Below are positions 1-20,421 of a stretch of 20,421 bases of DNA, piece after piece. The stretch comes from a virus. Lineage: Duplodnaviria > Heunggongvirae > Uroviricota > Caudoviricetes. How positions within the stretch are numbered: position 1 is the first letter of the stretch; every line of letters begins with the position of its first letter. Below the pieces are notes generated by a model that was given only the letters and a program-made list of their open reading frames with translations, searched no databases and had not been told where the DNA came from. The stretch lies in the IMG/VR virus record IMGVR_UViG_2654587509_000002; one strand, written 5' to 3'. The position numbers were made by a program, and so were the translations under genes.

Positions 1-59
1 GTCATCCTGTTTACCTCTTTCTCAGGGAGTTTAGTCTCCAGGATTCCCGGGGCGGTTCA
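1..59 (-). mobile_element. IS629 (IS3 family) left terminus; body of the element lies upstream of the window, inverted relative to the copy at 9112
   Basis: Bases 1-60 are the exact reverse complement of 9111-9170 (IRL TGAACCGCCCCGGGAATCC... through the orfA start). Confidence 0.85.
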
Positions 60-302
60 GTATTTCCCCGATACCTTGTGTGCAAATTGCATCAGATAGT
101 TGATAGCCTTTTGTTTGTCGTTCTGGCTGAGTTCGTGCTTACCACAGAATGCAGCCATTCCGAATCCGGCTTGTGATTGCGCCATCCCCATAGCAGCCAT
201 CACATCAGTACCGGAAAGAGAGTCAGAAGCCGTAGCCCGTGGTGAGTCGCTCATCATCGGGCTTTTTGGCGAATGAAATTTAGCTACGCTTTCGAGTCTC
301 AT
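57..302 (-). pseudogene. Q: Late antiterminator Q, N-terminal 81 codons only, truncated at the IS629 junction
   Basis: Translation [28 protein letters not shown]...KVSGKY matches the lambda Q N-terminus as I recall it; the frame runs into the IS terminus and stops at TGA 57-59. Full-length Q is about 207 aa. Confidence 0.85.
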
Positions 303-964
303 GCGCCTTCTCCCTGTACCTGAATCAATGTGAGGTTTCCGCAGAACACTGCGCCGGTATCGATATACATCTGGTTGGCAAACTTGAGTGGTTTCACTGC
401 TGGCGTATGACCAAAGATGAACGTGTCCGCACCTTTGATTTCTTTCACGATCCCGTCTTGTGAGTTGCTGATTCGTTCGCGGTTCCAGATTACCTGCTGA
501 TGATCAACTGGTTTTCCAAACTCGTATTCGTCACAAGGATAATCGGCGTGGCAGATGACATATTTTTTATCTTTGCTCACCAGTTCGATGATTAACGGAA
601 GTTCATCTGCTTTATGGGCAAGAGCTTTAGCCAGAATTTCTTTGTCGTAATCGAGATTAAAGAACCATCCACCGCCATTAAGCAGCCAGTGATTAACGTT
701 TCCACGCTCTGATAAGCCATCAATCATCATTTGCTCATGGTTTCCACGTACAGCTCTGAACCAGGGGAATGTGATTAATTCCAGGCATTCGACGTTCTCT
801 GCACCACGATCAACCAAATCGCCCACCGAGATAAGCAGGTCTTTTTTGTTGTCGAATCCAATCGTATCCAGTTTGTTCATCAGGTTCGTGTAGCATCCGT
901 GCAGATCGCCAACTACCCAAATATTTCGGTATTTGCTGCCATCAATTTTTTCGTAATAGCGCAT
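299..964 (-). CDS. ninI: Ser/Thr protein phosphatase (lambda NinI / orf221 type)
   Basis: 221 aa from [24 protein letters not shown] with GDLVDRG and GNHE metallophosphatase motifs; the 246-aa ORF is trimmed to the internal ATG at 964. Confidence 0.9.
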
Positions 965-1148
965 CTCTTTCACTCCATCCGCGATGAACCATAAGAACAT
1001 CGTTGACGATGGCGTGCATTTTCCCGTCTTTATCATCAACGTATTTTCTGACCGTACCGCGACTACATTTCAGTCTGCGTGCTACTTCTGTCTGGTTTCC
1101 GTATGCTTCAACGAGCATGTCTGGAATGGTTTTTACTGAGAACGTCAT
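942..1148 (-). CDS. ninH: NinH
   Basis: 68 aa [33 protein letters not shown]..., matching lambda NinH in length and sequence as recalled; overlaps the ninI start. Confidence 0.85.
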
Positions 1149-1756
1149 GCGGCCTCACTTCTGCTATTTCGCAGGTCTTTGAGTTTCTGTTGGTACTCTG
1201 CCTTGATCGCCTTGCACTCTTCGACAGTCCAGCGATGGCGGCTATGGTTTGATTCGATTTCGTCTACTGCTTCCTGCCCGATGCGGTTAATCAGTTCGAC
1301 GCGATACGGAACGAGATTTCCGCTTTTGTGCTGGTTGCACACCACGCATTGCTTGTGAATATTGCGTTCATCAAATCGGAGTTGAGGTGCCGCAGCAGTT
1401 GTCCGGTAATGTCCGGCATCCCACTGAGCAGACGTGAGCGTTCCGCACGAGATACATGGTAAGTCGCGGTCTCTTTCTCTGATGAAGGCGTTTACAGCTT
1501 GTTGGGCTTGTTTAATCCAGTAACTGCGGGGCTTTAAGGCGAGTTTTCGAATCTTCAGTTTATCTTTCTGTTTCTGCTCCTCTCGTCGTCGTTTCTTCTC
1601 TGCTGCTTTTTCCGCTTTTTCGCGTTCTTTGCTTCGTCGTTCCAGTGCTATCTTTGTTCCACACTCTGGAGAGCACCACCACTGATTAGCGAATGCAGGG
1701 TGAAACCATTCCCGACATTCTTCGTTTTTACATCGTCTTCGCGCTTGTTTAGCCAT
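1145..1756 (-). CDS. ninG: NinG (Rap) recombination endonuclease
   Basis: 203 aa; Cys-rich N-terminus (CKNEEC...CSPEC) and a basic coiled region; length and position as in lambda ninG. Confidence 0.85.
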
Positions 1757-2025
1757 TATGGTTCGCTCCAGTAATTCTCAATTGCAGCAGCCATTCTCTG
1801 CATCCACTCTGCCAGCTTTAACGCGGCTTCTCTTTCAGAACCACATTTAGGGAAATCCTTCATTTCCATGCTGGCCTTATATGTTCTGAATGCCAGGTCT
1901 CCGGTAATAACCAGCTCCTGATCAAGCACCGAGCGTTTATTCCGGTGTTGAACGTAATAGACAGATTCAGTCCGCATTTCTTCTCTGTCTTTTTTGAAGG
2001 AAATAAGCTCAGAGAAATCACTCAT
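1756..2025 (-). CDS. Hypothetical protein, 89 aa, nin region
   Basis: Intact ORF filling the gap between ninF and ninG with 1-nt and 8-nt overlaps to its neighbours; no counterpart recalled in lambda. Confidence 0.5.
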
Positions 2026-2194
2026 CGTCTTCTTCCTCGTACATTGAGCTATTCGGATCGCTCATCAGTTCTGCGCAGCAGTGCTCACACACATGAACTT
2101 CCAGCACATGCAGCTTCTGACCGCAGTTAGCGCACGTTAAAGCCCGCTCGACGCTTTCTTTCTGGTATTGAAGAGATTGGGATGGGCTAAGCAT
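2018..2194 (-). CDS. ninF: NinF-like small zinc-finger protein
   Basis: Hand translation from ATG at 2194: [44 protein letters not shown]..., 58 aa with a CxxC...CxxC motif; below the 60-aa ORF-track cutoff. Confidence 0.7.
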   Translation of the reverse strand: MLSPSQSLQYQKESVERALTCANCGQKLHVLEVHVCEHCCAELMSDPNSSMYEEEDDE

Positions 2195-2546
2195 TATTGG
2201 CGTCCTGCATCATGAGAAAGACAATCATGGCGGCGCGGAGGGAATTTTCATGTATAGCTCGCTTAGATTTACAGTCGGCCACACCACGTGCACCCCACTC
2301 GTCTTCATCGAGATTGATGATGCTAATCCTGTACTTCTCAATAATCGGCCATGAGGCGCTAGGATCATTGCAGTAGTCAGGCAAAGGGTTTAATGGCTCA
2401 AAAGTTGTATCAGCATTTCCGTAATACCATTTGTTGGTGTTATTCCCTGATGTTTCCGGTTTACATGCCCAAAGGCCTTTAAAAATTATGTCTCCTACCA
2501 TTCTGTTAATTTCAAAATCACTTAACTGTGAATAATCCATTGTCAT
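2187..2546 (-). CDS. Hypothetical protein, 119 aa, nin region
   Basis: ORF with ATGA overlap to the ninE stop (start [15 protein letters not shown]...); no confident family assignment. Confidence 0.5.
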
Positions 2547-2719
2547 TTCCTCGCACGATGTCTTAGCCACCGGATATCCCACAGGTGAGCCGTGTAATTG
2601 AAGGTTTTTACGTCAGATTCTTTTGGGATTGGCTTGCGTTTATTTCTGGAGCGTTTCGTTGGAAGGTATTTGCAGTTTTCGCAGATGATGTCGGTGATAC
2701 TTCGTCGCTGTCGTCTCAT
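2543..2719 (-). CDS. ninE: NinE
   Basis: 58 aa [58 protein letters not shown], recalled as lambda NinE; internal start within the 88-aa ORF. Confidence 0.75.
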
Positions 2720-3243
2720 GCCGCCCTCCTGACGCCCTGCCCGATCGCCATCAATGCCGCTTTGGATACGGTAGTAAACATCCGTCGAGGACTGATGAAC
2801 GGTCGCCAAATCAGCAGCATGGAACCTTTGCTGTTTCCCTTCTTCTCCAGCCCTGTCGATGGTTCGATAAAATTAATCCGTCCATCAGTGATAATACGAA
2901 CTTCGTCAACACTCTCCAGAGCCTTGCTGAACCATCCGACAGACATATCCTCTGGCACAAGCATCACTACCGTCTGTCGCTGTTGTATGCACTGCTCAGC
3001 GGCTTTTTCCACCCACGGCCTGATATTGCTGTACGGTGGGTTATTCCAGATTGCACCGTGGCTTACCCACTCAGAATTGAGCGCGTCGTCGGCCTCAGTT
3101 AACCAGTGAGCGCACAGAGCATTTTTGTCGCTCGCTGCCGAATCCAGCCAGAATCCAAACTCAATATCCAGTGCATCAAAAAGCCAAAGCGGCGTTTGCC
3201 AGCAGTCCTTGTCGTGTGCTGGCGTATTTGATTTGATAGTCAT
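2716..3243 (-). CDS. Phage Dam-type DNA N6-adenine methyltransferase
   Basis: 175 aa from [31 protein letters not shown]...; NPPY catalytic motif (AIWNNPPYS); occupies the lambda ninC position; ATGA overlap with the ninB stop. Confidence 0.8.
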
Positions 3244-3680
3244 GCAGCCCGATCTCCCCATCTCGCTTTCCACTCCAGAGCCAGTCTCGCTTCGTCTGAC
3301 CACTTAACGCCACGCTCTGTACCGAATGCCTGTATAAGCTCTAATAGCTCCGCAAATTCGCCTACACGCATCCTGCTGGTTGACTGGCCTATTACCACAA
3401 AGCCATTCCCGGCAAGGTTAGGAACAACATCCTGCTGCTTTAATGCTGCGGTAAACACACACTTCCAGCTTTCTGCATCCAGCCAGCGACCATGCCATTC
3501 AACCTGACGAGAGACGTCACCTAAGCAGGCCCATAGCTTCCTATTTTGGTCTAAGCTGCGGTTGCGTTCCTGAATGGTTACTACGATTGGTTTGGTTGGG
3601 TCTGGAAGGATTTGCTGTACTGCGTGAATAGCGTTTTGCTGATGTGCTGGAGATCGAATTTCAAAGGTTAGTTTTTTCAT
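3240..3680 (-). CDS. ninB: NinB (Orf) recombination mediator
   Basis: 146 aa from MKKLTFEIRSPAHQQNAIHAVQQILPDPTKP...; matches lambda NinB as recalled. Confidence 0.9.
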   Translation of the reverse strand: MKKLTFEIRSPAHQQNAIHAVQQILPDPTKPIVVTIQERNRSLDQNRKLWACLGDVSRQVEWHGRWLDAESWKCVFTAALKQQDVVPNLAGNGFVVIGQSTSRMRVGEFAELLELIQAFGTERGVKWSDEARLALEWKARWGDRAA

Positions 3681-3696
3681 GACTTCCCTCTCCCCC

Positions 3697-3727
3697 AAAT
3701 AAAAAGGCCTGCGATTACCAGCAGGCC
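3697..3727 (-). terminator. Rho-independent terminator at the tR2 position, between ren and ninB
   Basis: Minus-strand transcript forms stem GGCCUGC / loop / GCAGGCC (3706-3727) followed by a U-run (plus-strand A-run 3697-3705). Confidence 0.6.
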
Positions 3728-3753
3728 TGTTATTAGCTCAGTAATGTAGATGG

Positions 3754-4044
3754 TCATCTTTTAACTCCATATACCGCCAATACCCGTTTCATCGCGGCAC
3801 TCTGGCGACACTCCTTAAAAATCAGGTTCGTGCTCATCTTTCCTTCCCGTTCTTCCCTGGTAGCAAACCGGTAATACACCGTTCGCCAGACCTTACCTTC
3901 GATAACCAGAAGACCTGCCCGTGCCATTTTAGCCGCGGCCTGATTTATGCTGGTTACTGTTGCGCCTGTTAGCGCGGCAACGTCCGGCGCACAGAAGCTA
4001 TTATGCGTCCCCAGGTAATGAATAATTGCCTCTTTGCCCGTCAT
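3754..4044 (-). CDS. ren: Ren
   Basis: 96 aa MTGKEAIIHYLGTHNSFCAPDVAALTG...; length and sequence as recalled for lambda Ren; directly downstream of P. Confidence 0.85.
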   Translation of the reverse strand: MTGKEAIIHYLGTHNSFCAPDVAALTGATVTSINQAAAKMARAGLLVIEGKVWRTVYYRFATREEREGKMSTNLIFKECRQSAAMKRVLAVYGVKR

Positions 4045-4742
4045 ACACTTGCTCCTTTCAGTCCGAACTTAGCTTTAATTTCTGCGATCTTCGCCAGAGC
4101 CTGTGCACGATTTAGAGGTCTACCGCCCATAACAGGAAGTTGTTTTACTGGTTCAGGTATCGTCTCACCACGGTTAATTCGCGCTGTCATACAGGTCAGT
4201 TCATCGGCAGCCTTGCGCCGTAATTCCGCATCAGTAAGCGCATTGGCCCGCATGTTCTGATACAGGTTGGTAACCAGCCAGTAGTGCGCGTTTGATTTCC
4301 ACGGATAAGACTCCGCATCCGGATACAGGCCTCGCTTCCGGCAATACTCGTAAACCATATCAACCAGCTCGCTGACGTTTGGCAGTCCGGCGATAACGGA
4401 TGCTTCTTCCCGGCACCATGCAACAAACTGCCCGGGTGATGGCAGAAATGGTCGATTCTGCCGACGGGCTACGCGCATTCCTGCGTTAACCTGTTCCATC
4501 GTGGTGATCCCGTTTTCCCGAAAAGCCAGAACCCACTGGCGACGGATTTCGTTCACTTCGTTCTGGTCACGGTTAGCCAGGCTCGCCGGGAAAGTTGCCA
4601 GTAACTGGCTGAACACACCGTTGATGATCTGCGCTACCTGCTGTACCTGCGGCTTTTCGTCGTACTGTTCCGGCATGTTGTTGGCGATCCGACGCATCTG
4701 CTCACGGTCAAAGTTAACCATCTGTGCGGCGATGTTTTTCAT
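4041..4742 (-). CDS. P: Replication protein P (DnaB helicase loader)
   Basis: 233 aa MKNIAAQMVNFDREQMRRIANNMPEQYDEKPQ...; lambda P length; ATGA overlap with O. Confidence 0.95.
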   Translation of the reverse strand: MKNIAAQMVNFDREQMRRIANNMPEQYDEKPQVQQVAQIINGVFSQLLATFPASLANRDQNEVNEIRRQWVLAFRENGITTMEQVNAGMRVARRQNRPFLPSPGQFVAWCREEASVIAGLPNVSELVDMVYEYCRKRGLYPDAESYPWKSNAHYWLVTNLYQNMRANALTDAELRRKAADELTCMTARINRGETIPEPVKQLPVMGGRPLNRAQALAKIAEIKAKFGLKGASV

Positions 4743-5638
4743 AGATCCACCCCGTAAATCCAGTCTGTGTTTGTCAGGTCGAGTTTTGGTTTGCTGGCTG
4801 TCACGACTGCCTGTTGCTTGTTACGGTTGATTTCGAGCTGGGTCCACTTGTCGCGGAGTTTGGCCGGACTAAGCACGTTACCGGACCAGAAGTTGTCCTG
4901 GCATGCCCAGCGGAACAGCACGCACATGTCGCGGTGGTTACGTCCGTCACGTTCACGCATCAGGCGGATATCGTTAGCCCACCCTGCAAAATTCGGTTTT
5001 CTGGCTGATGGCGCGATGGTCTTCACCATGTCAAACATCCACTCTGCGGCGGTCAGGTCTTCTGCTGTCCCCCACTTGCTGCCGCTCTGAATTGCAGCAT
5101 CCGGTTTCACCACAGAAAGATCGTTTTCTGGCTGGTCAGAGGATTCGCCAGAATTCTCTGACGAATAATCTTTTCTTTTTTCTTTTGTAATAGTGTCTTT
5201 TGTGTCCCTCTGTTTTGAGGGATAGCAATCCCCCAATTTGAGGGATGTTTTATCCCTCGTTTTAGGGGATTTTCCCTCGTTTTGAGGGATACACCATTCT
5301 GAGATGTTTTTATTTGGTCCAAACATGCCGCCTTGCTGCTTGATAATATTCATTCTGACGAGTTCTAACTTGGCTTCATTGCACCGTTTGACGGGTAACT
5401 TTGTAATCTCGCTAAGTTGAGAATCGGTGACTCTGTCCATTGGTTTATTCCACCCATAGGTTTTACGCAGAATGGCAAGCAGCACTTTAAACTGTCGCTT
5501 GGTCAGATCTGCGCCCGAATAAGCCTCAAGCAGCATATTTGATAGTCTGGCGTAACCATCATCGAGATCTGCCACATTACGCTCCTGTCCGGCAAAGTTA
5601 CCTCTGCCGAAGTTGAGTATTTTTGCTGTATTTGTCAT
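4739..5638 (-). CDS. O: Replication initiator O
   Basis: 299 aa MTNTAKILNFGRGNFAGQERNVADLDD...; contains the origin iterons internally, as in lambda. Confidence 0.95.
   Translation of the reverse strand: MTNTAKILNFGRGNFAGQERNVADLDDGYARLSNMLLEAYSGADLTKRQFKVLLAILRKTYGWNKPMDRVTDSQLSEITKLPVKRCNEAKLELVRMNIIKQQGGMFGPNKNISEWCIPQNEGKSPKTRDKTSLKLGDCYPSKQRDTKDTITKEKRKDYSSENSGESSDQPENDLSVVKPDAAIQSGSKWGTAEDLTAAEWMFDMVKTIAPSARKPNFAGWANDIRLMRERDGRNHRDMCVLFRWACQDNFWSGNVLSPAKLRDKWTQLEINRNKQQAVVTASKPKLDLTNTDWIYGVDL
5165..5290. repeat. Lambda-type replication origin: four 19-bp iterons plus the adjacent AT-rich tract, inside O
   Basis: Four spaced copies of tccctc-N7-gagggat between about 5206 and 5290 (for example tccctctgttttgagggat, ttccctcgttttgagggat) and the A/T tract ttttcttttttcttttgtaatag at 5166-5192. 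Confidence 0.85.
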
Positions 5639-5670
5639 AATGACTCCTGTTGATAGATCCAGTAATGACC

Positions 5671-5964
5671 TCAGAACTCCATCTGGATTTGTTCAGAACG
5701 CTCGGTTGCCGCCGGGCGTTTTTTATTGGTGAGAATCGCAGCAACTTGTCGCGCCAATCGAGCCATGTCGTCGTCAACGACCCCCCATTCAAGAACAGCA
5801 AGCAGCATTGAGAACTTTGGAATCCAGTCCCTCTTCCACCTGCTGATCTGCGACTTATCAACGCCCACAGCTTCCGCTGTCTTCTCAGTTCCAAGCATTG
5901 CGATTTTGTTAAGCAACGCACTCTCGATTCGTAGAGCCTCGTTGCGTTTGTTTGCACGAACCAT
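5671..5964 (-). CDS. cII: Transcriptional activator cII
   Basis: 97 aa MVRANKRNEALRIESALLNKIAMLGTEKTAEAVGVDKSQISRWKRDWIPKF...; internal start of the 117-aa ORF. Confidence 0.95.
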   Translation of the reverse strand: MVRANKRNEALRIESALLNKIAMLGTEKTAEAVGVDKSQISRWKRDWIPKFSMLLAVLEWGVVDDDMARLARQVAAILTNKKRPAATERSEQIQMEF

Positions 5965-6043
5965 ATGTAAGTATTTCCTTAGATAACAATTGATTGAATG
6001 TATGCAAATAAATGCATACACCATAGGTGTGGTTTAATTTGAT

Positions 6044-6075
6044 GCCCTTTTTCAGGGCTGGGATGTGTAAGAGCG
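6044..6075 (-). promoter_or_regulatory. nutR (boxA and boxB) N-utilisation site
   Basis: On the minus strand, boxA CGCTCTTAC (plus 6067-6075) precedes the boxB hairpin GCCCTGAAAAAGGGC (plus 6044-6058), between cro and cII. Confidence 0.75.
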
Positions 6076-6083
6076 GGAATATC

Positions 6084-7439
<1,356 letters not shown>

Positions 7440-7489
7440 TCCCCACCTCAATCTCGATAACCAAAAAACAAACTATTTTCCGTTTAAAA

Positions 7490-7558
7490 ACAATGGAGTT
7501 TGTTTTTCATGCCCCTTTTTTACAATATTTCTTGTTTACAACATACAATCTTTCTTGT
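7490..7558. promoter_or_regulatory. Left operator (three 434-type 14-bp sites) with the pL region
   Basis: ACAATGGAGTTTGT (7490-7503), ACAATATTTCTTGT (7522-7535) and ACAATCTTTCTTGT (7545-7558), each ACAA-N6-TTGT, with the same spacing as OR. Confidence 0.75.
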
Positions 7559-7604
7559 AATTTTAAGCCATCAGCAGGACGCACTGACCACCATTGAAGG
7601 TGAT

Positions 7605-7634
7605 GCTCTTAAAAATTAAGCCCTGAAGAAGGGC
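7605..7634 (+). promoter_or_regulatory. nutL (boxA-like and boxB)
   Basis: GCTCTTAAA (7605-7613) followed by the boxB hairpin GCCCTGAAGAAGGGC (7620-7634), upstream of N. Confidence 0.8.
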
Positions 7635-7792
7635 AGCATTCAAAGCAGAAGGCTTTGGGGTGTGTGATACGAAACGAAGCATTGGCCGGAAGTGCGAATC
7701 CGGATTAGCTGCAAATGAGCCAATCGTGGGGTGTTTTCGTTCAGGACTACGACTCACACACACCACCAAAGCTAACTGACAAGAGAATCCAG

Positions 7793-8116
7793 ATGGATGC
7801 ACAAACACGCCGCCGCGAACGTCGCGCAGAGAAACAGGCTCAATGGAAAGTAGCAAATCCCCTGTTGGTTGGGGTAAGCGCAAAACCAGTTAACCGCCCT
7901 ATTCTCTCGCTGAATCGCAAACCGAAATCACGAGTAGAAAGCGCACTGAATCCGATAGACCTTACAGTGCTGGCTGAATACCACGAACAGATTGAAAGCA
8001 ACCTGCAACGTATTGAGCGCAAGAATCAGCGCACATGGTACAGCAAGCCTGGCGAACGCGGCATAACATGCAGTGGACGCCAGAAAATTAAGGGAAAATC
8101 GATTCCTCTTACCTAG
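7793..8116 (+). CDS. N: Antitermination protein N
   Basis: 107 aa MDAQTRRRERRAEKQAQWK...; arginine-rich motif at the N-terminus; lambda N length; the ORF-track 5' extension is rejected. Confidence 0.95.
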   Translation: MDAQTRRRERRAEKQAQWKVANPLLVGVSAKPVNRPILSLNRKPKSRVESALNPIDLTVLAEYHEQIESNLQRIERKNQRTWYSKPGERGITCSGRQKIKGKSIPLT

Positions 8117-8671
8117 TTACTTAGATATTGGCCTTGGCTTTATCTCAATATTATATGGATCATAGCTGGCAACTAATTCAGTCCAGTAAATATCCTCAAT
8201 AGGGAATAATATATGCTTCCCGTTCCATCGGGAAAAAGTTTTGTTCAACACACCAAGCTCAATCAACTCACTAATGTATGGGAATTGTTTTGATGTAACC
8301 ACATACTTCCTGCCTTCATTAAGGGCTGCGCACAAAACCATAGATTGCTCTTCTGTAAGGTTTTGAATTACCGATCGCACTTTATCGTTTTGCATCTTAA
8401 TGCGTTTTCTTAGCTTAAATCGCTTATATTTGGCGCTGGCAATAGCTGATAATCGATGCACATTAATTGCTAGCGAAAATGCAAGAGCAAAGACGAAAAC
8501 ATGCCACACATGAGGAATACCGATTCTCTCATTAACATATTCAGGCCAGTTATCTGGGCTTAAAAGCAGAAGTCCAACCCAGATAACGATCATATACATG
8601 GTTCTCTCCAGAGGTTCATTACTGAACACTCGTCCGAGAATAACGAGTGGATCCATTTCTATACTCATCAA
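8117..8671 (-). CDS. sieB: Superinfection exclusion protein B (SieB)
   Basis: 184 aa MMSIEMDPLVILGRVFSNEPLERTMYMIVIWVGLLLL... with hydrophobic segments; transcribed opposite to N, as in lambda. Confidence 0.8.
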   Translation of the reverse strand: MMSIEMDPLVILGRVFSNEPLERTMYMIVIWVGLLLLSPDNWPEYVNERIGIPHVWHVFVFALAFSLAINVHRLSAIASAKYKRFKLRKRIKMQNDKVRSVIQNLTEEQSMVLCAALNEGRKYVVTSKQFPYISELIELGVLNKTFSRWNGKHILFPIEDIYWTELVASYDPYNIEIKPRPISK

Positions 8672-8795
8672 ACTGTAGGGGTTGTAATAGTTTATCCGAT
8701 TTCTCGCTGTAGGGGTACACGAGAACCACCGAGCCTGATGTGGTTAAAAGACAGGCACAATCTTTACTACCGCAATCCACTATTTAAGGTGATAT

Positions 8796-8882
8796 ATGGA
8801 AGAAGAATTTGAAGAGTTCGAAGAGCATCCGCAGGATGTAATGGAACAGTACCAGGACTATCCGTATGACTACGACTATTGA
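8796..8882 (+). CDS. Small acidic ORF (lambda orf28-like), 28 aa
   Basis: Hand translation MEEEFEEFEEHPQDVMEQYQDYPYDYDY; overlaps the ral start; below the ORF-track size cutoff. Confidence 0.5.
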   Translation: MEEEFEEFEEHPQDVMEQYQDYPYDYDY

Positions 8883-9045
8883 TAAGAATCAATGGTGTGG
8901 ACAATTCAAGCGATGCAATGGATGCAAGCTGCAATCGGAATGCATGGTTAAGCCTGAAGAAATGTTTCCTGTAATAGAAGATGGGAAATATGTCGATAAA
9001 TGGGCAATACGAACGACGGCAATGATTGCCAGAGAACTTGGTTAA
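8866..9045 (+). CDS. ral: Restriction alleviation protein Ral, apparently shortened by 7 residues
   Basis: Hand translation MTTTIDKNQWCGQFKRCNGCKLQSECMVKPEEMFPVIEDGKYVDKWAIRTTAMIARELG then TAA; the in-frame continuation QNNKAA-TGA resembles the lambda Ral C-terminus as recalled. Confidence 0.8.
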   Translation: MTTTIDKNQWCGQFKRCNGCKLQSECMVKPEEMFPVIEDGKYVDKWAIRTTAMIARELG

Positions 9046-9165
9046 CAGAACAACAAAGCTGCCTGATAGTGGCCTTTATTTTTGGCATAAATAACAGAAT
9101 AAACACTGCACTGAACCGCCCCGGGAATCCTGGAGACTAAACTCCCTGAGAAAGAGGTAAACAGG

Positions 9166-9492
9166 ATGACTAAAAATACTCGTTTTTCCCCTGAAGTCCG
9201 TCAACGGGCAGCCCGTATGGTTCTGGAAAGTCAGGGCGAATATGACTCACAATGGGCGACAATTTGTTCCATTGCTCCAAAGATTGGCTGTACGCCGGAG
9301 ACTCTGCGTGTCTGGGTTCGCCAGCATGAGCGGGATACCGGGGGCGGTGATGGAGGGCTCACCACCGCTGAACGTCAGCGTCTGAAAGAGCTGGAGCGTG
9401 AAAATCGTGAACTGCGCCGCAGTAACGATATCCTTCGCCAGGCTTCCGCTTATTTTGCGAAGGCGGAGTTCGACCGCCTCTGGAAAAAATAA
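9166..9492 (+). CDS. IS629 transposase OrfA (HTH and leucine-zipper subunit)
   Basis: 108 aa [55 protein letters not shown]...; ends in an A6 run just before orfB. Confidence 0.9.
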
Positions 9493-10379
9493 TGCCGCTG
9501 CTGGATAAGCTGCGTGAGCAGTACGGGGTCGGACCGCTATGCAGCGAACTGCATATTGCCCCGTCAACGTATTACCACTGTCAGCAACAGCGACATCATC
9601 CGGATAAACGCAGTGCCCGTGCGCAGCGCGATGACTGGCTGAAGAAAGAGATACAGCGCGTATACGATGAAAATCACAAGGTATACGGTGTGCGTAAAGT
9701 CTGGCGTCAGTTGTTACGGGAAGGAATCAGAGTGGCCAGATGCACTGTGGCACGTCTCATGGCGGTTATGGGACTTGCCGGTGTTCTCCGGGGTAAAAAG
9801 GTCCGCACTACCGTCAGCCGGAAAGCCGTTGCCGCATGCGACCGCGTAAACCGTCAGTTCGTGGCAGAACGTCCAGACCAGTTGTGGGTGGCTGATTTTA
9901 CCTGGGTAAGCACATGGCAGGGCTTCGTTTATGTGGCGTTCATCATTGATGTGTTCGCCGGATACATCGTGGGATGGCAGGTCTCATCATCCATGGAAAC
10001 AACATTCGTGCTGGATGCACTGGAGCAGGCGTTGTGGGCCCGTCGGCCGTCCGGCACAATCCATCACAGTGATAAAGGTTCTCAGTATGTATCGCTGGCC
10101 TACACGCAGCGGCTTAAGGAAGCCGGATTACTGGCATCAACAGGGAGTACTGGCGACTCGTATGACAACGCGATGGCGGAGAGCATCAATGGTCTTTACA
10201 AAGCGGAGGTAATACACCGTAAGAGCTGGAAAAACCGTGCAGAAGTGGAACTGGCCACACTCACGTGGGTGGACTGGTATAACAATCGACGATTGCTGGA
10301 AAGGCTGGGCCATACTCCCCCGGCAGAAGCAGAAAAAGCTTATTATGCTTCCATCGGAAACGATGATCTGGCAGCCTGA
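9492..10379 (+). CDS. IS629 transposase OrfB (DDE catalytic domain), normally expressed as an OrfAB fusion by -1 frameshift
   Basis: 295 aa, in the -1 frame relative to orfA and overlapping its stop; IS3-family integrase-core motifs (HSDKGSQY..., ...ESINGLYKAE). Confidence 0.9.
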   Translation: MPLLDKLREQYGVGPLCSELHIAPSTYYHCQQQRHHPDKRSARAQRDDWLKKEIQRVYDENHKVYGVRKVWRQLLREGIRVARCTVARLMAVMGLAGVLRGKKVRTTVSRKAVAACDRVNRQFVAERPDQLWVADFTWVSTWQGFVYVAFIIDVFAGYIVGWQVSSSMETTFVLDALEQALWARRPSGTIHHSDKGSQYVSLAYTQRLKEAGLLASTGSTGDSYDNAMAESINGLYKAEVIHRKSWKNRAEVELATLTWVDWYNNRRLLERLGHTPPAEAEKAYYASIGNDDLAA

Positions 10380-10421
10380 GTTCACAGATAAAACACTCTC
10401 CAGGAAACCCGGGGCGGTTCA

Positions 10422-10610
10422 CTGCGTGTGTGGGTTCGTCAGCATGAGCGGGATACCGGGAGTGGTGATGGTGGACTCACCACCGCTGAACGTCAGCGTC
10501 TGAAAGAGCTGGAACGTGAAAATCGTGAACTGCGCCGCAGTAACGATATCCTTCGCCAGGCTTCCGCTTATTTTGCGAAGGCGGAGTTCGACCGCCTCTG
10601 GAAAAAATAA
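10422..10610 (+). pseudogene. IS629 orfA remnant (C-terminal 62 codons, no native start)
   Basis: In-frame continuation of orfA codons from the truncation point; the ORF track shows it only via a GTG start at 10428. Confidence 0.8.
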
Positions 10611-11497
10611 TGCCGCTGCTGGATAAGCTGCGTGAGCAGTACGGGGTCGGACCGGTATGCAGTGAACTGCATATTGCCCCGTCAACGTATTACCACTGTC
10701 AGCAACAGCGACATCATCCTGATAAACGCAGTGCCCGTGCTCAGCGCGATGACTGGCTGAAGAGAGAGATACAGCGCGTATACGATGAAAATCATCAGGT
10801 GTACGGTGTGCGTAAAGTCTGGCGCCAGTTGTTACGCGAAGGTATCAGGGTGGCCAGATGTACAGTGGCGCGCCTCATGGCGGTTATGGGACTTGCCGGT
10901 GTTCTCCGGGGTAAAAAGGTCCGTACTACCGTCAGCCGGAAAGCCGTTTCCGCAGGCGACCGCGTAAACCGTCAGTTCGTGGCAGAACGTCCTGACCAGC
11001 TGTGGGTGGCTGATTTTACTTACGTCAGCACATGGCAGGGCTTCGTCTATGTGGCGTTCATCATTGATGTGTTTGCCGGATGTATCGTGGGGTGGCGAGT
11101 CTCATCGTCTATGGAAACGACATTCGTGCTGGATGCACTGGAGCAGGCGTTGTGGGCCCGTCGGCCGTCCGGCACAGTCCATCACAGTGATAAAGGTTCT
11201 CAGTATGTATCACTGGCCTATACGGAGCGACTAAAAGAAGCAAAACTGCTGGCATCAACAGGGAGTACAGGTGACTCGTATGACAACGCGATGGCGGAGA
11301 GCATCAATGGTCTTTACAAAGCGGAGGTAATACACCGTAAGAGCTGGAAAAACCGTGCAGAAGTGGAACTGGCCACACTCACGTGGGTGGACTGGTATAA
11401 CAATCGACGATTGCTGGGAAGGCTGGGTCATATCCCTCCGGCAGAAGCAGAAAAAGCTTATTATGCTTCCATCAGAAACGATGATCTGGCAGCCTGA
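10610..11497 (+). CDS. IS629 OrfB, second copy (intact frame; expression doubtful because orfA is truncated)
   Basis: 295 aa, about 95% identical to the first OrfB with scattered substitutions (for example K52R, W138Y, Y158C). Confidence 0.8.
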   Translation: MPLLDKLREQYGVGPVCSELHIAPSTYYHCQQQRHHPDKRSARAQRDDWLKREIQRVYDENHQVYGVRKVWRQLLREGIRVARCTVARLMAVMGLAGVLRGKKVRTTVSRKAVSAGDRVNRQFVAERPDQLWVADFTYVSTWQGFVYVAFIIDVFAGCIVGWRVSSSMETTFVLDALEQALWARRPSGTVHHSDKGSQYVSLAYTERLKEAKLLASTGSTGDSYDNAMAESINGLYKAEVIHRKSWKNRAEVELATLTWVDWYNNRRLLGRLGHIPPAEAEKAYYASIRNDDLAA

Positions 11498-11539
11498 GTT
11501 CACAGATAAAACACTCTCCAGGAAAACCGGGGCGGTTCA

Positions 11540-11953
11540 GGGCTGTATTCCAATGCCACGTTGACAGATGCTGACCCTCAGGCAATTGAAGATGCCATTA
11601 ATGACCTCGAAGACATGATGGCAGCATGGCAGGCTAAAGGTATCGAGCTTGGATATCAGTTTGCTGATACAGAAAACGGCATCATGCCGTTACCTGACGA
11701 TGATTCAGGTATCCCTGCGTGGGCAAATGATGGCGTCGCTTTGAAGCTCGCTGTGCAAGTGTGCATGGATAACGTCATTCAGCCGTCAGATGCTCTCCTT
11801 ACCGCTGCTGACAGCGCATATCAGACAATCTGCATCGCTTTAACCAAAATACCACCACTTGAGCGGCGAAATGACATGCCTCGCGGTAGTGGTAACAAAA
11901 GCGCGTTTACGTGGAATCGGTTTTACATCGAGAAAGATGATCCAAGTACGTGA
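11540..11953 (+). pseudogene. gp4: P22-like gene 4 (head completion / tail accessory protein), 5'-truncated by IS629
   Basis: Frame is open from the IS boundary (GLYSNATLTDADPQAIEDAINDLEDMMAAW...), 137 codons remaining; no start codon with a ribosome-binding site; followed by gene 10 as in P22. Confidence 0.7.
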
Positions 11954-11962
11954 GGTGAATAA

Positions 11963-12067
11963 ATGCCGATTCAGCAACTTCCGCTTATGAAAGGTGTCGG
12001 CAAAGACTTTCGAAACGCCGACTATATCGACTATCTGCCAGTGAATATGCTGGCAATTTTGATATAA
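11963..12067 (+). pseudogene. Orphaned 5' fragment of P22-like gene 10 (34 codons)
   Basis: GAGGTGA ribosome-binding site then [34 protein letters not shown]-stop; first 31 residues are homologous to the start of the intact gene 10 at 12636 ([31 protein letters not shown]). Confidence 0.7.
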
Positions 12068-12103
12068 TAAGTACATGAAAAATCGAAACTTTAAGGAGTA
12101 GAT

Positions 12104-12688
12104 ATGCTTTCTGAGAATGCTAAAGATATACCTGGATTTGAAGGTGTTTATGCCGTAACAGAAGATGGCAGGGTATATTCTCACTCACGTGTTGTTAAGG
12201 CTGCGCATGGCAGCACGCAACTCAGAAAGGGGCGCTGGTTAAAGCCTAAAATCAATCAGGGAAGGGTGCTTTATAATATCGGAGCAAAATGGACTTTTGC
12301 CCATCGAATCGTTGCAATGACATTCCTGCCAAATCCTGAAAACAAGCCTCAGGTAAATCATATTGATGGCAATCCACTCAATAATAACGTCAATAATCTT
12401 GAGTGGTGCACTCAAAGCGAAAACATCAAACATGCATACGCCACCGGATTAAAGAAACCAATCAAGTTTTTCGGAACCAAGCACCCAAAACACAAGTTGA
12501 GTGATGACGATGTTCTTGCAATCAAGTCATCAAAAGAAAGCTTGTCAGTAATTGCGGCTAAGTACGGGATATCTAAGACCTGGGCAAGTAGGCTAAAGCG
12601 TGATGCTAACTGGGTTCATATAAAGGTTGATTCCAATGGCAATACAACAACTACCACTAATGAAGGGATTGGGGAAAAGTGCGGTTAA
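12104..12688 (+). CDS. HNH homing-endonuclease-like protein (NUMOD4-like N-terminus plus HNH motif)
   Basis: 194 aa; AAGGAG ribosome-binding site; GFEGVYAVTEDGRVYS (NUMOD4-like), HRIVAMTF...VNHIDGNPLNNNVNNLEWCTQSENIKHA (HNH); AT-rich; 3' end overlaps the gene 10 start. Confidence 0.8.
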   Translation: MLSENAKDIPGFEGVYAVTEDGRVYSHSRVVKAAHGSTQLRKGRWLKPKINQGRVLYNIGAKWTFAHRIVAMTFLPNPENKPQVNHIDGNPLNNNVNNLEWCTQSENIKHAYATGLKKPIKFFGTKHPKHKLSDDDVLAIKSSKESLSVIAAKYGISKTWASRLKRDANWVHIKVDSNGNTTTTTNEGIGEKCG

Positions 12689-14054
12689 TGCTGATTATAT
12701 AGACCAACTTCCAGTCAATCTTTTAGCTACGCCCAAGGAGGTGTTGAATTCATCGGGATATCTTCGCTCATTCCCGGGCATTGCCAAACGTTCTGATGTG
12801 AACGGCGTATCGCGAGGCGTCGAGTACAACATGGCGCAGAGTGCTGTTTATCGCGTGTGTGGTGGCAAGCTGTACAAAGGAGAAAGTGAAGTTGGTGATG
12901 TTGCCGGAAGTGGTCGCGTATCAATGGCACATGGTCGGACATCACAGGCGGTAGGCGTTAATGGTCAACTGGTCGAATACCGCTATGATGGCACGGTTAA
13001 AACCGTCTCAAACTGGCCTACGGACAGCGGATTCACGCAGTATGAGTTAGGTTCGGTCCGTGACATTACGCGTTTACGTGGGCGTTATGCGTGGTCAAAA
13101 GACGGTACTGATTCATGGTTTATCACTGACCTTGAAGACGAATCGCATCCTGACCGCTACAGCGCACAATATCGGGCAGAATCGCAGCCGGACGGTATCA
13201 TCGGCATCGGAACATGGCGAGATTTCATCGTCTGCTTTGGTTCATCGACGATTGAATATTTTTCCCTGACTGGTGCAACCACCGTTGGTGCCGCTTTGTA
13301 TGTCGCACAGCCATCACTAATGGTGCAAAAAGGAATCGCCGGGACTTACTGCAAAACGCCATTCTCTGATTCATATGCGTTCATCAGCAATCCGGCAACA
13401 GGTGCGCCGTCTGTGTACATCATCGGCTCCGGTCAGGTGTCACCAATCGCCAGTGCGAGCATTGAGAAAATCCTCCGCTCCTACACTGCTGATGAACTGG
13501 CTGATGGCGTGATGGAATCGTTGCGGTTTGATGCTCATGAGTTGCTGATTATCCATCTTCCGCGTCACGTCCTCGTGTACGACGCATCTTCAAGCGCCAA
13601 TGGTCCGCAATGGTGTGTGCTTAAAACAGGCCTGTATGACGATGTGTACCGCGCTATCGACTTCATTTACGAAGGCAATCAGATAACGTGCGGCGATAAG
13701 CTGGAATCGGTGACCGGGAAATTGCAGTTCGATATCAGCAGTCAGTATGGGCTTCAACAGGAACACCTTCTGTTTACTCCGTTGTTCAAAGCGGATAACG
13801 CCAGATGCTTCGATCTGGAGGTGGAATCGTCCACTGGCGTAGCTCAGTACGCCGACCGCCTGTTCCTCTCTGCGACCACTGACGGCATAAATTACGGTCG
13901 TGAGCAGATGATTGAGCAGAATGAACCGTTCGTTTACGACAAACGCGTTTTGTGGAAGCGAGTCGGGCGCATCAGGAAAAATGTCGGCTTCAAATTGCGC
14001 GTTATCACGAAGTCACCTGTCACTCTGTCTGGCTGCCAGATAAGGATTGAGTAA
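12636..14054 (+). CDS. gp10: P22-like gene 10 tail accessory factor
   Basis: 472 aa from ATG 12636, the same length as P22 gp10; position between genes 4 and 26. Confidence 0.8.
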
Positions 14055-14755
14055 TGGCTGATTCGAATCTCAACACCCCTGTTATTGTGCAGGCGACGCG
14101 GCTCGATACATCAATCCTTCCACGCAATATATTCAGCCAGTCTTACCTGCTGTATGTCATTAATCAGGGGGCTGATGTCGGCGCAATTGCCGGGAAGGCA
14201 AATCAGGCTGGTCAGGGCGCTTACGATGCTCAGGTGAAAAACGATGAACAGGACGTCGAACTGGCTGATCACGACGCAAGAATCACCGCAAACACAAAAG
14301 CGATAAATCTACTTGAGGTCAGGTTAACAACTGCCGAAGGGAAGATAGTCGTACTGCGTAGCGATGTTGATTACTTGCTGGATGAGGTTATCGATATTCA
14401 GGCGCATCTGGTCACTGTTGACCAAAGACTGGATGACGTAGAAAACGATGTCTCTGGCATTAAGAGTGATTACGTATCGAAAACCGTAACCGAATTGCAG
14501 TCTCTTGAGTCACCGCTGGATGTAAAAACATCATATTCAGTTGATGGAATTCAGGTTGTTGGAGCAAGAAATACCGGATGGACTGCAGCCACAGGTACGC
14601 CACTTCTTGGCTCATTCAACGCTAACCAGTCATACACTGTCGGCACTACGTACACACAATCCGAAGTCGCAGCTCTCGCTACAGGTTTGCAGCAGGCGCG
14701 GCAGCGTATTCTGGCGCTTGAAACGGCACTTAGATTACATGGGCTGATTGACTGA
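14054..14755 (+). CDS. gp26: P22-like gene 26 tail needle
   Basis: 233 aa [36 protein letters not shown]... with a heptad-rich coiled core and C-terminal ...[14 protein letters not shown], as recalled for P22 gp26. Confidence 0.85.
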
Positions 14756-15210
14756 TGATTACATTCAAACCAACGCGAAACATCGACCTGATAGAAGCAG
14801 TCGGAAATCACCCTGACATTATCGCCGGGAGCAACAACGGCGATGGATACGACTACAAACCTGAATGCCGTTACTTTGAGGTGAGCGTGCACGGGCAGTT
14901 CGGCGGCATTGTTTACTATCAGGAGATTCAGCCGCTGACATTCGATTGCCACGCCATGTACCTGCCAGAGGTTCGTGGATTCAGCAAGGAAATCGGTCTG
15001 GCGTTCTGGCGATACATTCTGACTAACACCACCGTTCAGTGCGTCACATCGTTCGCTGCACGCAAATTCCGCCACGGGCAGATGTACTGCGCAATGATTG
15101 GCCTTAAGCGTGTAGGAACCATCAAGAAATACTTCAAAGGCGTGGATGACGTGACTTTTTACAGTGCTACACGCGAAGAACTAATCGAATTCCTGAATCA
15201 CGGGAGATAG
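14755..15210 (+). CDS. gp14: P22-like gene 14 protein
   Basis: 151 aa; synteny between gene 26 and gene 7; ATGA-type overlap with the gene 26 stop. Confidence 0.7.
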   Translation: MITFKPTRNIDLIEAVGNHPDIIAGSNNGDGYDYKPECRYFEVSVHGQFGGIVYYQEIQPLTFDCHAMYLPEVRGFSKEIGLAFWRYILTNTTVQCVTSFAARKFRHGQMYCAMIGLKRVGTIKKYFKGVDDVTFYSATREELIEFLNHGR

Positions 15211-15212
15211 CC

Positions 15213-15905
15213 ATGTTATATGCATTTAAGCTGGGCAGAAAACTGCGCGGCGAGGAACCTTATTGCCATGAAAAAGGCGGGAAAGGTGGCAGCTCTGATA
15301 AAAGCGCAAAGTATGCAGCAGAAGCTCAGAAGTATGCCGCAGACCTGCAAAATCAGCAGTTCAACACCATCATGAACAACCTGAAACCGTTTACTCCTCT
15401 GGCTGAGAAGTATGTCGGCAGCCTCGAGAACTTATCGTCTCTGGAGGGGCAAGGTCAGGCGCTTAACCAGTATTACAACTCTCAGCAGTATAAAGACCTT
15501 GCAGGTCAGGCTCGCTATCAGAGTCTGGCTGCAGCGGAAGCAACAGGTGGATTGGGTTCCACCGCAACCAGTAATCAGTTAGCAACAATCGCACCAACGC
15601 TTGGTCAGCAATGGCTATCTGGTCAGATGAACAACTACCAGAATCTGGCAAATGTTGGTCTTGGCGCACTGCAAGGTCAGGCAAACGCCGGGCAGACATA
15701 TGCCAACAACATGAGTCAGATTTCTCAGCAAAGTGCGGCTCTTGCAGCGGCAAATGCCAACAGACCATCAGCAATGCAATCTGCTATTGGCGGAGGTGCG
15801 TCTGGTGCTATTGCTGGGGCTGGACTTGCGAAATTAATTGGTTCATCCACTCCGTGGGGGGCTGCGATCGGCGGCGGTCTTGGTCTGCTTGGCTCGTTGT
15901 TTTAA
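15213..15905 (+). CDS. gp7: P22-like gene 7 ejection (internal virion) protein
   Basis: 230 aa MLYAFKLGRKLRGEEPYC...; Q/N/A-rich with a Gly-rich hydrophobic C-terminus; length and order as P22 gp7. Confidence 0.8.
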   Translation: MLYAFKLGRKLRGEEPYCHEKGGKGGSSDKSAKYAAEAQKYAADLQNQQFNTIMNNLKPFTPLAEKYVGSLENLSSLEGQGQALNQYYNSQQYKDLAGQARYQSLAAAEATGGLGSTATSNQLATIAPTLGQQWLSGQMNNYQNLANVGLGALQGQANAGQTYANNMSQISQQSAALAAANANRPSAMQSAIGGGASGAIAGAGLAKLIGSSTPWGAAIGGGLGLLGSLF

Positions 15906-15914
15906 GGGGTAATC

Positions 15915-17330
15915 ATGGCTACGTGGCAACATGGTATTAATTCTGGTGGTTTTCTGGCTGGCATCGGTACGCAAAATGAGAATGCGCCAAAGGCAAGCGA
16001 CATTAACGCAACGCTTGGTCTGATCCGCGAAAACAATGAGTTGGCTCGCTCAGGTGCAAATAACGTTGGTCTGACCGCGTTACGTGGTCTGGCTGGAGTT
16101 GCTGATATTTACAATCAGGAACAGCAACAGAAAGCGATTAGTGCGTTCAATAAGGTTCACGCTGATGCATGGGCTTCTGGTGATCCATCGGGACTATTTA
16201 AGTTTGCCCAGGAAAATCCAGCGTTTGTTGCACAGGCACAACAGGCGTTTTCTGGTCTTAATGATCAGCAACGCAACGATATGGGCGATTTAGCCATGAG
16301 GGCTAACGTCGCTCTTTCTCAGGGACCGGAAGCCTACAGTAAATTCATTACTGACAACAAGGACAGGTTAAATCGCGTTGGTGCTAATGCTGACTGGATG
16401 ATTCAGACAGGTATCCAGAATCCAGAGCAGCTATCACACATGCTGACTACTATGTCTCTCGGTGCGCTTGGACCAGAAAAGGCGTTTGCTGTTCAGGATA
16501 AGATGGCTGGTCGTGAAATTGACCGAGGCAGGCTGGCAGAGACAATCCGCAGCAATCAGGCTGGTGAAGCACTTCAGGCGAGAGGGCAAAACCTTTCCTA
16601 TCAGTCAGCAATGACTGGGCACAATATCGCAGCACAACGCTTGGCTCTGGATCAGCAAGAGTTCGGGTTTAAGATGCAGCAAGCGCAGGAAAAGGCTCAG
16701 CAGTTGATTAGTGAAGCACCTAAGCTGTCAGTAAACATGGAAAAAGGCATCGAGACGGCTGTAAACAATGCCACAGCATCATCAAACTCAGCCAATTCTA
16801 TGAGTGCGCTTGCTCAACAGTTCAGAGCAGAAAAACCAACGACAGGTTTGTTCGGTAACGCACAGAACATGTTCGCAAAACTTACCGGAAGCGATACGAC
16901 ATTGCGTGATTTGCGCATCCGCCAAAATGCCCTTGTTAACAGTCAGGTTCTTAAATTCCTACCTCCCGGCCCAGCAACGGATAAAGACGTTGAGATCGTT
17001 CGGCAGGGTGCGCCAACTGACATGGATAACCCTGAGACGGTCGCAAGATGGCTTGATGCAATGGCAAACCTTGAGCGACGAAACGCGCAGTTTAATGAGT
17101 TTAAAGCTGAGTGGATGAGCGCGAATGGCAATCCTGGACAATCGCGTAATGGCGGTCAGATATTGGGGTTGGATGTTAAAAAAGGTGAATCATTGGGGAG
17201 TGCCGTTAAGCGGTATATGTCATTGAATACTGACGCAGCGCCAGCACAAGATTCGACACCTTCAGGAGAACCACGGAATCAGGTTGGATCATATACCTCA
17301 AAATCAGTCATTCAATTTACGGTGGAATGA
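15915..17330 (+). CDS. gp20: P22-like gene 20 ejection protein
   Basis: 471 aa, identical in length to P22 gp20; synteny. Confidence 0.8.
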
Positions 17331-19168
17331 TGAAAGTAACTGCAAACGGTAAGACATTTACCTTCCCTGATGGTACGAGCACGGAAGATATTGGAGCCGC
17401 CATTGATGATTATTTTGCTGGTCAGGTTGTTCAGCAACAAACAGTTAATCAGGCCAATAATGCACCAGTACGTGAAGAACCATCATTGATGCAACAAGCT
17501 GGCGATTGGCTCACTGGTGGTCAAAGTGCAGGGCAAATTGCAGAACAGGCTGGTCGTGGTCTGGTAAACATACCATTTGACGTATTGCAGGGTGGCGCAA
17601 GTCTGATTAATGCAATCAGTCAGGGGCTTGGTGGGCCAAAAGTTTTGGATGATGTTTATCGTCCAGTAGACAAACCGACAGACCCATACGCACAAGCCGG
17701 TGAAACAATTGGTGGGTATTTAGTTCCAGGAGTTGGAACGGCAGGAAGCATGGCTATTGGATCGCTGGCAGAGGCCGCAAATCAGAAAGGCGATTTCGCA
17801 CAAAATGCAGCTAAAAATGCCGGAGTTAACCTTGCCGCTCAGGGTGTTCTTTCCGCAGCAGCAAAGGGAATAGGGCGTGGAATAACGGCTATAAAAGGTG
17901 ATATTGCGCCAGAAGTGGCGAAGAAAATTGCCACATCAGAATCGATGGGCGTGACACCAATGACATCTGATGTTATCCCGCCGAAAAATGCTTTCACTCG
18001 CGGCCTTACTCAGGATGCCGAGGGGGCTTTGCTCGGGACGGGCTCAAAGCGAGCAGAGCAATATGCAACGCGGAGTAAGCTGGTAAGCAATTATTTTGAC
18101 CGTTTTGGTGAGTACAACCCTGATGATGTGGTGAAATCTCTGACCACCACGTTAAGGGGGCGGAAGGATGCCGCTGGCGCTGTTATCAATGACGTCACCA
18201 ATAAAATGGGTAATGCCGCAGTTGATACCACAAATACCATGAATGCTCTGAATACAGCGATCGCAAGACAGGAACGGCTTGGGACGTCTGCCAATCAAAG
18301 CCTGCTTACATCCTTGCGTAACCTACGTGAAGAATTAGCAAACCCTGCAACTGATTTGGATGTTACGTTTGATCTCTTGCGTCAGCACAGAACAGCATTT
18401 AGATCTAATGTTCAGGGAGATGCTATGGTCTTCCCCAACCAGGCAAAAGCAGCTACCAATATGGTAGAGAATGCAATGTCAAAAGACCTTCGTAACGCAG
18501 TTGCTAAAAACCTCGGTGCATCAGACGCAGCAAAATACCTTAAAGCAAATTCCGATTATGCAAACGTTTATAATAAGGTGCTTAATAAAAACATTGCCAA
18601 CAAGCTCAACAAGGCAAGCAGTGAAGCCAGTCCTGAACTTATAAATACCGTTGTATTAAGCAGAAAACCATCTGACGTGAAACGAATCTGGAGCGCACTG
18701 GATGATAAGGGGAAAGATGCTATGCGTGCAGCTTACGTCAGCAAAATAGCGGAAAAGGCCGGGGACTCTCCAGCCAAGTTCATCACTGAAGTTAATAAGC
18801 TGAAATCTCAGTCAGGCGGTGAAATTTACAACACTATTTTTTCTGGAAAGCACATGAAAGAGCTTGATGCTCTTCATGAAGTTCTACAGCAAACAGCAAG
18901 GTCAGACACCGCAAATGTAGTAACTCAGACGGGGCAATCGCAAGCCAACAGGATAAGGACGATTGGCGCAACTGCGACCCTTGGCGTATCAATGGGGCTT
19001 GAGGCTGGTTTTGGTGCAATGATGCGCTTGTATGAGTCCAAAGCAGCAAGGAATATGCTTCTTCGTTTGGCAAACACCAAAGCAGGAACACCAGCCTATG
19101 AAAGAGCGATAAATAACGCTGCGAATGCCATCAGACCGCTGTTTGCTACTGAGGCAACACAGCAGTAA
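17327..19168 (+). CDS. gp16: P22-like gene 16 ejection protein
   Basis: 613 aa (P22 gp16 is about 609 aa); ATGA overlap with gene 20; last gene of the ejection operon. Confidence 0.8.
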
Positions 19169-19192
19169 CGTATGGGAAATTGGATTCAATCG

Positions 19193-19582
19193 CTAACATT
19201 TTCTTTTTACTTTTCCAACAAAAGCTTTGGTTGAATCCATATTTCCATAACCGGAAATGGTTTTTGACATTAAAACTGTTCCAGTAGGATGTATTACCCA
19301 TGAGTCGATAACGCGTTGAGTTTCGCCATTCGCGCCGATTCCTATGATGGAGTTTTTAGACAATGCTTTGTAAGCCATGCCGCCCGCATCTGTCCCAGAA
19401 TATGTGATGCTGGCATCTTCACCGTTTGTCTTAATGATGAATGTTCCACTAAAACCATCTTCTTCCGGATGGAAATTATTTCGTTCTGAATAGCTTATTC
19501 CGCGCATATCTCCAACGACCCAGCACTCTGCTGTAGCCCCAAAAGATATGAATAAGAACATAGCAGTAAGAAATTGCTTCAC
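19193..19582 (-). CDS. Secreted (periplasmic) protein of unknown function, 129 aa, paralog of the cI-linked gene at 7035
   Basis: GTG start preceded by a strong ribosome-binding site (TAAGGAGGttggcGTG); signal peptide MKQFLTAMFLFISFGATA then ECW; shared motifs with 7035-7439 (ECW[IV]V, TNGED/INGD, Y.ALS, [ST]W.I, STK[AS]FVG.V, C-terminal Cys). Confidence 0.7.
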   Translation of the reverse strand: MKQFLTAMFLFISFGATAECWVVGDMRGISYSERNNFHPEEDGFSGTFIIKTNGEDASITYSGTDAGGMAYKALSKNSIIGIGANGETQRVIDSWVIHPTGTVLMSKTISGYGNMDSTKAFVGKVKRKC

Positions 19583-19699
19583 GCCAACCTCCTTAGTTTT
19601 GAGCAGGATACCATGAAAAAAGTAAACATCTTTTGCCTACTTCACATTTGAATGGTTTGTCATTAGGATGTTTCCGGTTTTTTAAATATGGAAATTGAT

Positions 19700-20119
19700 A
19701 TGAAGAGGATTATTGGCGTCGTTGCTGGCGCTATATTGTTATCTGGGTGCGCAACTATTGTTGGTGACGAAACGCAGCTTGTGCAAGTGAACAGCAATCC
19801 TTCCGGTGCGAGCTTTAAGGTAAAAGACGAATCAGGCGTGATTGTTGCGCAAGGTAAGACCCCGCAAGGAGTAACTCTTGCCAAGTCAGATGGTAGTTAT
19901 TTTGGCAAAAAGAGCTACCAGATCACTATGGAGAAGGATGGGTACGAACCAGTTACCCTACCAATCAAAGCCAATGCTAATGGTTGGTATATTGGTGGAA
20001 ATCTTGTGTTTGGTGGGTTAATTGGTTGGCTTGCTGTAGATCCATTTAATGGTGGGATGTATACCTTGAAGCCTAAAGAGGCAAATGCATCCCTTATACC
20101 GTCAACAAAGCAAGACTAA
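19700..20119 (+). CDS. Predicted lipoprotein with a PEGA-like beta domain and a C-terminal glycine-zipper hydrophobic segment
   Basis: MKRIIGVVAGAILLSGC lipobox (Cys +1, Ala +2); NPSGASFKV...GKTPQGVTL...GYEPVTL resembles a PEGA domain; WYIGGNLVFGGLIGWLAV glycine zipper; the ORF-track start at 19688 is also possible. Confidence 0.7.
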   Translation: MKRIIGVVAGAILLSGCATIVGDETQLVQVNSNPSGASFKVKDESGVIVAQGKTPQGVTLAKSDGSYFGKKSYQITMEKDGYEPVTLPIKANANGWYIGGNLVFGGLIGWLAVDPFNGGMYTLKPKEANASLIPSTKQD

Positions 20120-20126
20120 TAAATGG

Positions 20127-20150
20127 AACCCACCATCAGGTGGGTTTTTT
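20127..20150. terminator. Rho-independent terminator between the convergent lipoprotein gene and mnt
   Basis: ACCCACC-atca-GGTGGGT hairpin followed by TTTTTT (20144-20150); the mnt stop codon lies in the loop. Confidence 0.7.
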
Positions 20151-20387
20151 GTACAAATCCTTCAGCGTATCAAACACCATCTTCTTAACAAGTTCGGACT
20201 GCTCATCAGCGATGCGTTCCGCATCGTCTCGATAGCCTGAAATTTTGGATTGCCTTGATACAGCATCAGTCACTATCTGAACTAATTCTGAATTAATAGA
20301 GCGGCCATTGGATTTGGCTCGCTGTTTTAGTTTTTCCTTTAATTTGTAAGGTAGCCGCAGATTAAATTGCGGGTCATCTCTTCCCAT
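20136..20387 (-). CDS. mnt: Mnt repressor (ribbon-helix-helix, Arc/MetJ fold) of a P22-type immI region
   Basis: 83 aa MGRDDPQFNLRLPYKLKEKLKQRAKSNGRSINSELVQIV...DAERIADEQSELVKKMVFDTLKDLYKK, close to P22 Mnt as recalled; transcribed opposite to gene 16, as in P22. Confidence 0.85.
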   Translation of the reverse strand: MGRDDPQFNLRLPYKLKEKLKQRAKSNGRSINSELVQIVTDAVSRQSKISGYRDDAERIADEQSELVKKMVFDTLKDLYKKPT

Positions 20388-20421
20388 TCTTGATGCCTCG
20401 CTTTTGTGAGTGGATCGGCAT

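Follow-up and report, generated by a model that had tools for sequence, protein, structure and literature searches.

Remnants of a lambdoid prophage, probably disabled recently by IS629, on an Escherichia coli draft contig

Does a prophage that has lost its late functions but keeps full-length immunity, replication and exclusion genes hold them for the benefit of its host, or has it been broken too recently to have lost them? The stretch of DNA analysed here (the window, 20,421 bp) raises this question. It makes up the whole of draft contig JHSY01000129.1 (assembly GCA_001266215.1, locus L004), so both of its ends are assembly breaks, and absence from the window is not absence from the genome. 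The left break sits 59 nt within an insertion sequence. The right end lies 34 nt upstream of the start of mnt (window 20421, against L029 from 8980); in sibling assemblies, what follows past 20421 is a tailspike that has a GDPD domain, and after it the yagU-ecp region, so this end is not explained by a repeat. Five segments make up the contig. The early block has insertion sequence (IS) ends on both sides and is oriented opposite to the virion block, two points on which the preliminary description was silent.

1-59, minus strand: left inverted repeat and first 59 nt of IS629, pointing out of the contig, with the body past the contig end (exact inverted match to 9110-9170)
60-9111: lambda/434-like early block, from the truncated Q (Q') to ral, in inverted orientation
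9112-10421, plus strand: IS*, a complete 1310-bp IS629-family element of a rare variant, in the ral-ea10 spacer, with orfA at 9166-9492, orfB at 9492-10379 and a pseudoknot at 9447-9563
10422-11539, plus strand: 5'-truncated IS629 (positions 193-1310), adjoining the right end of IS* and codon 17 of gp4, with orfB at 10610-11497 and Rfam ALIL at 10565-10681
11540-20421: P22-like virion block, from inside gene 4 to mnt

At its outer end the early block breaks off inside the gene for the late antiterminator.

57-302, minus strand: truncated Q, codons 1-81 of 207 plus a stop supplied by the IS (tblastn, Pfam)

As had been described, Q is cut after codon 81 with 243 nt left. Positions 60-302 on the minus strand encode 81/81 residues identical to residues 1-81 of lambda-type Q, and the stop, TGA at 57-59, comes from the IS: these three bases open the left inverted repeat of IS629, TGAACCGCCCCGGG. 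The nucleotides of Q' show 3 differences in 243 from lambda imm434 and 0 from L054 and L062, two intact relatives discussed below. Full-length lambda-type Q, which has 207 aa in both lambda imm434 and L054, carries two Antiterm repeats and a zinc ribbon, and Q' is not such a protein. Its match to Pfam Antiterm (PF03589) covers profile positions 1-62 of 87, the first repeat only, and both the zinc ribbon (residues ~113-152) and the second Antiterm repeat are gone (residues 113-199). The solved lambda Q constructs cover residues 61-207 or 38-207, and with the folded core at residues 61-207, Q' keeps only about 21 core residues.

The virion block begins with a second cut gene, the loss of whose start had escaped the preliminary description.

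11540-11953, plus strand: truncated gp4 (head-tail adaptor), codons 17-153 (tblastn)
11963-12067, plus strand: 34-aa duplicate of the gp10 N-terminus
12104-12688, plus strand: HNH homing endonuclease
End of the 11963-19168 stretch, plus strand: gp10, gp26, gp14, gp7, gp20 and gp16 (PHROG, tblastn)
19193-19582, minus strand: hex paralogue
19700-20119, plus strand: lipoprotein-like ORF (signal sequence ending LLSGC; PHROG 6823), between the hex paralogue and mnt
20136-20387, minus strand: mnt

Here gp4 is without its first 16 codons, the cut falling at 11540. PHROG and Pfam matches together with gene order (gp4-gp10-gp26-gp14-gp7-gp20-gp16, then mnt) identify a P22-like, Lederbergvirus-type virion module, with end-to-end PHROG profile matches for gp10, gp26, gp14, gp7, gp20 and gp16. 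The ejection proteins are intact, in agreement with the earlier account (gp7, 230 aa; gp20, 471 aa; gp16, 612 aa). The tailspike lies beyond the contig end and is present in the sibling L029.

The qut/pR' region and the lysis and head-assembly genes, noted earlier as absent, were found nowhere in the window by tblastn or blastn. When the window was searched by tblastn with Q, holin, endolysin, Rz and KilA-N of an intact P22-like relative, only Q 1-81 matched, and TerS, TerL, portal, scaffold and coat of such a relative gave no match; nor did blastn of the window with that relative's 10.7-kb Q-to-gp4 interval or with lambda Q(82-207)-qut-S. Judging from its sequence, the element is unable to run the late programme, with Q', a truncated gp4 and about 10.85 kb missing between two IS629 ends. 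The functions of lytic growth are lost, as judged within the contig, and the term cryptic prophage, for an element that cannot lyse or package, holds up: Q and gp4 are truncated, and the lysis and packaging genes are missing from the contig.

Both cuts adjoin IS629-family sequence. IS629 is a 1310-bp element with TGAACCGCCCCGGG termini, orfA and orfB, and a -1 frameshift pseudoknot, and we find it here as a near-identical truncated copy and a 59-nt Q-side end. Between the truncated copy and the O55/O157-type IS629 annotated in phage JLK-2012, whose host is O55:H7, identity is 99.64%. IS* carries Pfam HTH_Tnp_1 and rve domains and the Rfam ALIL element and is only 94.7% identical to the same annotated IS629, which makes it a variant of the IS629 family and not IS629 proper; among E. 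coli chromosomes and plasmids, just 30 records contain copies at least 99% identical to it. The two variants, about 5% apart and both with ALIL pseudoknots, are nested, IS* sitting at nt 192/193 of the O55/O157-type IS629. Window positions 1-59 are the same 59 nt as in the IS629 of JLK-2012, and these first 59 nt are the same in IS629 and IS*. A sibling assembly, JHSG, shows 78 nt of the IS at the Q junction and has an A at IS position 69, the base of O55/O157-type IS629 (IS* has T). On this one diagnostic base, the IS at Q is probably of the O55/O157 type. Together with the 99.64% copy at gp4, it indicates that Q' adjoins the left end of IS629 and gp4 its right end. The 3-bp target duplication was not found: the flanks read CAC/CTG around the internal IS pair and TAC/GGG at Q' and gp4, as against the 3-bp TAC duplication of the JLK-2012 copy. 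Flanks without a target duplication are consistent with rearrangement after insertion.

Against these losses stands an early block in which the preliminary description had listed cI, cro, the operators, N, both nut sites, O, P, the ori, sieB and the secreted-protein gene linked to cI (hex) as intact.

299-3680, minus strand: nin region, with ninI (299-964), ninH, ninG, orf89, ninF, ninX, ninE, dam methylase and ninB (gene calls, translations)
3754-4044, minus strand: ren
4041-4742, minus strand: P
4739-5638, minus strand: O
About 5204-5288, within O: ori-lambda-type iterons ITN1-4
5671-5964, minus strand: cII
6044-6058 and 6068-6075: nutR boxB and boxA
6084-6299, minus strand: cro
6313-6371: OR1-3, starting at 6313, 6335 and 6358
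6406-7038, plus strand: cI
7035-7439, plus strand: hex, signal-peptide protein
7490-7558: OL1-3, starting at 7490, 7522 and 7545
7620-7634: nutL boxB
7793-8116, plus strand: N
8117-8656, minus strand: sieB
8866-9045, plus strand: ral, 59 aa, with TAA at codon 60

Measured against lambda imm434, the genes named in that description are full length, and its sites are present. The products have 107 aa (N), 299 aa (O, with four iterons), 233 aa (P), 179 aa (sieB) and 134 aa (hex), and identity to lambda imm434 is 71/71 residues for cro, 209/210 for cI, 132/134 for hex, 104/107 for N, 296/299 for O, 229/233 for P, 97/97 for cII and 146/146 for ninB. The early region of lambda imm434 and phage 434 is 98.4-98.7% identical to the window at the nucleotide level, from ral to Q codon 81, and the two share the six 14-bp operators, N, both nut sites, O, P, ren and the ori iterons. 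The window differs from lambda imm434 in that dam, ninX and orf89 replace ninC and ninD, and in its P22-like virion genes and IS-cut Q. The nin genes are all full length, with 100% nucleotide identity to the intact prophages L054 and L062.

Immunity is of the 434 type, with 434 cI and cro and six 14-bp operators (ACAA-N6-TTGT) around cI; OR3 reads ACAG...TTGT. The immunity region (5671-7439) is 99.89% identical in nucleotides, with 0 gaps, to that of the NS-NP030 prophage (L023). The module is thus essentially that of phage 434, and from its sequence it is predicted to work and to be imm434-specific.

Some features of the early block might be taken for decay. An AAA-to-TAA change at codon 60 of ral (9043-9045) leaves 59 aa in place of the usual 66, and a G-to-A change at 5209 (O nt 430) falls in the right arm of iteron 4 and also makes O Gly144Arg. 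Among the classical origin mutations is ti12, another point mutation in ITN4. The ral stop allele is common to the intact prophages L054 and L062 and to an unrelated prophage, L003, and the ITN4 variant to the intact relatives and to the apparently intact NS-NP030 prophage. We rejected the ral stop, the ITN4 change and indels in the operator region as signs of decay, as the same changes occur in intact or apparently intact prophages; the presence of the ral stop and the ITN4 variant in intact relatives makes these two ancestral.

Exact-protein matches to HNH and gp16 were too widespread to pick out close relatives, which matches to gp10 and O did. Found through the exact O protein, L054 (GCA_012715415.1) and L062 (GCA_023529175.1) are identical to window positions 60-9113 at 9054/9054 positions, and in both the early genes lead on to a 207-aa Q, holin, endolysin, Rz, KilA-N, Sf6-type TerS and TerL. 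Found through exact gp10 among others, L045 (GCA_053107115.1) is identical to window positions 11540-20421 at 8880/8882 positions (99.98%); it carries terminase, portal, scaffold, coat, a full gp4, HNH and the genes from gp10 to the tailspike, followed by a chromosomal yagU-like gene. L054 and L045 have 3378 bp in common, an overlap with 100% identity. This overlap, with the identity of the window to both, makes the two blocks parts of one prophage that is intact elsewhere, and the treatment of the early and ejection-protein blocks as a single element in the preliminary description is borne out. The parent prophage, with 434 immunity, lambda N, O, P and ren, a lambda-type Q and a P22-like virion module, is intact in other E. 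coli. It shares with the window the gene order, the ral stop and the ITN4 variant; it differs in keeping the 207-aa Q and the missing interval, 10,847 bp on the intact map from Q nt 244 to gp4 codon 16 (L054 15580-20900 plus L045 3379-8904; qut, lysis, terminase, portal, scaffold, coat and the start of gp4), and in having no IS at any of the window's three IS sites. An independent precedent for the architecture comes from E. coli EC332, whose P22-like prophage combines cI and cro of the 434 type with a Q of the lambda type. We had considered a join by IS of two unrelated prophages, since the nearest relatives of the early block in complete genomes are lambda-like siphoviral prophages at att-lambda; it was ruled out by the intact prophages, which carry both blocks contiguously.

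We therefore read the window as two remnants of one lambdoid prophage that was recently disabled by IS629, in which the intact frames reflect recency and not selection, and we give this reading a probability of about 80%. The preliminary description had seen in the same pattern a retention for host benefit, and that part of it did not survive the comparison. With 0 substitutions in 9 kb and 2 in 8.9 kb, the frames would be intact under neutrality just as under selection, and the 9-kb block offers no variation for a dN/dS calculation; the intact frames carry no information on selection. That immunity, exclusion and accessory genes were kept under selection after the lytic functions were lost, as in a domesticated cryptic prophage, is unlikely in our view. 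The genes that such selection would act on are certainly there: cI, cro, the operators, sieB, hex and its paralogue are intact and could guard against superinfection, and the kil side of the left arm does not adjoin the early block. Yet domestication implies persistence across diverged lineages and purifying selection after inactivation, and neither was found. The prophage has had no time for decay and bears no signal of purifying selection, and the junctions occur only in near-clonal siblings (JHSY and JHSG, with JHSA sharing the gp4 junction); of the complete genomes, none has them. The proteins gp7, gp20 and gp16 are as intact as the immunity genes though useless without a capsid, which fits recency. 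Where an intact-looking immunity, replication and exclusion set stands beside a broken late region, domestication readily suggests itself. The window is a caution against that reading, being a remnant too young for its intact genes to bear such a signal.

The replication genes weigh against a benefit as well. In replicative killing, derepression of a fragment that cannot be excised sets off its ori within the chromosome; the cell dies, and mutations in O, P or ori are found in the survivors (PMC6022878). Such killing is obtained with just this set of genes, N-cI-cro-cII-O-P-ori with the late genes missing, and this argues against benefit; O, P, ori and N are intact here, a state harmful on induction without excision. 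The intact replication genes are a cost if the functional link to int and xis has been lost.

How the two blocks are joined depends on the assemblies, of which the siblings JHSG and JHSA belong to one accession series with JHSY. Contig JHSG01000002.1 (L060, 427 kb) matches window positions 1-11539 at 99.957%, including the junctions of Q' with the IS, of ral with IS* and of IS* with IS629 position 193. JHSG01000027.1 starts 98 nt inside the right end of IS629 and runs through gp4 at 99.99% identity, and JHSA01000023.1 (48,002 bp, as JHSG01000027.1) has the same truncated-gp4 layout by gene calls. All four junctions thus recur in JHSG, and the IS629-gp4 junction also in JHSA. Past the right end of the truncated IS629, JHSG01000002.1 continues into a gene for a 535-aa integrase and a DUF4145 gene, not into gp4; this integrase/DUF4145 locus is uninterrupted in other E. 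coli. Because JHSG exits the IS differently, either the strains differ or at least one of the assemblies leaves unverified the early-virion join, which spans about 1.1 kb of multi-copy IS629. The disagreement between JHSY and JHSG may be either a mis-join through the repeat or an IS629-mediated rearrangement between strains, and the physical adjacency of the early and virion blocks is unproven. Three clustered mismatches at 10795-10801, in the truncated IS629, belong to the JHSG copy, and we did not take them as proof of a switch of assembly path.

An incomplete or mis-joined assembly, with simple IS insertions in Q, gp4 and the ral-ea10 spacer and the missing 10.85 kb on another contig, might then account for the layout, and we regard this as a real if minor possibility. 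In its favour, the contig that makes up the window breaks off within an IS, IS629-type elements are present in multiple copies, the JHSG contig passes from the same truncated IS to another locus, and IS left ends that are identical over 59 nt make for ambiguous graph paths. On the other side, the IS*-IS629 and ral-IS* junctions are unique sequences present in two assemblies, the left end at Q and the right end at gp4 are oriented as one element replacing the interval, and neither internal IS has a target duplication. Q and gp4 are disrupted regardless, so that even on this account the prophage is still defective.

The junctions were also sought more widely. That between Q' and IS629 occurred 0 times in 5,426 complete E. 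coli genomes, GTDB species representatives and JGI metagenome contigs, and that between ral and the IS was found in none of the 5,426 complete E. coli genomes; apparent matches in complete genomes to the IS*-IS629 and IS629-gp4 junctions proved to be two-piece joins at other sites.

The exact 81-aa product nevertheless turned up on contigs of many different prophage contexts, as it might if codon 81 of Q were a recurrent IS629 hotspot or mosaic joint and Q' a common, possibly functional allele. We find this very unlikely. Where the context is readable, the sequences stop at Q nt 243/244, the next base being the native C, or at a scaffold gap, and only on the window's contig is there an IS; the junction, besides, was absent from the complete E. 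coli genomes, the species-representative genomes and the JGI metagenome contigs. The Q' look-up is biased towards contigs ending at Q nt 243/244, finding only those. Unrelated draft contigs among L003, L005, L007, L008, L009 and L011 stop exactly there, and one scaffold has a gap at this point whose far side repeats Q from about nt 66. Such contig stops suggest that assemblies break within Q at a repeat or a mosaic boundary.

Returning to recent disabling by IS629, the junction sequences are directly observed, and from them we infer an order of events. Laid out in phage-map orientation, the two IS629 ends look as if a single IS629 had replaced the 10,847 bp. In a first step, IS629 would have inserted, and recombination between IS copies or an adjacent deletion would have removed the late block. 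IS* would then have entered both IS629 (nt 192/193) and the ral-ea10 spacer, in opposite orientations, and an inversion of the 9-kb early block by recombination between these two IS* copies may finally have produced the present order of the contig. On this history, the sequence past the contig's left end is predicted to be IS629 nt 60-192, then an inverted IS*, and after that ea10-cIII-kil as far as int. With a single contig visible, the 10.85-kb block could also persist elsewhere in the genome between IS629 copies, not deleted.

As to behaviour, near-identity to studied genes suggests that cI434 would repress pL and pR and render the host immune to imm434 phages, and that sieB and hex would be expressed in the lysogen. 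On SOS cleavage of cI, N, O and P would probably be made and the ori would fire, and no late transcription, lysis or packaging would follow. One might go further and see in the 9-kb block from ral to Q', flanked by inverted IS629-family copies, a unit under selection of its own, an invertible or even composite-transposon-like anti-phage cassette kept by the clone. If that were true, it would carry 434 immunity, SieB exclusion and a repressor-gated origin and would act through immunity plus a replicative suicide triggered by SOS or infection; we consider it very improbable.

The K-12 cryptic prophages DLP12, Rac and Qin are grounded lambdoid remnants that form no particles and are old, heavily decayed and widely conserved. 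In contrast, the window shows no decay and is confined to one clone. A closer likeness is to the RK+ defective lambda prophages, such as that of strain Y836 (PMC6022878), which also keep N-cI-cro-cII-O-P-ori and have lost the late genes. Like them, the window is without int-kil within the contig, and by analogy ori firing in the chromosome would be expected on induction; it differs in its natural IS origin, in having 434 and not lambda immunity, and in its cleavable wild-type repressor. The strain may be a natural counterpart of these laboratory replicative-killing constructs, if the phenotypes are measured.

IS629 insertions that turn genes into pseudogenes (for example stx2::IS629 in O157:H7 FRIK1275) and prophage-associated deletions and inversions are documented in enterohaemorrhagic E. 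coli (EHEC) (PMC7430833). In the P22-like prophage of O111:H- 11128, IS1203, of the same IS family, is found in the scaffold gene and upstream of gp4, where it lies 205 bp upstream of the window's gp4 junction and thus at a different site. The window stands apart from these EHEC prophages disrupted by IS629 or IS1203 in its two nested IS variants and its missing 10.85-kb block. The process itself is well known; the window adds one more instance, seen very shortly after the event, and is a case of ordinary recent breakage. As a worked example, it illustrates how the IS629 family disables a prophage, with one insertion nested in another, 10.85 kb missing and, probably, an inversion. It also illustrates how draft contigs that end in or cross IS copies can mislead, with two siblings differing on what follows the IS.

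Two minor observations concern genes of the window in their own right. An HNH/NUMOD4 gene lies between gp4 and gp10, and the 34-aa duplicate of gp10 in front of it is a typical homing footprint. The exact HNH protein occurs in 1569 indexed blocks, in P22-like prophages with and without other differences.

The second concerns Hex. The ORF at 19193-19582 (minus strand) is a paralogue of hex (27% identity, E = 2e-12) and lies downstream of gp16, where P22 has sieA. Hex (7035-7439, plus strand) and the paralogue both have N-terminal signal peptides and share a conserved ECW...FVG..C frame; Hex gave no significant match against solved structures. The published role of Hex is cytoplasmic, shielding the repressor from RecA. 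A secreted Hex, as the signal peptide predicts, is hard to reconcile with that role. A start-codon problem for hex is flagged within the lambda imm434 record itself.

Follow-up and report, generated by a model that had tools for sequence, protein, structure and literature searches.

Two small genes among the nin genes of a lambda/434-like prophage belong to known families and form independent cassettes absent from lambda

Introduction

In phage lambda, NinE, NinF and NinG follow one another without intervening genes. In the viral sequence IMGVR_UViG_2654587509_000002 (20,421 nt; hereafter, the window), two short open reading frames (ORFs), of 119 and 89 aa, are interleaved with these genes. 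A preliminary description of this DNA considered both ORFs to be unassigned operon members that might encode toxin, defence or recombination accessories. We thus ask here what these ORFs are, whether they are genuine genes, and whether they act together.

Results

Organization of the early region

The left 9 kb of the window corresponds to the rightward early operon of a lambda/434-like prophage, encoded on the minus strand. The larger ORF lies between ninE and ninF and the smaller between ninF and ninG, with the positions and lengths given in the preliminary description. The features of this region are:

8117-8671, minus strand: SieB, early region
4739-5638, minus strand: O, in the lambda/434-like early operon
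4041-4742, minus strand: P, early operon
3754-4044, minus strand: ren, early operon
3705-3728, between ren and NinB: tR2-like terminator, from the promoter and terminator scan
3240-3698, minus strand: NinB, early operon
2716-3243, minus strand: Dam-type N6-adenine methyltransferase (PF05869, E 9e-65)
2543-2719, minus strand: ninE, 58 aa (PF05322, E 2e-43; residues 31-88 of a long ORF)
2187-2546, minus strand: 119-aa ORF, assigned to ninX by its matches to PF10765 and PHROG 444, counted from the ATG overlapping the stop codon of NinE
2018-2194, minus strand: ninF, 58 aa (PF05810, E 1.8e-12; PHROG 672), separating the 119-aa and 89-aa ORFs
1756-2025, minus strand: conserved accessory gene of 89 aa (PHROG 1258)
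1145-1756, minus strand: ninG/rap, junction-specific endonuclease (PF05766, E 3.4e-90), downstream neighbour of the 89-aa gene
942-1148, minus strand: NinH, early operon
After NinH and before Q, minus strand: NinI phosphatase, from the gene order of the early operon
Left end of the window, minus strand: Q, first 81 codons only, from the gene order of the early operon

The best overall phage match of the early region was lambda imm434 (98.5% identity over 39% of the window, positions 60-9113), which suggests an immunity region of the 434 type. Within the same operon, the Dam-type methyltransferase gene takes the place of lambda NinC and NinD, a third cassette difference from lambda.

Assignment of the two ORFs to known families

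The product of the 119-aa ORF matched profile PF10765 (Phage_P22_NinX, formerly DUF2591) along its entire length (positions 1-114 of 114), with 55.1 bits (E 1.2e-14) against a curated gathering cut-off of 22.6 bits. It also matched PHROG 444 (E 6e-46) and the founding member of the family, NinX from phage P22 (46% identity, E 3e-24), and the gene order NinE-NinX-NinF found in the window is shared by phages P22, SPN9CC and ST64T. On these sequence matches, we identify this ORF as ninX. At 90% identity, the homologs of NinX fell into 463 clusters, most of which bear the name 'phage protein NinX family protein' or DUF2591, and NinX-like DNA was found in 1104 of 5426 complete Escherichia coli genomes (approximately 20%); NinX or DUF2591 is already the annotation in many phages and in the E. 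coli genomes listed.

Residues 2-89 of the smaller ORF matched PHROG 1258 (E 4.7e-38), with no matching Pfam family, and its deduced product was 100% identical to gp51 of phage mEp235 and to SPN9CC_0035. Both genes thus belong to known sequence families, and the previous label of unassigned was wrong. The family of the 89-aa protein is small: its members fell into 32 clusters at 90% identity, and a set of 1.84 billion proteins contained 67 representatives at the 50% level. The gene occurs in 20 phage records, with 98.5-98.9% DNA identity, and in 148 of the 5426 complete E. coli genomes (approximately 3%), being designated 'hypothetical protein' in every row shown.

A search for defence families with PADLOC returned no match for either ORF at E values up to 1; likewise, NCBIfam gave no informative match for either of them, and Pfam no catalytic or defence family. 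In the searchable literature, we came across no experimental study of NinX or of the 89-aa protein, nor any description of a biochemical activity for a member of the NinX family.

Conservation of the 89-aa gene

ORF length alone is weak evidence of coding capacity, because, per 20.4 kb, shuffled versions of the window yielded 5.5 ATG-initiated ORFs with a length of 89 aa or more and 1.0 with 119 aa or more. We thus examined the conservation of the 89-aa frame. Compared with mEp235 gp51, the gene showed four synonymous and no non-synonymous differences, and full-length relatives with 62-73% identity were present in Cronobacter, Yokenella, Rahnella, Enterobacter and Cedecea. In the comparison with the Cronobacter gene, synonymous sites were saturated (pS approximately 0.77), with pN of approximately 0.2; dN/dS between mEp235 gp51 and the Cronobacter gene was approximately 0.07. 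The position of the gene is also maintained, with the order NinE-x-NinX-NinF-[99 aa]-NinG in the Cronobacter prophage, NinB-NinX-NinE-[97 aa]-NinG in Yokenella and [98 aa]-NinG in Rahnella, which provides the conserved frame and synteny in other lambdoid prophages that the preliminary description had named as a check. From the conserved frame at this level of divergence, the few non-synonymous changes and the constant position, we infer that the 89-aa ORF is a real gene under strong purifying selection.

An out-of-frame ORF of 53 aa (1860-2021, minus strand) lies inside the 89-aa gene. The database entry P0021 carries this alternative frame as its N-terminus, joined to the true C-terminus of the 89-aa protein, and therefore represents a copy with a frameshift, as opposed to a variant protein.

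Start codons and coupling to the operon

As previously described, both ORFs overlap the start and stop codons of their neighbours. Direct reading of the junctions revealed that the NinE stop and the NinX start share an ATGA (2543-2546), the NinX stop and the NinF start an 8-nt overlap (ATGCTTAG, 2187-2194), and the NinF stop and the start of the 89-aa ORF a further 8-nt overlap (ATGAGTGA, 2018-2025), the last junction being a TAATG with a 1-nt overlap at position 1756 between the 89-aa ORF stop and the NinG start. The NinB/Dam and Dam/NinE junctions are likewise ATGA, so that ninE, immediately upstream of ninX, overlaps each of its neighbours through an ATGA. Compact gene arrangements with such overlaps have been reported for nin regions in general (PMC8022706).

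Initiation at the ATG at 2546 gives a NinX of 119 aa, and at an in-frame ATG at 2540 one of 117 aa; the mechanically longest ORF starts at a GTG at 2582 and has 131 aa. In the sequence GCGAGGAAATGACAATGG, the Shine-Dalgarno motif GAGGAA is 2 nt before the first ATG and 8 nt before the second. NinX may therefore start at 2540 instead of 2546, since the second ATG is better spaced and 117 aa is the commonest length among the close homolog clusters listed. In turn, the 89-aa ORF is preceded by GAGGAAG, 7 nt 5' of its ATG.

A promoter and terminator scan of the minus strand did not reveal promoter-like sites beyond chance in positions 1756-2600, nor were there terminators or Rfam matches beyond chance inside 1756-2546. 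From established knowledge of lambda and P22, both genes would be transcribed only within the pR delayed-early operon, with their translation coupled to that of NinE and NinF, and both would be dispensable for growth.

Two independent cassettes absent from lambda

The claim that lambda lacks counterparts of both ORFs was borne out by blastn comparisons, in which homology to lambda breaks at the ORF borders. Positions 2712-2546 matched NinE (97%) and 2160-2023 matched NinF (96%), the gap between them being unmatched, and positions 1759-60 matched lambda from NinG through Q (98.3%). Each flank of the 89-aa cassette can be aligned with lambda bases 42429-42434, and the ATG of the 89-aa gene occupies, within the 3' end of ninF, the site of the NinG ATG in lambda. 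These comparisons delimited two segments:

2161-2545, minus strand: cassette 1, ninX and the first approximately 11 codons of ninF, not in lambda
1760-2022, minus strand: cassette 2, body of the 89-aa gene, not in lambda

The G+C content was 42.5% for ninX and 44.1% for the 89-aa gene, with approximately 50% for the neighbouring genes. The first approximately 11 codons of ninF (2161-2194, minus strand), within the NinX cassette, showed no homology to lambda ninF; this 5' end apparently travels with ninX because the 8-nt overlap lies within it.

To examine linkage, we used 80 IMG/VR contigs carrying a near-identical copy of the 89-aa gene. NinX was present in only 27 of these loci, and mEp235 has the 89-aa gene and no NinX, leading us to reject the two ORFs as a linked pair. 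They are, instead, independent gene-sized mosaic cassettes, present here and absent from lambda.

Structure and within-gene mosaicism of NinX

The window NinX contains three Cys, four Trp and five Tyr, in agreement with the composition noted before, and has a pI of 4.62 and a net charge of -6. This acidity is general in the family, in which the median pI is 4.66, the median net charge -6 and the pI of 91% of members lower than 6; it argues against a classical nucleic-acid-binding surface.

Structure prediction, another check named in the preliminary description, was obtained for both proteins. The AlphaFold2 model of NinX, built from 37 sequences, was confident (pLDDT 90.3, pTM 0.85) and shows a helix (residues 8-19), an irregular segment of 40 residues with short strands and a second helix (60-69), followed by strands 73-78, 81-85 and 94-97 and a final helix (100-116). 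This arrangement is an alpha/beta sandwich, as in the solved proteins 1R7L and 4PUP, both of them structural-genomics entries with 13-14% sequence identity to NinX. The first is the Bacillus cereus prophage protein BC1872, reportedly published as 'a singleton with new fold', and the second is an uncharacterised protein from Burkholderia cenocepacia; we found no function for either in the searchable literature. Sequence searches of the PDB with both proteins and with the NinX profile gave no significant matches, the profile also failing to match 4PUP or 1R7L, and hits to RanBP2 and TMH4C4 (E 0.005-0.02) were dismissed as chance.

A weak sequence link to PDB entries 4PUP and 4QYB came from the NinX-like product of a divergent PF10765 gene (E 6.8e-12), located at approximately positions 3600-4261 of locus L129 (IMG/VR contig 3300011876_000016). 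The N-terminal motif of 4PUP (L.G..LDY.VA.A.G ... PS..W..GP.IE) is also present in this PF10765 member, and the fold of the NinX family has therefore probably been solved experimentally already. This gene is followed immediately by a distant relative of the 89-aa gene, the sole such adjacency among 80 loci of that distant subfamily.

Conserved columns of the NinX alignment cluster at residues 1-15, 55-72 and 101-111, and the two variable segments between them, V1 and V2, are swapped wholesale between alleles. The window gene showed 93-100% DNA identity to SPN9CC/ST64T-type alleles in its first two-thirds and 90-96% to IME10-type alleles in most of the last third, and appears from these identities to be a hybrid, with an N-terminal part of the SPN9CC type and a C-terminal part of the IME10 type. 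In the 99 homologs whose conserved anchors allowed a division into segments, V1 type 0 was paired with 31 types of V2, and V2 type 0 with 19 types of V1 (type 0 being that of the window allele), although these partner counts are inflated because the listed homologs were chosen for their similarity to the window allele. Notwithstanding this bias, the count shows that V1 and V2, as far as these alleles indicate, reassort freely at a conserved PDYCN.P..WPII joint. This reassortment could result from diversifying selection or from weak constraint.

Distribution and predicted structure of the 89-aa family

The model of the 89-aa protein, which is mildly acidic (pI 5.4), consists of a four-strand sheet and a helix, and returned no informative structural neighbours. 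A C-terminal helix motif beginning with FP was present in all relatives; residues S63-A68, L69, K70, A72, E73 and Q76-M78 were invariant in 13 sequences of the family, and K70, L71, W74 and R77 were at least 90% conserved in a distant set of 54 sequences. Invariant polar residues were few in both the NinX and the 89-aa families. A Pfam scan of the 54 distant relatives gave hits to Ead_Ea22 in two and to an Rv2179c-like domain in one (143 aa, with the two domains overlapping); these sporadic hits look like fusions with neighbouring genes and not like true architectures. NinY from P22, also considered as a relative, was unrelated by hhalign.

In the 80 contigs with near-identical copies, NinF was upstream of the 89-aa gene in 79, and the downstream gene encoded a DUF1364/YbcO-like product of 96 aa in 57 and NinG in 19. 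A distant subfamily (approximately 38% identical), with which the two relatives from Serratia share their placement, resides in another early region, beside genes for Ead/Ea22-like coiled-coil and small membrane proteins and with no resolvase nearby. Adjacency to a resolvase gene is therefore positional and not a family trait, ruling out the 89-aa gene as a constant companion of junction resolvases.

A scan of genome collections yielded only five loci, two of them in metagenome-assembled genomes (MAGs). Copies 100% identical to the 89-aa gene were present in two GTDB representative genomes, MAGs named 'Bacillota bacterium' and 'Collinsella sp.' (loci L169 and L170), whose contigs are most likely enterobacterial phage contigs that were mis-binned.

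Integrity of the prophage

Homology to lambda ends at window position 60 (lambda 44128), within Q. An IS3-family terminal repeat (TCTCCAGG...GGTTCA) was found four times (35-59, 9112-9136, 10397-10421 and 11515-11539), with none expected by chance, indicating that an IS end interrupts the Q antiterminator after approximately 81 codons. P22-like virion genes occupy positions 11561-19168 on the plus strand, rightward of the IS copies. The features of this part of the window are:

9166-9492 (OrfA) and 9492-10379 (OrfB): complete IS copy with an ALIL frameshift pseudoknot, next to a partial second copy
11561-11953, plus strand: 5'-truncated gp4-like tail accessory gene, P22-like
12104-12688, between gp4 and gp10: HNH/NUMOD4 homing-endonuclease-like ORF
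12627-14054, plus strand: gp10, P22-like
15915-17330, plus strand: injectosome translocase, P22-like

The direct joining of these virion genes to a lambda/434-like early region indicates an IS-mediated rearrangement. As IS copies flank the lambda-like early segment (60-9111) on both sides and Q is truncated, the prophage is probably defective, and expression of either ORF in the present host is thus doubtful.

Discussion

Taken together, our results show that both ORFs are genuine, catalogued accessory genes of the nin region, carried as independent cassettes, and our favoured reading, which we consider likely, is that they encode small non-enzymatic binders acting early. In favour of this reading are the lack of catalytic motifs and of enzyme or defence families in Pfam, NCBIfam and PADLOC, the scarcity of invariant polar residues, the acidity of the NinX family, the many pairings of V1 and V2 types and the hybrid nature of the window allele. 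Each product would be a small, mostly acidic alpha/beta protein without enzymatic activity, operating early in lytic growth through binding to another macromolecule, more likely a protein than a nucleic acid. In NinX, the three conserved helices would serve as a scaffold for V1 and V2, with their reassortment between alleles; the 89-aa protein would offer a four-strand sheet and a strongly conserved C-terminal helix. A P22 deletion spanning ninB-ninH gives viable phage (PMC11016777), indicating that P22 can do without NinX under laboratory conditions.

The most attractive specific version of this binder reading, which we consider possible albeit rather doubtful, is that, soon after infection, NinX, the 89-aa protein or both bind and neutralize a factor of the host, for instance an immunity protein. 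The reassortment of the NinX segments would then reflect an arms race. Such counter-defence or host takeover would suit delayed-early, dispensable, low-G+C cassettes coding for small acidic proteins, as well as the extensive reassortment of two segments on a conserved helical scaffold; however, neither sequence nor fold links them to known anti-defence proteins, the literature searched gives nothing in support, and the variability of NinX may just mean weak constraint. It is unlikely, in our opinion, that NinX is a modular binder whose conserved three-helix face docks on a constant phage or host component, the 89-aa protein possibly being a second, unrelated early inhibitor. V1 (residues approximately 16-54) and V2 (approximately 73-100) would then form a specificity surface that phages exchange through recombination at the conserved joint, and NinX would behave as expected of a determinant of counter-defence or host range engaged in an arms race. 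Quite improbable, in turn, is a role as recombination accessories, with the 89-aa protein modulating the downstream resolvase (NinG/Rap, or YbcO-like protein plus RusA) and NinX working with NinB/Orf. The 89-aa gene is indeed directly upstream of NinG or DUF1364-RusA in 76 of the 80 close loci, and adjacent to resolvase genes also in Cronobacter, Yokenella and Rahnella, but this carries little information because the nin order is conserved for all genes. Moreover, the approximately 38% identical subfamily lies away from resolvases, NinG of lambda and P22 works without the 89-aa protein, and the latter has an acidic pI and no DNA-binding or nuclease motif.

We consider it very improbable that either gene is a toxin, part of a toxin-antitoxin pair or a prophage defence module active in the lysogen, even though variable prophage loci, including the nin region, can in general carry such cargo and, in the record of mEp235, the 3' end of gp51 bears the annotation of a promoter-like sequence. 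That promoter would drive the next gene and not gp51, the start/stop overlaps tie both genes to the repressed pR operon, and the suggestion also conflicts with the lack of PADLOC matches and of promoter-like sites in the region, and with the absence of a conserved pair, the two genes co-occurring in a minority of loci with NinF between them. The chance that the ORFs are random and untranslated is negligible: the shuffled sequences do contain ORFs of this size, but conservation of the frame across genera with saturated synonymous sites, the Pfam and PHROG matches, the confident fold predicted for NinX, and the good Shine-Dalgarno sequences and coupled junctions exclude it as far as sequence analysis reaches. 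The view of both ORFs as true operon members thus stands, the smaller one on its frame conserved in other genera and the larger one on its PF10765 match.

Pfam or PHROGs, as well as public annotation, already include both genes, and the consequence for gene discovery is small; the outcome is correct labels for both ORFs and their recognition as independent cassettes and not a joint system. Reassortment of two NinX segments on a scaffold with a probably solved fold is mildly new, and makes NinX a reasonable and cheap candidate for functional study in P22.

Comparison with known systems

In phage P22 the genes are arranged as ninE-ninX-ninF-ninG, their ATGA and 8-nt overlaps match those of the window, and NinX is of the same size. 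P22 NinX carries, however, other versions of both variable segments, whereas the window allele combines N-terminal two-thirds of the ST64T/SPN9CC type with a C-terminal sheet of the IME10 type. In mEp235 and SPN9CC, the identical 89-aa protein (gp51 and SPN9CC_0035) also has NinF as its upstream neighbour, but the next genes encode a DUF1364/YbcO-like HNH protein and RusA; the window, with NinG, belongs to the minority arrangement (19 of 80 loci).

The folds of dsRNA-binding domains and ribosome hibernation factors gave low structural scores with NinX, in which there are an additional helix at the N-terminus and an insert of 40 residues. These domains use basic surfaces, unlike the acidic NinX family, and we do not place NinX among them.

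Morons in the classical sense come with a promoter and a terminator, whereas the ninX and 89-aa cassettes have neither and rely on operon transcription and on overlapping start and stop codons. Both genes resemble lambdoid mosaic cassettes in being gene-sized, with borders at start and stop codons and a G+C content below that of their flanks, and are present or absent independently among phages otherwise 96-98% identical, as in the mosaicism of nin regions.

Follow-up and report, generated by a model that had tools for sequence, protein, structure and literature searches.

An intact, already characterised phage dam gene in a defective prophage remnant

The DNA analysed here, referred to throughout as the window, is a stretch of 20,421 nucleotides from a tailed virus of the Caudoviricetes (IMG/VR record IMGVR_UViG_2654587509_000002). 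It carries an ordinary, characterised phage dam gene, which is real and intact and lies in a broken prophage remnant. The encoded protein is identical at 175 of 175 residues to orf32 (NP_050531) of the Stx2 phage VT2-Sakai, the sole methyltransferase annotated in that phage genome. The product is already known: the enzyme has been named, cloned and assigned to GATC, and thousands of genomes carry the gene under a correct annotation. We consider it highly likely that the gene encodes M.EcoVT2Dam, an orphan, delayed-early GATC methylase that tops up the methylation of phage DNA and is probably silent in the defective remnant. As a discovery this carries little weight; the useful points are corrective, and concern the meaning of the label "Dam-type", the motif to be expected in a methylome, the usual occupant of this slot in the nin region, and the defective state of the prophage.

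Family, motifs and fold of the Dam protein

The gene and the two segments of its product discussed below are located as follows.

2716..3243, minus strand: dam, a 175-aa phage N6-adenine DNA methyltransferase (assigned from the ORF, PF05869, TIGR01712, identity with VT2-Sakai orf32, and fold)
3031..3042, minus strand: NPPY, residues 68-71 (N68-P69-P70-Y71), catalytic motif IV of N6-adenine methyltransferases
3130..3147, minus strand: LDSAAS, residues 33-38, a motif I-like segment and presumed SAM-binding site

The reading frame is intact on the minus strand, with its ATG at 3243-3241 and its TGA at 2718-2716. A longer frame with a GTG start (2716..3303, 195 aa) was rejected, because the start in the family models and in all annotated homologues corresponds to the ATG at 3243, the one that shares bases with the stop codon of ninB; an antisense ORF on the plus strand (2585..3109, 174 aa) was likewise discarded, being without support.

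An earlier note on this DNA had proposed an N6-adenine methyltransferase with an NPPY motif at 2716-3243, and the domain searches bear this out at exactly these ORF boundaries. In the Pfam scan, the protein matched the Dam family PF05869 with an E-value of 6.4e-65 (218.4 bits versus a cut-off of 28.1), and the match runs end to end, placing residues 4-169 on positions 1-167 of the 169-position profile. It also matched the NCBIfam equivalog TIGR01712, "phage N-6-adenine-methyltransferase" (265.9 bits, cut-off 97.05), as well as PHROG 111. Across 24 aligned homologues (59-86% identity), NPPY is invariant, and it is also kept in phage T1 Dam. The same alignment leaves L33, D34 and A36 invariant, D34 lying in an LDxAA segment, and LDSAAS with D34 is presumed on sequence grounds to be the SAM-binding motif I.

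When the Dam protein was compared with the PDB sequences by phmmer, no significant match emerged, and the fold was therefore examined by structure prediction. The AlphaFold model has the class I fold of SAM-dependent N6-adenine methyltransferases, in agreement with the fold that the earlier note had put forward as a check; the model has low confidence at residues 31-60, around the presumed SAM-binding motif, and was built on a shallow alignment (the profile search found 2040 relatives, of which the best 120 listed were all at least 57% identical). The gene is an orphan: no restriction endonuclease adjoins it, and its neighbours are ninB and ninE, each with a 4-bp overlap.

Identity with M.EcoVT2Dam and the GATC target

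The orphan enzyme of VT2-Sa bears the name M.EcoVT2Dam, and its specificity is listed as GATC (PMC6602927); PMC7139368, citing Radlinska & Bujnicki 2001, says of VT-2 that an activity like that of Dam, converting GATC to G(m6A)TC, "has been shown". The GATC assignment for M.EcoVT2Dam is thus drawn from secondary citations and REBASE-derived tables. We considered whether a second VT2-Sakai methyltransferase could be the "real" M.EcoVT2Dam and rejected this, since the annotation lists no other and the one large unannotated candidate, the 299-aa orf4, proved to be a DUF551 protein. A protein 100% identical to NP_050531 is also the product of the "dam" gene (CM2) in phage Phi24B. The protein studied here does not differ from M.EcoVT2Dam; its surroundings do, being a defective lambda/imm434-like remnant and not an Stx phage. 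The local arrangement is shared, as dam lies between ninB and ninE with 4-bp overlaps in VT2-Sakai and HK140 as it does in the window.

The Dam protein of phage T1 (YP_003925) belongs to the same family (PF05869, 236.5 bits) and is 33% identical, NPPY included; by experiment, it methylates GATC in a dam- host (PMC10470545). It is longer than the protein studied here (237 aa versus 175 aa), carries an insertion and is extended at its N terminus, and it comes from a virulent phage and not from a nin region. Its annotation notes a similarity to the dam protein of Haemophilus phage HP2. The product of the present gene is accordingly reported to methylate adenine in GATC, through the reports on the identical VT2 protein and on T1 Dam.

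The label "Dam-type" should be taken to mean the same target as that of host Dam, not the same family. The host-type enzymes (E. coli Dam, T4 Dam and DpnM; alpha-class) show 8-9% identity to the phage protein in structural alignment, a likeness at the fold level only, and the phage protein is about 100 residues shorter. The Pfam scan gave PF05869 only and no match to the host-type (D12) family, and EcoDam and T4 Dam, which were within the PDB sequences searched by phmmer, produced no significant match. According to PMC7139368, homology to the cellular Dam is confined to the T2/T4 enzymes. The product of dam is a functional analogue of host Dam and not a family-level homologue.

Position of dam in the nin region and in the early operon

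The following features describe the right arm and the immunity region.

1756..2025, minus strand: 89-aa ORF (PHROG 1258) between ninF and ninG, absent from lambda
2187..2582, minus strand: P22 NinX-like ORF (131 aa, PF10765) between ninE and ninF, absent from lambda
2543..2719, minus strand: ninE (PF05322, E 7e-44; lambda homology 2546..2712); its ATG overlaps the dam TGA as ATGA
3240..3698, minus strand: ninB (orf) (PF05772, E 2.3e-54), 98.7% identical to lambda; its TGA overlaps the dam ATG as ATGA
3705..3728, minus strand: strong terminator-like hairpin between ren and ninB (8 pairs, 6 of them GC, then a T run)
6406..7038, plus strand: cI repressor of the 434 immunity type (residues 2-70 match the 434 repressor, 133 bits)

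Comparison with lambda by blastn divides this part of the window into a mosaic. Lambda sequence occupies 60..1759 (the 5' part of Q, ninI, ninH and ninG), 2023..2160 (ninF), 3240..6077 (ninB-ren-P-O-cII) and 7569..9113 (N-sieB-ral), in addition to ninE, and is interspersed with non-lambda segments at 1760..2022, 2161..2545, 2713..3239 (dam) and 6078..7568, the last being phage 434 immunity within an otherwise 98%-lambda backbone. The nin region had been described as otherwise following lambda; this does not hold, as two further non-lambda genes are present, at 2187..2582 and 1756..2025. The lambda match stops at the end of ninB (window 3240 = lambda 41084) and resumes at ninE (window 2712 = lambda 42097), so that dam stands in for both ninC and ninD. 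The position proposed for the gene, in the place of lambda ninC, was therefore right, but the replacement takes in ninD as well. Lambda NinC (phosphoadenosine phosphosulfate reductase-like) and NinD fill the same ninB-ninE slot and are unrelated to the Dam protein.

The ATGA overlaps would couple the translation of dam to that of ninB and ninE; tight gene packing is typical of nin regions (PMC8022706). The hairpin at 3705..3728 maps to lambda positions of about 40596-40619 and lies upstream of dam in the pR transcript. We take it to be tR2-like, by the place of lambda tR2 between ren and ninB. The lambda genes past tR2 are delayed-early: their transcription starts at pR, requires N and is shut off by cI. 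Because the pR transcript reaches dam only past the tR2-like terminator, the Dam protein would be expected only after loss of the repressor and antitermination by N. In the prophage state, cI is expected from this arrangement to keep pR, and hence dam, silent.

The usual occupant of the ninB-ninE slot

Dam DNA at a nucleotide identity of at least 95% was found in 244 phage records (range 95-99%), which include HK140, HK97, mEp213, Sf101, SfI and many Stx phages, and in 1566 of the 5426 complete E. coli genomes. The E. coli copies are always annotated as phage N-6-adenine-methyltransferase and lie between ninB and ninE. In the protein collection, the exact amino acid sequence occurs on at least 1000 contigs. 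The ninB-dam-ninE layout is present in 1540 of the 5426 E. coli genomes, compared to 149 with lambda ninC (at a coverage of at least 80%), which means that about ten times as many E. coli genomes carry dam as carry lambda ninC; the corresponding numbers of phage records are 244 and 17. The usual occupant of the slot is dam, not the ninC of lambda, and to speak of "replacing ninC" is to take lambda as the standard. The order ren-ninB-dam-ninE, overlaps included, also recurs in HK140, a viable phage.

A defective prophage

The features that bear on the state of the prophage are listed here.

57..302, minus strand: Q', an antiterminator gene broken off after codon 81 by an IS3-family element (lambda homology)
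8866..9045, plus strand: ral, 59-aa allele (PF11058, E 1.7e-43, covering 1-59 of 66), with AAA changed to TAA at codon 60
9166..9492 (orfA) and 9492..10379 (orfB): first IS copy, complete
10428..10610 (orfA) and 10610..11497 (orfB): second IS copy, without the 5' part of orfA

Within Q, the similarity to lambda breaks off at window position 60 (lambda 44128), and positions 1..59 repeat, as reverse complement, the IS3-family (IS629/IS1203-like) end found at 9113..9171; an IS copy thus breaks the Q gene. At the opposite end, the early-left operon gives way just past ral to two tandem IS3-family copies, which extend from 9113 to about 11540. With Q broken by an IS and the left arm closed off by IS copies, what remains is a defective, IS-disrupted remnant of a prophage rather than a phage that could deploy strategies. 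None of int, xis, exo, bet, gam and cIII is present in the window.

The earlier note had also placed ral on the other arm. The gene is indeed there, but in a shortened form, as the premature stop leaves 59 aa versus 66 in lambda; this 59-aa allele was found on 370 contigs and is a circulating variant.

Inverted IS copies flank the whole early region Q'-nin-P-O-imm-N-sieB-ral (60..9113), which suggests an IS-mediated inversion or rearrangement. The junction between Q' and the IS was absent from the complete E. coli genomes and the species-representative genomes, the best E. coli matches spanning 60..500, and none of the E. coli genomes searched covered more than 50% of the window.

The role of the methylation

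The product of dam would be a small, orphan, SAM-dependent N6-adenine methyltransferase that converts GATC to G(m6A)TC. Its most likely role would be to top up the GATC sites of fast-replicating phage DNA, left undermethylated by a limited supply of host Dam. Host Dam leaves the virion DNA of lambda and P22 undermethylated, "possibly because replication outstrips modification" (PMC8022706). Deletion of T1 Dam leads to a smaller burst even in a Dam+ host, and to progeny DNA that is only partly methylated (PMC10470545), a benefit that comes from a 33%-identical enzyme of a virulent phage. For the identical gene of Phi24B, the expression pattern was tied to the lytic cycle and not to stable lysogens. 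A possible pay-off of the topping-up would be that the action of MutH and SeqA on under-methylated DNA is avoided, and protection from GATC-specific restriction in other (non-Dam) hosts may be a side benefit. In the IS-disrupted remnant, dam would probably be silent.

The window contains 47 GATC sites, compared to 80.7 +/- 7.2 expected from dinucleotide-preserving shuffles, and the motif is thus under-represented; prophage regions have been reported to be GATC-poor, in line with this count (PMC6602927). Avoidance of GATC would account for the scarcity no less well than reliance on its methylation, and the two models are not told apart by it.

The gene had been read, together with ral, as one of two anti-restriction strategies, i.e., self-methylation would serve the phage mainly to evade the restriction enzymes of its hosts, and would complement the alleviation of type I restriction by Ral. 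An orphan methyltransferase can shield a phage from the cognate restriction enzyme, MboI failed to cleave fully G(m6A)TC-methylated DNA in the cited assays (including those of PMC10470545), and ral is encoded on the other arm alongside dam; an anti-restriction role of GATC self-methylation in E. coli is plausible. However, GATC is already methylated in E. coli hosts, no GATC-cutting restriction system relevant to dam-bearing phages has been shown, and T1 gained no protection from m6A at GATC against a Dnd system that recognises this site (PMC10470545). Moreover, the ral of this remnant has a premature stop, and the prophage cannot finish a lytic cycle because Q is disrupted. The claim of two strategies is weak in the light of host methylation of GATC, the shortened ral and the defective prophage, and we regard a dedicated anti-restriction function of dam as rather unlikely. 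An effect on the lysogen, through expression of dam in lysogeny that changes the host methylome or supplements host Dam and so stabilises lysogeny, was raised by the Phi24B authors for the identical protein, found in cultures of lysogens; yet the same study tied expression to the lytic cycle, i.e., to a spontaneously induced sub-population, and dam lies behind the cI-repressed pR and a terminator. Among STEC with and without dam copies, only GATC, CTGCAG and a type IIG motif were seen (PMC6602927); between strains 95NR1 and 95JB1, which differ by two dam copies among other things, the sole extra motif was assigned to the type IIG enzyme (PMC6602927). The target is the site of host Dam itself and expression is linked to the lytic cycle, so that the suggested alteration of host methylation patterns is unlikely, and a function of dam in lysogeny is in our judgement very improbable. 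Because the target is the GATC of host Dam, no new motif is expected in a lysogen: a methylome comparison would reveal none, and the search for a new motif, which had been suggested as a way to refute the enzyme, would be negative even with a fully active enzyme and is not a valid refutation.

The enzyme might instead methylate adenines outside or beyond GATC, as the non-specific phage enzymes Hia5 and M.EcoGII do. Small phage adenine methyltransferases of relaxed specificity exist (PMC3299994; Serratia prophage OS31), and host Dam masks GATC in methylomes, such that side activities could be overlooked. Against this, the reports on the identical protein and on its family member T1 Dam give GATC as the target (PMC6602927, PMC7139368, PMC10470545), and strains bearing dam showed no extra motif (PMC6602927); we give such specificity hardly any credence. 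A tie to the non-specific Hia5/Hin1523 enzymes was considered and dropped, as the Hia5 paper names neither VT2 nor HP1 Dam (PMC3299994). It also appears quite improbable that dam has a role beyond duplicating host Dam, whether through a masked or relaxed specificity or by countering methylation-sensitive defence or repair (MutH, SeqA or a GATC-reading system) in lambdoid replication; such a role, if true, would account for the roughly tenfold excess of dam over ninC among E. coli prophages. The preferred reading remains that of a delayed-early enzyme that would top up GATC methylation on replicating phage DNA.

Other features of the window

Modules of two phage types are juxtaposed in the window, P22-like virion genes being found beside the lambda-like early region. 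The virion genes (11561..19168; gp10-like, DNA-transfer/ejection proteins) directly adjoin the IS. A 158-aa ORF without a family match (6963..7439, plus strand) occupies the place of lambda rexAB. This ORF, located beside cI, and another near the end of the virion module (19193..19582, minus strand) encode small predicted secreted proteins, in each of which a hydrophobic leader at the N terminus precedes an "ECW(I/V)V" segment, and the two may be paralogues.

Follow-up and report, generated by a model that had tools for sequence, protein, structure and literature searches.

Is the ral gene of this prophage cut short by damage, or does it represent a form of the gene that is naturally short? 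The question is raised by a 20,421-nucleotide stretch of caudoviral DNA (IMG/VR record IMGVR_UViG_2654587509_000002, hereafter the window), in which the ral frame runs into an ochre codon before it reaches the stop known from lambda. Ral turns the EcoKI-type (type IA) maintenance methyltransferase into a de novo methyltransferase, and unmodified incoming DNA is then modified instead of cut, as described in the reviews PMC3874165 and PMC12707154.

The ral frame and its comparison with lambda

The short gene occupies positions 8866–9045 of the (+) strand (59 codons and TAA) and was identified from the list of open reading frames, its translation and Pfam family PF11058 (Ral). Translation of 8866–9066 (+) gives MTTTIDKNQWCGQFKRCNGCKLQSECMVKPEEMFPVIEDGKYVDKWAIRTTAMIARELG, a stop, the residues QNNKAA and a second stop. 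The codons at the 3' end are GGT (9040–9042), TAA (9043–9045), CAG AAC AAC AAA GCT GCC (9046–9063) and TGA (9064–9066), and the product is a protein of 59 aa with the C-terminus ...TAMIARELG, just as the original prediction had read the frame. The stretch 9046–9066 (+), which alignment and translation identify as the former last six codons and the old TGA stop, is now untranslated and retains the lambda sequence.

The alignment with lambda (NC_001416) accounts for the difference in length. Lambda Ral (NP_040622) has 66 aa with a lysine at codon 60 and terminates in ...ARELGKQNNKAA; the reference thus does not end at ...RELG, and the longer ending given for it in the original prediction is the correct one. 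Within the last 40 bases of ral, the sole difference between the two sequences falls on the first base of codon 60, the ochre codon at 9043–9045 (+), where the window has T and lambda has A. A single A-to-T change, from AAA (Lys) to TAA, therefore ends the protein at Gly59 rather than at Ala66, and this one substitution explains the loss of seven residues, as had been proposed. All 21 bases 3' of the TAA are identical to those of lambda, so the in-frame continuation reflects homology and not chance. The alignment of 8796–9165 revealed only two other differences in ral: codon 7 has G where lambda has A, a synonymous change, and codon 37 (8974–8976, +) reads ATA where lambda has ATG. The latter (M37I) is the only amino-acid difference from lambda within residues 1–59, and it falls at a family position that is variable (M, I, F, K, R).

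The protein of the window is a significant match to PF11058 (146.5 bits against a cut-off of 25, E = 1.7e-43), covering profile positions 1–59 of 66 and thus short of a full-length match, whereas lambda Ral covers positions 1–66; the short form scores 16 bits below the long form. NCBIfam holds no model for Ral.

Distribution and haplotypes of the TAA allele

To determine how common the two alleles are, we searched with allele-specific 41-mers carrying the polymorphic base at position 17, where every possible 28-base megablast seed spans the polymorphism and a match therefore reports the allele. Among 5,426 complete E. coli genomes, TAA was found in 64 and AAA in 609, so that about one in ten lambda-type ral copies in these genomes (~10%) ends at the ochre codon. 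The E. coli isolates carrying ral alleles came from humans, cattle, pigs, poultry and water. Within the phage collection, TAA is carried by mEp332 (two records), SfI of Shigella flexneri (two records) and phi458, and AAA by 40 records. The closest phage record to our sequence is mEp332 (99.4% identity), in which the TAA is present and the ral CDS is annotated with 180 nt; the ral of SfI is annotated as a 59-aa restriction alleviation protein. The Ral proteins of mEp332, SfI and phi458 and the 59-aa entries of RefSeq share with the window both the TAA allele and the length of 59 aa, and mEp332 Ral differs in having M37 and I53, where the window has I37. RefSeq/PGAP labels both forms 'antirestriction Ral family protein', with the prefix 'MULTISPECIES:' on the 59-aa entries. 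The exact 59-aa protein of the window occurs in 370 contigs and the 59-aa form with M37 in at least 1,000.

A protein search of IMG/VR yielded no loci other than those matching lambda Ral at 100% identity, and exact allele-specific DNA patterns were used there instead. These located the exact TAA 32-mer in 28 contigs, about ten of them of 38–56 kb and many of whole-prophage length, and the AAA form in at least 81 contigs, with 404 Ral-encoding stretches as the denominator. The phage collection also holds MW057783.1, 'Campylobacter phage CJLB-4' (48,361 bp), whose match to this lambda-type ral region spans the whole 315-base query at 98.1% identity, the value obtained for lambda itself; it is probably a lambda contamination or a mislabelled record.

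These data show that the short allele is widespread, natural and already catalogued, an ordinary polymorphism rather than a product of prophage decay. The TAA is shared with viable phages, E. coli genomes and IMG/VR contigs, which shows that the prophage inherited it and did not acquire it in place by decay. The ral of the window is a lambda-type restriction-alleviation gene in a common, naturally circulating short form. The original prediction had left two possibilities side by side, a neutral polymorphism or a partial decay of the function; the former fits these data, and decay in this prophage does not, since the same allele is found in viable phages, 64 E. coli genomes and 28 IMG/VR contigs. 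A stop that is premature relative to the lambda reference is here a standing allele, and neither annotation as a pseudogene nor an interpretation as decay is warranted.

We also considered whether the stop could be private damage, either a sequencing error or a pseudogenisation in this one prophage. In favour of this stands the clear rearrangement of the prophage, with an IS629 element beginning 66 bp 3' of the TAA and a truncated gp4 tail gene beyond it. Isolated phages and hundreds of independently assembled sequences, however, have the identical base, and several E. coli chromosomes with intact downstream genes ea10-cIII-kil-gam-bet-exo match window positions 8600–9113 at 100% identity. The population data rule out private decay or sequencing error, and we give this explanation practically no weight.

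The ral genes of all fetched loci were then compared as haplotypes, and 27 complete copies carried the TAA. The allele occurs on at least eight nucleotide haplotypes, which differ at ral positions 20, 21, 45, 63, 78, 100, 111, 114, 120 and 159, and it is always linked to a lambda-like 3' end (186C, 192A). This linkage pattern fits one origin of the TAA followed by recombination, and a recurrent origin is also possible. Codon 60 is a sense codon in the homologs of other genera, so TAA is the derived state. In 26 of the 27 complete TAA copies the other 59 codons remain open, the exception (L091) having a second stop, G19*; the region of the former tail, 3' of the TAA, shows no substitution in any of the 27. 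The substitutions private to TAA haplotypes amount to three synonymous against three non-synonymous or nonsense changes, six events that are too few to reveal purifying selection.

Conservation of the Ral core and the lost tail

To locate the missing residues within the family, we used alignments of 32–38 members from Escherichia, Salmonella, Citrobacter, Kluyvera, Cronobacter, Proteus, Providencia, Pantoea and Erwinia. The invariant and near-invariant columns extend from M1 through L58, with none beyond, and include C11, C17, C20, C26, W46, R49, T50, T51, M53, I54 and R56. The core residues defined by these alignments (C11, C17, C20, C26, P30, D44, W46, R49, T50, T51, M53, I54, R56 and L58) are all present in the Ral of the window. 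The tail after REL varies both in length (3, 6, 7, 8 or 9 residues) and in sequence, with endings such as GKQNNKAA, KKLNEAA, ENQKKQQDA, EKLKAA, EQQKNEHS, AAM and AAK. The truncation thus takes away only a variable, polar C-terminal tail and leaves the conserved core whole, to ...MIAREL. The four cysteines that are invariant in the family, the region of W46 and R49 and the ...RTTAMIAREL helix are all kept.

The reading we favour, and consider probable, is a length polymorphism that is neutral or nearly so and retains Ral activity, because the conserved core is complete and phages isolated as viable carry the allele. The short Ral would then most probably still do the work of Ral. The literature searched contained no published functional test of a 59-aa Ral; for restriction alleviation as such, the plating assay of Loenen and Murray (1986) reported a rescue of about 800-fold. 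Whether Ral needs its last seven residues bears on what the minimal functional Ral is, in a protein that has no solved structure; a sequence search of the PDB likewise found no solved relative.

A natural parallel to the short form is found in Pantoea and Erwinia, whose Ral proteins also have 59 aa, with short tails (RELAAM or RELAAK) and the same conserved core as in the window. They share about 70–74% identity with the Ral of the window, have an N-terminus shorter by two residues and carry three residues after REL instead of one, so that they end two residues past the stop of the window, and their shortening is independent of it. These homologs bear on a second reading, in which the short allele is a hypomorph or a null. 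The target of Ral is HsdM, a subunit of the type IA (EcoKI-family) enzymes, and a trimmed C-terminal helix could weaken the interaction of Ral with HsdM or the fold of Ral itself; the allele would then spread because ral is accessory and often unselected, for instance in hosts without a type IA system. As ral is non-essential, hitch-hiking is another way in which a weakened allele could spread.

Several observations point in the direction of such a loss. The AlphaFold model, built from a 32-sequence alignment, predicts one helix at residues 45–65, from which the truncation would trim the last one to two turns; its mean pLDDT is 64.5, with values below 50 at residues 14–25, the cysteine cluster, and the model was kept out of fold searches and used as weak support for the C-terminal helix only. 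The Pfam model takes in all 66 positions, those that the short form lacks among them, and the scores of the two forms differ by the 16 bits given above. Outside Pantoea and Erwinia, all enterobacterial lineages keep six to nine residues after REL, and most tails of the family follow a Lys/Gln-rich pattern (x-K/N-Q/L-K), which indicates that the tail is not random. The one-residue tail of the window is shorter than that of any separate lineage, where the minimum is three, and one TAA copy carries a second stop. On the other hand, the allele makes up a tenth of the lambda-type ral genes in complete E. coli genomes and is carried by three independently isolated phages, its copies are otherwise intact in all but one case and on several haplotypes, and 59-aa homologs exist naturally in Pantoea and Erwinia. 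We therefore regard an impaired Ral as the main alternative, though a somewhat unlikely one, to a neutral polymorphism that retains activity.

The composition of the lost residues suggests a third reading, in which the truncation alters the dosage of Ral and not its activity. ClpXP reads ssrA-like C-terminal signals of the ClpX C-motif 1 type, and the -KAA end of the long form resembles such a signal in sequence; its loss would stabilise Ral and could strengthen or prolong restriction alleviation. If true, an adaptive advantage of this kind would explain the spread of the TAA over several haplotypes and over phages of both E. coli and Shigella. An AA end is indeed found in 38 of the 72 family sequences in which the core is retained, but most of these are fragments or variants of the lambda-type GKQNNKAA end and do not represent independent lineages. 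Moreover, many homologs end in -HS, -TA, -AI, -AT, -AAS or -AAM, and the -AA end is thus not conserved. The literature yielded nothing on the turnover of Ral. We consider a change in dosage very unlikely, and the same holds for the short allele being adaptive through a stabilised Ral.

The four cysteines of the core deserve a separate mention. C11, C17, C20 and C26 (window 8896–8943, residues 11–26) are invariant across the Ral family with the spacing CX5CX2CX5C, a pattern that suggests a candidate zinc-binding knuckle. No metal site is mentioned in the passages on Ral consulted in PMC3874165 and PMC12707154.

Neighbouring genes and the rearranged junction

Upstream of ral, the window shows the synteny of the lambdoid leftward early (pL) operon. 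The N antiterminator (7793–8116, +; Pfam N36 and lambda synteny) lies in the same operon, sieB (8117–8671, −; Pfam SieB and lambda annotation) separates N from ral on the other strand, an arrangement shared with lambda, and a homolog of orf28 (8796–8882, +; list of open reading frames and lambda alignment) encodes an acidic peptide of 28 aa, the end of whose gene overlaps the start of ral as it does in lambda. The peptide, MEEEFEEFEEHPQDVMEQYQDYPYDYDY, is highly acidic and belongs to no Pfam family, and its gene differs from that of lambda only at third codon positions. The locus is thus like that of lambda in its residues 1–59 apart from M37I, in its place after N, sieB and orf28, in the overlap with orf28 and in a 3' flank that is identical up to an IS629 insertion; it is unlike it in lacking KQNNKAA and in having IS629 in place of the downstream ea10 and recombination genes.

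A weak terminator-like hairpin (five pairs) with a T run spans the old TGA (9058–9073, +). The consensus scan that detected it gave one site against 0.4 expected, and thus no evidence of function. The idea that a stop shifted upstream might alter termination at this hairpin was dropped, as the stem has only five pairs, lambda has the same hairpin and pL transcripts are N-antiterminated.

The original prediction had also linked the truncation to an adenine methyltransferase encoded by the prophage itself, a connection for which we found no support. The gene in question (2716–3303) encodes an ordinary phage Dam of the nin region (Pfam Dam, PF05869). Such a Dam is not known to supply the EcoKI-type modification promoted by Ral, so its presence is no ground for expecting ral to be dispensable.

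The similarity to lambda breaks off near position 9113, where ea10 and the genes beyond it are replaced by a complete IS629-type element of the IS3 family (9112–10421, +; 1,310 bp), recognised from its inverted repeats and Pfam matches. The element has the features of the IS629 type, namely a length of about 1.3 kb, terminal inverted repeats (29 nt, 90% complementary), an orfA with a helix-turn-helix (HTH_Tnp_1) and an orfB with an integrase core (rve); in RefSeq, matching copies carry the name 'IS3-like element IS1203 family transposase'. It is abutted by a second IS629 copy (10422–11539), which is 97% identical and lacks the first ~192 bp, and no target-site duplication was found at the pair (9112–11539). 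The next gene (11561–11953) is a homolog of the P22 tail-accessory protein gp4 that is truncated at its 5' end, the Pfam match starting at profile position 27. P22-like tail and ejection genes follow, and these late genes now share their strand with the early-left operon (N to ral). The region 9112–11560 looks like an IS-associated inversion or rearrangement, and the prophage is rearranged and probably defective.

This rearrangement is separate from the ral stop, and the stop came first. Neither the 5,426 complete E. coli genomes nor the GTDB species-representative genomes contained the junction of ral and IS629; one complete E. coli record covers more than 80% of the junction query, in a different arrangement. 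A search with the whole window returned matches to half of the window only.

We also detected other small genes in the window. In the P22-like tail module, the gp4 and gp10 homologs are separated by an open reading frame resembling HNH/NUMOD4 homing endonucleases (12104–12688). In addition, two small paralogous frames with signal-peptide-like N-termini (7035–7439, +, and 19193–19582, −) share 27% identity (E = 2e-12); a Pfam scan of a longer reading of the first (6963–7436) gave no match. The first paralog directly follows a cI-like repressor, in the position of rex in lambda, and the second follows the ejection-protein genes. Both may be candidate moron or exclusion genes.

What the first reader, a model, noticed from the sequence alone, without database searches (positions are those of the whole stretch)
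10422..11539. Tandem IS629 junction: a complete copy followed without spacer by a diverged copy lacking its first 192 bp
The second copy starts exactly at the base after the IRR of the first and corresponds to IS positions 193-1310. Its OrfB differs from the first at about 15 of 295 residues, so this is not a fresh duplication but two distinct IS629 variants. The arrangement suggests either insertion of one element next to an older one followed by an adjacent deletion, or IS-end-mediated deletion that also generated the gene 4 truncation. The second OrfB frame is intact but has no functional orfA upstream.
Basis: seen in the sequence. Interest (0 to 1): 0.4.

Follow-up and report, generated by a model that had tools for sequence, protein, structure and literature searches.

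The report
Complete IS629 fused to truncated IS629
A complete IS629 insertion sequence is butted directly against a second IS629 of another subtype that lacks its first 192 bases; this is an ordinary by-product of transposition that here sits in a dead prophage, though the same join at base 193 recurs in unrelated plasmids and genomes.

Summary
Window 9112-10421 is a complete 1310-bp IS629. Window 10422-11539 is IS positions 193-1310, with no spacer and no gaps. The two differ at 63 of 1118 nt, and their OrfB proteins at 14 of 295 aa.

The second copy is not old or decayed. It is identical to full-length multi-copy IS629 in O145:H28 strains, so the two are different living subtypes.

The join has an exact IS end and no microhomology, which looks like transposase chemistry rather than assembly error. 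It is present in three sister draft assemblies.

The window is a whole draft contig, JHSY01000129.1. It starts inside a third, inverted IS629 that lies in the lambda-type Q gene. The 9-kb early region is inverted relative to the P22-like late genes. Undoing the inversion gives Q'|IS629|truncated IS629|'gene 4, a deletion of roughly 9 kb covering lysis, packaging and head genes.

The sister assemblies attach the same tandem to other flanks, so the linkage through the repeats is uncertain.

The same kind of join occurs in at least ten contexts, four of them exactly at base 193, including Shigella virulence plasmids. That suggests a preferred self-target, but my survey was biased towards that position. 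Overall this is ordinary, with low to moderate interest.

The parts
1..59 (-). Left end (IRL side) of a third IS629 in inverted orientation; the contig starts inside it
   Evidence: Bases 1-61 are 100% complementary to 9110-9170. The IS end is at base 59.
60..302 (-). Q' : first 81 codons of a lambda-type Q antiterminator gene, cut by the IS at 1-59
   Evidence: PHROG 127, Q-like, residues 1-80 of 253. Lambda coordinate about 44128 lies at window base 60. Intact Q genes match bases 60-330 at 100%.
60..9111 (-). Lambda/434-like early region (Q', ninI to ninB, P, O, cII, cro on the minus strand; cI-434 type, N and ral on the plus strand; sieB on the minus strand). It is inverted relative to the late genes and bounded by two inverted IS629 left ends.
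   Evidence: 98.5% identical to lambda imm434 34042-42952. PHROG assignments.
9112..10421 (+). Copy 1: complete IS629 (1310 bp), copy-1 subtype
   Evidence: NCBIfam NF033516, IS3 family, 312 bits against a cut-off of 160. It is 1 nt from full copies in other genomes (L042, L046).
9166..9492 (+). orfA of copy 1 (108 aa, HTH plus leucine zipper)
9447..9563 (+). ALIL -1 frameshift pseudoknot of copy 1
   Evidence: RF01497, 119 bits.
9492..10379 (+). orfB of copy 1 (295 aa, DDE/rve)
   Evidence: The exact protein is found in 68 blocks of the public collection.
9297..9303 (+). GGAGACT (IS positions 186-192), identical to IRL positions 21-27. In a target copy it ends exactly at the 192|193 break.
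   Evidence: Read from the sequence. Post hoc observation.
9333..9348 (+). Internal right-end-like motif GGATACCGGGGGCGGT (IS positions 222-237), a 14/16 match to the right terminal repeat
   Evidence: None of 1000 shuffles reaches 14/16.
10421..10422 (+). Junction: last base of copy 1's right end joined to IS position 193 of copy 2
   Evidence: The identical junction is in JHSG, JHSA and IMG/VR contigs.
10422..11539 (+). Copy 2: IS629 positions 193-1310, a different subtype. It has no left end, no promoter region and no orfA codons 1-46.
   Evidence: It is 0/1118 nt different from full-length copies in RM12581 and another genome.
10565..10681 (+). ALIL frameshift pseudoknot of copy 2
   Evidence: RF01497, 121 bits.
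10610..11497 (+). orfB of copy 2 (295 aa, intact)
   Evidence: The exact protein is found in 675 blocks, with several copies in the O145:H28 RM12581 chromosome.
11540..11953 (+). 'gene 4: P22-type head-completion gene lacking its first 48 nt (16 codons)
   Evidence: PHROG 637, profile positions 26-152 of 156. 100% identical to nt 49-462 of an intact 153-aa gp4 (L018).
11963..19168 (+). Rest of the P22-like late operon: gp10 5' fragment, HNH gene, gp10, gp26, gp14, gp7, gp20, gp16
   Evidence: Gene calls and Pfam hits for the identical contig L055.

Best explanation
IS629 transposase joined the right end of one IS629 (copy-1 subtype) to position 193 inside a second IS629 of another subtype (copy-2 subtype) lying downstream in the same orientation. 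The target's first 192 bp, carrying its left end, promoter region and half of the OrfA helix-turn-helix, were lost together with the DNA between the two elements. That loss happened either in the same step or soon afterwards. A same-step loss would be a one-ended or junction-type strand transfer in cis that deletes the interval. A later loss would be recombination between the donor copy and a new nested copy.

In this prophage the most economical history has three steps. First, one IS629 sat in Q after codon 81 and another in gene 4 after nt 48. Second, the join deleted the 3' part of Q, the lysis genes, terminase, portal, scaffold, coat and the start of gene 4, roughly 9 kb. Third, recombination between that IS629 and an inverted IS629 in the ral-ea10 spacer flipped the 9-kb early region, giving the order seen in the contig.

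What remains is copy 1, which is complete and potentially active. Copy 2 cannot move on its own. Its orfB could at most be translated from read-through transcripts as a protein without a DNA-binding head.

Shown: the anatomy, the subtype identities, the exactness of the junction, its reproducibility, the gene order and the missing genes. Inferred: the order of events, the one-step versus two-step loss, and the inversion.
For: The junction has an exact IS end and no spacer or microhomology here, and the same holds in nine other truncated tandems elsewhere. That is the signature of strand transfer, not of homologous or end-joining repair.

Both copies are identical or nearly identical to full-length elements elsewhere, so both were recently live.

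There is no 3-bp duplication around copy 1 or around the 2428-bp unit. By contrast, 18 of 30 free copies in my loci have a 3-bp duplication.

Gene order is as follows. Q', nin, P, O, cII and cro run leftwards while the late genes run rightwards. The segment is bounded by inverted IS629 left ends that are 100% identical over the 59 nt seen. In lambdoid phages Q, the lysis genes and the late genes are co-directional with the PR operon (established knowledge; normal order seen).

Intact relatives have about 7.7 kb between the holin gene and the start of gp4 (L024). Gene 4 begins at nt 49.

A fresh parallel exists. In the PEC148 prophage a complete copy is joined at position 193 to a copy that is 100% identical to it. 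There is no duplication there either, and the flanks are not contiguous in any RefSeq genome.

IS629-adjacent deletions attributed to strand transfer of one IS end to sites other than the partner end are described in the literature (Kusumoto 2011, as summarised in 10.1101/2023.06.07.543989). Deletions and dimer formation by IR-IR junctions of distant copies are documented for IS30, another copy-out-paste-in element (PMC9333248).
Against: Two sister assemblies carry the same tandem with a different right flank, an island next to tRNA-Gly/xdh. One of them also has a different left flank. The join may therefore have arisen elsewhere and been brought here by IS-IS recombination.

The contig is a draft and passes through 2.4 kb of repeat, while it breaks at another copy of the same IS. 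No closed RefSeq E. coli genome carries the IS|Q', IS|gene 4 or this lineage's junction.

Copy-out-paste-in chemistry alone is not expected to resolve into a deletion without an extra step.

Plain nested insertion does occur. On pO103 plasmids the 75-nt left part is kept, with a TTT duplication. In one other case (L006) the whole complete-plus-truncated unit is flanked by a 3-bp duplication, TCC.
Confidence: 0.5

Rival explanations
1. The join arose elsewhere as an ordinary nested insertion of a copy-1-type IS629 into a resident copy-2-type IS629. The site could be the island next to tRNA-Gly, as in the sister genomes. The left 192-195 bp were then lost by recombination between the two left-end repeats or with another copy. 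The module reached its present place between ral and gene 4 through later homologous recombination between IS629 copies.
For: JHSG and JHSA have the identical truncated copy followed by the island flank, and JHSA has another left flank. The complete copy in JHSA is a mosaic of the two subtypes, and JHSG has a 3-nt conversion patch (10795-10801), so IS-IS recombination is active in this lineage. A true nested insertion exists (L085, position 73, TTT duplication). One unit is flanked by a 3-bp duplication inside an integrase gene (L006). About 40% of free copies lack a duplication, so flank exchange is common.
Against: It needs a further copy-2-type IS629 in gene 4 to recombine with, for which there is no evidence. 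Nine of ten tandems lack the left part. Under pure homologous collapse, the mirror product (a short left fragment followed by a complete copy) should be at least as common. One small scan of viral contigs found none, but the sample is tiny. Copy 1's first 192 nt carry all 9 copy-1-type differences, so any crossover must lie in the first 68 nt.
Confidence: 0.25
2. The junction itself is real, but the path of this draft contig through the IS629 repeats is an assembler's choice. On this reading ral may not be linked to copy 1 (the apparent inversion), and/or copy 2 may not be linked to gene 4.
For: The window is the whole contig JHSY01000129.1 and starts 59 nt inside an IS629 identical to copy 1, as contigs do at unresolved repeats. 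Three assemblies of near-identical strains thread the same junction to different flanks. If Q' rather than ral were linked to copy 1, the phage would have the normal gene order without any inversion.
Against: Two independent assemblies (JHSY, JHSG) give the same ral-copy 1-copy 2 path. The flank differences go together with sequence differences inside the complete copy (JHSA mosaic), as real recombinants would show. I have no reads and cannot tell.
Confidence: 0.2
3. The 2428-bp complete-plus-truncated pair is an old composite element that moves as a unit, using the left end of copy 1 and the right end of copy 2. On this reading the recurrence of the position-193 join reflects inheritance, not repeated formation.
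For: The unit has one good left end and a good outer right end. In L006 the whole unit sits in an integrase gene with a TCC duplication. The position-193 join is old enough to be on the virulence plasmids of all Shigella species sampled.
Against: No duplication flanks the unit in the window (CAC, or TAC after un-inversion, against GGG), nor in L002-L005 or L084. The sequences just right of the junction belong to different subtypes in each context. The truncated copies are identical to local full-length copies (0/1118 here; 100% within L002 and L005). That fits recent independent events, unless gene conversion is invoked each time.
Confidence: 0.1
4. The tandem is an assembly artefact, that is an expanded or collapsed repeat.
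For: Draft contig; repeats are error-prone.
Against: The copies differ at 63 sites spread over the whole length. The junction needs reads that join the right end to position 193, and the two sides share no k-mer. The same junction occurs in three assemblies. The same type of junction is present in closed plasmids and chromosomes.
Confidence: 0.02

Closest known systems
IS629 and its isoforms (IS1203, IS3411), IS3 family
   Same: Length 1310 bp, ends TG...CA, orfA/orfB with a -1 frameshift signal, DDE transposase. The 5.6% distance between the two copies matches the 4-5% distance between the three IS629 subtypes described in O157:H7 (PMC3271280).
   Different: Nothing unusual in copy 1. Copy 2 lacks positions 1-192. 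I could not assign the two copies to ISfinder reference names.
IS629-adjacent deletions (Kusumoto et al. 2011, as summarised in 10.1101/2023.06.07.543989)
   Same: The deletion starts exactly at an IS629 end, and the IS is retained. It is attributed to strand transfer of one end to a site other than the partner end.
   Different: Here the far end of the deletion lies inside another IS629, at a recurrent position. Whether the excision enhancer IEE is present in this strain is unknown.
Tandem IS dimers and IS-circle junctions of copy-out-paste-in elements (IS911, IS2, IS30, IS21)
   Same: Two copies head to tail. The abutted ends are highly reactive and resolve by deletion or inversion in cis (PMC9333248). 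Resolution of a heterodimer into the downstream copy would give exactly this structure.
   Different: The defining right-end/2-4 bp/left-end junction is absent. The right end abuts position 193, and the second copy has no left end.
Nested IS-in-IS insertion
   Same: One IS629 end is joined to internal IS629 sequence. A genuine example exists on pO103 plasmids (L085).
   Different: The left part of the target and the 3-bp duplication are missing in the window.
Insertion next to end-like sequences (IS30; IS911 without OrfA, Loot et al. 2002 and Rousseau et al. 2008: titles seen, content from my own knowledge)
   Same: Transposase-bound end-like sequences in the target attract the element. IS629 carries two end-like motifs around the recurrent site.
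   Different: In those systems the insertion lies a few bp from the tip of the end-like sequence. Here it is at the inner edge of one motif and 30-45 bp from the other. No experiment exists for IS629.

Membership tests
IS3 family insertion sequence (copy 1) | 1.2-1.55 kb with imperfect terminal inverted repeats ending 5'-TG...CA-3' | tested here: met
   1310 bp, from TGAACCGCC... to ...GGCGGTTCA, with 24/30 matching between the ends.
IS3 family insertion sequence (copy 1) | orfA and orfB overlapping in -1 phase, with a frameshift signal and a DDE (rve) transposase | tested here: met
   orfA at 9166-9492 and orfB at 9492-10379; A-run at 9483-9489; ALIL pseudoknot RF01497 at 119 bits; NF033516 at 312 bits against a cut-off of 160; Pfam HTH_Tnp_1, HTH_21 and rve on the same proteins.
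IS3 family insertion sequence (copy 1) | 3-4 bp direct target duplication | tested here: not met
   The left flank is CAC and the right side is CTG (IS positions 193-195). Expected if the flanks were changed by deletion or recombination; 18 of 30 free copies have 3-bp duplications.
IS629 (isoform level) | Near-identity to the ISfinder IS629 reference | not testable with these tools
   No ISfinder copy is available here. Indirect evidence: copy 2's exact OrfB is encoded at several places in the O145:H28 RM12581 chromosome, a lineage in which IS629 is reported as the commonest IS (PMC3893438). RefSeq labels close relatives IS629 or IS1203 family.
Autonomous IS (copy 2) | Both terminal repeats and a complete transposase gene | tested here: not met
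   Positions 1-192 are absent: no left end and no orfA codons 1-46. The right end, frameshift signal and orfB are intact.
Tandem IS dimer, (IS)2 | Right end and left end abutted with a 2-4 bp spacer | tested here: not met
   GGTTCA is followed directly by position 193 (CTGCGTG), and there is no left end.
Nested IS insertion | Both halves of the target IS flank the insert, with a target duplication | tested here: not met
   Left of copy 1 is phage DNA downstream of ral, not IS629 positions 1-195.
P22-like (Lederbergvirus-type) late operon | gp4, gp10, gp26, gp14, gp7, gp20 and gp16 in order, preceded by terminase, portal, scaffold and coat | tested here: not met
   The run from gp4' to gp16 is present. 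Terminase, portal, scaffold and coat are absent from the contig, whereas intact relatives have them. This is a defective remnant.

The most novel reading that the evidence does not exclude
IS629 carries a preferred self-target at positions 192|193 (the orfA codon 46|47 boundary). At this site the right end of another IS629 is joined in the same orientation, removing the resident copy's left end and DNA-binding head. The site is flanked by a 7-nt copy of the inner left repeat (GGAGACT, ending at 192) and by a 14/16 copy of the right terminal repeat at 222-237. Transposase or OrfA bound there may guide the incoming end. On this reading IS629 copies would systematically disable one another and delete what lies between them.
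Probability: 0.3. Interest if true: 0.5.

Novelty: new member of a known kind. Interest (0 to 1): 0.25.

Why it matters
For this locus, it explains why the prophage is dead. Q is cut, and the lysis, packaging and head genes are gone. It also shows that the two IS copies are different live subtypes, not a decayed relic.

For genome scanning, it is a reminder that a draft contig threading several IS copies may not show the true linkage. Three sister assemblies disagree here.

More generally, suppose the base-193 join is confirmed as a real hot spot by an unbiased census and a transposition assay. It would then be the first defined target preference for IS629, whose insertion specificity is reported as unknown (PMC3271280). 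It would also give a simple route by which IS629 copies truncate each other and generate deletions in EHEC and Shigella genomes.

Tried and rejected
1. The exact 31-mer of the junction was absent from species-representative genomes. E. coli has one representative there, so this is uninformative.

2. A degenerate two-way pattern for both junction types gave only chance hits in unrelated MAGs in genome contigs. In metagenome contigs it gave one real hit, the Shigella-plasmid-type remnant, plus chance hits.

3. The search for the reciprocal junction (positions about 133-195 followed by a left end) in RefSeq E. coli was swamped. Every normal IS629 supplies both halves within 195 bp and the tool joins them.

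4. An attempt at an unbiased census of junction positions 1-400 (right end plus IS positions 400-459) was swamped by an internally deleted IS629 remnant conserved in O157:H7 prophage Sp4.

5. Looking up the 136-aa gp4' product found only contigs that happen to start at 11541-11543. This is a selection artefact of partial genes at contig ends, not evidence for the IS|gene 4 junction elsewhere.

6. I looked for a left-end-like sequence just right of position 193 that could act as a pseudo-end. It matches only about 7 of 26 by eye, and the scan lists no good plus-strand match there. Rejected.

7. I checked for microhomology at the right end|position j junctions. There is none, or at most 1 nt, which argues against end joining.

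8. NCBIfam has no element-level model that separates IS629 from IS1203.

9. Literature searches for a described IS629-in-IS629 hot spot found nothing. The IS911 targeting papers are not held.
Full report
**1. The observation**

A repeat search finds 9304-9603 repeated at 10422-10721 with a spacing of 1118 nt. It also finds the IS629 terminal repeats at 9112, 10421 and 11539. Reading the sequence and aligning the copies gives the following picture.
- Copy 1 is 9112-10421, 1310 bp, running from TGAACCGCCCCGGG... to ...CCCGGGGCGGTTCA.
- Copy 2 is 10422-11539 and corresponds without gaps to IS positions 193-1310.
- There are 63 substitutions in 1118 nt (94.4% identity), scattered over the whole length.
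- OrfB differs at 14 of 295 residues; 35 differing codons are synonymous and 14 are not.
- There is no spacer, and no sequence is shared between the right end and the bases that precede position 193 in a complete copy. The break point is therefore unambiguous.
- The break falls exactly between orfA codons 46 and 47 (…CTPET|LRVWVRQ…), inside the recognition helix of the helix-turn-helix.
- Both copies keep the A-run and the ALIL frameshift pseudoknot (RF01497, 119 and 121 bits) and an open orfB.
- Both OrfB proteins pass the NCBIfam IS3-family model (312 bits, cut-off 160).

**2. What the two copies are**

The truncated copy is not an old, decaying element. Over its 1118 nt it is identical (0 differences) to full-length elements found in several places in the E. 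coli O145:H28 RM12581 chromosome and in another genome (L007-L009). Its exact OrfB occurs in 675 blocks of the public gene collection.

Copy 1 differs by 1 nt from full-length copies in two other genomes (L042, L046). Its OrfB occurs in 68 blocks.

The 5.6% distance equals the distance between the three IS629 subtypes described in O157:H7, which are 4-5% apart. They are related respectively to IS1203, Shigella IS629 and O26 IS629 (PMC3271280). Mosaic elements also exist, with the left 285 nt of one type and the rest of the other (L037-L040, L050). The subtypes therefore recombine.

**3. The surroundings**

The window is a complete draft contig, JHSY01000129.1 of GCA_001266215.1 (20,421 bp, 0 mismatches).

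Its first 59 nt are the left end of a third IS629 in the opposite orientation, 100% identical to copy 1. This copy is inserted after codon 81 of a lambda-type Q gene.

Window 60-9111, read on the minus strand, is 98.5% identical to lambda imm434 34042-42952. On the minus strand it carries Q', ninI to ninB, P, O, cII and cro. On the plus strand it carries a 434-type repressor, N and ral. sieB is on the minus strand. Copy 1 lies in the spacer after ral.

To the right of copy 2 is a P22-type late operon on the plus strand. Gene 4 lacks its first 48 nt and is 100% identical to nt 49-462 of an intact 153-aa gp4. It is followed by gp10, which carries an HNH gene inserted at its start, and then gp26, gp14, gp7, gp20 and gp16.

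In lambdoid phages the Q gene, the lysis genes and the late genes follow the PR operon in the same direction (established knowledge; normal order seen). Here the early segment points the other way and is bounded by two inverted IS629 left ends. It has therefore been inverted by recombination between inverted IS629 copies, or else the assembler has threaded the repeat the wrong way.

Undoing the inversion gives Q'(1-81)|IS629|truncated IS629|'gene 4. The missing stretch covers the rest of Q, holin, lysozyme, Rz, terminase, portal, scaffold, coat and 48 nt of gene 4. In intact relatives, holin to the start of gp4 is about 7.7 kb (L024). I estimate the gap at roughly 9 kb in all. The prophage cannot lyse, package or build heads.

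**4. Is the junction real, and is the linkage real?**

The junction is real. The copies differ at 63 sites, and no k-mer is shared across the join. The identical junction is present in JHSG01000002.1, in JHSA01000001.1 and in an IMG/VR contig.

The linkage through the repeats is less secure.
- JHSG has the same early region, copy 1 and truncated copy. The truncated copy is then followed by an island next to tRNA-Gly/xdh instead of gene 4.
- JHSG's truncated copy differs only by a 3-nt patch (10795, 10796, 10801) that matches the copy-1 subtype. This looks like a conversion tract.
- JHSA has the same truncated copy and the same island flank, but a different left flank inside another transposase gene. 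Its complete copy has a left part of the other subtype.

Either IS-IS recombination has shuffled the flanks of one ancestral tandem, or the assemblers chose different paths. No closed RefSeq E. coli genome has the IS|Q' junction, the IS|gene 4 junction or this lineage's tandem. I cannot decide between the two without reads.

**5. How the join was made**

Three features point to transposase chemistry: the complete right end, the absence of microhomology, and the absence of the target's left part and of any 3-bp duplication. The duplication was checked as CAC, or TAC after un-inversion, against CTG and GGG. By comparison, 18 of 30 free copies in my loci have 3-bp duplications.

This pattern fits strand transfer accompanied or followed by loss of the interval. 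It does not fit homologous recombination or end joining at this junction. Three routes give the structure.
- **(a) One-ended transfer.** The right end of the upstream copy is transferred to the same strand inside the downstream copy. This is the model proposed for IS629-adjacent deletions (summarised). The same review notes that an extra resolution step is needed for a copy-out element.
- **(b) Dimer resolution.** A right-end/left-end junction forms between the two copies and then attacks the downstream copy in cis. IR-IR junctions are documented for IS30 to form between distant copies and to generate deletions.
- **(c) Nested insertion then recombination.** An ordinary nested insertion is followed by recombination between the donor and the new copy.

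I cannot separate these. I rate the family [quoted passage not shown] at 0.5. The version in which the join arose elsewhere and was recombined in rates 0.25. A wrong contig path rates 0.2. These are not mutually exclusive.

**6. Recurrence**

Searching the 120-nt junction against closed E. coli genomes and against plasmids found the same architecture in unrelated contexts. The architecture is a complete copy followed directly by a 5'-truncated copy in the same orientation, with the left part missing.

| Break position | Context |
|---|---|
| 193 | pO145 of RM12581 and RM13514 |
| 193 | PEC148 prophage; the two copies are 100% identical, and the flanks are contiguous in no RefSeq genome |
| 193 | Virulence plasmids of S. 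flexneri, S. boydii, S. dysenteriae and S. sonnei, and two E. coli plasmids, upstream of ospD3 |
| 193 | This window's lineage |
| 195 | EC07 plasmid |
| 179 | pO157-like plasmids |
| 180 | elppa5 plasmid; here the whole unit is flanked by TCC inside an integrase gene |
| about 203 | pCUPF12B; the two copies are 100% identical |
| 135 | Z1323CEC0004 chromosome |

In the Shigella plasmids the second copy is reduced to positions 193-238 fused to TTCA. This is a deletion between an internal right-end-like motif and the true right end. The same remnant is in a metagenome contig.

One plain nested insertion was also found, at positions 73-75. It keeps the 75-nt left part and has a TTT duplication (pO103 plasmids).

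The sequences to the right of the four position-193 joins belong to different subtypes, so I take them as independent events. If eight events fell uniformly over positions 179-203, four at one position would have a probability of about 0.004.

There is a caveat. The query was built on position 193, so only joins near it (as a single alignment) or upstream of it (as two pieces) could be found. Positions beyond about 205 were not sampled, and my attempt at an unbiased census failed. Published work found no target preference for IS629.

Two end-like motifs lie around the site.
- GGAGACT, identical to left-repeat positions 21-27, ends exactly at position 192.
- GGATACCGGGGGCGGT at 222-237 matches the right terminal repeat at 14 of 16 positions, and none of 1000 shuffles reaches this.

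Whether these motifs guide the incoming end is speculation. The geometry does not match the known insertion next to end-like sequences in IS30 or IS911.

**7. Comparison with known things**

Copy 1 is an ordinary IS629/IS3-family element. All defining features are met except a target duplication. The pair is not a tandem dimer, because there is no right-end/left-end junction. It is not a nested insertion, because there is no left part. It is closest to IS629-adjacent deletions and to products expected from resolution of an IS-IS junction. The P22-like late operon is a remnant.

**8. Verdict**

This is a real and correctly described feature with an ordinary explanation: IS629-mediated decay of a lambda/P22 hybrid prophage involving two live subtypes.

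The interpretation needs four amendments. Copy 2 is not an older copy. An inversion, or a mis-threaded contig, must be taken into account. The flank linkage is uncertain. The join is a recurrent type.

The only part that could interest a specialist is the possible self-target at 192|193, which rests on a biased survey. Interest 0.25.

Noticed in passing
window 1-59 and 9112-10421, enclosing 60-9111: The 9-kb lambda/434-like early region is bounded by two inverted IS629 left ends and points away from the late genes. This is either an IS-IS inversion or a mis-threaded repeat in the draft assembly.
   Followed up: partly
window 11963-12688 (34-aa ORF 11963-12067, HNH gene 12104-12688, gp10 from 12636): An HNH/NUMOD4 homing-endonuclease gene sits at the start of gp10. 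It is preceded by a 34-codon duplicate of the gp10 5' end ([11 protein letters not shown]... against [11 protein letters not shown]...). Some intact relatives have it (L017, L018) and others do not (L019-L022).
   Followed up: partly
window 10795-10801, compared with L049 (JHSG01000002.1): In a sister genome the truncated copy carries a 3-nt patch that matches the copy-1 subtype. This is a short gene-conversion tract between the adjacent copies or with another IS629.
   Followed up: partly
L082 2501-2601 and L083 2285-2609 (Shigella pWR100 and S. sonnei 53G plasmid A, upstream of ospD3); L067: There is a conserved IS629 remnant: a right end joined to positions 193-238, which then run into TTCA. 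It looks like a deletion between the internal motif CCGGGGGCGGT and the true right end CCGGGGCGGT. It is present on virulence plasmids of all four Shigella species sampled.
   Followed up: partly
L004 1247-1250 and 2561-2564; L084 546-550 and 1861-1865: In two other tandems the complete copy is flanked by direct repeats of 4 nt (GTAC) and 5 nt (CTCAC), although the left flank is not IS629 and free copies make 3-bp duplications. The chance of two such cases in ten is about 0.0007. No model I tried explains it.
   Followed up: partly
window 6963-7439 (+) and 19193-19582 (-): Two distantly related ORFs of the same unknown-function family (PHROG 2651, E 1e-58 and 3e-61) occur in the one prophage. 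One lies next to the repressor gene and one after gp16; such positions often hold exclusion or moron genes.
   Followed up: no
L047 10840-12736 (E. coli Res13-Lact-PEA14-20), compared with L049 11113 onward: In the tRNA-Gly island a closed genome has a complete IS629-like copy 587 bp upstream of the point where the sister drafts' truncated copy abuts the island. This could be an independent insertion or an IS-adjacent deletion.
   Followed up: no
one search hits, e.g. NC_002695.2 1182529-1183203 (O157:H7 Sakai prophage Sp4): An internally deleted IS629 remnant, with about 675 bp between position 400 and the right end, was the top hit in all 60 listed records, which were mostly O157:H7 genomes. 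It swamped the junction census.
   Followed up: no

Follow-up and report, generated by a model that had tools for sequence, protein, structure and literature searches.

A tail gene of a P22-like prophage, the essential gene 10, is interrupted by a 703-nt insertion carrying an intact HNH endonuclease gene and a second, re-spelled copy of the gene 10 start, and this insertion is probably a free-standing homing-endonuclease cassette, a reading to which a probability of roughly 0.75 can be given. In the window, the whole 20,421-nt stretch of viral DNA that was analyzed (IMG/VR record IMGVR_UViG_2654587509_000002), the cassette lies on the plus strand at 12056-12758 and comprises the stop codons of the displaced gene 10 start (referred to as the stub), a promoter, a leader, the HNH gene, and re-spelled gene 10 nt 1-123. 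The original prediction had read this locus as the footprint of a homing endonuclease, a view now backed by an exact insertion site, a conserved cassette in varied flanks, and a selected, I-HmuI-like enzyme. Two of its details had to be corrected: the insertion was placed at the gene 4/gene 10 boundary, while the actual site is inside gene 10, after nt 93 (codon 31), and its end was set at 12735, while the re-spelled tract reaches gene 10 nt ~120-123 (12755-12758).

All features at the locus are encoded on the plus strand. Gene 4, for the head-completion/tail adaptor protein, occupies 11561-11953 (Pfam P22_Tail-4, profile positions 27-151 of 159, E=7e-29) and ends with a TGA at 11951-11953; its 5′ end is truncated by IS elements on the left, with an IS inverted repeat ending at 11549. 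The prophage hosting this copy of the cassette is defective, IS-disrupted, and P22-like. The native gene 10 Shine-Dalgarno sequence GAGGTG, read from the sequence at 11952-11957 and the same in the insert-free phage CUS-3, now serves the stub, which comprises gene 10 nt 1-93 (codons 1-31; 11963-12055) and is the native start orphaned by the insertion. This stub belongs to an ORF of 34 codons (11963-12067) with its stop codon at 12067; it is identical to the native gene 10 start of CUS-3 at 91 of 93 nt and matches the Pfam gp10 family Phage_stabilise over profile positions 1-28 (E=7e-11). The stub of Salmonella phage UPF_BP1 is identical to P22 gene 10 at 93/93 nt, and the stub frame is open in all 16 sequence variants found among 25 cassette loci. 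The CUS-3 match and the recurrence of the same arrangement in more than 45 independent assemblies show that the resemblance is no coincidence. The fragment is the displaced native gene 10 start (CUS-3, Pfam), which rules out an unrelated small ORF, an outcome that would have refuted the original prediction.

The functional gene 10, coding for the packaged-DNA stabilization/tail hub protein, spans 12636-14054 (472 aa; Phage_stabilise 1-469/469, E=1e-296) and begins 53 nt within the HNH ORF. Its two copies of codons 1-31 have the same orientation and lie 673 nt apart; nucleotide alignment of the two starts, which had been described as differing at many synonymous sites, revealed 59/93 identical positions with a longest shared run of 5 nt, corresponding to 8 identical codons, 16 with synonymous changes, and 7 with non-synonymous changes. 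Between the copies lies an intact HNH gene with, as described at the outset, a strong ribosome-binding site and a 3′ end overlapping the new gene 10 start, here by those 53 nt. An assembly or annotation artefact, for which only the oddity of a duplicated gene start speaks, can practically be dismissed: the structure is seen in complete chromosomes of E. coli, in the genome of a phage isolate, and in many contigs from metagenomes, and the NCBI pipeline independently labels the stub as an incomplete gp10 pseudogene.

The endonuclease gene appears to possess its own conserved promoter, a putative extended -10 element TGATATAAT at 12060-12068, whose TGnTATAAT motif is invariant in all five enzyme lineages despite saturated synonymous sites and has no second match within the window. 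A conserved leader (12081-12106) holds the AATCGAAAC block and the Shine-Dalgarno sequence AAGGAG (12093-12098) and includes the HNH start codon at 12104; its blocks are invariant in alignments A2 and A4 and are common also to the HNH genes at the gene 10/26 site of related phages. RNAalifold revealed no conserved RNA structure in the leader by which the ribosome-binding site of the HNH gene could be hidden, as is the case for endonuclease genes of T4. For the re-spelled gene 10, a Shine-Dalgarno-like AAGG is present at 12623-12626 within the HNH 3′ coding region, with GAGG or GGAG at the equivalent position in L254 and L255. At the left junction, a native inverted repeat (TGCCAG..CTGGCA, 12036-12055) ends exactly where the cassette begins and, together with the cassette ATTTTG, forms a weak terminator-like hairpin. 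A conserved terminator was rejected at this position, and the significance of the hairpin is doubtful, because it is not conserved in lineage L255. An intron- or intein-borne endonuclease was likewise rejected, as the stub runs into a stop codon and the gene 10 downstream has a separate ATG and ribosome-binding site; the search for group I or II introns returned no Rfam intron family at E<=1.

Judging from its sequence and predicted fold, the 194-aa NUMOD4-HNH-HTH product of the endonuclease gene (12104-12688; Pfam NUMOD4 and HNH_3) is related to the homing endonuclease I-HmuI, and it is both intact and under selection. The gene has the same sequence as the RefSeq HNH CDS labelled WP_021538734.1, and its product has NUMOD4 at residues 7-53 and HNH_3 at residues 65-107 (Pfam), the latter scoring 40.6 bits against a cut-off of 24.8. 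I-HmuI (PDB 1u3e) matches residues 7-116 in sequence (E=1e-8), and residues N85, H86, N98, and N107 are invariant across 54 homologues, with H86 and N107 aligning with the His and the final Asn of the I-HmuI motif. In an AF2 model (pLDDT 87.6; strands at 16-65, helices at 134-165), 1u3e was the only significant Foldseek fold match, with 190 columns, a probability of 1.00, and ~25% identity in the structural alignment, and the protein combines a NUMOD4 beta domain, a catalytic core, and a C-terminal helical module in a modular architecture. A dN/dS of ~0.05-0.08 with saturated synonymous sites indicates strong purifying selection on the enzyme. The ORF is intact in 50 of 51 locus records, which amount to ~32 distinct sources since several contigs were fetched twice; decayed endonuclease genes were thus not found in numbers, a single frameshifted copy being the only one among the 51 records. 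I-HmuI nicks one strand, and because of this relationship the double-strand break of the original prediction may have to be replaced by a nick.

The distribution of the cassette was investigated in a comparison set of ~150 related loci. The insertion always follows gene 10 codon 31, with the same junction in every cassette locus (~32 distinct sources), and the search for insert-free gene 10 homologs, which had been put forward as a check, defined this single exact site. The empty site is found in CUS-3, P22, Sf101, and Kapi1 and in 59 IMG/VR loci, and homologous genomes are therefore polymorphic for presence or absence of the insertion at one precise position. At this site and with this layout, the cassette is present in 27 IMG/VR contigs; its length is constant in 25/25 IMG/VR loci. 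Salmonella phage UPF_BP1 carries it as well, in a version 99% identical to that of the window. It also occurs in 18 of 914 E. coli genomes matching a 901-nt junction query, or ~2% of the detected P22-like junctions; the same query matched STEC308 in "2 places". Only distant homologues of the enzyme (<=49% identity, short motif-only segments aside) were retrieved from the contigs of species-representative genomes, where the cassette was absent.

The element is far more conserved than its surroundings, as expected after recent horizontal spread. Nucleotide diversity (pi) is 0.005 in the cassette versus 0.04 in the stub and 0.056 in gene 10 from nt 124 onward, flanks being 10-20 times more variable overall (flank pi 0.04-0.10); put differently, the cassette is 99% conserved while flanks differ by 5-8% or are unrelated. 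Between the window, UPF_BP1, and three of four E. coli prophages, 0-8 cassette differences were counted, and the fourth prophage, ES5, carries the cassette with a 1-nt deletion. The gene 4 products accompanying it belong to four or more types, with 35-100% aa identity to that of the window, and the needle is of several types. On the right, the cassette ends abruptly at nt 121-123, and the gene 10 sequence that follows, beginning with nt 124, cannot be told apart from alleles of the empty site (dxy 0.076); no co-conversion gradient was detected beyond nt 123, carrier diversity reaching background at once. The layout itself is old: four older enzyme lineages, with 69-83% aa identity, display the same order of stub, HNH gene, and overlapping gene 10, with two gene 10 start copies that are 53-63% identical.

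The re-spelled gene 10 nt 1-123 (12636-12758), which overlap the HNH ORF by 53 nt, are of foreign origin. Within the first 150 nt of the restarted gene, all 44 differences from CUS-3 lie inside nt 1-120 and are densest at nt 105-120, while the window and UPF_BP1 show 0 differences over re-spelled nt 1-120. The pi of this tract is 0.003-0.010 versus 0.08-0.09 in empty alleles, with a dxy of 0.36-0.39. Its GC3 of 0.37 resembles the 0.40 of the HNH gene, whereas 0.55 was calculated for the stub and for the remainder of gene 10; total GC is 42% in the HNH gene versus 51% in that remainder. A natural gene 10 allele with DNA close to that of the re-spelled tract was not retrieved from IMG/VR with a 50-aa product query, the nearest differing at 39/123 nt, and a "distant" blastn search of 50,697 phage records with the cassette matched the re-spelled part in UPF_BP1 only. 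Two homologous direct copies 673 nt apart might bring to mind a local tandem duplication of the gene 10 start whose copies then diverged where they stood and came to be separated by an unrelated HNH gene, yet this is very improbable. The native-like copy is 98-100% identical to native alleles of today, and the second copy, which also deviates in GC3, has diverged by 37%; moreover, the stubs of Salmonella and E. coli backgrounds differ at 15/93 nt while the divergent copy is identical in both. A native-like stub next to a shared divergent copy therefore requires import rather than drift in place.

For the homing cassette proposed here, the following cycle can be envisaged. In a cell holding both genome types, the enzyme would nick or cut the cassette-free gene 10 near nt 94-123, and repair would copy in the cassette, the left homology arm being native nt 1-93 and the right one the part of gene 10 that starts at nt 124. 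The first 93 nt of the recipient would stay behind as the stub, and nt 94-123 would be replaced. Stop codons in the cassette end the displaced native start, and re-spelled codons 1-41, with their own ribosome-binding site, join the resident gene in frame, restoring full-length gp10. As native nt 1-93 are unchanged in carriers, self-immunity could not arise from the re-spelling of those codons; the target is expected to include native nt 94-123, whose loss or re-spelling would have to be the source of immunity. Carriers would be protected in that nt 1-93 are no longer continued by native nt 94-123 and that the replacement is most densely changed at nt 105-120. For nt 1-93, a more plausible effect of the re-spelling is to prevent repeat-mediated deletion, or it reflects foreign origin, and at 63% identity with no shared run of more than 5 nt, the two copies would escape the recombination that would delete the cassette. 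A frequency of ~2% is modest for an efficient drive and counts against homing, as do the missing co-conversion gradient, the lack of a close natural match to the re-spelled tract, and the defective state of the prophage in the window. No cassette-free allele with the re-spelled start was found, every such locus keeping its HNH gene, and this usual stage of the homing endonuclease gene (HEG) cycle is therefore unobserved.

The low frequency and the absent co-conversion gradient would also suit a passive "moron" that arose by one illegitimate recombination and now spreads only as mosaic P22-like phages exchange homologous DNA in the ordinary way, with the HNH gene kept for another job such as a prophage-expressed nuclease against superinfecting relatives. 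Prophage-expressed morons typically have a sigma-70 extended -10 promoter of their own, like the conserved one proposed for the cassette, strong purifying selection suits any useful nuclease, and a homing-endonuclease model of the PADLOC library matches the enzyme. This explanation is nevertheless considered unlikely, though far from negligible. The enzyme family is one of proven homing nickases, the same site is used across 69-100% enzyme divergence, and at either end of gene 10 the re-spelled target end and an HNH gene always occur together: at the 3′ end, the alternative form is present in 20/20 loci with a related HNH gene and in 0/80 without. Such linkage is predicted by homing and not by a generic defense gene. 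The two roles are also compatible, as a nuclease cutting cassette-free relatives would both exclude them and drive conversion.

Homing into gene 10 may be part of a wider pattern. The HNH genes at the gene 10/26 site follow the same logic of an HEG plus a replaced target end, and the pattern was also detected around related HNH genes in a Treponema helicase gene, and in a Cyclobacteriaceae CHAP-like gene, a peptidase gene and an integrase gene, hinting that it is widespread. More tentatively, and with somewhat less than even odds, phage NUMOD4-HNH enzymes might pursue a general, unrecognised "end-replacement" strategy inside essential genes, independent of introns or inteins, in which a short target end serves as homology arm and a re-spelled replacement is supplied. 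Gene 10 would then be a landing pad at both ends, and the cassette, with its own and possibly lysogen-active promoter, would be gene drive and weapon against superinfecting cassette-free relatives at once. If the promoter is lysogen-active, the cassette would also bear on prophage-prophage competition. The cassette would explain the sharp mosaic boundaries at both gene 10 ends in P22-like phages as well as annotation trouble such as the RefSeq gp10 "pseudogene" and a KX776161 gene 10 start placed 108 nt too late. If the reading is true, it makes a prediction in a classic genetic system, namely that P22 is cut within gene 10 nt ~85-125, and the enzyme is a candidate site-specific nicking or cutting tool for engineering Salmonella, E. 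coli, and Shigella podophages.

No published description of the cassette was found in the full-text literature; Casjens and Thuman-Commike 2011 (Virology 411:393) may mention it. The routes named in a recent paper on phage HEGs are introns, inteins, and one gene split only (PMC10448857), and to these the cassette would add another means by which a homing endonuclease can reside in an essential gene of a phage. I-HmuI and I-HmuII, intron-encoded nicking HNH enzymes of the Bacillus phages SPO1 and SP82, are homologous to the enzyme and share its N-terminal beta domain, HNH core, and C-terminal helix-turn-helix, but I-HmuI resides inside a self-splicing group I intron of a DNA polymerase gene, whereas the cassette has no intron. 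In Aeromonas phage Aeh1, a case cited in two papers (PMC10448857, PMC2988022), insertion of mobE splits nrdA into two functional pieces; this too is an HNH homing endonuclease gene in an essential phage coding sequence without intron or intein, but there both gene halves are translated and assemble, whereas in the cassette the upstream piece is redundant and a complete replacement is supplied.

"Intronless homing" of T4-like phages is represented by SegF/gene 56, SegG/gene 32, SegE/uvsW, and MobE/nrdB (PMC2988022). As in the cassette, an endonuclease gene sits beside a conserved target gene, the flanking target of the carrier is diverged and presumably resistant, and spread would occur through gene conversion that takes flanking DNA along. 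The HNH genes found at the gene 10/26 site of related phages fit this pattern exactly. The T4 examples, however, are intergenic and have no duplicated gene piece (PMC2988022), whereas the cassette interrupts a coding sequence and brings a new start for it.

Among known systems, the nearest analogue is the "mobile ORF" (mORF) of fungal mitochondria, which carries a replacement gene end and is described from gene hybrids of Allomyces macrogynus atp6, Glomus atp6, atp9, cox2, and nad3, Rhizopus atp9, and Mortierella cox2 (PMC3630166). In both cases, the endonuclease gene travels with a foreign target-gene end that replaces the native end in the expressed gene (PMC3630166), and the native end is left adjacent as an unused fragment. 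Copy identity is similar as well, at ~60-65% nt (63.5% for Glomus atp6 (PMC3630166), 63% for the cassette). The cassette has a linked, foreign gene end in frame with a 472-codon ORF, presumably expressed, and the native stub adjacent. Fungal mORFs replace the 3′ end (C-terminus) of mitochondrial genes and encode LAGLIDADG or GIY-YIG enzymes, often fused in frame (PMC3630166), a combination that the cassette does not share. Instead, it replaces the 5′ end of a phage gene, and its HNH enzyme is encoded by a separate, overlapping ORF; unlike in fungal mORFs, a ribosome-binding site of its own is required for the replacement, and a promoter of its own is proposed for the endonuclease. The cassette thus works like the mitochondrial mORF family without being a member of it, and mirrors the fungal case at the opposite end of the gene.

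The window carries the genes for virion assembly of a P22-like (Lederbergvirus-type) prophage, and the elements noted in the original prediction, namely an orphaned gene 10 start, an HNH endonuclease gene and a second gene 10 start, are all found at this locus. Downstream of a gene 4 lacking its 5′ end (11561-11953) lies a 34-codon orphan ORF (11963-12067), of which codons 1-31, referred to here as the stub (gene 10 nt 1-93, 11963-12055), match the N-terminal end of the gp10 family in Pfam (E=7e-11). This is followed by an endonuclease gene of 194 codons (12104-12688) encoding NUMOD4 and HNH_3 domains, and by a complete gene 10 of 472 codons (12636-14054; Pfam E=1e-296). The latter starts inside the endonuclease ORF, and the overlap that had been proposed amounts to 53 nt. 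The endonuclease gene was rightly called AT-rich, the GC content of its region being 0.42 versus 0.51. Nucleotide alignment of codons 1-31 of the two gene 10 copies also bears out their synonymous divergence: 59 of 93 nt are identical, the longest identical run is 5 nt, and 8 codons are identical, 16 synonymously changed and 7 non-synonymously changed.

Megablast of the query against 50,697 phage records returned matches of two kinds. In insert-free phages such as CUS-3, Kapi1, Sf101, Huey, phiKp_30, P22 and many more, two query-matching pieces are contiguous in the phage, while in Salmonella phage UPF_BP1 the match runs unbroken through the insert at 96.6%. The insert-free homologues, whose use had been foreseen for defining the site, fix one insertion point after 12055. 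The stub is identical to the CUS-3 gene 10 start at 91 of 93 nt, and its likeness to native genes stops after ...GTGAATATGCTGGCA (12055); together with the Pfam match, this identifies the upstream fragment as an orphaned gene 10 start and not an unrelated small ORF. In the downstream copy, 44 positions depart from the native alleles, all in gene 10 nt 1-120, and the sequence is ordinary from nt 121 on. Because the stub is native to 12055 and the downstream copy ordinary from nt 121, the alignments place the insert within gene 10, after codon 31, and not at the gene 4/gene 10 boundary originally predicted. Relative to the empty site, native nt 94-123 are replaced in the carrier, and the unit that is present or absent, referred to as the cassette, spans 703 nt (12056-12758), ending in a foreign-derived, re-spelled copy of gene 10 nt 1-123 (12636-12758).

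The UPF_BP1 cassette differs from that of the window at 7 of 703 positions, and its stub is identical to P22 gene 10 (93/93 nt) and differs from the window stub at 15 nt. The cassette also occurs in 18 of 914 complete E. coli genomes matching a 901-nt junction query, where the stub is labelled a gp10 pseudogene (incomplete) by the NCBI pipeline and the enzyme is entered as HNH endonuclease WP_021538734.1. At 99-100% identity the enzyme is found on 27 IMG/VR contigs, all with the same layout of stub, HNH gene and re-spelled gene 10; the neighbouring gene 4 is of at least four types (35-100% amino acid identity), and the needle gene of several. Among 25 loci compared, the cassette is 703 nt long in every one (pi = 0.005), and 16 stub variants mirror the local alleles. 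The re-spelled nt 1-120 show a pi of 0.003-0.010 in these carriers versus 0.08-0.09 in 58 empty alleles, with a divergence between the two classes of 0.36-0.39; beyond nt 123, carriers and non-carriers are undifferentiated at once (pi 0.056, dxy 0.076). Third-position GC is 0.37 in the re-spelled tract and 0.40 in the endonuclease gene, against 0.55 in the stub and the rest of gene 10. This combination of a conserved cassette, varied flanks and stubs, and the third-position GC of the re-spelled tract bears the mark of a foreign cassette having moved into many backgrounds at a single site.

In the window, a lambdoid early region (1-8700) carries phosphoesterase, ninG, ninX, ninB, P, O and sieB on the minus strand and a cI-like repressor on the plus strand (6406-7038). 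This region (ninG to sieB), on the opposite strand to the assembly genes, borders immediately on the IS elements and gene 4, with no terminase, portal, scaffold or coat genes in between. The prophage in which this copy of the cassette sits is rearranged and defective. Two IS3-family elements stand head to tail (9102-11549), the first complete (9102-10425; orfA 9166-9492, orfB 9492-10379) and the second 5′-truncated by approximately 200 nt (10422-11549; orfB 10610-11497), and between them they eliminate approximately the first 36 codons of gene 4. Where P22 has its ejection protein gene 16, the window has a 613-codon ORF (17327-19168), which gave no Pfam match at E<=0.001. The cassette of the window is itself intact, and copies identical to it occur in prophages that appear complete. 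For UPF_BP1 (KX776161, L008 2966-4384), GenBank has gene 10 begin at locus position 3074, past the stop codon of the HNH gene and 108 nt downstream of the ATG aligning with every other gene 10. Gene 4 (1833-2333) of this phage, which has a P22-type background, ends within the stub, so the stub there carries real coding sequence.

Relatives of the enzyme, sought among 5.8 billion proteins, were found at 83, 82, 72, and 69% identity, all on P22-like contigs. Each contig has the enzyme gene between gene 4 and gene 10, in the same three-part arrangement: 26-31 codons of an orphan gene 10 start, which end near ...LPVNML(A), then the endonuclease gene, and then a full gene 10 that overlaps the endonuclease ORF, its start lying 47-53 nt inside it. 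Within each lineage the two copies of gene 10 are 53-63% identical, and no identical run exceeds 8 nt. When lineages are compared, the enzyme's synonymous sites prove saturated (pS 0.59-0.92; pN 0.07-0.17), and dN/dS is approximately 0.05-0.08 where computable. The 194-codon ORF is intact in 50 of 51 records of the window's cassette version (approximately 32 distinct sources, several contigs having been fetched twice); the sole decayed copy, in E. coli ES5 (L012 2152-2735), has lost 1 nt, which leaves the endonuclease gene as two ORFs. These comparisons indicate that the three-part layout is old and that selection maintains the enzyme.

The enzyme matches I-HmuI (PDB 1u3e; E=1e-8, residues 7-116), an HNH homing endonuclease that phage SPO1 encodes within an intron. 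In an AlphaFold model (54 homologues; pLDDT 87.6), 1u3e is the only significant structural match (190 columns), and the last ~18 residues, encoded by the gene 10 overlap, are predicted to be disordered. Residues N85, H86, N98, and N107 are invariant in the 54 homologues, and PADLOC and PHROGs label the enzyme just as 'homing/HNH endonuclease'. I-HmuI nicks one strand near its own insertion site, according to the citation of Landthaler et al. 2004 in PMC2988022. The leader and first ~46 codons (12080-12243) share 87% nucleotide identity with the gene of phage HZ41 (L003 ~2423-2585), and only ~45% amino acid identity is found past that point. The endonuclease genes are mosaics, in which a common N-terminal module is combined with differing DNA-binding ends.

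Three non-coding blocks 5′ of the enzyme gene do not vary among the five lineages: TGnTATAAT(AA) (12060-12068), which corresponds to the extended -10 promoter consensus, AATCGAAAC and GGAGTAGAyATG, the latter two being also common to the related enzymes at the gene 10/26 site. A single TGnTATAAT per 20 kb is not significant alone, and the case for a promoter is its conservation against saturated neighbouring synonymous sites. In L255, the most diverged lineage, the motif does not double as the stub stop codon, so that role is not what conserves it. The endonuclease gene is probably transcribed from a promoter of its own, and the enzyme could be produced independently of the late operon, possibly in lysogens. 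A search upstream of the enzyme gene revealed no conserved RNA structure. A native inverted repeat, TGCCAG/CTGGCA, ends exactly at the insertion point and forms with the cassette's ATTTTG a terminator-like hairpin (12036-12062), which is not conserved in L255.

From the anatomy and population pattern observed, we infer that the target of the enzyme would have to include native gene 10 nt 94-123, because native nt 1-93 are kept untouched in carriers and nt 94-123 are the only native segment missing. The densest changes in the replacement copy fall in nt 105-120 (10 of 15 positions), two of them invariant in 53 empty alleles. Left of nt 94-123, the only conserved sequence is the native first 93 nt, the gene 4 types being unrelated; in P22-type phages, gene 4 overlaps gene 10 by 41 nt. 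As the sole conserved sequence on this side, the stub would serve as the left homology arm for repair-mediated copying, and the cassette would therefore be forced to supply a gene 10 start itself. With so little identity between the two copies, deletion of the cassette by repeat recombination would also be blocked.

Two further NUMOD4-HNH genes, with 55% and 43% amino acid identity to that of the window, occupy the gene 10/gene 26 interval of other P22-like phages (L003 2446-2991 in HZ41; L041-L052; L060-L064; L021, L023, L024). An alternative, ~38% divergent version of the last ~340 nt of gene 10 is found in 20/20 loci with such an HNH gene and 0/80 without, and in three contigs (L021, L023, L024) each end of gene 10 has an endonuclease gene. 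A screen of ~150 loci holding homologous HNH genes for a gene end on both sides revealed this arrangement in unrelated genes, with alignment scores of 58-86 versus a background of ~30. These comprise a helicase N-terminus with the same 5′ layout on a Treponema contig (L165 2729-3663), and C-terminal duplicates of a CHAP-like gene (L133 781-1888, Cyclobacteriaceae), another gene (L141 2890-3696, Ruminococcus), an integrase (L126 1755-2595, candidate-phylum bacterium) and a peptidase (L124 2909-3592, Bacteroides). Both the gene 10/26 and the end-duplication loci lend support to the proposed logic. At one locus (L034 4949-5447), gene 10 and gene 26 are separated by ~500 nt without HNH homology, a stretch that may be a remnant or an insert of a different sort.

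In the full-text papers searched, no description of such a cassette was found. According to PMC2988022, free-standing phage homing endonucleases lie between genes and have their targets in adjacent conserved genes; for the occupation of essential genes, a recent paper on phage homing endonuclease genes names introns, inteins, and one split gene (PMC10448857). The closest described analogue is the mobile endonuclease ORFs of fungal mitochondria, which bring a foreign C-terminal piece and leave the native piece downstream (PMC3630166; also PMC6279837), as in Allomyces atp6 and in Glomus atp6, atp9, cox2, and nad3, the Glomus duplicates being 63.5% identical (PMC3630166). Whereas those ORFs replace a C-terminal piece, the present case is their mirror image, affecting the 5′ end of a gene in a phage, and it further differs in its HNH enzyme, encoded by a separate, overlapping ORF with a putative promoter of its own.

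Follow-up and report, generated by a model that had tools for sequence, protein, structure and literature searches.

An open reading frame of 129 codons (ORF129), located between gene 16 and mnt of a P22-like prophage, is an uncharacterized paralog within the already known Hex family, placed in the slot that is occupied by sieA in P22. It was analyzed in a stretch of 20,421 nucleotides from a Caudoviricetes virus record (IMGVR_UViG_2654587509_000002), referred to below as the window, in which a second member of the family, a homolog of phage 434 Hex, follows the repressor gene cI. ORF129 is a selectively maintained accessory gene ("moron") of P22-like prophages. With regard to its function, we tentatively propose that it is a periplasmic superinfection-exclusion factor acting at the DNA delivery of P22-like phages, which we regard as a serious possibility somewhat short of probable.

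Two diverged members of the Hex family

A preliminary description of the window had claimed two homologous secreted proteins, one encoded between cI and N, where lambda has rexAB, and the other between gene 16 and mnt. Both positions were as claimed, and the ORF in the second position is real, with 129 intact codons on the minus strand from GTG to TAG. The features concerned are the following.

6406 to 7038, plus strand: 434-type cI repressor gene (HTH and S24 peptidase), translationally coupled to hex
7035 to 7439, plus strand: cI-linked paralog, a phage 434 Hex homolog of 134 aa, whose ATG overlaps the cI stop
17327 to 19168, plus strand: homolog of P22 gene 16 (ejection protein), convergent with ORF129 and 24 bp from it
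19193 to 19582, minus strand: ORF129, predicted secreted Hex-family paralog of 129 aa, GTG start and TAG stop
19582 to 19580 and 19195 to 19193, minus strand: start codon GTG and stop codon TAG of ORF129
19529 to 19582, minus strand: signal-peptide codons of ORF129, MKQFLTAMFLFISFGATA, with predicted cleavage before E19
ORF129 product: residues 1-18, predicted signal peptide; residues 19-129, predicted mature beta-barrel with Cys20 and Cys129

As had been stated, the two proteins are homologous yet highly diverged. They are 27% identical from end to end (BLASTP, E=2e-12), and both match PHROG 2651 over its length, ORF129 with 2.9e-61 (116 of the 117 profile positions) and the cI-linked protein with 7e-59. 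In pairwise alignment of the mature parts against shuffled controls, the Smith-Waterman score of 112 was far above the shuffled mean of 30.1 +/- 5.5 (z=14.9), and none of the 2000 shuffles reached it. A chance ORF or a chance similarity was ruled out by this control, by the common PHROG and by the purifying selection described below. Most of the shared motifs that had been listed were recovered, namely ECW[IV]V, Y[KT]ALS, [ST]W[SV]I, STK[AS]FVG[DK]V and the C-terminal Cys, but the block given as [IT]NG[ED]D was not, the sequences there being TNGED and INGDK.

The cI-linked protein does not found a new family, as it is the Hex protein of phage 434, which has been named and studied. It is 99% identical to the protein encoded after cI in phage 434, annotated as "repressor protection protein" in the phage 434 genome record, and its gene corresponds to Sf6 gene 38 (gp38) and also occurs in HK446, HK633, Sf101 and other phages. 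The longest form of the ORF begins at 6963. The likeliest true start is the ATG at 7035, which forms an ATGA overlap with the cI stop, because the homologs in Citrobacter, Enterobacter and Yersinia all begin at an ATG that overlaps the repressor stop.

ORF129 shows full-length similarity to phage 434 Hex and Sf6 gp38 and carries the hallmarks of the family, i.e., a signal peptide, a mature start of the x-C-W type, the STK[AS]FVG motif (STKxFVG in the family) and a C-terminal Cys; the two proteins also share their PHROG, their length and a predicted barrel. Both are encoded by prophage accessory genes in slots classically used for exclusion. However, whereas hex forms part of the PRM operon, where it is joined to a 434-type cI by ATGA coupling, ORF129 neither follows nor overlaps such a gene; it lies 12-25 kb away and is preceded by start signals of its own. 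In 71 of 78 IMG/VR loci, gene 16 and ORF129 converge, with the 3' end of gene 16 within 60 bp, and ORF129 is therefore a paralog at another locus and not a hex ortholog. The two form separate clades that are usually found in different prophages.

ATGA coupling to a 434-type cI is found for the Hex clade in four genera (Escherichia, Citrobacter, Enterobacter and Yersinia), and only two family loci, both of the Hex clade and cI-linked, were found in species-representative genomes. A member in Aeromonas (L093-L095, approximately 4001-4426) is located at the edge of variable mobile DNA, with conserved right-hand neighbors and with left-hand neighbors that vary between genomes (resolvase, integrase, transposase or KilA-N genes). 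Its site is thus an integration hotspot or else the end point of several distinct islands. Another distant relative adjoins a resolvase gene. The anticipated enrichment of the family at prophage immunity regions was accordingly seen for the cI-coupled Hex clade and for ORF129 beside gene 16 (the 71 of 78 loci above), but not for a few distant relatives that lie elsewhere. The Hex family is best described as mobile-element cargo, mostly but not solely found in phage immunity regions. Since some distant relatives adjoin resolvase, integrase or transposase genes, its ancestral function may be other than phage-specific.

The suggestion that the two genes form a fixed two-locus system was not supported, as the clades mostly occur apart. 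Among 5426 complete E. coli genomes, the ORF129 clade was present in 147, the Hex clade in 207 and both in 21, the last number being derived from a concatenated query that matched 333 genomes as compared with 147 and 207 for the separate queries. Approximately 5.6 genomes with both would be expected under independence (clonality uncorrected). None of the sequenced phage records held both clades. In each of the two co-carrying genomes that were inspected, both genes were found in a single P22-like prophage. The CUPS04 prophage is intact and located at argW, with hex and ORF129 25 kb apart on the same strand, and the CEA601S prophage, at thrW, is internally deleted and carries both genes. The immunity module and the gene 16-ORF129 module of CUPS04 are 98-99.6% identical to those of the window, and the two are mosaic elsewhere. 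The pair of hex and ORF129 is best explained as a real minority combination that arose by modular assortment. Duplication in place was judged unlikely, because the clades are only 27% identical, each is widespread alone and co-occurrence is the minority state.

The prophage in the window is rearranged and probably defective, as indicated by one further feature.

9108 to 11549, plus strand: full IS3-family element and a 5'-truncated tandem copy, joining the inverted early region to a truncated gene 4

The full element has inverted repeats at 9108-9136 and 10397-10425. The second copy is arranged head to tail, is without the first ~200 bp and ends at 11515-11549, and gene 4 beyond it is 5'-truncated (11561-11953). 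As hex and ORF129 are joined here via a tandem IS and an inversion, the window alone cannot show one working prophage. A SieB homolog is encoded just past N (8117-8671; Pfam SieB, 1e-29); therefore, the stretch carries up to four candidate layers of superinfection protection, namely cI immunity, sieB, hex and ORF129. We also observed an HNH endonuclease ORF (12104-12688; PHROG 59, 4e-53) between gene 4 and gene 10, overlapping the gene 10 start; it resembles the insertion of a homing endonuclease into the late operon. In CUPS04, the HNH gene is a different one and lies between the scaffold and coat genes.

The gene 16 site and expression of ORF129

Previous studies described the gene 16/ant region as a hypervariable "ant moron" that carries diverse cargo (Villafane et al. 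2008, PMC2629481). On the far side of ORF129, the window has the following genes.

19688 to 20119, plus strand: lipoprotein gene (lipobox LLSGC, PHROG 6823, weak PEGA match), divergent from ORF129
20136 to 20387, minus strand: mnt repressor gene (immI), with a hairpin terminator at 20127-20146

The lipoprotein is 98% identical to epsilon34 gp15 and has a glycine-rich, hydrophobic C-terminal part. Its gene accompanies ORF129 in roughly a third of the loci, as a variable neighbor within the ant moron.

ORF129 was detected in at least 78 IMG/VR viral contigs (88-99% identity), in 147 of the 5426 complete E. coli genomes, where it is always chromosomal, and in Salmonella phages Emek and ST-35 (96-97% identity). 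Among the matching phage records it was present in just three, and most P22-like phages are without it. Elsewhere it is annotated as "hypothetical protein", although the Emek GenBank record notes a similarity to Sf6 gene 38. A metagenome ortholog, 62% identical to ORF129, is located 17 bp from the end of gene 16 and has a tailspike gene on its other side. The gp16 alleles that neighbor ORF129 are 55-100% identical to gp16 of the window. One of them, in E. coli CEA601S (L092 24484-26829), is 781 aa long, has an N-terminal SLT lytic transglycosylase domain (E=1e-25) and resembles T7 gp16; gp16 of the window (613 aa) is without SLT.

In P22, sieA is found 22 bp past gene 16, in the same orientation as ORF129, and has a private promoter. 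ORF129 thus shares with SieA (types A, B and C) the slot between genes 16 and 9 and the orientation antisense to the late operon, and its expression would likewise be independent, from a private promoter. The proteins themselves are different. No similarity was detected between the SieA and ORF129 sequences (BLASTP, E=0.99), and sieA, searched for as type A by tblastn or by the conserved SieA motif, was absent from every ORF129 locus and from the window. The two therefore look like alternative occupants of one slot. Homology of ORF129 to SieA was rejected on the basis of the same E value and of the FxRYPxEAxxFNK motif, which occurred in no locus examined except P22's own. SieA is a multi-pass inner-membrane protein in which this motif is cytoplasmic, is carried by 22 of 66 P22-like phages and blocks DNA delivery through gp16/gp20 (PMC10883804). 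Such a multi-pass topology was also rejected for ORF129, which has a single N-terminal hydrophobic segment and an all-beta barrel model; it is predicted to be a soluble exported barrel with a signal peptide alone. The likeness to SieA might extend to the block of DNA delivery on P22-like phages, which for ORF129 is proposed here.

The signals ahead of the gene are as follows.

19587 to 19595, minus strand: Shine-Dalgarno sequence of ORF129, TAAGGAGGT, 4 nt 5' of the GTG
19605 to 19613, minus strand: candidate extended -10 element, TGgTATCCT, at the upstream edge of the conserved gene module

The preliminary description had given ORF129 its own ribosome-binding site and GTG start, opposite to the late operon, in agreement with these positions and with the antisense orientation. 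The Shine-Dalgarno sequence TAAGGAGGT is kept in at least 90% of the 42 different upstream sequences. Upstream of the GTG-start copies, at least 18 unrelated contexts converge at -31 on TGGTATCCTGCNCAAAACTAAGGAGGTTGGYGTG, and the conserved block opens at this point with TGGTATCCT (18 unrelated upstream contexts). A two-hexamer promoter scan found no site on the ORF129 coding strand, and we therefore relied on comparative conservation of the candidate extended -10 element, which was seen in 56 of the 65 GTG-start loci, spread over 18 different upstream contexts. TGnTATCCT is predicted to be an extended -10 element that needs no -35, with a module boundary just upstream.

A different arrangement was found in the 14 loci of an allele class designated MKLII. 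Here, ORF129 has an ATG start and is the third gene after mnt and a second secreted-protein gene (orf111), with a promoter-like site ahead and no predicted terminator between mnt, orf111 and ORF129. The orf111 product (L070 3650-3985; 14 loci) is 111 aa long and has a signal peptide and two Cys. It is known that mnt is expressed in P22 lysogens, and expression of ORF129 from the prophage is supported by its place in the operon of this gene in the MKLII class. Most likely, ORF129 would be transcribed in the lysogen, either from its own extended -10 promoter or, in the MKLII class, within the mnt operon, and its antisense orientation to the late operon fits a lysogen-expressed moron.

It could be argued that ORF129 instead serves the lytic cycle of the phage (assembly, injection or timing of lysis), given that its neighbors are the ejection-protein genes and that it is closely tied to gene 16. 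We consider this highly improbable, because ORF129 runs antisense to the late operon, most P22-like phages do not have it and only the three phage records mentioned do, sieA, hkcB and other cargo can stand in its place at this site, and it is part of the mnt operon in one allele class.

The 82 copies collected (the window and copies from other loci) represent 39 nucleotide alleles and 23 protein variants, and ORF129 is intact in all of them, with 129 codons in each. For the mature part, the mean dN/dS of all pairs was 0.17, and comparison of the main allele classes with one another gave 0.08-0.10; this part of the protein is under purifying selection. The MKLII class has an unrelated signal-peptide segment, in which pS is 0.88 as compared with 0.11 in the mature part, and we therefore place a recombination breakpoint at the junction of signal peptide and mature chain.

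Export signals and the published role of Hex

The hydropathy of ORF129 peaks at 2.6 at residues 4-12 and later never exceeds 1.1. As it does not rise again, there is no further hydrophobic segment and no membrane anchor beyond the signal. The cleavage context, A-T-A|E-C-W, is of the AXA type. A Cor/Llp-type outer-membrane lipoprotein was excluded, because this context puts the Cys at +2 and a lipobox is absent. An N-terminal signal peptide was found in every family member collected, i.e., in 30 aligned sequences and in ~187 clusters at 50% identity, which were obtained by an exhaustive profile search of 1.84 billion representatives. The family pattern consists of Cys-Trp (or Cys-aromatic) one residue past the site of predicted cleavage, together with a Cys at the C-terminus or close to it. 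Residues C20, W21, G28, D42, W95, K107 and V122-G123 are invariant in the family alignments, and the C-terminal Cys is shared by at least 90% of 30 diverse homologs and is invariant in a second alignment.

The start codons supported by comparative data give 134 aa for Hex and 129 aa for ORF129. RefSeq start calls give a Hex of 103 aa, from which the signal peptide is wholly removed, and an ORF129 of 122 aa with a clipped start (L086 11095-11406 and 36325-36693). Such choices, which cut the signal peptide of both proteins, help explain why the export signal was overlooked.

AlphaFold models of ORF129 and Hex (pLDDT 88.7 and 85.5, respectively) begin alike with an N-terminal helix, after which come 8-9 antiparallel strands; the first and the last of these bear the two cysteines. 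In ORF129, the helix (residues 3-11) is of low confidence and precedes a closed barrel. ORF129 is predicted to be a Sec-exported closed all-beta barrel of ~111 residues, probably with a Cys20-Cys129 disulfide, a pattern that would be expected of a periplasmic protein oxidized by DsbA. A calycin/lipocalin-like closed up-and-down barrel is a candidate fold, and the structural similarities of the model are generic. Searches of Pfam, NCBIfam, PADLOC and PDB sequences with ORF129 gave no matches. An MliC/PliC-type periplasmic lysozyme inhibitor was among the candidates rejected, as neither these nor any other Pfam family was matched.

Judging by these sequence features, we think that the physiological site of action of the Hex family is the periplasm. 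Such signals sit badly with the cytoplasmic, RecA-related role that has been published for Hex. In that study, PRM was reported to drive transcription of hex together with cI (Shkilnyj et al. 2013, PMC3564112), deletion of hex led to a ~30-fold higher recA-dependent spontaneous induction, and a 61-residue fragment, sHex, inhibited RecA-stimulated cleavage of the 434 and P22 repressors in vitro (PMC3564112). Full-length Hex showed unexplained lethality or toxicity, and MBP-Hex unexplained processing (PMC3564112). The paper also relates that lambda-imm434 hex mutants no longer exclude P22 in Salmonella (PMC3564112, citing Susskind & Botstein 1980). The exclusion role that the preliminary description had envisaged for the cI-linked copy thus agrees with a reported need for phage 434 Hex in P22 exclusion (PMC3564112). 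In the same account, both phenotypes, P22 exclusion and lower recA-dependent induction, are reported for 434 Hex alone (PMC3564112). The equation of the genetic hex locus with the cI-linked ORF rests on this single paper (PMC3564112).

In the Hex paper, the ORF is given as 158 aa, with a 76-nt overlap with cI (window 6963-7439) (PMC3564112), and neither "signal" nor "periplasm" occurs as a word in the text (PMC3564112). The N-terminus of sHex is Glu43 of this ORF, which coincides with the predicted signal-peptidase site ANS|E (window 7089). With residues 19-79 of Hex, as compared with strands at 19-131, sHex comprises roughly the first half of the barrel predicted. Its start at the cleavage site could explain both the processing of MBP-Hex and the toxicity of full-length Hex.

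By extension of the published role, ORF129 might be a cytoplasmic protein that stabilizes lysogeny by shielding the repressor from RecA-stimulated self-cleavage. The increased induction in the hex deletion and the inhibition of repressor cleavage by sHex in vitro (PMC3564112) are in line with this explanation, as is the name "repressor protection protein" in the phage 434 record. Nevertheless, it appears very improbable to us. The whole family has a signal peptide and conserved terminal cysteines; sHex starts exactly at the predicted cleavage site and covers only about half of the predicted barrel; and export was never considered in the Hex paper (PMC3564112). In addition, ORF129 has no linkage to a repressor gene and is found in prophages with many types of immunity, and the phenotype of the hex deletion could be a cis effect on the cI transcript. 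Cytoplasmic protection of the repressor seems to be the explanation least compatible with the sequence features.

Possible function in superinfection exclusion

If ORF129 is a periplasmic exclusion factor, it would be expressed from the prophage in the lysogen, exported by Sec and folded as a periplasmic barrel. It would then bind a component that incoming P22-like virions release into the periplasm or assemble across it. Candidate targets are the gp7/gp20/gp16 conduit, the needle or a virion-borne cell-wall hydrolase. With this component bound, the incoming DNA would not reach the cytoplasm. We suggest this function because Hex has a P22-exclusion phenotype, export is predicted, the gene occupies the sieA slot, SieA acts on gp16/gp20 and there is precedent for such action from the periplasm.

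P1 Sim and T4 Sp are exported proteins that stop phage DNA entry after adsorption, and T4 Sp targets the gp5 lysozyme. A more recent precedent for a periplasmic effector that blocks phage DNA entry is HXS, a radical-SAM-matured repeat peptide system with a periplasmic effector (PMC13128918). Sim, Sp and HXS are unrelated to ORF129 in sequence and fold as far as tested, and the resemblance would be one of mechanism only. Against an exclusion function stands the published biochemistry of Hex, i.e., cytoplasmic inhibition of RecA-stimulated repressor cleavage (PMC3564112).

The main alternative is that ORF129 acts in lysogenic conversion, to the advantage of the host, and does not exclude phages. 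For example, it could be a periplasmic inhibitor or binder directed against lysozyme-type muramidases, colicin/pesticin-type toxins or type VI effectors, or a calycin-like barrel for a small ligand. Distant family members in non-phage mobile contexts (in Aeromonas and beside a resolvase gene) and the diverse cargo of the ant moron (PMC2629481) are consistent with such a function. However, ORF129 matches neither MliC/PliC nor any other Pfam family, and its structural similarities are generic. The sole phenotype tied to the family, Hex-dependent exclusion of P22, is a phage phenotype. Furthermore, close linkage to cI and to gene 16 characterizes the two main clades, and ORF129 was never found together with sieA. 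On balance, we regard a benefit to the host as unlikely, although it deserves consideration.

Exclusion might also be achieved in another way, with ORF129 inhibiting a virion-borne cell-wall hydrolase in the periplasm rather than jamming the ejection-protein conduit. An N-terminal SLT domain is present in some gp16 alleles beside ORF129 (for CEA601S, E=1e-25), and gp16 of Sf101 carries the annotation of a transglycosylase. This version is quite improbable, given that gp16 of the window, CUPS04 and Emek is without the SLT domain, that ORF129 associates with many gp16 alleles and that it has no sequence relation to known inhibitor families.

Taken further, the proposal of periplasmic exclusion leads to a bolder hypothesis, which we consider somewhat unlikely as a whole. 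The Hex family would be an unrecognized class of soluble periplasmic exclusion proteins that jam DNA delivery by P22-like podoviruses, and ORF129 would replace SieA where sieA is absent. The two paralogs, 27% identical, would widen the range of ejection proteins that are excluded, and the cytoplasmic RecA-related activity of Hex would be secondary or an artifact of a signal-less half-barrel.

The position of the cI-linked paralog, after the repressor gene, is also that of lambda RexAB and 933W Stk, which are lysogen-expressed defense genes. BTP1 BstA is likewise encoded by a lysogen-expressed defense gene placed after the repressor gene. RexAB, Stk and BstA are cytoplasmic or membrane abortive-infection systems and have no sequence relation to the Hex family.

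About two thirds of the sequenced P22-like phages are without sieA (PMC10883804), and ORF129 is one common occupant of the slot. It is related to the only other protein that is reported to exclude P22 outside the P22 sie genes. If the site of action is indeed periplasmic, ORF129 would offer a soluble tool for probing the gp7/gp20/gp16 conduit, which is poorly understood. In that case Hex, which is treated as cytoplasmic in the literature, would also need to be re-read, as all family members bear an export signal and terminal cysteines.

Follow-up and report, generated by a model that had tools for sequence, protein, structure and literature searches.

Introduction

In phage P22, the gene between 16 and mnt encodes SieA, a protein made by the prophage that prevents the injection of DNA; SieA resides in the inner membrane, and three types of it have been distinguished (PMC10883804). 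This part of P22-type genomes has been termed the 'ant moron', with moron used in the sense of Hendrix and Juhala, and gene 15 of phage epsilon34 was noted in 2008, its function not being known (PMC2629481). In HK97, gp15 is called a superinfection exclusion protein in the title of Cumby et al. (2012), as it appears in the reference list of PMC10883804. T5 Llp, Rtp45 of phage Rtp and Cor of phi80 and N15 are phage lipoproteins that are anchored in the outer membrane and face the periplasm, a location that is also predicted for the lipoprotein described here. Llp jams its receptor FhuA from the inside (PMC9586334), and Rtp45, likewise a periplasm-facing outer-membrane lipoprotein, does so with LptDE (PMC12685063). 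Moron-encoded envelope proteins of this kind are a main route by which prophages change the host surface and its susceptibility to phages. Few such families have been characterised (SieA, HK97 gp15, Llp, Cor, Rtp45, Bor and Lom), and the lipoprotein encoded in the window, i.e. the whole stretch of 20,421 nucleotides that was analysed, is unrelated to all of them. Its gene belongs to a P22-like Escherichia coli prophage and occupies the interval between gene 16 and mnt, the position of sieA in P22.

Results

The lipoprotein gene (19700-20119, + strand) encodes a precursor of 139 amino acids, about 122 of which remain in the mature protein. It is contained in a longer open reading frame (19688-20119, + strand), and by sequence comparison the ATG at 19700 (MKRIIG...) is almost certainly its true start, since the alignment with PHROG 6823 begins at residue 5 of the longer frame and all homologues begin with MKK or MKR at this point. 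The PHROG scan gave a match to PHROG 6823 (E=7e-86), and comparison with the epsilon34 and vB_EcoP-720R6 alleles gave dN/dS ratios of 0.034 and 0.041, respectively, indicating a real gene that is constrained by strong purifying selection. Its GC content is 44.8%, compared to 48% for the window. The source prophage seems to be rearranged and defective, yet the lipoprotein gene is intact. The protein is 98-100% identical to epsilon34 gp15 and to the proteins of Gally and vB_EcoP-720R6 (98% to the epsilon34 gene 15 product; ACF16641, PHROG 6823), all of which represent the same gene, located in each case between gene 16 and mnt. Epsilon34 gene 15 also shares its upstream region and terminator with the window, and there is no material difference between the two. 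The first-pass annotation had named identity with a conserved P22-group gene whose function is known as a finding that would speak against its view of the protein as an envelope factor; such a conserved gene exists in epsilon34 gene 15, but it is one without known function. The lipobox, the PEGA fold and the C-terminal motif described below are additions to the earlier description of this gene (PMC2629481). Literature searches on the lipoprotein family, its accessions and 'PEGA lipoprotein' returned nothing functional, and the PADLOC-DB v2 profiles gave zero matches at E<=1 for the lipoprotein or its secreted neighbour.

The left edge of the 'ant moron' region is formed in the window by the gene for a P22 gp16-type DNA ejection/transfer protein (17327-19168, + strand; PHROG 770, E=3.5e-278), and the right edge of the lipoprotein moron by mnt, encoding an Arc/Mnt repressor (20136-20387, - strand; Pfam Arc E=3e-20, Repressor_Mnt E=1.4e-18). 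The claim that sieA has been replaced here agrees with this position; no sieA-like open reading frame was found in the gene 16-mnt interval, and the PHROG scan assigned its two genes to PHROG 6823 and PHROG 2651, neither of which has a known function. The lipoprotein gene is present between conserved flanks in epsilon34, Gally and 720R6 and absent in P22, ST160, Emek and other phages that share gene 16 and/or mnt, a presence/absence pattern by which it is a phage moron. As the first-pass annotation had stated, the gene is arranged head-to-head with its leftward neighbour across an AT-rich intergenic region of 117 bp (19583-19699), with 65.8% A+T compared to 52% in the whole window. This region contains AAGGAGG, the strong Shine-Dalgarno sequence of the leftward gene, and a sigma70-like match (TTCACA-17 nt-TAGGAT; 19641-19669, + strand) that precedes the start codon of the lipoprotein gene by about 30 nt. 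The latter was the sole match in a scan of positions 19100-20421, agrees with the consensus at just 9 of 12 positions and corresponds to fewer matches than were obtained in shuffled sequences. The intergenic region is nearly identical to that upstream of gene 15 in epsilon34, where the promoter-like match is conserved in position, and a TAGGATGTTTCCGnTTTTTTAAA block, with the position of the promoter-like match kept, is also found upstream of the lipoprotein homologue in two lambdoid prophages (L014 and L016).

Downstream of the gene, a bidirectional hairpin resembling an intrinsic terminator (20126-20152, with the hairpin itself at about 20126-20147) consists of GAACCCACC-AUCA-GGUGGGUUU with a U-run on the + strand. 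It folds on both strands, with -15.4 kcal/mol (z -2.9) followed by UUUUUUGU on the + strand and -14.0 kcal/mol (z -2.7) followed by the weaker CCAUUUAUUA on the - strand. Because the mnt stop codon (20136-20138) sits inside the stem, the hairpin is truly common to the lipoprotein gene and the convergent mnt, so that the terminator proposed earlier as shared is indeed shared; the equivalent hairpin is annotated as a rho-independent terminator in the epsilon34 record. Every lipoprotein homologue examined in other phage contexts has a hairpin and T-run of its own, and in each context examined the gene is flanked by a promoter-like site and a hairpin with T-run.

The leftward neighbour of the lipoprotein gene encodes a secreted protein of 129 amino acids (19193-19582, - strand; PHROG 2651) with a signal peptide (...GATA|ECW) and conserved Cys20 and Cys129. 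The first-pass annotation had correctly described it as secreted and had called it a paralogue; a relationship with the lipoprotein was ruled out (BLASTP E=4.1; hhalign probability 1.9%). A PHROG scan of the remaining window identified its true paralogue as a second secreted PHROG 2651 protein encoded at 7035-7439 on the + strand, downstream of the repressor gene (27% identity, E=4e-12). Since the start codon of the 7035-7439 gene and the stop codon of a cI-like repressor gene overlap in ATGA, expression of the former is to be expected in the lysogen. The idea that lipoprotein and secreted protein form a two-gene envelope module found no support. The secreted 129-amino acid protein is the leftward neighbour in the window and in E. 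coli O111, while a transmembrane and coiled-coil protein of 107-109 amino acids takes this place in epsilon34 and NCTC11121 and an unrelated lipoprotein of 161 amino acids in vB_EcoP-720R6. Phage Emek carries the secreted gene and lacks the lipoprotein gene, and of the 124 E. coli genomes in which the lipoprotein gene occurs, only about 40 contain the exact pair. As judged from these arrangements, the secreted gene is an independent moron and not an obligate partner of the lipoprotein gene.

The N-terminus of the lipoprotein (MKR-IIGVVAGAILL-SGC) is of the signal peptidase II type, with a basic n-region and a hydrophobic h-region, and fits the [LVI][ASTVI][GAS]C lipobox pattern, with LSGC at residues 14-17 and Ala18 at +2. 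According to the sorting rule of Enterobacterales, Ala at +2 represents no Lol-avoidance signal. Cys17 is invariant in an alignment of 64 diverse homologues (64 of 64), and the mature N-terminus CATIVGD is conserved, so that the classical lipobox and the outer-membrane-type sorting residue of the first-pass annotation hold true. One relative (P0140) carries a fused OmpA-type outer-membrane barrel (PF01389, E=2e-15), which supports an outer-membrane location; from the +2 rule and this fusion we infer that the lipoprotein is sorted to the outer membrane. Residues ~25-93 correspond to a PEGA-like beta-sandwich with a transthyretin-like fold. The PEGA-type motifs noticed before in a beta-rich domain, NPSGASF (33-39), GKTPQGV (52-58) and GYEP (81-84), are all present and lie within a match to Pfam PEGA (PF08308; residues 28-93). 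The domain search suggested earlier thus yielded this match at E=0.004, although its 17.6 bits are below the gathering score of 20.8 bits; PEGA was matched at E<=0.1 in 36 of the 64 homologues, with a best value of 5e-9. No specific match between the lipoprotein fold and any solved structure was found, and PDB sequence searches with the lipoprotein and with the family profile gave matches at chance level only.

The sandwich is followed by an Asn/Gly-rich hydrophobic helix at residues 95-112 (GWYIGGNLVFGGLIGWLA) with the near-invariant motif W96-Y97-x2-G100-N101-x3-G105-G106-x2-G109, an invariant turn (D114-P115...G118-x-M120) and a beta-hairpin (121-131). The C-terminal glycine zipper postulated in the first-pass annotation can be retained as far as a Gly-rich hydrophobic helix with a single GxxxG (G105-G109) is concerned, with the invariant N101 at i-4. 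However, no match to the glycine-zipper families of Pfam (PF05433, PF13488, PF13441 and PF13436) was obtained for the lipoprotein at E<=1 or for any of its 64 relatives at E<=0.1. In an AlphaFold2 model based on the 64-sequence alignment (mean pLDDT 87.5), segment 95-112 was predicted as a helix with moderate confidence (pLDDT ~68-81) and the subsequent hairpin with pLDDT ~96, while an earlier run with 30 close homologues had given pLDDT <50 and no helix for residues 96-115; the helix call therefore depends on the more diverse alignment. On the summed Hessa scale the insertion energy of helix 95-113 is +4.1 kcal/mol, compared to 0.09 for the signal peptide, so the helix should pass Sec without stop transfer. 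It may nonetheless associate with a membrane. If, alternatively, helix 95-112 were a transmembrane anchor, the lipoprotein would be an inner-membrane protein blocking a DNA conduit in the manner of SieA and HK97 gp15. Its 18 hydrophobic residues with Trp at the flanks and the fact that the same slots house inner-membrane exclusion proteins (PMC10883804) would agree with such a role, which nevertheless appears very improbable, considering the Ala at +2 without Lol-avoidance signal, the insertion energy of about +4 kcal/mol and the OmpA-type barrel in one relative. Moreover, we read the hairpin following the helix in the model, with its pLDDT of ~96, as belonging to the periplasmic domain, and a spanning helix would place it on the opposite side.

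Our analysis of the family distribution suggests that the lipoprotein gene is not special to P22-like phages and that it belongs to a host-derived, mostly chromosomal family, which is very large (3,682 cluster representatives) and whose nearly invariant C-terminal motif is covered by no Pfam model. The lipoprotein shares 55% identity with Halomonas-type chromosomal proteins, and P22-like or lambdoid genes are absent within 5 kb at 74 of 80 species-representative loci. Chromosomal members mostly stand alone; among 204 neighbouring open reading frames no conserved operon partner was found with Pfam, but only genus-level synteny. The genes near homologues at Photorhabdus or Lonsdalea-type loci encode MurJ, a lipid A acyltransferase and EAL proteins. 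In E. coli, 124 of 5,426 complete genomes (~2%) carry the lipoprotein allele, and there is no core-genome copy. Some homologues bear the JGI label 'YceK', which was rejected as an apparent artefact of the lipobox region, no YceK/DUF1375 Pfam match being obtained. A lysis or spanin role and a virion-structural role were both dropped, as the gene lies outside any lysis cassette and lacks an i-spanin partner and most relatives are found away from phage genes on chromosomes. These data are relevant to the possibility that the lipoprotein, chromosomal in other Proteobacteria, is a host-fitness conversion factor without anti-phage role, comparable to lambda Bor or Lom, whose benefit to E. coli or Salmonella would consist in outer-membrane stability, resistance to stress or serum, or colonisation. 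An overwhelmingly chromosomal, stand-alone family without conserved operon partner, extreme conservation with an invariant motif, the absence of the gene from the E. coli core genome and its preservation in a seemingly rearranged, defective prophage are all in line with this possibility. On the other hand, phage copies are found only in moron slots among tail and ejection genes that are typical of exclusion genes, and all of them are of a short form that may act differently from the cellular version; on balance we regard the absence of any anti-phage role as rather unlikely. This short form lacks the C-terminal tail SIVLLxDVPxxLRxxM of most chromosomal members, but the loss of the tail is not unique to phage copies, because Erwiniaceae, Rosenbergiella, Tatumella and Lonsdalea also have the short form at chromosomal sites that seem not to belong to phages.

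Phage homologues with 67-78% identity occur in three slots, and at least three slots are used overall. P22-like phages (window, epsilon34) carry the gene between gene 16 and mnt, E. coli ED1a-type and Proteus prophages between the tail chaperone gene G/T and the tape-measure gene, and Pseudescherichia between I and J, directly upstream of the gpJ tail-tip gene; the last two slots are those of lambdoid prophages. The second slot is the annotated position of the gp15 moron in HK97, so that two of the three slots hold proven exclusion genes in model phages (P22 sieA and HK97 gp15). An exclusion function is made plausible by this genomic position and by analogy. In its most specific form, the lipoprotein would act in the way of Llp, Cor and Rtp45, binding the periplasmic face of one receptor (e.g. 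OmpA, OmpC, FhuA or LptD), so that the carrier phage and related phages would be blocked in adsorption or DNA entry. Such a role would fit the sieA slot in P22-like phages, the gp15 slot in siphophages and the group located directly upstream of gpJ, as well as the prediction of an outer-membrane lipoprotein with a beta-sandwich suited to protein-protein docking, for which there are structural precedents (PMC9586334; PMC12685063). However, the match to PHROG 1119 (Cor; E=0.0036) is confined to residues 5-24, i.e. the signal peptide, and to positions 1-20 of the 78 of the profile, and membership in the Cor family was rejected, as there is no full-length match. In addition, the carrier phages differ in their receptors and delivery machines, the protein is too conserved for an arms race over a receptor (dN/dS 0.03; 55% identity to Halomonas-type proteins), and the 74 of 80 loci without nearby P22-like or lambdoid genes also speak against such a function, which makes a receptor-specific block a rather unlikely explanation.

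Discussion

We see about an even chance that the lipoprotein gene represents a self-contained moron for an outer-membrane conversion factor with a conserved target in the host envelope. The gene would have been captured from a widespread chromosomal lipoprotein family and would now reside on temperate phages of Enterobacterales, where a promoter of its own, a single gene and a terminator of its own would make up the self-contained unit. Its product would be exported by Sec, lipidated at Cys17 and, with Ala at +2, passed on by Lol to the outer membrane, into its inner leaflet. Since there is nearly no tether and CATIVGD leads directly into the fold, the PEGA sandwich would sit on the periplasmic face of the outer membrane, and helix W96-G109 might dip into the inner leaflet of this membrane or rest on it, with its Asn/GxxxG face packing on itself or on a conserved outer-membrane component of the host. 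From the sequence we infer that the lipoprotein is expressed in lysogens, and an envelope phenotype would be expected; expression from the prophage would thus alter the host envelope (lysogenic conversion), with less entry of phage DNA or of other envelope-crossing agents as the likeliest selectable result. As with Llp and Rtp45, the action would come from the periplasmic side, but it would be directed at a conserved host target and not at the injection machinery of the carrier phage. Because the DNA-delivery machines of the carriers are unrelated, the lipoprotein is unlikely to bring about self-exclusion by way of the apparatus of the phage that carries it. The lipoprotein is extremely conserved, both between phages and in comparison with chromosomal homologues of distant bacteria, and a housekeeping-type envelope role therefore fits better than an arms race.

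A further reading, which we consider unlikely, is that a host housekeeping protein has been captured repeatedly by unrelated phages and provides receptor-independent protection by blocking envelope penetration. In this case the gene would stand for a new class of outer-membrane factors borne by phages, and the lipoprotein made in a lysogen would change the outer membrane in its inner leaflet, or else a universal machine of this membrane, through a membrane-active element whose motif (WYxxGNxxxGGxxG...DPxxGxM) characterises a family present in thousands of Proteobacteria. If this were true, an understanding of the phage copy would at the same time explain the role of the whole chromosomal family. 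A function for the lipoprotein would serve a recurrent prophage gene as well as a family of 'conserved hypothetical' proteins; otherwise it would be an ordinary accessory lipoprotein. What is new here are the size of the family, its slots, the purifying selection on the gene and the fusion of a relative to an OmpA-type barrel.

When the outer-membrane conversion factor that we favour is compared with known systems, P22 SieA shares its locus ('ant moron'), but no homology was detected between the two proteins and the architecture of the lipoprotein is unlike that of SieA; moreover, SieA targets gp16 and gp20, whereas the lipoprotein is also found in siphophages without gp16 and gp20. Homologues of the lipoprotein occupy exactly the slot of HK97 gp15, and a terminator of its own is found in both cases, although gp15, an inner-membrane protein, has only 62 amino acids in the annotated record and is unrelated in sequence. 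Known exclusion lipoproteins diversify fast. Llp, Rtp45 and Cor are small (~6-8 kDa), receptor-specific and encoded beside a receptor-binding gene, whereas the lipoprotein of the window is larger (~13 kDa), host-derived and highly conserved and, unlike them, combines a PEGA sandwich with a hydrophobic helix. The Pfam PEGA family (PF08308), which belongs to the transthyretin-like/CarboxypepD_reg clan, spans only residues ~28-93 of the lipoprotein and is silent on function. Glycine-zipper lipoproteins of the SlyB/Pcp type combine lipid anchoring with a Gly-rich helix that is active in the membrane and a beta domain in the periplasm, a general idea that they have in common with the lipoprotein of the window. 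Compared to the SlyB/Pcp type (PF05433), however, the order of the domains is reversed in the window lipoprotein, whose helix displays NxxxGxxxG with an invariant Asn in place of GxxxGxxxG.

The lipoprotein gene and its genomic setting

The window is a P22-like (Lederbergvirus-type) prophage of E. coli, in which homologues of the needle, gp14, gp7, gp20 and gp16 genes span 14054-19168 and are followed by two small genes and then by mnt; over the full length of 19100-20421, E. coli chromosomes match best (98.9% identity). In P22 the interval between gene 16 and mnt is occupied by sieA (PMC10883804), and the variable region from gene 16 to the tailspike was termed the 'ant moron' by Casjens and colleagues (PMC2629481). 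The prophage looks rearranged and probably defective. Its early-right genes (cII, O, P, nin) lie on the minus strand and its late genes on the plus strand, and terminase, portal and coat genes were not found within the window. An IS3-family element at 9102-11549, whose inverted ends measure 35 nt (9102-9136 and 11515-11549) and whose internal 1118-bp tandem duplication yields two 295-aa transposase ORFs, directly links the early region on the PL side (N-like gene; sieB, 8117-8671) to a 5'-truncated gene-4-type adaptor (11561-11953). An HNH endonuclease ORF (12104-12688, plus strand; PHROG 59, E=4e-53) lies between this adaptor and a gp10-like head-closure gene, whose start it overlaps, and may have inserted into the late operon as a homing-endonuclease gene.

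The interval 19583-20150 comprises an intergenic region, a plus-strand ORF and a G+C-rich hairpin followed by a T-run. The ORF as called extends over 19688-20119; the functional start is almost certainly the ATG at 19700, since the PHROG 6823 alignment begins at residue 5 of this longer frame, where every homologue starts with MKK or MKR. The resulting 139-aa product (19700-20119) begins with MKRIIGVVAGAILLSGC followed by ATIVGD, a textbook signal peptide for a lipoprotein, and residue +2 is Ala. The gene is real and constrained, with a dN/dS of 0.034 against epsilon34 and 0.041 against vB_EcoP-720R6. Upstream, the 117-bp intergenic region (19583-19699) is A+T-rich (65.8% versus 52% for the window) and contains a promoter-like sequence match, TTCACA-17-TAGGAT (19641-19669, plus strand), that is kept in epsilon34. 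Downstream, the hairpin (-15.4 kcal/mol on the plus strand, then UUUUUUGU; -14.0 kcal/mol on the minus strand) is common to the lipoprotein gene and the convergent mnt (20136-20387, minus strand; Arc and Mnt domains), because the mnt stop codon falls within its stem, and the equivalent hairpin is annotated as a rho-independent terminator in the epsilon34 GenBank record. The first-pass annotation was thus right about the lipobox with Ala at +2, the A+T-rich intergenic region and the shared terminator, and all the motifs that it quoted are found in the product.

The protein is 98-100% identical to the epsilon34 gene 15 product and to its counterparts in Escherichia phages Gally and vB_EcoP-720R6, the only three phages with tblastn matches among 50,697 phage records, and the allele is present in 124 of 5,426 complete E. 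coli genomes. The gene has therefore already been catalogued (epsilon34 gp15, PHROG 6823), but its function was never characterised, and our literature search on the family found no functional work. That it might prove to be a conserved P22-group gene of known function, a possibility raised earlier, holds for the first half only: it is a P22-group gene, without an assigned function.

A hot-spot for envelope-targeted morons

The secreted neighbour (129 aa; 19193-19582, minus strand; PHROG 2651) is preceded by a strong SD; its signal peptide ends GATA/ECW, and Cys20 and Cys129 are conserved. The label 'secreted paralog' given to it turned out to be correct, as a true paralogue is encoded at 7035-7439 on the plus strand (27% identity, E=4e-12). 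The ATG of this second gene overlaps the stop codon of a cI-like repressor gene (6406-7038, plus strand; ATGA), which strongly hints that the PHROG 2651 family is expressed in lysogens; the slot after the repressor is the position that lambda uses for rexAB. The family is small (about 22 clusters, function unassigned), and two copies in lysogeny-type slots of one prophage are unusual.

The proposal that the lipoprotein and the secreted protein form a two-gene module did not hold, as the two proteins are unrelated and the genes assort independently. In epsilon34 and E. coli NCTC11121 the neighbour position encodes a TM and coiled-coil protein; phage Emek carries the secreted gene and lacks the lipoprotein gene; and of the 124 genomes positive for the lipoprotein, roughly 40 have the exact pair of the window. 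A comparison of window 19583-19600 with epsilon34 (3004-3121 of its locus) shows that both have the 117-bp intergenic region, leftward SD included, although the leftward genes, encoding the secreted protein and the TM and coiled-coil gp14, respectively, are unrelated. Homology hence ends exactly at the leftward start codon, a pattern suggestive of an exchange of cassettes there. Taken together, the locus is a hot-spot for swapping envelope-targeted morons rather than the site of an obligate pair. In vB_EcoP-720R6 the position of the secreted gene holds a 161-aa Gln-rich lipoprotein gene (2391-2876 of that locus, minus strand; MKKSLLIIPLLLAGC...), a further envelope-targeted moron of this hot-spot, with a product unrelated to either window protein.

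At least three slots hold homologues with 67-78% identity to the window protein. P22-like phages (the window; epsilon34) have the gene in the gene 16-mnt interval; siphophage prophages of E. coli (ED1a-type) and Proteus have it between the G/T tail chaperone genes and that for the tape measure; and in Pseudescherichia prophages and related ones it separates gpI from gpJ. All copies are preceded by A+T-rich DNA and followed by a hairpin of their own with a T-run, and the I-J copies, too, have the TAGGATGTTTCCGnTTTTTTAAA block in front of them, there with TTGAAC 17 nt ahead of TAGGAT. In the ED1a-type lambdoid prophages (four loci) a full-length porin gene (Porin_1/Porin_4, 357-387 aa; about 10261-11424) was observed between tail genes M and L; with the lipoprotein homologue upstream of the tape-measure gene, these prophages carry two outer-membrane morons in one tail operon.

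A conserved C-terminal element

As to the PEGA-like domain proposed earlier, the window protein itself scores 17.6 bits against PF08308, below the Pfam threshold of 20.8, but 36 of 64 diverse relatives match this model (best E=5e-9). AlphaFold2, run with the alignment of these 64 sequences, gave a model (mean pLDDT 87.5) with a seven-strand sandwich (residues 25-93, pLDDT 90-98), a helix (residues 95-112, about 68-81) and a beta-hairpin (residues 121-131, about 96). The strongest conservation in the family resides in the C-terminal element and not in the PEGA domain, W96, Y97, G100, N101, G105, G106, G109, D114, P115, G118 and M120 being invariant or nearly so in sequences that share only about 40% overall identity. 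Residues 96/97, 100/101, 104/105 and 108/109 form a conserved stripe on one side of the helix; this NxxxGxxxG face with a buried Asn is the type of surface that drives helix-helix packing in membranes. The glycine-zipper tail proposed earlier is modelled as a helix, but since the Pfam glycine-zipper families matched neither the window protein nor the 64 relatives, 'glycine zipper' is a description rather than a family assignment.

The segment is weakly hydrophobic (summed Hessa-scale value +4.1 kcal/mol, versus 0.09 for the signal peptide) and hence is expected to pass through the translocon instead of stopping transfer; that the product is an inner-membrane protein appears very improbable. 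We infer that the helix lies at the membrane surface or is re-entrant and does not span the membrane, because the confidently modelled hairpin comes after it, because the conserved ATIVGD after the lipidated Cys enters the fold directly, without a flexible tether, and because in one relative an OmpA-type beta-barrel (PF01389, E=2e-15) forms the C-terminal part. In the model, the lipoprotein would lie flat on the periplasmic face of the outer membrane. The relative in question is P0140, a 365-aa metagenomic protein fused to the transmembrane barrel. The conserved C-terminal motif, membrane-active as proposed, has not been described before.

A family of cellular origin

A word-indexed search recovered 728 relatives, and phmmer, run exhaustively on 1.84 billion cluster representatives, gave 3,682 (E<=1e-3) or 1,332 (E<=1e-10), with source names limited to 'hypothetical', 'lipoprotein' or 'PEGA domain-containing'. 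Among 80 species-representative genomes, non-Enterobacterales (including Halomonas, Chromohalobacter, Marinobacter, Shewanella, Nitrosomonas, Gallionellaceae and Mariprofundus) have a long form, typically of about 150-152 mature residues, with the tail SIVLLxDVPxxLRxxM, which most non-enterobacterial members keep and the phage form lacks. In most Enterobacterales the form is short, at about 120 mature residues, and like the phage protein it stops shortly beyond the hairpin. Other tails carry DPNK repeats (Photorhabdus, L033-L044) or are Lys-rich (most Pasteurellaceae members, the loci L049, L051 and L070 among them). Lambdoid tail clusters hold only 6 of the 80 loci; at the other 74 no P22-like or lambdoid genes were found within 5 kb. 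Pfam scans of 204 neighbouring ORFs revealed ordinary housekeeping genes and no conserved partner gene, and one further long-form locus adjoins pepN. Because of this lack of nearby phage genes and these housekeeping neighbours, the family is taken to be cellular in origin, and its short form has been captured by phages of Enterobacterales.

Possible function and comparison with known systems

P22 SieA is an experimentally established exclusion protein (PMC10883804), as is HK97 gp15 according to the citation of Cumby et al. (2012) in PMC10883804, and the HK97 record annotates morons at both siphophage positions, gp15 (G/T-tape measure) and gp22/gp23 (I-J). The coincidence of the lipoprotein slots with those of exclusion genes is a suggestive positional argument, by analogy, for exclusion. 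It bears against a role in host fitness without any role against phages, as for Bor and Lom, a reading that we consider rather unlikely; defence-system profiles (PADLOC-DB) matched neither the lipoprotein nor the secreted neighbour. Receptor-specific exclusion, which has outer-membrane precedents in Llp-FhuA (PMC9586334) and Rtp45-LptDE (PMC12685063), is to our minds similarly doubtful. We give about an even chance to a broader model, in which the prophage-expressed outer-membrane lipoprotein would use its PEGA sandwich and Asn/Gly helix to act, on the periplasmic side, upon a conserved component of the host envelope. Such a target is favoured over the injection proteins of the carrier because podophages (ejection proteins) and siphophages (tape measure) both carry the lipoprotein, and also because the lipoprotein is far more conserved than arms-race proteins. 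The gene is a cheap experimental target. Llp, Cor, Rtp45 and Bor are all unrelated to the window lipoprotein, which differs in being host-derived and in its newly described conserved motif, and otherwise resembles other moron-borne outer-membrane lipoproteins.
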